Assembly: GCA_028678905.1 (NCBI GenBank)
Contig: JAJRCO010000349.1
Coordinates: forward strand, 1-24,000
Length of the DNA stretch: 24,000 bases
Direction of reading: 5' to 3'
Source of the DNA: Methanomicrobiales archaeon
Lineage (GTDB): Archaea > Halobacteriota > Methanomicrobia > Methanomicrobiales > JACTUA01
The notes below the pieces were generated by a model. That model saw nothing but the letters and a program-made list of their open reading frames with translations. It made no database searches and was not told where the DNA came from. Below, piece by piece: positions 1 to 24,000 of this stretch (position 1 is its first letter; the number at the start of each line of letters is the position of its first letter). A program made the translations under genes and the position numbers.

Positions 1-1
1 T

Positions 2-508
2 AGGAGCCCCTACCAGACAGTCTCTATCCCTCTGGGAGGTTTTCAGCTTCCTCTAGATTATCTTATCATCATCATCGTTACTGTCGGTATTATCTGTGGC
101 CTCTATCTGTTTCTGCGAAGAACAACGGTCGGAAGGGCTATCCGGGCAACAAGTCAGAACAGGAGGGGGGCAATGCTCGTAGGCATAGATGTGGAGCGGA
201 TGGATATGATCAGTTTTGGCATCGGTTCCGCTCTTGCTGCAGCGGCGGGAACTCTCTGGGTGGTAAGTGGTCAGGTATTCAATCCATACATCGGATCCAT
301 TCCTGCAATCAAGGCATTTGCTATCGTCATCCTGGGGGGCCTGGGGAGCATCCCCGGGGCTATCATTGCCGGCTTGTTGTACGGTCTTGCTGAAAACGGG
401 GCGGCATATTTCCTTGGCGGAGTCTGGAAGGATTCCATATCCTTTATCATCCTGATTGTTGTCCTCATCATCAGACCTACCGGGTTATTCGGGGAATCGG
501 GGGAGTAG
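2..508 (+). CDS. livH: Branched-chain amino acid ABC transporter permease, LivH/BraD type (5' end lies outside the window)
   Basis: The frame of the 173..508 ORF stays open back to base 2 with no stop, so the gene runs off the left edge. The translation ...LRRTTVGRAIRATSQNRRGAMLVGIDVERMDMISFGIGSALAAAAG...IIRPTGLFGE is a typical C-terminal half of LivH-family permeases. Stop TAG at 506-508. Confidence 0.85.
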   Translation, partial: RSPYQTVSIPLGGFQLPLDYLIIIIVTVGIICGLYLFLRRTTVGRAIRATSQNRRGAMLVGIDVERMDMISFGIGSALAAAAGTLWVVSGQVFNPYIGSIPAIKAFAIVILGGLGSIPGAIIAGLLYGLAENGAAYFLGGVWKDSISFIILIVVLIIRPTGLFGESGE

Positions 509-512
509 CTCG

Positions 513-1496
513 ATGCATTGGGAATCATTTCGACGGTTTGTGCTCCCTTTCATCTTTATCCTGGCGCTGGGAATACCCCTCCTTATAGGGGTGAATTTTT
601 TTCTCCTCAATATCCTGATCCTGATGCTCGTCTTCATCATATTTTCTTCTGCATGGAACCTGCTGACCTACTCAGGACAGGCGTCACTGGGTCATGCCGC
701 TTTTTTTGGGATCGGTGGATATGTCTCAACATTGCTGGTGGTGAAAATGGGAGTTCCTATCCAGGCAGGTATTGTTCTCAGTGGTTGTATCGCAGCAGCG
801 ATGGGATTATTCATCGGCATCACCTGTGTACGACTCAAGGAATGGTTTCTTGCTATGGTTACCTTCGGGTTTGCGATTATTACTGAGACCCTGATCGCCA
901 GCCCTCTGGCAGCATTTACGGGCGGCTGGGATGGATTGGGAACGCCGCATCTGATCAGTCATGAAATTCCCGGCTATATCGTCTTTGAATATTATCTGAT
1001 TCTTGCGGTTACTCTTGCTACCCTCATCGGCATCCATTACATACTAAAGTCACGGGCCGGTCTCGCATTTGCCGCGATCCGTGAAAATGAAGTAGAGGCA
1101 AGAGCAGCTGGCGTGGATCCGGTCAAGTATAAACTTCTGGCATTCACTATCAGCACATTTATTGCAGGAATCGCCGGAGCCCTGGAGATACATTACGTGG
1201 GATATATTACCCCAGAAATTTTCAGCCCACAGATCTCGTTCTGGCCCGTCACCTACTCCATCTTAGGGGGACTGGGGAATCTGTGGGGACCGGTGATAGG
1301 TACCGTCGTCCTCACCATCTTCTGGGAAGGCCTGAAAACGATCGGACTTACCTATGAACGATTCATTATCATCGGATTAATCCTCATCCTTTCCGTGATC
1401 TTCCTGCCGAAGGGGCTAATCTCCTTCCCCGAGGAGCTCAGGAAGAAAGTGAGGAAATATAAACATAAATCGCCTGATACCAGAAGTGACGTATAA
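513..1496 (+). CDS. livM: Branched-chain amino acid ABC transporter permease, LivM/BraE type
   Basis: ATG at 513 lies 4 nt after the livH stop and is preceded by GGGGGAG. The protein is multi-TM and hydrophobic, with GQASLGHAAFFGIGGY and AIRENEVEARAAGVD motifs characteristic of LivM. The 456 start in the ORF track would overlap livH and adds a non-hydrophobic leader, so 513 is preferred. Confidence 0.85.
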   Translation: MHWESFRRFVLPFIFILALGIPLLIGVNFFLLNILILMLVFIIFSSAWNLLTYSGQASLGHAAFFGIGGYVSTLLVVKMGVPIQAGIVLSGCIAAAMGLFIGITCVRLKEWFLAMVTFGFAIITETLIASPLAAFTGGWDGLGTPHLISHEIPGYIVFEYYLILAVTLATLIGIHYILKSRAGLAFAAIRENEVEARAAGVDPVKYKLLAFTISTFIAGIAGALEIHYVGYITPEIFSPQISFWPVTYSILGGLGNLWGPVIGTVVLTIFWEGLKTIGLTYERFIIIGLILILSVIFLPKGLISFPEELRKKVRKYKHKSPDTRSDV

Positions 1497-1510
1497 TTAC
1501 ATCAAATTGT

Positions 1511-1527
1511 TCTGATCTTTTTTCAGA
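1511..1527 (+). terminator. Short inverted repeat TCTGA-N7-TCAGA containing a T6 tract (1518-1523) between convergent livM and livF
   Basis: Read directly from the 26-nt convergent spacer. The stem is only 5 bp and overlaps the livF stop codon (1523-1525). The oligo-T fits archaeal-type termination of the + strand unit. Confidence 0.3.
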
Positions 1528-2218
1528 TTCCGAGGTATGCCCGTTGCACATGTTCATTGTGGTATAACTCCTTCGTCTTCCCCTCGAGAATTATCCTTCC
1601 ATTCTCCATAACATACCCTCTCTGGCAGAGATCGAGGGCATTCCGTATATTCTGTTCAAGAAGAAGGATGGTCATTCCTTCTCTACCAAGACGTTCCAGT
1701 GAACGAAAAACCTGACCAATTAAGAGAGGAGATAGACCGGTAGAGGGTTCATCAAGAACCAGTATCTTAGGGTTTGACATGAGTGCCCGACCTATCGCCA
1801 GCATCTGTTGCTCCCCGCCACTCAGTGTCCCCGCAAGCTGAATCTCCCGTTCCTTAAGAATAGGAAAGAGCGAGTGAATATCCTCCAGATCTTCCTCCCA
1901 GCCCGACCTGTCACCCTTACCCAGCCTCAGGTTTTCTAGCACTGTCATTTTAGGGAATATCTCTCGTTTTTCCGGTACCAGAGCAAGCCCCTTGCGGAAG
2001 ATCGCATGCGGGGGCAGCCCACGTATATTCTCTTCCAGGAAGTTGATGGTTCCCTCCACTTTGGGAATGAATCCAAAAATGCTCTCCACAAATGTAGTCT
2101 TTCCCGCTCCATTTGGTCCCAGAAGGGCTACAATCTCCCCCTTATCGATTCGCAGGTTGAGATCCCAGAGTATCTGGAGATTGCTTCGAAAGACATTCAG
2201 TCGTTCAATTTCCAGCAT
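1523..2218 (-). CDS. livF: Branched-chain amino acid ABC transporter ATP-binding protein, LivF type
   Basis: Walker A GPNGAGKTT, signature LSGGEQQMLAIGRAL, Walker B ILVLDEPSTGLSP and the C-terminal H..V..AYLG ending typical of LivF. Starts 11 nt after the livG stop. Confidence 0.9.
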   Translation of the reverse strand: MLEIERLNVFRSNLQILWDLNLRIDKGEIVALLGPNGAGKTTFVESIFGFIPKVEGTINFLEENIRGLPPHAIFRKGLALVPEKREIFPKMTVLENLRLGKGDRSGWEEDLEDIHSLFPILKEREIQLAGTLSGGEQQMLAIGRALMSNPKILVLDEPSTGLSPLLIGQVFRSLERLGREGMTILLLEQNIRNALDLCQRGYVMENGRIILEGKTKELYHNEHVQRAYLGI

Positions 2219-2229
2219 GTGGAGAATTC

Positions 2230-2958
2230 CTAGAATGCATCTATGTCGCCAAGATAGGTATCAATAACTCGCTGGTTGTTCATTACCTCGTAAGGTCTTC
2301 CTTCAGCAATTTTCTCGCCATGATCCAGAACCACAATCTTATCAGAAACGCCCGTGATGACCCGCATCACATGTTCGATGATGAGGATTGATATCCCTGC
2401 TTCCCGGATTTTCCGAATTAATTCGATTGCATCATTGCTCTCTTTTGGGGTCAGACCGGTGGTCAATTCATCCAATAAAAGGAGTTTTGGTTTGGAAGCG
2501 AGAGCACGAGCAAGCTGCACTCTTTTTAACTCCACCACGTTTAAGTTGCGGATCAGCATCTCCTGCTTTTCTTTCGCAACTCCAACAAAATCGAGGAGTT
2601 TTTCCGCTGCCTTCCTTCCCTCATCAAGGCTGACCGAGTGTGAATTCCCAAAGATTGCACCCACCATGACACTTTCATTTGCTGTCAATTCGGGGAAGAG
2701 ATGGGCATGCTGAAAGGTTTTGGCAATTCCCTTCCTACATATCTGCTCAGGTTTCCAGCCAGTGATATTCTCTCCCTTAAAGGTGATACGTCCTTGGGTA
2801 GGATGTGATAGCCCGGAGATAATGTTGAGGAGAGTGGTCTTTCCTGCGCCGTTTGGACCAACAAGACCAACGATCTTACCCTCTCCCACCATCAGATCGA
2901 CCCGATTTACGGCTAAAAGCCCTCCTATCTGTTTAGTTACTCCGGTGACCTCGAGCAT
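2230..2958 (-). CDS. livG: Branched-chain amino acid ABC transporter ATP-binding protein, LivG type
   Basis: Walker A GPNGAGKTT, Q-loop, Walker B LLLLDELTTGLTP, H-loop IIEHVM and the LivG-type ending VIDTYLG. Start set at ATG 2958 (MLEVTGVTKQIGG...), the usual LivG N-terminus. The 21-codon upstream extension in the ORF track is not family-like. Confidence 0.9.
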   Translation of the reverse strand: MLEVTGVTKQIGGLLAVNRVDLMVGEGKIVGLVGPNGAGKTTLLNIISGLSHPTQGRITFKGENITGWKPEQICRKGIAKTFQHAHLFPELTANESVMVGAIFGNSHSVSLDEGRKAAEKLLDFVGVAKEKQEMLIRNLNVVELKRVQLARALASKPKLLLLDELTTGLTPKESNDAIELIRKIREAGISILIIEHVMRVITGVSDKIVVLDHGEKIAEGRPYEVMNNQRVIDTYLGDIDAF

Positions 2959-2998
2959 TGTTACTCTGTCATTGATAGCACGGCTATTATTAGTATGG

Positions 2999-3010
2999 AA
3001 AAATATTAAA
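2999..3010 (-). promoter_or_regulatory. TATA-like box (minus strand TTTAATATTTTT) about 45 nt upstream of the livG start
   Basis: An AT-rich element in an AT-rich spacer between cooC and livG. This suggests livGF has its own promoter and is not simply the tail of the acs operon. Confidence 0.3.
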
Positions 3011-3167
3011 CGTATGGTCACTGCACGACAGTGTTAAATCGGATGGTAAATAGTCTCAGGAACATCGCACGTAGCGATCGGTTCGATTTCAACATATTTC
3101 ACATAATCTAATCGGAAATACTGCTCACGTTAAACATATGTCACTACCATGAATTTGGCTGGTCGAG

Positions 3168-3950
3168 TCACTCCTTCGACCCACTGCCTTTACACATTTC
3201 CCTGAGTTTCTCACTGATGTCCTGAACTGCCTTTTGCGCAAGACTCTTTTTTCCTATCTCTGCCAGAGGCGACCCCCTGATATCCGCGTCCTCCACGGCC
3301 GAATCTTCAGGAATGATCCCGAGCAATGGCAGGGTACTCCCCTCTGCCCTGTCTCCATCCGGTTTCACGCGGTTGAACACCAGATAGATCCGGTCTTGCT
3401 GAATCCCGATGGAAACGGCGAGATCCCGTATCCGTTCCGCTGTCCGCACTCCCCGGGCCGAGGGATCGCTCACCACCAGCAGCAGATCAGGCTGCCCGAC
3501 CGTCCTCCGGCTGATATGCTCCATCCCCGCTTCACTGTCCACCACCACCCAGCGGTACTCCTTCTCCAGGAGTTCCATTGCTGCGGACAGGAGCGTGTTG
3601 GCGAAACAGTAGCATCCCAGACCTTCCGGCCGGCCCATTGCCACCAGATCGAAGCCCTTCGACTCCACGAGCACCTGCCGGAACCGCAGCGCGATGTAGT
3701 CCTTGCGGGACATACCGGGAGGAATACTCCGGGTGAACGCATCCTCCCGCATGCCTCCGAGAGATTCTCTCATCGTTAACCCCAGCGCCTCATGGAGATT
3801 GGCATTGGGATCCGCATCCACCGCAAGAACGGGTGTTTCCTGCGCATCGACCAGTGCAGTGACCAGCAGGGCAGCAAGAGTGGTCTTTCCCGTCCCTCCT
3901 TTCCCGGATATCGCAATCCGGCAGGTCTTCAGAGGAACGCCTCCCTGCAT
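3168..3950 (-). CDS. cooC: CooC/AcsF-type Ni-insertion accessory ATPase (MinD/ParA-like P-loop NTPase)
   Basis: Deviant Walker A GKGGTGKTT near the N-terminus, and a CxC metal motif in EGLGCYCFAN as in CooC proteins. Last gene of the acs operon. Its ATG at 3950 overlaps the preceding gene by 22 nt. Confidence 0.85.
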   Translation of the reverse strand: MQGGVPLKTCRIAISGKGGTGKTTLAALLVTALVDAQETPVLAVDADPNANLHEALGLTMRESLGGMREDAFTRSIPPGMSRKDYIALRFRQVLVESKGFDLVAMGRPEGLGCYCFANTLLSAAMELLEKEYRWVVVDSEAGMEHISRRTVGQPDLLLVVSDPSARGVRTAERIRDLAVSIGIQQDRIYLVFNRVKPDGDRAEGSTLPLLGIIPEDSAVEDADIRGSPLAEIGKKSLAQKAVQDISEKLREMCKGSGSKE

Positions 3951-4963
3951 CGTTTAGCCAGAGCTGCCGTGGCCGCCAGAATCTCTTCTGCCATACCCTC
4001 ATCACCAAACTGGATACCACAGGTGGGGGTGATAAGAGACTGGCGATCGATTATTTCCGTATCGATATACTCCCCCAAGCGTGAGCGGATGGTGGTGATT
4101 CGCGCACACAGGGACTCGATAGACTCTCCCCGGAACACCGCATAATCGACCGGCACGATCCCCCAGGCGATGACACCCCCTTTTTCCAGGTAGGTCGCGA
4201 TCGCCTCACTATAGAGAAGGAACTCTCGGGCGAGGAGATAGGTGTCAAAAGAAAGGACCGCCGGTTCCAGGGCGAGAAGGAATTCCCAGTCGGTATTGGC
4301 ACAGCAGTGGATTCCGTATCCGTCTTCGAGCAGCGAGGCCGCATCGATGAGAGCGCCTGCCACGGCCTCTCGATCGAGGGGAACTACCGAGGATCCAAGA
4401 GAGGTGAGGTACGGTTCGTTGAACACTACCAGAGACGATCCGGCTGTGGTATGGCGATGAATTTCCTGTTCACACCACCGGGCCTGTAAGCCCAGGAGCT
4501 TTCCCAAGATATCTGCATACTGCATGTCATAAAAGATCGGCCGCTTGTCGCAATCGGTAACCTGCATCCCGAACGTCACCGGACCGGTCACCTGACACTT
4601 CAGCACCCGGGGATGATCGGGGGGATGCGCTAGCATTTCATAAAACGCCGAGGCATACTCCGGGCCGGTTCCGTACGAAGATGCATTGCCTTCCAGGAAA
4701 TCATGGTAGATCTGTTCGAGAGCGGAGGAGCAATCTTTCCGGGTGTCGACGAACAACCGCTCTCCGACCAGCGTTCTGCCCGGGAGGTGTGCGGAATTGT
4801 TGAACACGATCCTTTCCTGAAGCCCCCGACAGGGCAACGTGGGGACAAAGGGGAACTGAGGGAAGAGGGAAGAAGCTAGGCGCCAGGCTGCTGCGGGGTC
4901 GGTATGGGGGAGAGCCCCTATACCGGTGGCCAGGTATTTGGGAGGAGAGATCATCCGGGGCAT
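3929..4963 (-). CDS. MetE-fold (cobalamin-independent methionine synthase C-terminal domain-like) Zn-thiol methyltransferase-like protein, about 344 aa
   Basis: Collinear MetE-like blocks are present: ATGIGALPHT (cf. TTIGSFPQT), VTGPVTF (cf. LTGPVT), VVFNEPYL (cf. IQIDEPAL), IHCC (His/Cys codons 4301-4309; cf. H-x-C Zn ligands), LSFD (acidic ligand position, 4244-4246) and ITPTCGIQ (Cys codon 4019-4021; cf. NPDCGLK). Start chosen at ATG 4963, with GAGG 7 nt upstream and 2 nt after the RACo stop. ATG 4969 (ATGA overlap) or 4990 are alternatives. Confidence 0.65.
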   Translation of the reverse strand: MPRMISPPKYLATGIGALPHTDPAAAWRLASSLFPQFPFVPTLPCRGLQERIVFNNSAHLPGRTLVGERLFVDTRKDCSSALEQIYHDFLEGNASSYGTGPEYASAFYEMLAHPPDHPRVLKCQVTGPVTFGMQVTDCDKRPIFYDMQYADILGKLLGLQARWCEQEIHRHTTAGSSLVVFNEPYLTSLGSSVVPLDREAVAGALIDAASLLEDGYGIHCCANTDWEFLLALEPAVLSFDTYLLAREFLLYSEAIATYLEKGGVIAWGIVPVDYAVFRGESIESLCARITTIRSRLGEYIDTEIIDRQSLITPTCGIQFGDEGMAEEILAATAALAKRCREAFL

Positions 4964-4965
4964 GG

Positions 4966-6870
4966 TCATTCCTCTTTTCGTAACCGGCATTCAGCAAGCA
5001 TCTTTTCCACGGTAGGAAACAGGGACAGATCGGTGTGGGGAAGGAAACAGCTGGAGGTATACCGGTCCATGAACGTAGGGTCGGCATTCAGCTCGATATA
5101 CGCGATCTCGTGGGCGATGGTGTCCAGAGCGTTGCGCCGGTCCCGGTTGATAAGCGCGATGTTTGCTCCGGCGAGCGCCCCGTTGCCGATGGTCTCGATC
5201 CGATCTACCGGCACTTCTGGGATCAGACCGATGGTGATTGCGTTCAGCCGGTTCAGGTAGTTTCCAAACGCCCCGGCGAGATAGATCATCCCGATGTCGT
5301 CTTTATTGATCCCTGCCGCATCCATCAATGTGTAGCAGGCCGCAAGGATGGCAGCCTTGCTCATGATCAGGTTCTGGATATCATTCTCGGTGATGACGAT
5401 GTCTTTTCCGATCTCGGTATCATCTTTAGGCACCACCACGAATTCCGGGTAATACTCCCCTTGTCGAATACGGGGATTGGAGGAGGTGATGTCCAGTCGT
5501 CCGGTCCGGTCGATGAAACAGCTCCGCAGCAGCTCGGCCAGAAGATCGATCATCCCCGATCCGCAGATACCCCGGGGTTTGATCTGATTGATGGTCTCAT
5601 AATGGACCTGGAAAGGCCTGGTCTCGATGCGCACTTTCTCGATCGCACCTGGATTCGCCCGCATACCAAACAATACTTCGGCTCCTTCCAGCGCCGGCCC
5701 GGCCGCTCCGGCACAAGAGAACATCCAGTCCTTGTTTCCGAGCACTACCTCAAAGTTTGTTCCCATGTCCACGAGGAGGGAGACATCTTCCCGTTCGCCC
5801 ATTCCGCAGGTGAGGATATCTCCGACGACATCCCCACCGATAAAGTTCGAAACGGAAGGGAAGAAATACACACCCGCGGTGCGGTGTGCATCGAGGGAGA
5901 GATGCTCCGCCGTGGTATAAATGGATCGGCGGACTACCGGCACGTACGGTTCCGCAATCATGTATTCCGGATCGATCCCCAGGAGCAGGTGAGTCATGAC
6001 CGTATTTCCGGCGATCTCCAGTTCGAAAATATCATCCATATCGATCTTTGCCATGTTACAGGCGCTGTGAAGCGCCCGGTTGATGCTCTCCGCCGCGAGC
6101 TGCTGGAGGCGGGCCAGACCGCTTTTCCGGGCATAATTTACCCGAGAGAGGATGTCTTCACCAGTACCGATCTGACGATTATAGTTGGACGCCACGGCCA
6201 GGATAGCTCCATCGATCAGGCTGCGCACGGTGACCACGATGGTTGTGGTTCCCAGATCCACCGCCGCCCCATACAGCCGGGCCTGGGTGTCTCCTCCCTC
6301 TATATGGATGAGACGGTATCCCCCTGGCACGATCGCCACCGTTGCGGTTACCATCCAGTTATTTTCCCGCAGTGTGCGCGAAAGCTCACGAAGGATGGGG
6401 AGAGGGGCAAAGATCTTACGCACTGATGGCCCTCCCTGTTTTTCTATCCGCCACAGGAGCCGGGTGAGATCGGGAGAAGGATCCTCCAGGGTGGGTGGAC
6501 TCATCTCCACGTAATATTTGGTCACCGATGGAAGAACAGGAACATCTGCCGCTTTGCTTTCCATCAGAATCTTTTGTTCCTGGATGAGCGTGCTCTCCGG
6601 GATTTCGACATAAAGATCTCCCAGCACCAGGGTTTTGCAGGCGAGGCTTGCCCCCCGTTCGAGCTCCTCAGGAGTAAAGAACAGGGCGTATTTCTCCCGG
6701 TCAAACTCTGTCTCTCCGCTCTGGCGGTAGATCACGCATTTGCCACACTTCCCCTGTCCCCCGCAGACCACGTTCAGGTTCAGGTTCGCTTTCTGGGCCG
6801 CTTCTAGAACAGTGGTTCCTCTCTCAACCTCGACCTTTCGGTAACTGGGGAGAAATGTGACCACCGGCAT
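4966..6870 (-). CDS. RACo-type ATP-dependent reductive activator of corrinoid proteins (N-terminal 2Fe-2S ferredoxin domain plus ASKHA ATPase domain)
   Basis: The N-terminus has a plant-type ferredoxin cysteine pattern, VVCGGQGKCGKCV...SLACKT. This is followed by a long ASKHA-like body (AVDLGTTTIV..., VDMGTNFEVV, ICGSGMIDLL, IYLAGAFGNY). Size of 634 aa and the position next to acsC match corrinoid activators found in acs clusters. Confidence 0.85.
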   Translation of the reverse strand: MPVVTFLPSYRKVEVERGTTVLEAAQKANLNLNVVCGGQGKCGKCVIYRQSGETEFDREKYALFFTPEELERGASLACKTLVLGDLYVEIPESTLIQEQKILMESKAADVPVLPSVTKYYVEMSPPTLEDPSPDLTRLLWRIEKQGGPSVRKIFAPLPILRELSRTLRENNWMVTATVAIVPGGYRLIHIEGGDTQARLYGAAVDLGTTTIVVTVRSLIDGAILAVASNYNRQIGTGEDILSRVNYARKSGLARLQQLAAESINRALHSACNMAKIDMDDIFELEIAGNTVMTHLLLGIDPEYMIAEPYVPVVRRSIYTTAEHLSLDAHRTAGVYFFPSVSNFIGGDVVGDILTCGMGEREDVSLLVDMGTNFEVVLGNKDWMFSCAGAAGPALEGAEVLFGMRANPGAIEKVRIETRPFQVHYETINQIKPRGICGSGMIDLLAELLRSCFIDRTGRLDITSSNPRIRQGEYYPEFVVVPKDDTEIGKDIVITENDIQNLIMSKAAILAACYTLMDAAGINKDDIGMIYLAGAFGNYLNRLNAITIGLIPEVPVDRIETIGNGALAGANIALINRDRRNALDTIAHEIAYIELNADPTFMDRYTSSCFLPHTDLSLFPTVEKMLAECRLRKEE

Positions 6871-6873
6871 GAG

Positions 6874-8205
6874 TTATCCCATCTCCTTCTCCAGAAATTC
6901 AGGTAGGTCGGCGGCATCACGGGGTCCGACCATTACCTTCCAGCCGGTCATTTCCTCAACCCGGCCAGAGATGGGCGCCGCGTACCCGGGCAGCACAAGT
7001 GTGCGATGGCTTACTGCCTCTTCCGCTCCGAACTTTTTCAGTGATTCTCGGACCAGCGTCTCGTTCAATTTGCCCGCAGCCACCGCGGTCAGCACCGAGA
7101 GGCCTTCTGTATCCACCACCAGAAGATGGCAGGGGATCTTCGCTCCTTCGAGATATCCCAGAACAGTGAAATAGGTAAGGGAAAAATTTACTGTGATCAG
7201 GAGAGGTGACTCCCTGCCGGGACTGTTCACCGGGTATAGGCCTGGTGCCATCTGGATCGGCTTCTGAGGGTCGGTATAGATGTTCTGGCGGAGAGTGAGA
7301 AAGGCAAGTTTCCGGGAATACTCCAGGGGCCGGGTCACGATCAACGATCCGTACTTCAGGACGCCCAGCGCACAGGCAGCGTCCGGATCCGGATATGTGG
7401 TCGTGTCACAGTAGACCGGGTACCCGACCGCAGGCACCGTGCGTTCGATGGCCGCTTTTCGGATCTGGGTAGACAGGGCGAGGAACTCGCGGGGTGTGGT
7501 CGCTGCGGGATCCATCACCAGATCCTCCACCCCTTCCTGTACGCACTTTGTAGTAAGGTTGGCGAGGCCCTCCACTGATCCTGCGCGGACGGTGAGAGGA
7601 CATCCGAATTTCGTGGCGAGCCGGCAGAAAGAGGTATAATTTGCGTCTGTCGCCGCACAGAGGAGAGGGCGATAGGTTCCGCATTCGATGAGGCCAGCTT
7701 CGAGCACTTCAGGATGATCGGAGATCAGAATTTCCGGAAGGCTCACCATCTCTTCGATCGCGGCGACGGTCTTCTGGAACGTATCCGCGGCACCGGATAC
7801 ATTCCGGATGGCCACCCCGGATAGAAAGAGATCCTGACCCACCCGGGTGAACATCTCGTTCTCGATCTGCGCCGCAACGACCTTCACCTGTCCAGGGGAC
7901 CAGGTATCGGGAATCTCCACCATCAGGCCGGGGGGATGGTAGAAGGTCTTGTCATGCCGGAACAGGACCGTTTCTTCCCCTACCACCACCTTGCGGGGTC
8001 CCACCCCGATGCGCACCAGGCGGATAGGAGGTCGCGTGGCCGCTCCCAGTTTCTGCCGGGTCTCCTCATCAAGGTAGGGGCAGGTCGCGGGGTCTGCCTT
8101 ACCGGATGCAATCTTCATGGCAAACGCGAGACAGGTCGGGAAACCACATTCCTTGCAGTTCTTCTTGGGCAGGATCTTGTAGATATCCAGGGCTTTGAGC
8201 GCCAT
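6874..8205 (-). CDS. acsC: Corrinoid iron-sulfur protein large subunit (AcsC / CdhE gamma-type)
   Basis: N-terminal 4Fe-4S motif CKECGFPTCLAFAMKIASGKADPATC (C-x2-C-x4-C-x16-C). Length of 443 aa matches AcsC. Start set at ATG 8205, 1 nt after the acsD stop TAA (8207-8209), with GGGAGAAGGG upstream. The 8232 start in the track would overlap acsD. Confidence 0.9.
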   Translation of the reverse strand: MALKALDIYKILPKKNCKECGFPTCLAFAMKIASGKADPATCPYLDEETRQKLGAATRPPIRLVRIGVGPRKVVVGEETVLFRHDKTFYHPPGLMVEIPDTWSPGQVKVVAAQIENEMFTRVGQDLFLSGVAIRNVSGAADTFQKTVAAIEEMVSLPEILISDHPEVLEAGLIECGTYRPLLCAATDANYTSFCRLATKFGCPLTVRAGSVEGLANLTTKCVQEGVEDLVMDPAATTPREFLALSTQIRKAAIERTVPAVGYPVYCDTTTYPDPDAACALGVLKYGSLIVTRPLEYSRKLAFLTLRQNIYTDPQKPIQMAPGLYPVNSPGRESPLLITVNFSLTYFTVLGYLEGAKIPCHLLVVDTEGLSVLTAVAAGKLNETLVRESLKKFGAEEAVSHRTLVLPGYAAPISGRVEEMTGWKVMVGPRDAADLPEFLEKEMG

Positions 8206-8206
8206 T

Positions 8207-9130
8207 TTACCCTTCTCCCGCCAGATGCGCAAATCCTTTTTTCAATTTTTCCAGGGTGCGGGGATGACGCACACACACGATCTCCGCTCCGGCAACGGCT
8301 GCAGAGAATGCAGCGCAGAACTCCCACATCACCGCTGTTTCGTCCCGAACCTCCTGCGGGGCCTCCCGGACCTCCTTTATATTCAGAGAATCCGCCGCTG
8401 CACTGATCATGGGCATGGCCAGATCCGTATCTCCTTTCAGGGCGGCGGTGCGGATCCGCTCCATTACAGAATAAGAGTACTCAAAGCCGTACCCAAGCGC
8501 GCCAGTGAATGGGTCGATCACGATACGGTCATGGGGCATCCCGATCTCGTGGAGAAGGATGTTGAGTTGTTTCGCCAAGTTAATATCGATCGGTGATTGT
8601 GCGATAACCCCATGGCCGAATGCCACCGCCGCTGCGGCCACGCTGCGGTAGCGATCCGCTTCCGCGGTGCCGAGGAGCGCCCGTTCTCCCGCCGCCGCCT
8701 CTCCACAGGCAGAGAAGACCTCGCTATCCACAGAGGGCTCATTGCTCCCTTCGATAATGAGAGGAAGACCAGTTCCCTGGAGAACCGCCTCGATGGTGGT
8801 CCGCACCCCTCGAACATCTGAAAAGCCTCGTTTTCTGGTGCTGGTGAGATGAAGACGCACCAGATCTGCCCCGAATTCCTTTTCTGCCTTTTTCGCCCAC
8901 TCTCCCGCATCCCTGGTAACATCTCCTGTATAGGCCAGCACAATGGGCGACCAGCTACCAGTATCATCACAGATCTCCAGGGCGATAAGGGGCATTTCGC
9001 TCGCACCCTCCAGGAAAGGAAGATTCTTCGCTCCCCCCACCGTGCAGACGCGACTGCGAGTTCCTCCTTCCTGCTTTGTTGCACCGATATGCACTCGATC
9101 GATCTCCCCGCTCCAAGTCATCGGCTCCAA
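8207..9130 (-). CDS. acsD: Corrinoid iron-sulfur protein small subunit (AcsD / CdhD delta-type, short bacterial-length form)
   Basis: The N-terminus VHIGATKQEGGTRSRVCTVGG resembles the AcsD N-terminal block (LGATK..GGTRSH...VGG), followed by a TIM-barrel-like body. The start is ambiguous: TTG at 9130 (GGAG 8 nt upstream, overlapping the acsB stop) or ATG at 9121. Confidence 0.85.
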   Translation of the reverse strand: MEPMTWSGEIDRVHIGATKQEGGTRSRVCTVGGAKNLPFLEGASEMPLIALEICDDTGSWSPIVLAYTGDVTRDAGEWAKKAEKEFGADLVRLHLTSTRKRGFSDVRGVRTTIEAVLQGTGLPLIIEGSNEPSVDSEVFSACGEAAAGERALLGTAEADRYRSVAAAAVAFGHGVIAQSPIDINLAKQLNILLHEIGMPHDRIVIDPFTGALGYGFEYSYSVMERIRTAALKGDTDLAMPMISAAADSLNIKEVREAPQEVRDETAVMWEFCAAFSAAVAGAEIVCVRHPRTLEKLKKGFAHLAGEG

Positions 9131-9141
9131 ACCTATCTCTC

Positions 9142-11172
9142 CTACAGCAGCGGTGTCATGTTCAGCACCGGGTGCCGAACTTTTTCCAAATAGGTGGCCA
9201 GCTGTTCCAGGGTCGTGGCGATCTTCTCGTCGCCGATCTTATCGTACAGGTCACCCAGCCCCTCTTTCTGGAGCTCCTTGCGGAGGCGCTCCCCGATCTC
9301 CTCCTTCACCTGACTGGGGAGCCACACCAGCCGTTTATGCCCATCCTCCGCCTGAAAGAAACGTTCGCTGGCGATAAAGAGCTTGGAGATTCCCGCAAAT
9401 CCCGGGGTCTGGGCTCCACCCCCGATTGTCCCGGCCAGGGTGGAGAAACTCATTCCGCAGGGAGTGTCTCCCCGGTAATCCCTGTTCACTACCATGATCC
9501 CGTTCACCTCTGGCAGCACAACCGCGATGCATTCAAAGCAGCCACAGCAGGTCATGGGGGCATCCACCAGACTGTACAGGGAGCAGCGTTCGACCTCACC
9601 ATGCGAGGCTTTGCGTACAAACCGGTTCACCCCTTCAAACTCTCCCCGCCTAGCATCGATCAGGGGACCTTTCTTGACCGGCTGGTTTGCCCCCGCAGGG
9701 GAGATTTCATAGGCCGTCCTGCCATCCAGCCAGGATATGGCGCCACAGAGGGCCAGACGCTGGGGGGTGATGATGCAGACGTGATTTGGCGCGAACGTCT
9801 GGCAGAGGGTACAGGAATAAAAGATGTCCACATCCTCATCTTTCATCCCGGCAATGCGGGCGTCCCTCTCCTCATACACCTGTTCCGCGGCCTTCATGGC
9901 CTCCCTGACCTTTCCCTCTTCGGTGATCAGCGTAACCTGGACCGCGTCCAGGAGCTCTGGAAAGTCCATCCGGAATTTTGCCGCGATCAGTTTCCCCAGA
10001 TGTACGATGCGCAGCCCCTGGGCAACGGACTCCTTGGAAAACCGGACCCAGATCAGGTTTCTCTGGGCTACATGCCAGGTCCCTTCCCCGTAATTGACAA
10101 AATTGTGGATCCTTCTTTCCAGAACCGGTTCGAACTCTTTTTTCATCCGGGTACCAGCCACTTCCACGATGACTCCCAGGGGAACCGCAGATCCTTCCTT
10201 AACCTCCTCGATCTCCGGCCCGATCACCGTGACCTTTCCGTCCTCCACCGTGTCCGTGGGCCGCATCTGCAGTATCTCAAAAGCCGGGGAACGTCCTCCA
10301 CCGAATTCCACATACATCTCCTCCTTGCGGATGCTTTTGCCTTCAAAGGCAGGGGAGCAGTGCATGGGTACGGCGACCGTGGTGACCTGCACCTTGATCC
10401 TCTTGAGCTCCATACCCTTTGGTACCGCCTCAGCCACGGAGACTGGTATCCACTCACCTCCTTCGTACCCACCTCCCACGGACAGGATTGGGATACCGAG
10501 GACCCGCATCGCATCGATGAAGGCGATCTCCTCATCGGTGAGATCCGGGAAGGCGATCACAAAGGCCTTCGCCCGCTCCTGCGCATAGGCGACCAGCCTT
10601 CCTGCGTCCCCCGGTGTCACTCCTCCGAACATCAGAGCTACCCGGGCGATGATATCCACGAAATGCACGGCCGACAGGGCATCCGGCCCCAGAGGTACGA
10701 GCCGGTAGTCGACCCCAACCTTTACCCGTTCCTGTTCGAGGGCTGAGATATTTTCTCCGGTGAGGAAGGTGAGCATATACTTCTCCTGCAGCTCCCGGCA
10801 GAGACCCGCCACCATATCTCCCCGGGGAGCCTTCCCCACCAGCAGGGCAAGCCCTAAAATGCTTCCATCAACCAGGGAGTACCCCAGTTTTCGCAGGTAC
10901 GCATCAGGGATAAAACCGGTATACGGGAGTTCCGGTTTTTTTTGTCCTTCCCTGGCCGCGACTAGCGATTCCACTGCGATCAGCACGTTATTCTGAGACC
11001 GGGCGAATGCATCCTGGGCGCTCGCACCATCGCGTACTGCTGTTCCGGTCAGGGCATACGCAATAGGCAGCTGGTATGCGGTCTCTTCGTAGGAAAAACT
11101 ACCTGCCAGCCGTGCCAGATTCTCTTTGAGCACTGTATTTCCCGTCTGTACTGCCTGGTCGATCAGGGCCAT
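9142..11172 (-). CDS. acsB: Acetyl-CoA synthase catalytic subunit (A-cluster), long AcsB-type with an N-terminal domain
   Basis: The A-cluster ligand pattern is conserved: FYSCTLCQTFAPNHVCIITPQRLALCGAISWLD (four Cys) and PMTCCGCFEC, with Cys-Gly-Cys codons at 9538-9546. The spacing is the same as Moorella AcsB Cys506/509/518/528 and Cys595-Gly-Cys597 as I recall them (constant offset of 52). The 676-aa length includes about 250-300 N-terminal residues that archaeal CdhC lacks. GGAGG lies 7 nt upstream of ATG 11172. Confidence 0.95.
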   Translation of the reverse strand: MALIDQAVQTGNTVLKENLARLAGSFSYEETAYQLPIAYALTGTAVRDGASAQDAFARSQNNVLIAVESLVAAREGQKKPELPYTGFIPDAYLRKLGYSLVDGSILGLALLVGKAPRGDMVAGLCRELQEKYMLTFLTGENISALEQERVKVGVDYRLVPLGPDALSAVHFVDIIARVALMFGGVTPGDAGRLVAYAQERAKAFVIAFPDLTDEEIAFIDAMRVLGIPILSVGGGYEGGEWIPVSVAEAVPKGMELKRIKVQVTTVAVPMHCSPAFEGKSIRKEEMYVEFGGGRSPAFEILQMRPTDTVEDGKVTVIGPEIEEVKEGSAVPLGVIVEVAGTRMKKEFEPVLERRIHNFVNYGEGTWHVAQRNLIWVRFSKESVAQGLRIVHLGKLIAAKFRMDFPELLDAVQVTLITEEGKVREAMKAAEQVYEERDARIAGMKDEDVDIFYSCTLCQTFAPNHVCIITPQRLALCGAISWLDGRTAYEISPAGANQPVKKGPLIDARRGEFEGVNRFVRKASHGEVERCSLYSLVDAPMTCCGCFECIAVVLPEVNGIMVVNRDYRGDTPCGMSFSTLAGTIGGGAQTPGFAGISKLFIASERFFQAEDGHKRLVWLPSQVKEEIGERLRKELQKEGLGDLYDKIGDEKIATTLEQLATYLEKVRHPVLNMTPLL

Positions 11173-11199
11173 GGTTGCGCCTCCTCACTGTCAGTTGTT

Positions 11200-11222
11200 G
11201 CCCGTACTATAAATAAACGGGC
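11200..11222 (-). promoter_or_regulatory. Putative acs operon promoter: TATA-like box (minus strand TTTATTTATA, 11208-11217) bracketed by inverted repeat GCCCGT / ACGGGC
   Basis: The TATA centre is about 40 nt upstream of the acsB ATG. That would give a short leader containing the GGAGG. Perfect 6-bp inverted arms lie at 11200-11205 and 11217-11222, and another ACGGGC at 11238-11243. Confidence 0.4.
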
Positions 11223-11335
11223 GTAATTCACCCGCCCACGGGCTTTTCATGACCTCCAACCCGGGCAGATTGTTGATATTCCCCTCGCTTCCTAACCAGG
11301 GAAATAGGAACATCCTGTCGTGGGGCCACGTTACC

Positions 11336-11343
11336 TTAATATA
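11336..11343 (+). promoter_or_regulatory. TATA-like box TTAATATA 20 nt upstream of the aminotransferase ATG (leaderless geometry)
   Basis: No Shine-Dalgarno sequence lies between the box and ATG 11364. The spacing fits an archaeal transcription start at or next to the start codon. Confidence 0.35.
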
Positions 11344-11363
11344 CAGATTGTCGATGTAACAGC

Positions 11364-12680
11364 ATGGAACCCCTCGTCACAGTTCGCCCTCCGGGTCCCC
11401 GTGCTCAGGAGATACTGCAGCGGGATGCGGCGGTCGTCTCTCAGTCCATGGTCCGGGAATACCCCCTGGTAATCCAGCGGGCCCGGGGGATGAATATCTG
11501 GGATGTAGACGGTAACCGGTATCTGGATTTCACCGCGGGTATCGCGGTGATGAACCTCGGCTGGAACCATCCCCGGATCGTGGAGGCAGTGGTGGAGCAG
11601 TTTCCTCTCCTCTCCCACGGAGCGTTCCTTGATTTTTGTTCGGAGATACCCCTCCGCTTTGCCGAAGAACTGGTTGCACGCCTGCCTGAAAATCTCTGCC
11701 GGGTATATTATTCGAACTCCGGAGCAGAGACCCTCGAAGCCGCACTGAAACTCGCCCGACAGCACACGAAGCGGCCGTATTTCCTCGCCTTCTACGGGGG
11801 GTTCCATGGCAGAACATATGGGGCTATGAGTCTCACCGCCGCGAAAGTGATCCAGCGCAAGTATTTCGGTCCCTTTTTACCGGTGATCCATGCTCCCTTC
11901 CCCGATCCCTACCATCCGTTCGGGGGAGATCCGGCGACCTGCGCAGAGGAGGTCGTTTCCTATATCAGGGAAGAGATCTTCAGACGGGAGGTTTCGCCCC
12001 AGGAAGTGGCAGCGATCGTCGTAGAACCCATCCAGGGAGAAGGGGGATACATTGTGCCGCCGGACTCTTTCCTCCCTCTGTTGCGGGAACTGTGCGATGA
12101 ACACGAGATTCTTCTTGTCGTCGATGAGGTACAGGCAGGATGCTTCCGCACCGGGCGGTTCCTTGCCTCTGAACACACGCATACCATTCCGGACATCGTC
12201 TGCCTGTCCAAGGCTCTGGCGGGAGGGTTGCCCTTGGGAGTTACCGTCTCCTGCGATGAGGTGATGACGTGGCCTCCCGGTTCTCATGCCAGTACCTTTG
12301 GTGGTAACAGTGCAGCTTGTGCGGCCGGGTGTGCGGTGCTTAAACTCCTGCACGAACCAGGTTTCGGTGACCACGTGGAGGAAATGGGCGAGTATCTGCG
12401 GAAGAAGCTGCGGACCCTGCAGAAAGAGCATCCGATCATTGGGGACATCCGCGGGAAAGGCCTGATGACCGGCATCGAACTGGTTAAGGATCGGGAGGGC
12501 AGGAAACCGGCACAGGAAGAGAGAAAAATCATCCTTGCCTCGGCCTTCGAGGCAGGATTGACCCTACTTCCTGCAGGTGAATCTGTTATCCGGTTCTGTC
12601 CACCGCTCATTCTCGAACGAAGACATGTCGATATCGGCATCAGCATCCTCGATCGCATCCTGGAGGGAAAGGGATTCTGA
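11364..12680 (+). CDS. Class-III PLP-dependent aminotransferase (4-aminobutyrate / ornithine / acetylornithine aminotransferase family)
   Basis: Family blocks YLDFTAGIAVMNLGWNHP, SGAETLEAALKLAR, LLVVDEVQAGCFRTGRF, and the PLP-lysine block DIVCLSKALAGGLPLG. Length 438 aa. Confidence 0.85.
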   Translation: MEPLVTVRPPGPRAQEILQRDAAVVSQSMVREYPLVIQRARGMNIWDVDGNRYLDFTAGIAVMNLGWNHPRIVEAVVEQFPLLSHGAFLDFCSEIPLRFAEELVARLPENLCRVYYSNSGAETLEAALKLARQHTKRPYFLAFYGGFHGRTYGAMSLTAAKVIQRKYFGPFLPVIHAPFPDPYHPFGGDPATCAEEVVSYIREEIFRREVSPQEVAAIVVEPIQGEGGYIVPPDSFLPLLRELCDEHEILLVVDEVQAGCFRTGRFLASEHTHTIPDIVCLSKALAGGLPLGVTVSCDEVMTWPPGSHASTFGGNSAACAAGCAVLKLLHEPGFGDHVEEMGEYLRKKLRTLQKEHPIIGDIRGKGLMTGIELVKDREGRKPAQEERKIILASAFEAGLTLLPAGESVIRFCPPLILERRHVDIGISILDRILEGKGF

Positions 12681-12692
12681 GGAGGAGAGTTG

Positions 12693-14261
12693 ATGAGTGA
12701 AATGAAGATCACCTATAGCACTGTCTTAACAGATGAGAGTGTGCATCACCGATTTGAGACGGCATTGAAAAGCGTGGCAGAGGGTCTGGGTAAGAGACAT
12801 CCCTTGAAGATTAACGGAAAGAACGTCTTTGCGACCAGTGAATTCAGCGTATACTCCCCTATCGATACCTCGCTTCTGATCGGCACATTTCAGGTGGGGG
12901 AGGATGTGCATACGGAGGCAGCTATCGCCGCCGCAAAAACTGCATTTCCTCCCTGGAGTGGGCACGACTGGGAGAGGAGAACCCGCATCCTAAGGAAGGT
13001 CTCGGACCTGCTGGAGGAACGGATGTTTTCCCTGGCCGCCCTCGTGACAACGGAAGTGGGTAAAACTCGTGAAGAGAGTATCGCTGAGATCAGCGAAACG
13101 ATCGACCTGCTCCGCTACCACGCAGAGGTGTATAAACAGCAGCTGGGGTATACGCTGCCCATGCGGCCGGACCCGGAGGGAGGGACTGTCCGCAGCGTGA
13201 TGAGGCCGTACGGGGTATGGGCGGTTATCTCCCCGTTCAACTTCCCGGTCTCGCTTGCGGCAGGGATGATTTCCGCAGCTCTCCTCACGGGCAATACCGT
13301 GGTGATGAAACCCACCTCCAAGGCCCCTCTTTCTGGACTCCTCCTGTACCGGGTCTTCGTGGACGGAGGTGTTCCCGCTGACGCCCTGCAGTTCCTCACC
13401 GGCCCCGGAGAACCATTCGGCTCCCGGGTGGCCGGACATCCAGATGTCGCCGGGATTGCGTTCACCGGTTCACGGGACGCAGGGATGTGGCTGTATCGTA
13501 ATTTCTCCCGCGAACAGCCGTACCCGAAACCGCTCATCGCCGAGATGGGAAGCAAAAATCCGGCCATTGTCACCCTCCACGCGGACCTGAAGAAGGCAAC
13601 CGAAGGGATCATCCGCTCTGCATTCGGATATTCCGGTCAGAAATGCAGTGCAACCTCCCGGGTATACGTACACGCAGCGGTCGCGGATTCCTTTCTGGAA
13701 GGTCTCCGGAAGAAGGTACAGGAGATCACGGTGGGAAACCCGCGTGATAAAGAGGTATTCATGGGGCCGGTCATAGATAAAAACGCCTTGGACATCTTCC
13801 AGGAGGCGGTCGAGTCCTGCCGGAAGAGCGGCGGGAAGGTGCTGCAAGGGGGAAAGGTCCTGACCGGGAAACAGTACTCCCGGGGATTCTATATGGAGCC
13901 CACGCTGGTCACCGGGCTACCTTCCGATCACCCGCTTGTATTCAAAGAACTCTTCGTGCCTTTCCTGATCATCGAAACTTTTGAACGTATTCAGGACGCT
14001 CTGGTGCGGGCTAATGCCACCGATTACGGTCTTACCGCCGGTATTTACACGGAAAATGATGAAGAAAGAGAGTACTTCTTCAAGCATATTCACTCCGGGG
14101 TGTGCTATGCCAATCGCAAGGGCGGTGCTACCACCGGCGCCTGGCCGGGATCGCAGCCTTTCGGTGGCTGGAAAGGAAGCGGATCTACAGGAAAAGGTAT
14201 CGGGGGACCTTATTACCTGCTTTCCTACCTGCGGGAACAAGCCCAGACCAGGGTGGGGTAA
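12693..14261 (+). CDS. NAD(P)-dependent aldehyde dehydrogenase, RocA / 1-pyrroline-5-carboxylate dehydrogenase-like
   Basis: Catalytic Cys block GQKCSA, general-base block EMGSKNP (ELGGK-like) and FTGS cofactor block. The N-terminal region (GKRHPLKINGK...) and roughly 520-aa length resemble stand-alone P5C dehydrogenases. ATG 12693 has GGAGG 7 nt upstream; the TTG at 12690 listed in the ORF track is less likely. Confidence 0.8.
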   Translation: MSEMKITYSTVLTDESVHHRFETALKSVAEGLGKRHPLKINGKNVFATSEFSVYSPIDTSLLIGTFQVGEDVHTEAAIAAAKTAFPPWSGHDWERRTRILRKVSDLLEERMFSLAALVTTEVGKTREESIAEISETIDLLRYHAEVYKQQLGYTLPMRPDPEGGTVRSVMRPYGVWAVISPFNFPVSLAAGMISAALLTGNTVVMKPTSKAPLSGLLLYRVFVDGGVPADALQFLTGPGEPFGSRVAGHPDVAGIAFTGSRDAGMWLYRNFSREQPYPKPLIAEMGSKNPAIVTLHADLKKATEGIIRSAFGYSGQKCSATSRVYVHAAVADSFLEGLRKKVQEITVGNPRDKEVFMGPVIDKNALDIFQEAVESCRKSGGKVLQGGKVLTGKQYSRGFYMEPTLVTGLPSDHPLVFKELFVPFLIIETFERIQDALVRANATDYGLTAGIYTENDEEREYFFKHIHSGVCYANRKGGATTGAWPGSQPFGGWKGSGSTGKGIGGPYYLLSYLREQAQTRVG

Positions 14262-14276
14262 CAGATCTCAAATCAG

Positions 14277-14282
14277 TTTTTT
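14277..14282 (+). terminator. T6 tract 16 nt after the aldehyde dehydrogenase stop
   Basis: The sequence is aatcagTTTTTTctactttc in the convergent spacer 14262-14402. No strong hairpin is present, consistent with an archaeal-type oligo-T terminator. Confidence 0.35.
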
Positions 14283-14402
14283 CTACTTTCTAATGGTCGA
14301 GCAACCGGAAGCTAGAAAAATGGAGGTTCCGATGCATTCGATCTCCCTTGAACCATCCCTGCCAGGCAAATGAGCCACAATTTTCTGCTGTACTCAGAAA
14401 TC

Positions 14403-16034
14403 TTATACTCTATCCAGATCAGCAAGCAAGTCCTCTACCCTCTGATAGCGCTCTGAGGGGGCTTTGGCAAGGCAACGGAAAATTATTGATTCCACTGTGC
14501 GTGCCGCGGGGACTAGCTGCGAAGGTGGGATAGGTTCCTGATCCAGTATGGCCGCGATTACCTCTCCCGAATCCTCTCCCTGAAAAGGCCGGGAACCGGT
14601 CACCAGTTCGTAAAATACCACACCCAGTTGAAAGATGTCGGTTCTTCTGTCGGTCGAACCGAACCTTGAAGGAGAGATTTGCTCGGGTGCCGCGTAGGAG
14701 ACCGAAAATCCCACCACCGTTGGCATGGTCGACGCAAGTATGCGGCTCATTCCCCAGTCCGTGATCTTGGGAATGCCCTCTGCAGTTAGGAGAATGTTCT
14801 CCGGTTTAATGTCCCGGTGAATAACCCCTTTTTCATGGGCGTAGGCGAGACCGGATGCGACCCCTCTGACGATCTTTAGGGCGGCAGGAATGCCCATTGG
14901 CTTTTCCAGATCGGCCAGGGATTGGGGGATGTACTCCATCTCCACCGCCGGATAGGGGAGAATAGAAGCGTCGGTGATGGAAACGATGTTGGGATGAGAA
15001 AGGCTCTGCCAGGCCAGGATCTCCTTTAAAAAGCTTGTTCCGGTCACTTCGCTGGATGTAAGCGGCACCTTGACCGCTACGATCGCCCCGTCTTTCTTCC
15101 GTCGCGCCCGGTACACCCGGGCTAGACCGCCCACCGCAATGAGTTCGATGTCACGATATTTTTCGGCCATCGCAACCGCAATGGGGTGTGGATCGGTTAC
15201 CGCAGAGAGGGCAAGAGTCGGCCCAGATCCCTCTTTTGGTGCAGACCGGATGAGAATCGTTCTTTGCCAAAAAGAGAACGCTGCAGAGCCCCCGTAAAGA
15301 ACGAGGGCGTAAGGAGAGAGTGCGGTTTGTCCGTGCTGTACAAGGGTGATCAGGATGACCAGGACAAGGATCGCACTGCCTGCACCCTGGAACAGAAGGA
15401 TAGCCGGGAGGCGGATGAGGGAGAGGTATCCTCCTGCCAAGGCAATTGAAGTGCAGAACATACCGGCCTGCAGGACGGGAACAATGAGCAACCAGCTCTG
15501 TCCGACGCCCTGGGTGGCGAGGACCGAACCGATGATCCCGATGGCGATCAGGGCAAAAACCAGCACGGCCGTGGATTGGAAGGGTACCTCGGGCAGGGGC
15601 AGACGCCTCCGGAACTCCAGATATGTAATGGTGCCACCCAGGACCAGACCTCCGAGCAGGGCATATACTACGTCTGTTGAGGCGAAGGCATCGGGATTTA
15701 CCCGGTCCGGTGGGGTAGAGGGGGCACCCGTACTTACGGGTGTGGTTTCGATGGGAGACAGCATGGATGCTGTTTCAGCAGGTGAAGGTAAGGGTGTGCT
15801 CGTCGTTTCGGGCACCACAGTGGGGGGCGGGGGAGTTTCTATCTCCGTGATGCCATGGCGTCCTGGTTCAGGAGGGATTTGGGCTGCGCCACCGGTGTCA
15901 ATCACCGGGCTCGCCGATAGGATTGGATACGAGGCCTGGTCGGTGGCAACTAGATCGCCTGCGGTTGCGGAAGATAAAAGGATGCAGCTAGTTATGAGGA
16001 GGAGAATTCCTAAAAAGAGACCGGGCCGGCGCAC
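14403..16034 (-). CDS. Polytopic membrane Hanks-type Ser/Thr protein kinase (signal peptide, Pro/Thr-rich ectodomain, about 5 TM helices, C-terminal kinase domain)
   Basis: Kinase motifs are all present: AIVAVKVP (catalytic Lys), HRDIKPENILL, ITDWGMS (DFG-equivalent) and YAAPE. The N-terminus MRRPGLFLGILLLITSCILLSSATA looks like a signal peptide. It is followed by about 110 aa rich in P/T/S, then five hydrophobic segments. GTG start at 16034 with GGAGG 6 nt upstream. Confidence 0.85.
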   Translation of the reverse strand: MRRPGLFLGILLLITSCILLSSATAGDLVATDQASYPILSASPVIDTGGAAQIPPEPGRHGITEIETPPPPTVVPETTSTPLPSPAETASMLSPIETTPVSTGAPSTPPDRVNPDAFASTDVVYALLGGLVLGGTITYLEFRRRLPLPEVPFQSTAVLVFALIAIGIIGSVLATQGVGQSWLLIVPVLQAGMFCTSIALAGGYLSLIRLPAILLFQGAGSAILVLVILITLVQHGQTALSPYALVLYGGSAAFSFWQRTILIRSAPKEGSGPTLALSAVTDPHPIAVAMAEKYRDIELIAVGGLARVYRARRKKDGAIVAVKVPLTSSEVTGTSFLKEILAWQSLSHPNIVSITDASILPYPAVEMEYIPQSLADLEKPMGIPAALKIVRGVASGLAYAHEKGVIHRDIKPENILLTAEGIPKITDWGMSRILASTMPTVVGFSVSYAAPEQISPSRFGSTDRRTDIFQLGVVFYELVTGSRPFQGEDSGEVIAAILDQEPIPPSQLVPAARTVESIIFRCLAKAPSERYQRVEDLLADLDRV

Positions 16035-16035
16035 T

Positions 16036-16839
16036 TCACTCCTCCGCGGACAGGATGATCAGAACCACCCACGCGCTGGTTACTCCTTTCCCTAGTTCTA
16101 TCACGTCACCACTGTGCAGGGAGACCGGTGTGCCAGCAGTCAGCGGATCTCCATTCACCGCGGTCCCGCTCGTGCTCCCTGTATCCGTGACGAACCACTT
16201 TCCCTTCTCCCTAGAGACGATCGCGTGCGGGTGAGAGATTCGGGTCACCGAGACATGATCAGGGAGCAGGGTGAGATAAGAGGGGTTCTTATCAGCTGCC
16301 CTGTGTGTGTCATCTTCTCTCCCGAGTGCCACCCGGGGGACTGTCAGGGGAAAGACCCGTCCATCCTGCGGTCCGCAGATCACCACCAGGGCCGTTTCGC
16401 TACCGGTCAGGAACCGGGCGACCGATGAACGAATCTCATCGATTCTCTGCGAGATCAGGGTATCGGTCAGAGCACTTCTGATGGTGGAGAGTACACCCAG
16501 ATTCCTGATGATCATGGTAGCGACATCAGTGCTCAACGAATACTTCCACACCGGCAACATTCCCCTTGTGGTGGGCTGACCGAAACCAGCTTCCCGGTTT
16601 ACAAGGCCGGTTGCGAGGAGGCGACGGAGATGTTTTTTGGTATTTTCGTACGTCATTCCGGTATCTTCGGCAATCTGGCGAATCTCTTTAGGCTCCTTCT
16701 CAATTGCTTTCAGAATCTTCAGGCGCTGGGGGTGGCCAAGAGCTTCCATGAAGTCCGCTATTTCCTGAACGAAATCAGCGTCGTTTTCGATTGCAAGGGT
16801 CTTCCGGTCACGACATCCTGCAGCCTCTGCCTTAGTCAT
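16036..16839 (-). CDS. Fusion protein: ArsR-type winged helix-turn-helix DNA-binding domain plus C-terminal FHA (phosphothreonine-binding) domain
   Basis: wHTH: LGHPQRLKILKAIEKEPKEIRQIAEDTGMTYENTKKHLRRLLATGLVNRE. FHA signature residues: VALGRED (G-R), RISHPHAIV (S-x-x-H) and GSTSGTAVNG (N-G). Stop TGA 16036-16038 lies 1 nt from the kinase GTG start. Confidence 0.8.
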   Translation of the reverse strand: MTKAEAAGCRDRKTLAIENDADFVQEIADFMEALGHPQRLKILKAIEKEPKEIRQIAEDTGMTYENTKKHLRRLLATGLVNREAGFGQPTTRGMLPVWKYSLSTDVATMIIRNLGVLSTIRSALTDTLISQRIDEIRSSVARFLTGSETALVVICGPQDGRVFPLTVPRVALGREDDTHRAADKNPSYLTLLPDHVSVTRISHPHAIVSREKGKWFVTDTGSTSGTAVNGDPLTAGTPVSLHSGDVIELGKGVTSAWVVLIILSAEE

Positions 16840-16873
16840 GTGAACAGGATGTACACGCGATACACTATCATTG

Positions 16874-16881
16874 TTATTTAG
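16874..16881 (-). promoter_or_regulatory. TATA-like element (minus strand CTAAATAA) about 35-40 nt upstream of the wHTH-FHA start
   Basis: This is the only AT-rich block upstream of ATG 16839. No Shine-Dalgarno sequence lies in the short predicted leader. Confidence 0.3.
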
Positions 16882-16882
16882 G

Positions 16883-16921
16883 TGGTACCAGTCGGTCCCA
16901 AAGCGGGATTGCCTGGTCCCA
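16883..16921. promoter_or_regulatory. Three copies of a TGGT(A/C)CCA-like motif between the two divergent TATA-like boxes
   Basis: TGGTACCA (16883-16890, a perfect 8-bp palindrome), cGGTCCCA (16893-16900) and TGGTCCCA (16914-16921). The last two are 21 nt apart. Confidence 0.3.
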
Positions 16922-16945
16922 CGGTGGAAGTGGGGCCATTTGCTG

Positions 16946-16954
16946 AATATAAAT
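16946..16954 (+). promoter_or_regulatory. TATA-like box AATATAAAT upstream of the small secreted protein gene
   Basis: Lies about 70 nt upstream of ATG 17020, which predicts a leader of about 45 nt. That leader contains a direct repeat ATGTGCATC (16980-16988 and 16995-17003) and GAGAGG 9-10 nt before the ATG. Confidence 0.35.
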
Positions 16955-17019
16955 GCGGAAGGAGCCGAGTGATTGTGTGATGTGCATCGGGAGAATGTGC
17001 ATCAGAGAGGAAACACGAA

Positions 17020-17457
17020 ATGAATCTACGAAACCCCCTTCTTGCAATCGGGGCAGTTCTCCTGTTGATTGGAGCCGTGGTACTCCCAGCGAGTGCTGCA
17101 GGACAATACCTTGGGAACTCGACCGATTGCCCGAACGTTGATTGTGACGGAAACATGTTCCAGCATCAGAATGGTGCGTTAACAAAGGCGTCTGCAGCGA
17201 CGGAAGATTCTGTAGCTGCTAACATTACCGACAATCCGGCCGGTGACACGGAACGGAAAATGTTCCAGCACCAGTACCGCATTGCCTCTGGGGCAGCAGA
17301 AGATTCTACCTCATCTTCACCACAGGGATCCCAGGTCGATGGTGACCATCATAGGTACCTGGGAAGTGCGGTGAATCAGGGCAACGGTGATGGCAACCGG
17401 ACCCGCACCCAGAGCCAGCTGCATGACGGTTCGTGCGACAACTGTCAGAAATCGTAA
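17020..17457 (+). CDS. Small secreted hydrophilic protein with an internal 35-residue duplication (function unknown)
   Basis: Signal peptide MNLRNPLLAIGAVLLLIGAVVLPASA. The mature part is polar and low-complexity with three N-x-S/T sequons. Terminal Cys pairs are CPNVDC and CDNC. MFQHQ...A(A/T)EDS repeats at residues 46-64 and 81-96. A Shine-Dalgarno-like GAGAGG lies upstream and a T6 tract follows the stop. No family recognised. Confidence 0.55.
   Translation: MNLRNPLLAIGAVLLLIGAVVLPASAAGQYLGNSTDCPNVDCDGNMFQHQNGALTKASAATEDSVAANITDNPAGDTERKMFQHQYRIASGAAEDSTSSSPQGSQVDGDHHRYLGSAVNQGNGDGNRTRTQSQLHDGSCDNCQKS
17155..17307 (+). repeat. Imperfect in-frame tandem duplication (period 105 nt) inside the secreted protein gene
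   Basis: ATGTTCCAGCATCAG at 17155-17169 and ATGTTCCAGCACCAG at 17260-17274. Each is followed by a GC(A/G)GC..GAAGATTCT segment (AATEDS / GAAEDS). Confidence 0.5.
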
Positions 17458-17467
17458 TTAAACCCTA

Positions 17468-17473
17468 TTTTTT
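17468..17473 (+). terminator. T6 tract 10 nt after the secreted protein stop codon
   Basis: The sequence is taattaaaccctaTTTTTTgtg, directly downstream of TAA 17455-17457. Confidence 0.4.
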
Positions 17474-17570
17474 GTGATGACAGGTTCTAAAACCTGATTA
17501 TGGCAATCCTAACAGGAGAATCCACACCAAAGATCGATAGGGCTATCCATCCCGATCCCAACATACTTAT

Positions 17571-18017
17571 ATGGCCTCACAACGGGCGGCGGAAGCGGTG
17601 GCAGCATTCAATGGCGGATTTTCCTGCTCACAGGCAATCTGCACGACCTATTTTCAGGCATTTGGTATCGATCGTGTCACCGCTCGAAAGGTGTCCTGTG
17701 GATTCGGGGCCGGTATTGCCCGTTCCGGCAATATCTGCGGAGCAGTTTCCGGAGCGATAATGGTCATCGGGCTTGCGTATGGCATGGCGCGTTCGGGGGA
17801 CGTGGCGTCAAAAGAAAAGACATATCGCGCCGTGAATGATTTCCTGCGGGAATTCAAGCGGAGAAATGGTGATGTTGACTGTACACCCCTAATCGGTTTC
17901 GATCTCTCAGACCCCTCCCAGCTAGAGATGGCGAAGGAGAGAAAGGTAGTGACGACCAGATGCCCGCGATTCGTGAAGGATGCGGCAGAGATCCTTGACG
18001 AAATCCTGGAGTTGTAG
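17571..18017 (+). CDS. C_GCAxxG_C_C family protein (putative redox-active, Cys-rich)
   Basis: The family-defining cysteine pattern is present: FSCSQAI, SGNICGAVSGAIMVIG (the GCAxxG-type block), DCTPLIG and TRCPRFV. Size of 148 aa is typical. Confidence 0.8.
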   Translation: MASQRAAEAVAAFNGGFSCSQAICTTYFQAFGIDRVTARKVSCGFGAGIARSGNICGAVSGAIMVIGLAYGMARSGDVASKEKTYRAVNDFLREFKRRNGDVDCTPLIGFDLSDPSQLEMAKERKVVTTRCPRFVKDAAEILDEILEL

Positions 18018-18544
18018 TGAGAACACGGGACAGGAATAATATTCAATGCCGTCCTGTTAGAATTTTCCGTGTGAAAACCAGATGCCCTGGTGAGGCTCTT
18101 TCTTCGTGAGAATGCCTGCTTTTTATGGATGAAGATTGATCAGGGAGAAGGTTTACGAAAAAAGGATCGTCAATGAGCGAGGGTCTCCTGGACCATGGTG
18201 ATCTTTCGGTGGCACGTTGGACATTCCGTCATGCCGCTCTGAATAGTGGTGGCGAAAGATCTTTTACAATGGGGGCAAATATATGATTTTAACTTACCCA
18301 AAACAAAAATCGGCATAATAAATCATTCGTCGTATGGAACGTTATACCTTTGCCTGAAACATCACGAATTTCTTGATAAAAGTGACCAATTCCGTTTCAA
18401 ATTGCGATATTTGCTTTTTCTACTGTGCATGATCCGGGGGAAACCCATGCTGACTGATTTTTCCCTGCGGTACGCTCTGGCAAGACTGGGGCATTTTTAT
18501 CGGATACACGCCAATCCATTCTACCGGAGACGAACCACCCCACT

Positions 18545-18802
18545 ATGTCACATAAAGTCCGGGAACCGAACAATCCTTCACCGACATCCTCTATGGTCCC
18601 CCGGGATGGCCGATACCGCAAAAATATTATCCAGGGATCAACGGCAAAAATCATCCAGAAAAAAGACCAGCGGGAGGGGACGGCGGTTGAGGGAAGAGTA
18701 CGGGAGATCCTCACCAATTCGTCTTTTCATCCCCATGGGATCAAGGTCCGTCTGGAGGATGGAAGGGTGGGAAGGGTCAGGGAAGTCTGCCCGGAACGGT
18801 AG
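18545..18802 (+). CDS. YwbE-like small conserved protein (DUF2196 family)
   Basis: The block EGRVREILTNSSFHPHGIKVRLEDGRVGRVREV closely matches the conserved core I recall from Bacillus YwbE (ILTNS..HPHGIKVRL.DG.VGRV). The start is uncertain: ATG 18545 or ATG 18593. The latter gives a family-typical 69 aa. Confidence 0.7.
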   Translation: MSHKVREPNNPSPTSSMVPRDGRYRKNIIQGSTAKIIQKKDQREGTAVEGRVREILTNSSFHPHGIKVRLEDGRVGRVREVCPER

Positions 18803-18918
18803 ATTTTCCACAGAATCGAGTGTCCTGATGGCGTTTCGGACTCTTCCTGATATCATGATGACCTGTGTTCAGGAATGTATTTTGTGAGAGAGTCCCTTTT
18901 GTGAGTCCCAGAGGTAGA

Positions 18919-19596
18919 CTATTCTCCTTTCCTGATGGCGCCTTTTTCAACCCACCAGTCGTACTCGTGCGCCCACCGGGTCTTATTCCACTTCACGAGC
19001 TGACAGAAATATTCACGCCTCTTACGATGGATCTCATCCTGTTCCGGGTAGCGGTGTTCCCCCCGCATTGATTGGGCAAGCTTTCTCCCGAGGGCGACTG
19101 AATCTTTCTCTGCCTGCCGAATGGCCGACAGGTCTCTTCCGATGGCCACTCCCACCCCGCCCACCACGGTCGCGCCCAGCGTTGTGAGCACTTTATTCAT
19201 GTACCCGACGACCTCATCCTGGCCGCTTCCACCTGCTGTACAGACAGAACAGGCGTACTTTCCGCTCAGCATCTGACAGTGGATAGCGTCTGCCATGCGA
19301 TCGAAGGTGGCTTTCAGCGGTGCCGTAACTGAATCGATGTAGTTGGGCGAGCCAAGGACGATTCCGTCCGCATCCAGGATGCGATCGAAAAGCTCGGGAT
19401 AATCATCGATGAGCGTGCATTCCCCCGTCGCATAGCAGGTTCCACAGGCGGTGCAATACTCGATATGCAGAGAATAGAGGTCAACAGCTTCGGTGTCTGC
19501 TCCCTCCTCCTTTGCTCCCTTCAGCACTGCAATCACCAGTCGAAGAGTCTGACTCTCTTTCCCTCGGGGGCTTGCATTTATTCCGAGAACTTTCAT
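18919..19596 (-). CDS. Iron-sulfur flavoprotein (Isf-like; NADPH-dependent FMN reductase fold with a compact Cys cluster)
   Basis: Flavodoxin-like N-terminus MKVLGINASPRG, compact motif CTACGTCYATGEC (C-x2-C-x2-C-x5-C) as in methanogen Isf, and GSPNY FMN block. GGGAGG lies 4 nt upstream of ATG 19596. Confidence 0.8.
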   Translation of the reverse strand: MKVLGINASPRGKESQTLRLVIAVLKGAKEEGADTEAVDLYSLHIEYCTACGTCYATGECTLIDDYPELFDRILDADGIVLGSPNYIDSVTAPLKATFDRMADAIHCQMLSGKYACSVCTAGGSGQDEVVGYMNKVLTTLGATVVGGVGVAIGRDLSAIRQAEKDSVALGRKLAQSMRGEHRYPEQDEIHRKRREYFCQLVKWNKTRWAHEYDWWVEKGAIRKGE

Positions 19597-19688
19597 AGAT
19601 CCTCCCTCGATGATCAGAAATCAGGGCCGATAAGAGTATCGATTTCGGACCAGGGAACCGATCATCCTATCGCTGGACTTCAGTCGGG

Positions 19689-19722
19689 AAAAAAGGTAGA
19701 ATGATCCGCTTCCGGGCGGATC
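19689..19722 (-). terminator. Hairpin GATCCGC-N6-GCGGATC followed (on the minus strand) by T6, downstream of the ABC-2 permease
   Basis: Perfect 7-bp stem at 19703-19709 / 19716-19722. A6 on the + strand at 19689-19694 corresponds to T6 on the coding strand, 8 nt after the stem. It begins 10 nt after stop 19732-19734. Confidence 0.5.
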
Positions 19723-19731
19723 TGGTGAATA

Positions 19732-20484
19732 TCAGATGTTGAATTTCCGGTACAGAAAGTTACCGAGCACCTGGAAGATGATGGCGAACACCACCAGCAT
19801 GAGCAGGTCGGTCCACGGTCCGAAATGGGTCGTTCCTTCGAACCCGAAGCGGAGAATATCACTTGCATAGGTAAGCGGGGATATGATCGCCACAGTCTGC
19901 CCCCATAGAGGCATGGATTCCAATGGAATGAAAACTCCGCTGATGAAGATCAGGGGGAGGCGGATCAGGTTCAACAATGACATCACCTCACCAACGTTCT
20001 CAGTGGGATATGCGGCAAATACGGTTCCGAAACTGGCAAAGGCAAAGCATGAAAGGATGATACCCAGGACGAGGATTGCGATGGAGATGAGCGCGGGCTG
20101 ATAGAGTATCACCCCTGGGATAAACAGAAGGAAACAGATGCTTCCACTGAACATAAATCCGCTGATACTCTCACCCAAGACGATGGAAAACATGGAGACG
20201 GGAGCGGAAAGGAGCCGATCAAAGGTCCTGGTTCTCCGTTCGATCGGCACAGAAACCGGCTCGATAGATGACGCACTGAACAGTGCGGTGATGGCGATGA
20301 GACCGGGGACCAGGCTCACCAGAGGGGCGGCCCTGCCCACCGCGAATGCGAGAAGCATGAATAGCGGAAACAGGATCCCGGATATGTAGATATTGGGCTT
20401 CACATAGTAGATTTCCAGGTCTTTCTTCGCAATCGCCCAAGCACCCTTCACATCGCTTGCCAGATATTCTGGTGAGTAGCTCAT
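19732..20484 (-). CDS. ABC-2 type exporter permease
   Basis: A 250-aa protein with about six hydrophobic segments in typical ABC-2 layout. Its ATG overlaps the stop of the upstream ATPase gene (ATGA at 20481-20484). Confidence 0.8.
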   Translation of the reverse strand: MSYSPEYLASDVKGAWAIAKKDLEIYYVKPNIYISGILFPLFMLLAFAVGRAAPLVSLVPGLIAITALFSASSIEPVSVPIERRTRTFDRLLSAPVSMFSIVLGESISGFMFSGSICFLLFIPGVILYQPALISIAILVLGIILSCFAFASFGTVFAAYPTENVGEVMSLLNLIRLPLIFISGVFIPLESMPLWGQTVAIISPLTYASDILRFGFEGTTHFGPWTDLLMLVVFAIIFQVLGNFLYRKFNI

Positions 20485-21443
20485 GATCCCCCTCTCTCAG
20501 AGGAGGCTCTGGAGGTCTCCTCCAGGCCAGTAAGTCGGATGAATACATCCTCCAGGCTTGGACCGTGAGTATTCACTGACAGCGGGCGGATGTGATGTGT
20601 CTGGAGATAGTCGATGACGAGCGGAAGTACATCGGAAGGATGTGAGGTAAAGAGACGAACCTTATCGCCTTCCTTGCGCACTTCGTTTACCAGCGCGATT
20701 TTCTGCAGCGCCTCCATCATTCCTGGTTCCGGATGATCAAATCCGATCTCGATGGACTGGACGCTCTGAATGGTGGCTTTTAATTTCTCCGGCGCATCGA
20801 TCGCGGCGATAACTCCTCTGTTGATGATTGCTACCCGCTCGCACATCACGTTCGCTTCCTCGATATTGTGGGTGGTGAGAAATACAGTAACCCCGCGTTC
20901 ATGGAGATCCCGGATCACCTGGCGGATGATCAGGTTGCTCTGCACATCGAGTCCGGAGGTGGGTTCGTCCAGGAAAAGCAGTTTCGGGTTGTTGATCAGT
21001 CCCATGGCAATAGTAAGACGTCGTTTCATCCCTTTTGAATAAACTCGTACCCGGTCGTCTTTTCTTTCCATCAGATCGAAAGTGGCAAGAAGTTCTTTGG
21101 CCCGCTCCATCCGGTCGGGAAGTCTGACCCCGTAGAGCTCCCCGGAGAACATCATATTTTTCCAGGCGGATAGATCGTCATAGATATTGGAGGTTTCCGG
21201 GACGATCCCCATACACCTGCGGGCACGGATAGACTCTTTCTGGATATCGTAATCGAAAATGTATGCGTTTCCTGAAGTGGGCAGCGTGATCCCGGTCAGG
21301 ATGCGGATAGTAGTGGTTTTCCCTGCTCCGTTCGGCCCCAGATACCCAAAGATCTCCCCTACCCCTACCTGAAAACTGACATCATTCACCGCTACGATGT
21401 TTTCAAATCGGCGGGTGAGATGATCGACTACGATCGCCTGCAT
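20481..21443 (-). CDS. ABC transporter ATP-binding protein (DrrA/CcmA-like exporter ATPase with a C-terminal extension)
   Basis: Walker A GPNGAGKTTT, signature YSKGMKRRLTIAMGL, Walker B LLFLDEPTSGLD and H-loop LTTHNIEE. Confidence 0.9.
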   Translation of the reverse strand: MQAIVVDHLTRRFENIVAVNDVSFQVGVGEIFGYLGPNGAGKTTTIRILTGITLPTSGNAYIFDYDIQKESIRARRCMGIVPETSNIYDDLSAWKNMMFSGELYGVRLPDRMERAKELLATFDLMERKDDRVRVYSKGMKRRLTIAMGLINNPKLLFLDEPTSGLDVQSNLIIRQVIRDLHERGVTVFLTTHNIEEANVMCERVAIINRGVIAAIDAPEKLKATIQSVQSIEIGFDHPEPGMMEALQKIALVNEVRKEGDKVRLFTSHPSDVLPLVIDYLQTHHIRPLSVNTHGPSLEDVFIRLTGLEETSRASSERGGS

Positions 21444-21757
21444 ACCGATGGATTCCTAACGTAACTTTCGTTTCTGCTACTTAAAACATCGTTGCCGAAA
21501 TTTCATTTCATGGAAGGGAAAATGCTCGTTATCCATAGTCACCAAATCACCGTCCCTCGCGACCGTCTCCACCTCTATTCTCCGGGTTTGTCAGAAATTC
21601 ACCGCGCCATTATATTGCCGCAGGAAGACGGCGGCGATGATAGCTGCATCTTAAGGAATTAGCAGGATCCAGCGGTTCTTCGTAAAAGCTCCCATCCAGG
21701 TATCGATATGGTGGTACTTTCCTGCCGAATCGGGGACCTGCAACTACTTATCTCATT

Positions 21758-22483
21758 TTACCCTGGGATCCGGGGCAGATAGCGGAACCGATCGTTCAGG
21801 AAATCACGGTAGATCCGGAAATAATCGGTTTCTTCGTAGGCTATCGGCCGGATAGGTGTTTGATCAAAACTGCAAATGTCCGCCCCTGGGCAGGCCAGAA
21901 GAATGGGGGAATGGGTCGCGATGATGAACTGGGCACCTCCTGCCGGCCCGACACCGTGCAGGAGCTGCACCAGTTCCAGCTGCCTGGTTGGGGATAGCGC
22001 GTTCTCCGGCTCATCTAGGAGGTACAGCCCTGGGATCAGAAACCGGTTCTGAAAATAGGCCATGTGAGACTGACCATGGGACTTTTCCATAAGGGATTCG
22101 TTGCCGAAATATCTCAGCGTACCTGGATCTGCTGCTGCCCATTCATCGAGTATCTGTGCGAAATGACGGAATATCTCGGAGGCGAAGAATGCTCCCGGAA
22201 CCGGTCCTATCTGCCATTCCAGTTTCAGGCACCTGAACAGATCGTCCTCATACCGGTTTATACTGTACCTGCTTCGGTCTTCCGCCTTCCATATGTGAAT
22301 GGAACAAGCTTTGGCGATAGCCCGCAGCAGGGTGGATTTGCCGGTCCCGTTTTCTCCGATGAAGAAGGTCACCGGTGCAGTAAAATTGAGACCCGTGGTC
22401 TTCTGAAAGATTTTCAGGTTGTAAGGATACTGATCTGTCGCGGGAAACCGTTCATGCAGGATCTGAACACGGGTGAGATGCAT
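21758..22483 (-). CDS. Stand-alone ABC/SMC-like P-loop ATPase (COG3910-like predicted ATPase)
   Basis: Walker A GENGTGKSTLLRAIA, Walker B LYLLDEPENALSP and IIATHSPILL. No transmembrane or nuclease partner gene lies adjacent. Confidence 0.75.
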   Translation of the reverse strand: MHLTRVQILHERFPATDQYPYNLKIFQKTTGLNFTAPVTFFIGENGTGKSTLLRAIAKACSIHIWKAEDRSRYSINRYEDDLFRCLKLEWQIGPVPGAFFASEIFRHFAQILDEWAAADPGTLRYFGNESLMEKSHGQSHMAYFQNRFLIPGLYLLDEPENALSPTRQLELVQLLHGVGPAGGAQFIIATHSPILLACPGADICSFDQTPIRPIAYEETDYFRIYRDFLNDRFRYLPRIPG

Positions 22484-22488
22484 ATTTT

Positions 22489-22517
22489 GTACATAGATGT
22501 ACTTTCATGTATAAATC
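22489..22517 (-). promoter_or_regulatory. TATA-like box (minus strand ATTTATAC, 22509-22516) plus palindrome GTACAT-AG-ATGTAC (22489-22502) directly upstream of the ATPase ATG
   Basis: The TATA centre is about 30 nt from ATG 22483, which is leaderless geometry. The palindrome sits between the TATA box and the start codon, where an archaeal repressor would block initiation. Confidence 0.35.
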
Positions 22518-22693
22518 TGTTCGTCTTGATCATTCCGAATCTGAATTTATCGTTTTACCACTATGCCCGTACGGTGATTCGTCGGAGGAGGCTTGATGGA
22601 GATAAAAGAGTGAGGGACCGGACCGGATAACATTCTGCTTACCAAGATGTCCCGCTGGGTAACGAATTCGGTGTTAACGCCCTTTTTTTTTCT

Positions 22694-23539
22694 TTACACC
22701 CTTCGATCGAGCAGGTTCTCGATGAAGGTTCTTCGCTCATCCCGGGTGAGTGGTTCTGGCACGGGATGGTTTTCTTCGAAGGTGGGGGCCCTGTGCCGAT
22801 AGAGGACCCCCAGACCGATCTTCGCGTCGGTATTATAGTCCCATTCCCGCGCTTTTTCCCAGGCTTTCTCGTAGTCTTCCACCCCTTCTTTCGTCCAATC
22901 ATAGACATGCTCATTGTAATACCGGGTCAGATTGTTGTAGGTCACGCAGACCTGGAGGATATCTACAAAGGCAAACCCCCGATGGAGAATCGCCTCCCGG
23001 ATGAGACCCTGGAGCTGTTCTCTGCGCCCGGTATACCCCCGGGCAATGAAACTTGCCCCTGATACCAGCATCAGCTCGAGCGGGTTCAGTGGAAGCTCCT
23101 CAATTCCCTCGGGAGTAGATCTCCCCCGGTACCCTTTCGTTGACGTAGGTGTGTACTGGCCGGTAGTCAGGGCATAGACCCGGTTGTTATGCACCAGGAC
23201 CGTCACATTCAGATTCCGTTTGGCTCCGAAGATCAAGTGATCAAGACCCTCGGCATAACAATCACCATCGCCCGCGACGCATAGTACCTGGAGATTTGGA
23301 TTGGCGAGCCGTATGCCAGCGGCGATCGGTATCGTCCTGCCATGCAGGCCGTAGAACCCGTTAAGGTTCATGTAGTCGAAGAGCTTTCCGTGCTGACCTA
23401 TACCCGCAACCAGTACATTATTCTCTACCGGGTATTCTTCTGCGGCGAGCTGGGTAATCACCTCTTTCAGGGCCTGCTGGATAGTAAAATTTCCACAGCC
23501 CGGGCACCAGACATTGGGGGCTCGACTGATCAGATTCAC
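22694..23539 (-). CDS. korB: 2-oxoacid:ferredoxin oxidoreductase beta (TPP-binding) subunit, KorB-like
   Basis: WCPGCGNF N-terminal block and TPP motif GDGDCYAEG...NNRVYALTTGQ. Start set at GTG 23539, overlapping the korA stop (GTGA), with GGGAGGG 7 nt upstream. The 44-codon extension in the ORF track overlaps korA and is not family-like. Confidence 0.85.
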   Translation of the reverse strand: MNLISRAPNVWCPGCGNFTIQQALKEVITQLAAEEYPVENNVLVAGIGQHGKLFDYMNLNGFYGLHGRTIPIAAGIRLANPNLQVLCVAGDGDCYAEGLDHLIFGAKRNLNVTVLVHNNRVYALTTGQYTPTSTKGYRGRSTPEGIEELPLNPLELMLVSGASFIARGYTGRREQLQGLIREAILHRGFAFVDILQVCVTYNNLTRYYNEHVYDWTKEGVEDYEKAWEKAREWDYNTDAKIGLGVLYRHRAPTFEENHPVPEPLTRDERRTFIENLLDRRV

Positions 23540-24000
23540 GAGATCGCCCTCCCGAGCAGGGCTTCGAGTTCGTCTACGAAGAAAGGCCTCCCATTGTATT
23601 TGAGGATCACATCTTCCGATGCGTACCCGAACTGGCGAACCAGCCTGGCAAGCTGGCCCGATTCGTTGCATTCTACCGTAAACATCCGCTCTACCCCTTT
23701 GCAGACCCGGGCGAAGCTTCGTTCTGGAAAAGGCCAGAGTACCACCGGCTGGATCACGCGGAGTCCCATTTTCGTGCCGAGTTCTTCACAGATACCTTTG
23801 TTAGAACCCCAGCAGAGCAAGGCGGTGGAGGCATCCACATCCCCTCCCAGGTGAACCGGGTCCATGGCCTCGATCTCTTCGGCGAGACCTCGCATCTTTC
23901 TCATCCGTTTATCCGCCATCGCCTTCGTGGTTTCCTCATTTTCGGTGGTGATTCCATCGGGATCATGCACGTGGCTATTCACGCGGATGATCTCCCCGGA
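23536..24000 (-). CDS. korA: 2-oxoacid:ferredoxin oxidoreductase alpha subunit, C-terminal part (gene continues past the right edge)
   Basis: The frame is open to base 24000. The translation ...LCWGSNKGICEELGTKMGLRVIQPVVLWPFPE...VILKYNGRPF... is the transketolase-C-like domain II of OFOR alpha subunits. Confidence 0.8.
   Translation of the reverse strand, partial: SGEIIRVNSHVHDPDGITTENEETTKAMADKRMRKMRGLAEEIEAMDPVHLGGDVDASTALLCWGSNKGICEELGTKMGLRVIQPVVLWPFPERSFARVCKGVERMFTVECNESGQLARLVRQFGYASEDVILKYNGRPFFVDELEALLGRAIS

Follow-up and report, generated by a model that had tools for sequence, protein, structure and literature searches.

What use would a methanogen have for an acetyl-CoA synthase (ACS) and a corrinoid Fe-S protein (CoFeSP) of bacterial format, encoded together with neither a CO dehydrogenase (CODH) nor a pterin-dependent methyltransferase? 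The question is raised by six genes in the 24 kb stretch of DNA analysed here (the window), whose source, a Methanomicrobiales metagenome-assembled genome (MAG), bears out the archaeal host suspected in an earlier note. All six open reading frames (ORFs) lie on the minus strand at 3168-11172, where that note had placed them, and run acsB-acsD-acsC-RACo-mesB-like-cooC along the operon:

9142-11172, minus strand: acsB, bacterial-format acetyl-CoA synthase, 676 aa, N-terminal domain present
8207-9130, minus strand: acsD, corrinoid Fe-S protein small subunit, 307 aa, TTG start at 9130
6874-8205, minus strand: acsC, corrinoid Fe-S protein large subunit, 443 aa, ATG start at 8205
4966-6870, minus strand: RACo/AcsV-type ATP-dependent reductive activator of the corrinoid protein, 634 aa
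3929-4963, minus strand: mesB-like gene, predicted single-domain MetE-fold zinc methyltransferase (core-MetE/MesB family), 344 aa
3168-3950, minus strand: P-loop ATPase for nickel insertion, cooC/acsF-type, 260 aa, sharing 22 nt with the mesB-like gene
11208-11217, minus strand: predicted TATA-like box TTTATTTATA, read from sequence, 35 nt from the acsB ATG
2959-3167, no strand: spacer from the cooC stop to the likely livG start (ATG 2958), the downstream end of the unit
2999-3010: TATA-like TTTAATATTTTT, within the cooC-livG spacer

Recomputing the junctions returned the values reported before, namely 11, 1, 3 and 2 nt followed by a 22-nt overlap. The TTG start of acsD leaves the 11-nt junction. 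Because acsC starts at the ATG at 8205 (1-nt junction), AcsC has 443 residues, consistent with a 443-aa homologue in the related locus L001, and because the ATG at 4963 leaves a 2-nt junction, the fifth protein has 344 residues and corresponds to GenBank MDD1679611.1. Called genes are just as tightly spaced in L001, L003, L004, L005 and L086, so the spacing is not a matter of chance; the exception is the last junction of L087, where a gap of about 180 nt precedes a shorter, unannotated last ORF. The flanks are as the earlier note described them: a divergent class-III aminotransferase gene (11364-12680) lies across a 191-nt intergenic region (11173-11363) that includes TTTATTTATA, with GGAGG just 5' of the acsB ATG, and livG and livF follow downstream. 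Conservation with the LivG of L001 begins at about residue 18 of the LivG ORF, where M22 (2958) is the first available ATG; if livG starts at M22, the cooC-livG spacer would be 209 nt, in keeping with the downstream spacer of about 200 nt, with a TATA-like box, noted previously. Among the ORFs of the 24 kb window we found no match to CODH, CdhB or a pterin-binding methyltransferase, which upholds the description of a transcription unit without CODH, CdhB or an AcsE-type gene.

Profile, PDB and Foldseek matches bear out the six proposed gene identities, including the MetE-fold call for the fifth, and AcsB, AcsC, AcsD, RACo and CooC all find their best matches among known structures in the CODH/ACS-CoFeSP-RACo systems of Carboxydothermus hydrogenoformans and Moorella thermoacetica. 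AcsB scores 887 bits against NF040764 (cut-off 800), aligned over residues 6-675, and also matches PF03598 and PF19436; its top PDB matches are the ACS of C. hydrogenoformans (603 bits) and Moorella (588 bits), whereas Methanosarcina CdhC reaches 397 bits over residues 269-670 only. When only the shared domains are compared, the bacterial enzymes (523 and 504 bits) are still closer than CdhC (398 bits), in line with the bacterial subunit format claimed earlier. The A-cluster ligands of the bacterial enzymes are present (C454, C457, C466, C476 and C543-G-C545, at Moorella spacing), but the first ~80 residues of AcsB cannot be aligned with the Carboxydothermus or Moorella enzymes, the region being about 50 residues shorter. 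AcsD matches PF03599 and NF003376 (338 bits, cut-off 280), and its top PDB match is the Moorella CFeSP small subunit 4djd_D (231 bits). It is the short form of the subunit. AcsC matches PF04060 (the N-terminal FeS domain), PF03599 and NF003195 (537 bits), with the C. hydrogenoformans CFeSP large subunit 2h9a_A as top PDB match (395 bits). RACo has four Pfam domains (Fer2, RACo_linker, Raco_middle and RACo_C_ter) and matches PDB 3zyy with 473 bits; its 548 bits against the AcsV model NF040756 fall under the cut-off of 800. The CooC-like ATPase has C. hydrogenoformans CooC1 as top PDB match (3kje, 75 bits), its GKGGTGKT and GCYC aligning with the P-loop and CxC motifs of CooC1. The CooC encoded after cooS in L026 shares just 29% identity with the operon CooC, which is therefore a separate paralogue and, by gene context, probably ACS-specific.

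Despite these matches, the window unit differs from the C. hydrogenoformans and M. thermoacetica system in lacking acsA and acsE and in its added MesB-like gene. C. hydrogenoformans ACS also exists as an active monomer without CODH. With the archaeal CdhABCDE acetyl-CoA decarbonylase/synthase the unit shares its chemistry and the beta-delta-gamma gene order; unlike that complex, it lacks cdhA and cdhB and encodes a short delta subunit and a beta subunit of 676 aa (about 470 in the archaeal complex) that includes the bacterial N-terminal domain.

The fifth protein (3929-4963) has no sequence match in Pfam, NCBIfam or PDB, and some members of its family match PF01717. Its AF2 model (pLDDT 86.8, pTM 0.88) has MetE and 3RPD as top Foldseek matches (E 4.5e-7, TMq 0.54-0.59), with UroD-family folds second best. 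The predicted zinc ligands H219, C221, D240 and C315 are invariant or nearly so in an 82-sequence family alignment (C315 in at least 90%). The length and the HxC...D...C ligand spacing are those of the characterised core-MetE of Dehalococcoides mccartyi, with ligands H215, C217, D236 and C312 (PMC7005905). It is on its modelled fold, predicted zinc-ligand pattern and length that the fifth gene is placed in the MesB/core-MetE family, rather than on the rule of 130 bits to DET0516 that Price et al. 2021 use for MesB (PMC7857596). The MT2 methylcobamide:coenzyme M methyltransferases (MtaA, MtbA) likewise combine a TIM barrel with a His/Cys zinc site and pass a corrinoid methyl group to a thiol, but the window protein lies outside that family, with MetE as the better fold match and HxC...D...C as the ligand pattern.

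While the observation in the earlier note is thus confirmed, its interpretation is supported only in part, and the cluster is no unusual one-off. About 45 related loci in Methanoregula, Methanolinea, Methanosphaerula, Methanoculleus, Methanofollis and Methanospirillaceae carry the six genes in identical order amid unrelated flanks. The order AcsB-AcsD-AcsC-RACo-X-CooC held in every Methanomicrobiales locus with enough flanking sequence to judge it, L087 differing in its last ORF. The complete block in unchanged order also occurs in the bacterial MAGs L081 (Deferrimicrobiaceae) and L085, and a third, L073, has the last four genes in order on a contig cut within acsC; identity in these bacterial blocks is 36-47%. 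All six genes are under strong purifying selection (dN/dS 0.04-0.11 against L001). The operon type is widespread in Methanomicrobiales and was already on record: Price et al. 2021 described an operon of mesB, acsC and acsD in methanogens (PMC7857596), and a Clostridial-like ACS had been noted in Methanomicrobiales (PMC6282760). The apparent operon of Price et al., like that of the window, joins a core methionine-synthase-family gene to both CoFeSP subunit genes in Methanomicrobiales; the acsC-acsD linkage alone was reported there (PMC7857596), and we define the full conserved block acsB-acsD-acsC-RACo-mesB-cooC together with its bacterial counterparts.

This block would most likely serve to exchange methyl groups among acetyl-CoA, the corrinoid protein and a thiol, which is probably homocysteine. 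In the scheme we favour, tentatively and at a little short of an even chance, the cluster would be the Methanomicrobiales copy of a mobile, bacterial-type six-gene module that cleaves acetyl-CoA and supplies methyl groups. AcsB would serve as a stand-alone Ni,Ni-[4Fe-4S] acetyl-CoA synthase and AcsC and AcsD as the two-subunit corrinoid Fe-S protein, the two partners swapping a methyl group (acetyl-CoA + Co(I) <-> CH3-Co(III) + CO + CoA), while RACo would rescue oxidised Co(II) and the CooC-like ATPase would load nickel into ACS. The MesB-like enzyme would pass the corrinoid-bound methyl group to a zinc-activated thiol, most likely homocysteine, to give methionine, and CO would be taken up by a separately encoded CooS-CooC rather than released. 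An ancestor of these Methanomicrobiales would have gained the module once from bacteria, with vertical inheritance since. We favour the cleaving, methyl-supplying direction, as proposed for Dehalococcoides, because the block lacks a methyl-pterin methyltransferase. Acetate is probably required by these methanogens.

An incomplete Wood-Ljungdahl pathway was reportedly described in D. mccartyi by Zhuang et al. in 2014. Its mesB, DET0516 (cbdbA481 in strain CBDB1), is not known to lie in the acs operon, whereas the mesB-like gene of the window lies inside it and the host is an H4MPT-using methanogen. As in the window, ACS and CoFeSP occur in D. mccartyi without AcsE (PMC7005905); its methionine methyl group comes from acetate, and the route proposed here would be similar. 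The earlier analogy with Dehalococcoides is strengthened by the fifth gene, which is of the family of the Dehalococcoides core methionine synthase, a proposed user of CoFeSP methyl groups. MesB as described by Price et al. shares the HCDC zinc ligand pattern and is predicted to take its methyl group from CoFeSP (PMC7857596).

The D. mccartyi genome lacks CODH, whereas relatives of the window organism encode CooS or CdhA. The CODH-less state implied by the earlier note is doubtful, and we give little credence to a Dehalococcoides-style module in which the genome would have no Ni-CODH, acetyl-CoA would be cleaved for its methyl group and CO would be released to partner organisms. CODH is indeed absent from the 24 kb window and, in most related loci, from the 9-10 kb around the cluster, and accessions of the source MAG (MDD16796xx) occur in 0 of 8 Methanomicrobiales CooS cluster representatives, a set that covers few candidates. 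However, Methanoregulaceae and Methanomicrobiales abound in CooS homologues (68-92% identity), L004 and L026 carry a cooS-cooC pair 2 kb downstream of the cluster, and L088 has a CooS with its own CooC at a separate locus. Among cultured strains, Methanoregulaceae and Methanospirillum have CooS, CdhA-CdhB or both, with at least one Ni-CODH in every cultured Methanoregulaceae genome listed (PMC6344411 and its supplement). Since relatives encode CODH at other loci, the source organism is probably not CODH-less.

These CODH genes also lend weight to a split ordinary carbonyl branch for autotrophy, which we regard as possible, if rather unlikely. CODH encoded elsewhere (CooS-CooC or CdhA-CdhB) would supply CO, an unlinked methyltransferase (MtrH or an unknown enzyme) would methylate the bacterial-type corrinoid protein from methyl-H4MPT, ACS would make acetyl-CoA, and the MesB-like enzyme would merely tap the methylated corrinoid protein for methionine. 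MtrH is almost certainly present in the host, as a methanogen, and it or another methyltransferase encoded elsewhere could load the corrinoid protein from methyl-H4MPT, making the module anabolic. CooS-CooC is common in Methanoregulaceae and adjoins the cluster in L004 and L026, and AcsB keeps the N-terminal domain that docks CODH in bacteria. In Methanoregula boonei, M. formicica and Methanospirillum hungatei, cdhA-cdhB immediately precede genes for beta, delta, gamma and RACo, with RACo after gamma as in the window (PMC6344411, supplement). Anabolic CO2 fixation was assumed in the M. formicica genome paper (PMC4155587), and the idea is in essence the general model of Price et al. for MesB. 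Yet a pterin methyltransferase gene lies in or beside the block in 0 of the ~45 loci, and CODH and the block are unlinked in most of them. Adam et al. reportedly placed the acquisition, in 2018, in methanogens without known carbon fixation, which also counts against autotrophy.

Within the favoured methyl-exchange scheme, the identity of the thiol deserves caution. Where MetE and MesB bind homocysteine through Ser and Asp, residues mostly conserved in MesB (PMC7857596), the window protein has Ala17 and Asn182, which weakens the homocysteine assignment. Bacterial copies hold Ser17 in 40/42, Asp182 in 41/42 and Gln55 in 42/42; in the archaeal clade, position 17 is Ala (26), Gly (6) or Ser (7), position 182 is Asn (32), Ser (3) or Asp (4), Gln55 is absent, and an invariant Glu247 is new. 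This exchange of two homocysteine-binding residues, Ser to Ala and Asp to Asn, in most Methanoregulaceae copies is a new detail. The MesB-like enzyme might have switched thiol in Methanoregulaceae, improbable as we consider this, for instance to coenzyme M; acetyl-CoA methyl groups would then interconvert directly with methyl-CoM, bypassing H4MPT and Mtr. Apart from the replacements, such a switch would fit the long branch of the archaeal clade in the neighbour-joining (NJ) tree of the fifth protein, and CoM is the methyl acceptor of MT2 enzymes, which share this zinc chemistry. Methanomicrobiales also possess MesA (PMC7857596), which leaves no obvious need for a second route to methionine. 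Against a switch, residues at the two sites differ among copies (A/G/S and N/S/D), a pattern closer to relaxed constraint than to a newly fixed specificity; Asn can still hydrogen-bond an amino group, and Methanospirillaceae copies in the same six-gene operon retain Ser and Asp.

As to origin, the closest non-archaeal relatives of the fifth protein are found in Thermodesulfobacteriota, Deferrimicrobium and Chloroflexota. Its archaeal clade is monophyletic in 100% of NJ bootstraps and may be sister to the clade of bacterial six-gene clusters, a placement with only 52% bootstrap. The earlier note had considered a transfer between domains and a comparison of GC3 with the flanks; because the cluster and the right flank have equal GC3, there is no sign of a recent transfer.

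We show that the operon under study consists of six consecutive open reading frames on the minus strand, mapped in the window at 3168-11172 and preceded by a TATA-like box read from the sequence:

ends 35 nt ahead of the acsB ATG, minus strand: TTTATTTATA box
9142-11172, minus strand: AcsB, "alpha/beta" acetyl-CoA synthase (NF040764, 887 bits against a cut-off of 800, residues 6-675)
8207-9130, minus strand: AcsD, short small subunit of 307 aa (NF003376, 338 bits against 280)
6874-8205, minus strand: AcsC with N-terminal Fe-S motif (PF04060 and PF03599; NF003195, 537 bits)
4966-6870, minus strand: RACo, complete with all four Pfam domains (Fer2, linker, middle and ASKHA; 3zyy, 473 bits)
3929-4963, minus strand: mesB-like gene, 344 aa (AF2 model and family alignment)
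3168-3950, minus strand: CooC-like P-loop ATPase of the MinD/ParA class (nearest solved relative C. hydrogenoformans CooC1, 3kje)

The open reading frames, the profile-based identities of the first four genes, the junctions and the flanks bear out the six-gene description of the earlier note, whose junction lengths of 11, 1, 3 and 2 nt plus a 22-nt overlap were reproduced on recomputation with start codons backed by homologues. The divergent neighbor of acsB is a class-III aminotransferase gene, and downstream lie livG and livF, with a likely livG start at ATG 2958 that leaves a 209-nt spacer. Profile searches of the window's open reading frames found none in the 24 kb matching CO dehydrogenase (CODH), CdhB or a pterin methyltransferase, as had been claimed for the operon; Rfam, tRNA and promoter/terminator scans returned nothing relevant. 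GC3 is 0.47-0.54 in the liv-type ABC transporter genes at 173-3021 (livH/M-like, livF and livG), whereas all remaining genes of the window lie at 0.59-0.69; the cluster has liv genes at its flank in its closest relative (L001) and in one other locus (L086) too.

The subunits have the bacterial format that the earlier note had ascribed to them. AcsB has three domains, including an N-terminal domain found, among the enzymes compared, only in bacterial ones, and all its A-cluster ligands are in place (C454, C457, C466, C476 and C543-G544-C545), with a spacing of 3/9/10/67 equal to that of C506, C509, C518, C528 and C595 in the Moorella enzyme. Over the two C-terminal domains common to all acetyl-CoA synthases (ACS), AcsB scores 523 bits with C. 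hydrogenoformans, 504 with Moorella, 431 with C. autoethanogenum and 398 with Methanosarcina CdhC. AcsC and AcsD form a corrinoid Fe-S protein (CoFeSP) of the bacterial kind, whose large subunit has a [4Fe-4S] motif at its N-terminus and a corrinoid-binding region at its C-terminus and whose small subunit is a short TIM barrel, and the PDB matches of AcsC, AcsD and RACo are to bacterial proteins only. RACo reaches 548 bits with the AcsV exception model, under its cut-off of 800. The set lies outside the archaeal CdhABCDE complex: CdhC is about 470 aa long and lacks an N-terminal domain, whereas the window's beta subunit has 676 aa and carries one, Methanosarcina CdhC aligning to residues 269-670 only; the archaeal complex has a long CdhD, whereas the window's delta subunit is 307 aa long and scores 215 bits with TIGR00381, under the cut-off of 253; and the cdhA-cdhB pair of archaeal clusters is missing from the operon.

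The N-terminal region of ACS makes the contact with CODH in bacterial complexes. In the window protein the alignment starts at residue 27 with the C. autoethanogenum enzyme and at residue 82 with those of C. hydrogenoformans and Moorella; residues 1-81, a region shorter by about 50 residues, do not align to the Carboxydothermus and Moorella N-termini, while the C. autoethanogenum enzyme does align. In the ATPase encoded by the last gene, GKGGTGKT, a deviant Walker A motif, and GCYC align with the P-loop and the CxC nickel motif of CooC1. Since this ATPase is only 29% identical to the CooC linked to cooS in L026, a Methanoregulaceae locus, it is a distinct paralogue, and plausibly the ACS-specific AcsF.

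The fifth gene product, which the earlier note had called a MetE-fold protein, can be named more precisely as a probable member of the MesB family by its fold, ligands and length. The protein is identical (100%) to GenBank MDD1679611.1 (LUO93_10580) from a Methanomicrobiales MAG; its sequence was searched against Pfam, NCBIfam and the PDB with E-values up to 10 allowed, and none gave a match. A structure predicted with AF2 from 33 aligned homologues (pLDDT 86.8, pTM 0.88) finds cobalamin-independent methionine synthases first in a Foldseek search of the PDB (MetE of T. maritima, Neurospora and Candida, and the single-domain 3RPD), with E from 4.5e-7, TMq 0.54-0.59 and, for 3RPD, TMt 0.56, followed by UroD folds; the model thus predicts a one-domain protein of about 340 aa that is folded like the catalytic barrel of MetE. 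A profile search gathered 1946 family clusters (50% identity) at E <= 1e-3, a few members of which reach Pfam Meth_synt_2. The zinc ligands H219, C221 and D240 are invariant in an 82-sequence family alignment, C315 is present in at least 90%, and all four are invariant in 81 of 81 locus-encoded homologues. This His-x-Cys ... Asp ... Cys pattern is the HCDC signature of the family named MesB by Price et al., which they predicted to take methyl groups from the corrinoid Fe-S protein (PMC7857596); their rule for membership asks for a score of at least 130 bits with D. mccartyi MesB (DET0516). The biochemically characterized core-MetE of Dehalococcoides mccartyi, a protein of 343 aa that binds zinc via His215, Cys217, Asp236 and Cys312 (PMC7005905), is alike in length and has ligand offsets of +2, +21 and +97, against +2, +21 and +96 in the window protein.

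The operon is not an isolated oddity but an order-wide type that was already known, so that the window adds a new MAG and our finding mostly re-describes it. Every one of the best 120 AcsB homologues that has a source name comes from Methanomicrobiales, Methanoregulaceae or Methanolinea, and about 45 related archaeal loci, with carriers among Methanoregula, Methanosphaerula, Methanolinea, Methanoculleus, Methanofollis and Methanospirillaceae, keep the order AcsB-AcsD-AcsC-RACo-MesB-like-CooC wherever enough flank is available, while the flanks themselves vary. Tight spacing recurs among the called genes of these loci, the exception being the last junction of L087. Together with dN/dS values of 0.04-0.11 for all six genes against the closest relative, this pattern indicates that the block is a conserved, functional unit at the sequence level; the same dN/dS values and the intact ligand sets rule out a degenerate relic. 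In two MAGs, RACo and the mesB-like gene are broken into several open reading frames (L037, 7068-10039; L046, 189-3147), either as pseudogenes or through assembly indel errors. In some loci of Methanoregula and Methanospirillaceae the block is interrupted by 1.3-3.3 kb of inserted sequence, either at the junction of acsC with RACo or at that of RACo with the mesB-like gene:

L010, 5786-7069: in-block insertion, with a thioredoxin-like domain
L012, 3727-7094: in-block insertion
L015: in-block insertion
L044, 3488-6164: in-block insertion, one of whose open reading frames has a peptidoglycan-binding domain

Of all the inserted open reading frames, most lack a family match.

Beyond the archaea, the six-gene order is complete in two bacterial MAGs, one of Deferrimicrobiaceae (L081) and one of a deltaproteobacterium (L085), at 36-45% identity, and a third bacterial contig (L073), cut within acsC, keeps this order over the last four genes. 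The top-scoring non-archaeal members of the MesB family are proteins of Thermodesulfobacteriota and Ca. Deferrimicrobium, and the Chloroflexota homologues have no adjoining acs genes at their loci. In a neighbor-joining tree, the archaeal MesB-like proteins are monophyletic (100% bootstrap) and sister, with a weak 52%, to the bacterial clade from six-gene clusters. GC3 is 0.61-0.69 in the cluster and 0.59-0.66 in the right flank, with only the liv genes deviating; the comparison with the flanks proposed in the earlier note therefore shows no sign of a recent event, and we reject a compositional signal of recent transfer. The inter-domain origin suggested there nevertheless holds, as an old rather than a recent event, given the bacterial format and the presence of the same block in bacterial MAGs, and the sequences lead us to conclude that these archaea probably obtained the block from bacteria in a single, ancient event. 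In 2018, Adam et al. reportedly described an acquisition of CODH/ACS by methanogens for which carbon fixation is not known. A clostridial-like ACS in Methanomicrobiales has also been noted (PMC6282760). In the Deferrimicrobiaceae locus (2771-17278), a DUF166 gene comes after the six-gene block and then, past a histidine-kinase gene on the opposite strand, genes for a cbb3-type cytochrome oxidase (COX1, FixO); one would not expect a set of strictly anaerobic nickel enzymes in a bacterium that apparently respires oxygen.

The CODH-less reading of the earlier note stands for the operon but probably not for the organisms. The transcription unit is CODH-less: AcsB is encoded here without a Ni-CODH subunit (AcsA), no CODH adjoins the block in about 45 related loci except two, and none was found among the upstream neighbors checked. 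Large open reading frames upstream of acsB in L036 and L029, considered as cdhA, proved to be a periplasmic-binding-protein fusion and a helicase. The two exceptions, a Methanolinea mesophila-like locus (L004, 19979-22031) and one from Methanoregulaceae UBA467 (L026, 12845-15675), carry a clade-E-type cooS (TIGR01702, 671 bits) with its own cooC as a separate unit about 2 kb downstream on the same strand, and in a 1.95-Mb Methanoregulaceae genome (L088) cooS-cooC forms a separate two-gene locus. CooS homologues at 68-92% identity to that of the Methanolinea-like locus are abundant in Methanomicrobiales. Inoue et al. listed in their supplement a CooS of clade E for each of M. boonei, Methanolinea tarda and Methanosphaerula palustris, and reported a clade-A CdhA of M. 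boonei in the cluster cooC-cooC-cdhA-cdhB-beta-delta-gamma-RACo; M. hungatei and M. formicica have similar clusters that begin with cdhA (PMC6344411). Organisms carrying the block are therefore probably not CODH-less. None of the eight CooS candidates checked, a small number, has an accession from the MDD16796xx series of the window MAG; that this MAG truly lacks a CODH is possible, but its relatives encode CooS and/or CdhA, and we consider it improbable.

Judged by its genes, the block encodes an ACS with a complete A-cluster site, CoFeSP together with the activator that reduces it, an ATPase for nickel insertion and a zinc thiol-methyltransferase, and it contains neither a methyl-pterin methyltransferase nor a CODH. 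ACS and CoFeSP would interconvert acetyl-CoA + Co(I) and CH3-Co(III) + CO + CoA, RACo would repair Co(II), the MesB-like enzyme would transfer the methyl group to a zinc-bound thiolate and CooS would oxidize the CO, giving a net flow from acetyl-CoA to methionine like that proposed for Dehalococcoides. Thioethers are poor methyl donors. Since the only methyl outlet or inlet of the block is the thiol methyltransferase, this flow, with CooS oxidizing CO, is the reading we tentatively favor and one that may well be correct, and the Dehalococcoides-like logic of the earlier note is sustained by a fifth gene of the MesB family that resembles the D. mccartyi core-MetE in zinc ligands and length. The chief competing model is a split carbonyl branch that works anabolically: a methyltransferase unlinked to the block would load CoFeSP from methyl-H4MPT and MesB would be a side tap; we regard it as a serious but rather doubtful alternative to the acetyl-CoA-to-methionine flow. 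The operon appears to hold all genes for methyl exchange between the corrinoid protein and acetyl-CoA, along with a thiol methyltransferase, and no link to the pterin C1 pool, and it therefore offers a clean, testable case of methyl transfer directly from a corrinoid protein to a thiol, a step predicted for MesB enzymes. Methanoregula, Methanolinea and Methanosphaerula, which carry this putative bacterial-type ACS, are abundant methanogens of peat and wetlands, and if the acceptor were a thiol other than homocysteine, views on acetate use by hydrogenotrophic methanogens would change.

In this regard, the archaeal proteins differ at positions that contact homocysteine in MetE and MesD, namely Ser433, Glu484 and Asp599 in E. 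coli, equivalent to Ser22, Glu73 and Asp188 in 3RPD, of which MesB mostly retains the Ser and the Asp (PMC7857596). The window protein has Ala17 and Asn182 at the Ser and Asp positions, an equivalence drawn from two motifs, IGS(F/L)P and DEP, and from the alignment with 3RPD, the family profile matching 3RPD weakly (E 0.24) and being alignable only at the DEP and HxC regions. Of the 39 bacterial copies outside six-gene clusters, 37 have the Ser, 38 the Asp and every one Gln55, and the three bacterial copies from six-gene clusters have all three residues. Among 39 archaeal copies, position 17 is Ala in 26, Gly in 6 and Ser in 7, position 182 is Asn in 32, Ser in 3 and Asp in 4, Gln55 is found in none, and Glu247, absent from bacteria, is invariant; the Methanospirillaceae copies keep Ser and Asp. 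These clade-specific replacements in Methanoregulaceae, a detail that may be new, could reflect relaxed constraint in hosts that also carry MesA, or a change of thiol substrate. A real change of specificity, with an enzyme that would methylate another thiol such as coenzyme M and no longer be a homocysteine methyltransferase, would fit the replacement of two MetE-type contacts out of three (Ser by Ala/Gly and Asp by Asn/Ser), the loss of the family-invariant Gln55, the gain of an invariant Glu247, the long archaeal branch in the neighbor-joining tree and a host that already has MesA; we nonetheless consider it a long shot. If it were true, the ACS-CoFeSP block would be a CODH-independent, direct shunt from acetyl-CoA to methyl-CoM, and thereby a cryptic route from acetate to methane, or the reverse, in methanogens held to be strictly hydrogenotrophic.

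Two further regions of the window deserve mention. At 14403-16839, a Ser/Thr protein kinase of 543 aa is encoded directly downstream of an ArsR/HVO_A0114-like winged-helix and FHA protein, which looks like an archaeal phospho-signaling pair. At 21758-22483, a lone 241-aa AAA_21/AAA_15 ATPase (OLD/ABC-like), of a type frequent in defense or toxin-antitoxin systems, has an ABC-2 exporter pair on one side and a 2-oxoacid:ferredoxin oxidoreductase beta subunit on the other.

What the first reader, a model, noticed from the sequence alone, without database searches (positions are those of the whole stretch)
3929..4963. MetE-fold Zn methyltransferase-like gene in the position normally held by the corrinoid methyltransferase
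The only methyltransferase candidate in the acs operon is a protein of about 344 aa with the collinear blocks of the MetE catalytic domain. A complete putative Zn-ligand set is present: His-Cys(-Cys) at 4301-4309, Asp at 4244-4246 and Cys in TPTCG at 4019-4021. It sits between the corrinoid activator and cooC and is start/stop-coupled on both sides.

Short 'core' MetE homologues that take the methyl group from methylcob(III)alamin rather than methyl-folate have, as far as I recall, been described for Dehalococcoides and Methanothermobacter. Placement inside a CoFeSP/ACS operon suggests a direct methyl relay between the methylated corrinoid Fe-S protein and a thiol. The acceptor could be homocysteine (giving methionine) or another thiol. 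The reverse direction is also possible, with a methylthiol donating the methyl group for acetyl-CoA synthesis. Either route would link acetyl-CoA and thiol methylation without a pterin.
Basis: partly seen in the sequence, partly recalled or inferred. Interest (0 to 1): 0.75.

Follow-up and report, generated by a model that had tools for sequence, protein, structure and literature searches.

The report
MesB-type core methionine synthase in acs operon
The gene is real and encodes a small zinc, MetE-fold methyltransferase of the published "MesB/core-MetE" family, sitting in a CO-dehydrogenase-less acetyl-CoA synthase/corrinoid-protein operon of a methanogen; this link was already predicted in 2020-2021, but this archaeal branch has lost two residues that normally hold homocysteine.

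Summary
Window 3929-4963 (- strand) is a 344-aa ORF in the order acsB-acsD-acsC-RACo(acsV)-X-cooC, and the proposed Zn ligands (H219/C221, D240, C315) sit at the stated coordinates. Pfam and NCBIfam give no significant hit. An AlphaFold model (pLDDT 86.8) matches MetE best. A family profile aligns to E. coli MetE with H219/C221 at the H641/C643 HxC motif, D240=E665, C315=C726 and N182=D599.

X is 35% identical (206 bits) to Dehalococcoidales proteins that NCBI names methionine synthase. It has the H-x-C/D/C pattern and spacing published for the characterised D. mccartyi core-MetE (MesB).

The six-gene order is kept in every Methanomicrobiales locus long enough to show it, and in 4 bacterial loci. 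Deobald 2020 and Price 2021 already proposed that MesB takes methyl groups from CoFeSP, and noted mesB-acsCD operons in methanogens.

One new point: the archaeal clade replaces the homocysteine-binding Ser433 and Asp599 equivalents (A17, N182), which about 95% of bacterial members keep. These organisms also carry MesA. The thiol substrate, and possibly the direction of transfer, is therefore open.

The parts
3929..4963 (-). X: 344-aa MesB/core-MetE-family Zn methyltransferase (archaeal clade)
   Evidence: ORF and translation. More than 1400 homologues. AF2 pLDDT 86.8. MetE-fold top hits. hhalign to E. coli MetE 546-752. 206 bits to a Dehalococcoidales 'methionine synthase'.
4301..4309 (-). H219-C220-C221: HxC Zn-ligand motif, equivalent to MetE H641/C643 and cbdbA481 H215/C217
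   Evidence: PMC7005905.
4244..4246 (-). D240: Zn ligand equivalent to MetE E665. It is Asp, as in D. mccartyi MesB D236.
   Evidence: PMC7005905, PMC7857596.
4019..4021 (-). C315 in TPTCG: Zn ligand equivalent to MetE C726 and cbdbA481 C312
4913..4915 (-). A17, at the position of the homocysteine-carboxylate-binding Ser (MetE S433). It is Ala or Gly in 119/119 close archaeal homologues and Ser in about 93% of the other family members.
   Evidence: Motif ATGIGALPH versus MetE TTIGSFPQT. Counts.
4418..4420 (-). N182 in NEPY, at the position of the homocysteine-amine-binding Asp (MetE D599). It is Asn in 118/119 close archaeal homologues and Asp in about 97% of the others.
   Evidence: hhalign. 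Counts.
4966..6870 (-). RACo/AcsV, the reductive activator of the corrinoid Fe-S protein (2Fe-2S domain plus ASKHA ATPase)
   Evidence: Pfam RACo_C_ter 5e-100, Raco_middle, RACo_linker and Fer2. NCBIfam AcsV 2e-164.
6874..8232 (-). acsC (cdhE-like), the large CoFeSP subunit. The true start is probably the ATG 27 nt downstream of the TTG.
   Evidence: Pfam CdhD 1.7e-97 plus FeS. NF003195 536.7 bits from residue 10.
8207..9130 (-). acsD, the small CoFeSP subunit, of the short bacterial type (307 aa)
   Evidence: Pfam CdhD 7e-40. NF003376 338 bits.
9142..11172 (-). acsB, a bacterial-type acetyl-CoA synthase (676 aa) with no CODH partner in the operon
   Evidence: Pfam ACS_CODH_B_C 3.9e-114 and CdhC 1.4e-63. 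NF040764 887 bits.
3168..3950 (-). cooC/acsF-type P-loop Ni-insertion ATPase. Its start overlaps the end of X by 22 nt.
   Evidence: Pfam CbiA 2.8e-17. Conserved directly after X in all archaeal loci where the contig continues past X.

Best explanation
X is a member of the MesB (core-MetE) family. It is a single (beta/alpha)8 barrel homologous to the catalytic C-terminal half of MetE. It binds one Zn through His219, Cys221, Asp240 and Cys315 and uses it to activate a thiol.

Proposed pathway (every step inferred):
1. The CODH-less AcsB cleaves acetyl-CoA, made from assimilated acetate, and passes the methyl group to Co(I) of the AcsCD corrinoid Fe-S protein. CO is released.
2. X docks on methyl-Co(III)-CoFeSP and transfers the methyl group to its Zn-bound thiolate. 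The most likely acceptor is L-homocysteine, giving methionine.
3. RACo re-reduces accidentally oxidised Co(II) at the cost of ATP.
4. CooC matures the Ni site of AcsB.

What is shown here: fold, ligand set, family relationship and operon conservation. What is inferred from the D. mccartyi work and from comparative genomics: CoFeSP as the donor, homocysteine as the acceptor, and the direction of transfer. The family and chemistry assignment (a corrinoid-dependent Zn thiol methyltransferase) is much firmer, at about 0.85, than the identity of the thiol.
For: - Fold: MetE structures are the top Foldseek hits (1xpg, 1xdj, 4ztx; E about 1e-7), then MesD 3rpd. The model has pLDDT 86.8 and pTM 0.88.
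- Residue equivalences: the profile aligns to E. coli MetE with H219/C221 at the H641/C643 HxC motif (hhalign itself pairs H219 with H639; the ligand register is read by eye), D240=E665, C315=C726 and N182=D599.
- Weak direct hits: 9 of 66 family members hit Pfam Meth_synt_2 directly, best E 2.5e-5.
- Link to named methionine synthases: 35% identity, 206 bits, E 2e-68 over the full length to P0362, which NCBI names 'methionine synthase [Dehalococcoidales bacterium]'. JGI names many relatives 'methionine synthase II'.
- Match to the characterised enzyme: Dehalococcoidales members have the exact H122/H215/C217/D236/C312 spacing published for cbdbA481 (PMC7005905). That enzyme is 343 aa, uses Asp as its fourth ligand, and methylates homocysteine from methylcobalamin (PMC7005905).
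- Synteny: 29 of 37 archaeal loci show acsB-acsD-acsC-RACo-X-cooC in the same order; 7 of the other 8 are cut by contig ends and one (L037) shows RACo-X-cooC but no acsC hit in the 1.5 kb upstream. Four bacterial loci carry the same module with no CODH or acsE nearby.
- Literature: Price 2021 found that all 123 proteomes with MesB contain AcsC or AcsD, found mesB-acsCD operons in methanogens, and found MesB in 6 of 12 Methanomicrobiales (PMC7857596).
Against: - No experiment has shown methyl transfer from CoFeSP to any MesB. Only free methylcobalamin was tested, with a Km of about 240 uM (PMC7005905).
- In this archaeal clade the equivalents of MetE Ser433 and Asp599, which bind the carboxylate and amine of homocysteine, are Ala/Gly and Asn. 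Three further positions that are highly conserved in bacteria also differ (Q42T, M52I, G123C).
- All 12 Methanomicrobiales proteomes analysed by Price already carry MesA. A hydrogenotrophic methanogen is rich in methyl-H4MPT. A second, acetyl-CoA-fed methionine synthase therefore looks redundant.
- I could not compare X directly with the cbdbA481/DET0516 sequence.
- Absence of CODH elsewhere in this genome could not be checked.
Confidence: 0.55

Rival explanations
1. Same chemistry but a different thiol, and possibly the reverse direction. After the bacterial module entered Methanomicrobiales, X was retuned to a thiol that is not an amino acid, for example coenzyme M or methanethiol. It would then link CoFeSP to the methyl-thiol pool. 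One direction is acetyl-CoA methyl to methyl-S-R. The other is methyl-S-R to CoFeSP to acetyl-CoA, with CO supplied from elsewhere. In either case X would replace the missing, THF-specific AcsE in an H4MPT organism.
For: - Replacements at both homocysteine-binding positions are nearly fixed in the clade. Position 17 is A/G with no Ser in 119 sequences, and position 182 is Asn in 118 of 119. This contrasts with Ser at 93% and Asp at 97% elsewhere.
- Asp to Asn removes the negative charge that pairs with the substrate ammonium group.
- Zn ligands and 45 other positions stay conserved, so the enzyme remains under selection.
- MesA is present in all 12 Methanomicrobiales analysed, so methionine synthesis is already covered.
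- The operon has no AcsE and no CODH.
Against: - Positions 17 and 182 are not strictly fixed within archaea. L012 and L055 have Ser and Asp, L037 and L014 have Ser and Asn, and L015 has Ser and Ser. This fits tolerance as well as it fits a new specificity.
- MesA and MesC, which are accepted methionine synthases, tolerate Gln for the amine-binding Glu484 (PMC7857596), so an amide may suffice.
- The backbone amide at position 17 could still bind a carboxylate.
- No clade-wide gain of a basic residue for a sulfonate was found. R63 and R293 are gained only among the closer relatives.
- Methyl transfer from a thioether to Co(I) is thermodynamically uphill (general knowledge of the MT2 and Mtr reactions).
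Confidence: 0.22
2. X is a functional analogue of AcsE. It would be a methyl-pterin (methyl-H4MPT or methyl-THF):CoFeSP methyltransferase that loads the corrinoid for acetyl-CoA synthesis.
For: - X occupies the operon slot where acetogens have acsE.
- The MetE barrel contributes part of the methyl-folate site in canonical MetE (established knowledge).
- The short bacterial-type AcsD (307 aa) is of the kind that depends on a separate methyltransferase (general knowledge; not tested here).
Against: - The full Zn-thiolate site is invariant, and it has no role in pterin-to-cobalt transfer.
- There is no MetE N-terminal folate-binding domain.
- There is no similarity to Pterin_bind or MtrH, and DHPS-type folds score only TM 0.26.
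- The characterised MesB does not use methyl-THF (PMC7005905).
- The same module occurs in both THF-using bacteria and H4MPT-using archaea.
- No CODH is nearby to supply CO.
Confidence: 0.05
3. X belongs to the UroD-family MT2 methyltransferases (MtaA/MtbA-like methylcobamide:CoM methyltransferases) rather than to the MetE family.
For: - MT2 enzymes have the same H-x-C...C Zn motif and a TIM barrel.
- UroD structures appear among the Foldseek hits at E 2.5e-4 to 5e-3 and TM about 0.53.
- 3 of 66 relatives give weak URO-D Pfam hits.
Against: - MetE hits are about 1000-fold better in Foldseek.
- More relatives hit Meth_synt_2 (9 versus 3), and one passes its gathering score.
- hhalign reproduces the four MetE ligand positions and the DEP motif (H219 offset by two residues, see full report).
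- The target has no URO-D hit.
Confidence: 0.03

Closest known systems
MesB / core-MetE of Dehalococcoides mccartyi CBDB1 (cbdbA481 = DET0516 orthologue; Deobald 2020 PMC7005905; Price 2021 PMC7857596)
   Same: - About 343-344 aa, a single MetE-type barrel with no folate-binding domain.
- Zn set His-x-Cys / Asp / Cys with the same spacing.
- 35% identity to Dehalococcoidales orthologues.
- The genome encodes a CODH-less AcsB plus AcsCD and lacks AcsE.
- CoFeSP is the proposed methyl donor.
   Different: - Here the gene lies inside the acs operon. The Chloroflexota copies found here stand alone within 8 kb.
- The Ser and Asp that bind homocysteine are replaced by Ala and Asn.
- His122 of the proposed HxxG motif is Gln124 here.
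- The host is a methanogen of an order in which all 12 reference proteomes analysed by Price 2021 carry MesA, and it uses H4MPT.
MesA / methylcobalamin:homocysteine methyltransferase of Methanothermobacter (MT-MetE, as cited in PMC7005905 and PMC7857596)
   Same: A core, folate-independent MetE homologue in methanogens. It uses methylcobalamin in vitro and a corrinoid protein is presumed to be the donor in vivo.
   Different: - MesA is detected by NCBIfam and Pfam methionine-synthase models. X scores only E=0.12 against NF002119.
- MesA is predicted to use MtrA rather than CoFeSP, and it is not acs-linked (PMC7857596).
C-terminal catalytic domain of canonical MetE (E. coli b3829; T. maritima 1XDJ/1XPG)
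   Same: Same fold, equivalent Zn ligand positions, the DEP-type motif and the N-terminal T-x-I-G-S-x-P motif region.
   Different: - Only 14-16% identity.
- No N-terminal barrel.
- Asp instead of Glu as the fourth ligand.
- Ala and Asn instead of Ser433 and Asp599.
- The donor is not methyl-folate.
MT2 methylcobamide:CoM methyltransferases (MtaA/MtbA, UroD family)
   Same: Zn (H-x-C...C) TIM-barrel enzymes that take a methyl group from a corrinoid protein and pass it to a thiol. They work in the way X is proposed to work.
   Different: They form a different branch of the superfamily. The Foldseek match to UroD structures is weaker, and the target has no URO-D profile hit.
AcsE / MeTr (methyl-THF:CoFeSP methyltransferase)
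   Same: Same operon slot and same partner protein (CoFeSP).
   Different: Unrelated pterin-binding barrel with no Zn-thiolate site. It is absent from this operon.

Membership tests
MesB (core-MetE, Dehalococcoides type) | Single MetE-catalytic-type barrel of about 340 aa without the N-terminal folate-binding domain | tested here: met
   344 aa. Foldseek aligns it to MetE and to the core synthase 3rpd. hhalign covers MetE 546-752 only.
MesB (core-MetE, Dehalococcoides type) | Zn ligands His-x-Cys, Asp (in place of MetE Glu665) and Cys ('HCDC') | tested here: met
   H219, C221, D240 and C315. H219, C221 and D240 are invariant and C315 is at least 90% conserved in A2. They are present in 100% of 119 close homologues. 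Their spacing matches cbdbA481 H215/C217/D236/C312 (PMC7005905).
MesB (core-MetE, Dehalococcoides type) | Sequence similarity to the characterised protein (Price 2021: phmmer score of at least 130 bits to DET0516) | tested here: inconclusive
   The DET0516/cbdbA481 sequence could not be retrieved. By proxy, X scores 206 bits, 35% identity and E 2e-68 against P0362, which NCBI names 'methionine synthase [Dehalococcoidales bacterium]'. Price counts MesB in 6 of 12 Methanomicrobiales.
MesB (core-MetE, Dehalococcoides type) | The genome encodes CoFeSP (AcsC/AcsD) | tested here: met
   acsC and acsD are in the same operon. This holds in all archaeal loci long enough to show it.
MesB (core-MetE, Dehalococcoides type) | Homocysteine-binding residues equivalent to MetE Ser433 and Asp599. 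Price 2021 calls these 'mostly conserved' and uses them as a functional check rather than a strict definition. | tested here: not met
   A17 and N182 in the target. Position 17 is Ala or Gly in 119/119 close homologues, and position 182 is Asn in 118/119. In the rest of the family Ser is at 93% and Asp at 97%.
MesB (core-MetE, Dehalococcoides type) | Methylcobalamin (or methyl-CoFeSP):homocysteine methyltransferase activity | not testable with these tools
   This needs an enzyme assay.
Canonical MetE / Pfam Meth_synt_2 (PF01717) | Profile hit above the gathering score | tested here: not met
   No hit for the target even at E<=10. Only 9 of 66 relatives hit weakly. P0150 scores 24.2 bits against a cut-off of 21.
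Canonical MetE / Pfam Meth_synt_2 (PF01717) | Two-barrel architecture of about 750 aa with an N-terminal folate-binding domain (Meth_synt_1) | tested here: not met
   The protein is 344 aa with no second domain.
UroD-family MT2 methyltransferases (PF01208) | URO-D profile hit, or best structural match to UroD/MtaA | tested here: not met
   No URO-D hit. UroD structures rank below all MetE hits.
AcsE/MeTr (Pterin_bind PF00809) | Pterin-binding DHPS-like barrel | tested here: not met
   No Pfam or NCBIfam hit. The DHPS fold match has TM 0.26 and E 9e-3.

The most novel reading that the evidence does not exclude
The Methanomicrobiales branch of MesB has been retuned from homocysteine to a thiol that is not an amino acid, most attractively coenzyme M. 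The horizontally acquired, CODH-less AcsB-CoFeSP-RACo-X-CooC module would then connect acetyl-CoA directly to the methyl-thiol pool of a methanogen without any pterin. This could run as acetyl-CoA methyl to methyl-CoM. It could also run in reverse, as a methyl-thiol-fed route to acetyl-CoA that stands in for the missing AcsE.
Probability: 0.15. Interest if true: 0.8.

Novelty: new member of a known kind. Interest (0 to 1): 0.35.

Why it matters
If the published prediction is right, this operon is a compact module that takes the methyl group of acetyl-CoA to methionine through the corrinoid Fe-S protein, with no folate or methanopterin. It appears to have moved between bacteria and methanogens.

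These proteins are still labelled 'hypothetical' and are invisible to Pfam and NCBIfam, so genome-scale models of Methanoregulaceae miss them. The archaeal clade is also a natural experiment. It keeps the Zn-thiolate machinery but has lost the two side chains that hold homocysteine, in organisms that already have another methionine synthase. Finding its real thiol substrate would show whether CoFeSP feeds more than methionine.

Tried and rejected
- Direct Pfam and NCBIfam scans of X gave no hit at E<=0.1. At E<=10 only NF002119 'methionine synthase' appeared, at E=0.12.
- Sequence and profile searches of PDB chains found nothing meaningful.
- I tried to get the cbdbA481 sequence from the paper and its supplement and failed. 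A third-party proxy (P0362) and the published residue numbering were used instead.
- Adam et al. 2018 on CODH/ACS evolution is not held.
- The look-up of encoding contigs has no record of the target, so the rest of the 33-kb contig, and the presence of CODH or MesA in this genome, could not be checked.
- hhalign did not extend into the N-terminal third. A17=Ser433 therefore rests on the T-x-I-G-S-x-P motif and on matching Ser-to-Asp spacing: 165 residues here versus 166 in MesD 3RPD (S22/D188, PMC7857596).
- I considered and rejected an AcsE analogue, a UroD-family MT2 and a chance ORF (see the rival explanations).
- GC content gives no sign of recent transfer.
- No tRNA or Rfam element is in the window.
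- Insertions between acsC and RACo in some Methanoregula loci are unrelated secreted or thioredoxin-like proteins by eye, not extra pathway genes.
Full report
**1. What is in the sequence**

On the minus strand the window carries a tight six-gene cluster:
- acsB, 11172-9142, 676 aa. Pfam ACS_CODH_B_C 3.9e-114; NF040764 887 bits.
- acsD, 9130-8207, 307 aa, the short bacterial type.
- acsC, 8232-6874.
- RACo/AcsV, 6870-4966. RACo_C_ter 5e-100; AcsV model 2e-164.
- The target X, 4963-3929, 344 aa.
- A CooC-type ATPase, 3950-3168.

No CODH (acsA/cooS) and no AcsE is present. X starts 2 nt after the RACo stop, and its last 22 nt overlap the cooC ATG. X is identical to an NCBI 'hypothetical protein' from a Methanomicrobiales MAG.

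**2. Is it MetE-like?**

Standard profiles do not see it. Pfam and NCBIfam give nothing at E<=0.1, and PDB sequence and profile searches find nothing. Three more sensitive lines agree that it is.

(a) An AlphaFold2 model built on 20 homologues is confident (pLDDT 86.8, pTM 0.88). Its best Foldseek matches are MetE structures from T. maritima, N. crassa, C. albicans and S. mutans (E 1.8e-7 to 1e-5, probability 1.0, TM up to 0.61 by query). The core synthase MesD (3rpd) follows, and UroD comes after that.

(b) A 66-sequence family profile aligns to E. coli MetE 546-752 (hhalign E 5e-5 to 1e-4). It pairs NEPY with IDEP (N182=D599), the HCC with the HTHMC region, SFD with IET (D240=E665) and TPTCG with NPDCG (C315=C726). 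In the HCC/HTHMC pairing, hhalign itself places H219 opposite H639; H219/C221 = H641/C643 is read from the H-x-C motif.

(c) 9 of 66 relatives hit Pfam Meth_synt_2 directly. One of them, P0150 from a Heimdallarchaeote, scores above the gathering threshold.

The Zn ligands are conserved across a family of 1911 cluster representatives at 50% identity (E<=1e-3). H219, C221 and D240 are invariant, and C220 and C315 are at least 90% conserved.

**3. Which family?**

The closest non-archaeal relatives are Chloroflexota, especially Dehalococcoidia, at 34-39% identity. X aligns over its full length with P0362, which NCBI names 'methionine synthase [Dehalococcoidales bacterium]' (35% identity, 206 bits, E 2e-68). 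JGI labels many members 'methionine synthase II (cobalamin-independent)'.

Deobald et al. 2020 (PMC7005905) characterised the 343-aa D. mccartyi protein cbdbA481. It transfers methyl from methylcob(III)alamin to homocysteine, does not use methyl-THF, and is modelled with Zn ligands His215, Cys217, Asp236 and Cys312 and a His122 'HxxG'. Dehalococcoidales members of my family reproduce this spacing exactly. L070, for example, has 119/212/214/233/309, which is the published set minus 3. Some carry the KGH-x-x-G His. X has the same pattern: Q124, H219, C221, D240 and C315.

Price et al. 2021 (PMC7857596) named this family MesB. They showed that all 123 proteomes with MesB have AcsC or AcsD. [quoted passage not shown]

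Even P0362 has no Pfam or NCBIfam hit. I could not obtain the cbdbA481 sequence for a direct score.

**4. Synteny**

A scan of one genome per GTDB species returned at least 596 relatives, of which the 80 best were kept. All 37 archaeal loci have acs, RACo or cooC genes adjacent to X. These are from Methanoregula, Methanosphaerula, Methanolinea, Methanoculleus, Methanofollis, Methanospirillaceae and others. 29 of them show the complete order acsB-acsD-acsC-RACo-X-cooC; 7 of the other 8 are cut by contig ends, and L037 shows RACo-X-cooC with no acsC hit in its 1.5 kb of upstream sequence.

Four bacterial loci carry the same six-gene module, with AcsB 45-46% identical in the three loci that include it (L066 is cut within acsC). 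They are L073 (Deferrimicrobiaceae), L078 ('Deltaproteobacteria'), L066 and L080. In two of them the module is flanked by an ammonium transporter, and in L073 also by DUF166. None has CODH or acsE nearby.

39 bacterial loci, mostly Chloroflexota, have X alone within the fetched flanks. Flanks in the complete Methanosphaerula subterraneus genome also lack CODH. A neighbour-joining tree separates a monophyletic archaeal clade from the bacterial sequences, and the acs-linked bacterial group branches at the base of the bacterial side. GC content does not mark the cluster as recently acquired.

**5. Mechanism**

The best-supported reading is the published one. X is a Zn-dependent methyl-corrinoid:thiol methyltransferase that unloads methyl-Co(III)-CoFeSP onto homocysteine. 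The CODH-less AcsB supplies the methyl group by cleaving acetyl-CoA, as proposed for D. mccartyi. RACo and CooC act as maintenance factors.

Shown here: the fold, the ligand set, the family relationship and the operon conservation. Inferred: the donor, the acceptor and the direction.

**6. What does not fit**

Price et al. used MetE Ser433 (which binds the homocysteine carboxylate) and Asp599 (which binds its amine) as functional checks, and found them 'mostly conserved' in MesB. In X these are A17 and N182.
- Among 119 close archaeal homologues, position 17 is Ala in 114 and Gly in 5, never Ser. Position 182 is Asn in 118 and Ser in 1, never Asp.
- Among 269 other family members, Ser is at 93% and Asp at 97%.
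- Three more positions are highly conserved in both groups but differ between them: Q42T, M52I and G123C. G123C lies next to the residue equivalent to cbdbA481 His122.
- Across GTDB species the archaeal states are not absolute. L055 and L012 keep Ser and Asp, while L037, L014 and L015 are mixed.

Either loosened constraint or a new specificity would fit this pattern. MesA is present in all Methanomicrobiales analysed, and these methanogens have an abundant methyl-H4MPT pool. The acceptor thiol, and even the direction of transfer, therefore remains open for this clade.

The equivalence A17=Ser433 rests on three things. The first is the motif T-x-I-G-S-L-P (family) versus T-T-I-G-S-F-P (MetE 429-435). 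The second is the Ser-to-Asp spacing, 165 residues here versus 166 in MesD 3RPD (S22/D188, PMC7857596). The third is Price's own alignment statement. hhalign did not reach the N-terminus.

**7. Rivals**

- A retuned thiol specificity or reverse direction: about 0.2.
- An AcsE-like pterin methyltransferase is unlikely. The Zn-thiolate site is invariant, there is no pterin-binding similarity, the characterised MesB rejects methyl-THF, and the same module serves both THF and H4MPT organisms.
- UroD-family MT2 membership is rejected on fold ranking and profile evidence.

**8. Novelty and verdict**

The specific protein is unannotated and undetectable by standard profile libraries, so it is a new member of a known kind. 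The clade-specific loss of the homocysteine-binding Ser and Asp is, as far as I could find, not discussed in the papers I could read. It is the one lead worth an experiment. Overall interest is 0.35. For the novel reading, a pterin-free link between acetyl-CoA and a non-homocysteine thiol such as CoM, the probability is about 0.15 and the interest if true is about 0.8.

Noticed in passing
window 3168-11172 (- strand); L073, L078, L066, L080: A bacterial-type acs cluster (fused-type AcsB of 676 aa, short AcsD, RACo, CooC) with no CODH or AcsE sits in a Methanomicrobiales genome. The identical six-gene module occurs in Deferrimicrobiaceae and 'Deltaproteobacteria' MAGs. Two of these loci have an ammonium transporter upstream, and L073 has a DUF166 gene downstream. 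This points to inter-domain transfer of a CODH-less module.
   Followed up: partly
window 4913-4915, 4418-4420; also residues 42, 52 and 123 of X: Five positions are highly conserved in both the archaeal and the bacterial clades of the family but differ between them: S17A, Q42T, M52I, G123C and D182N. Two of them are the MetE homocysteine-binding positions. A few archaeal species (L012, L055, L037, L014, L015) keep or mix the bacterial states.
   Followed up: yes
L005 4924-5949, L010 4759-5757, L007 2811-3950, L037 3535-5308: Some Methanoregula and Methanospirillaceae loci have 1.3-3.3 kb insertions inside the otherwise fixed gene order. L005 and L010 carry a membrane-anchored Cys-rich protein that looks thioredoxin/DsbA-like by eye, between acsC and RACo. 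L007 carries a secreted 380-aa protein. L037 carries two opposite-strand genes between RACo and X. None was scanned against profile libraries.
   Followed up: partly
L032, L038, L044: X, and in L032 also RACo and cooC, is split into two or more ORFs in these MAGs. This is either frameshift sequencing error or pseudogenisation, and I did not resolve which.
   Followed up: no
window 14403-16839 (- strand): A membrane-anchored Ser/Thr protein kinase (Pkinase 1.3e-41, with a long Pro/Thr-rich N-terminal region and TM segments) lies directly downstream of an ArsR-type HTH protein with a C-terminal FHA domain. This looks like a phospho-signalling pair in an archaeon.
   Followed up: partly
window 11364-14261 (+ strand): A class-III aminotransferase (438 aa) and an aldehyde dehydrogenase (523 aa) are transcribed divergently from acsB. 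They look like an omega-amino-acid or semialdehyde catabolic pair. No link to the acs cluster was established, and the flanks are not conserved in other loci.
   Followed up: no
window 16840-18900: This is a stretch of low coding density with a GC dip (0.48 at 18-19 kb) and only small ORFs. They include a 148-aa protein (17571-18017) that looks like the C_GCAxxG_C_C family by eye, a 145-aa secreted protein with repeated MFQHQ motifs (17020-17457), a 48-aa CxxC...CxxC zinc-ribbon ORF (18170-18316, - strand) and an 85-aa ORF (18545-18802). No tRNA or Rfam hit was found.
   Followed up: partly
window 456-3021 and 19732-23671: The remaining genes look ordinary: LivM/LivG/LivF-type branched-chain amino-acid ABC transporter parts, an FMN reductase-like protein with a Cys cluster, an ABC-2 exporter pair, an AAA_21/AAA_15 ATPase and a 2-oxoacid:ferredoxin oxidoreductase beta subunit.
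   Followed up: partly
window 4961-4990: An in-frame upstream ATG at 4990 would add 9 residues (MPVTKRGMT) and overlap the end of RACo. Homologue alignments support the 4963 start.
   Followed up: yes
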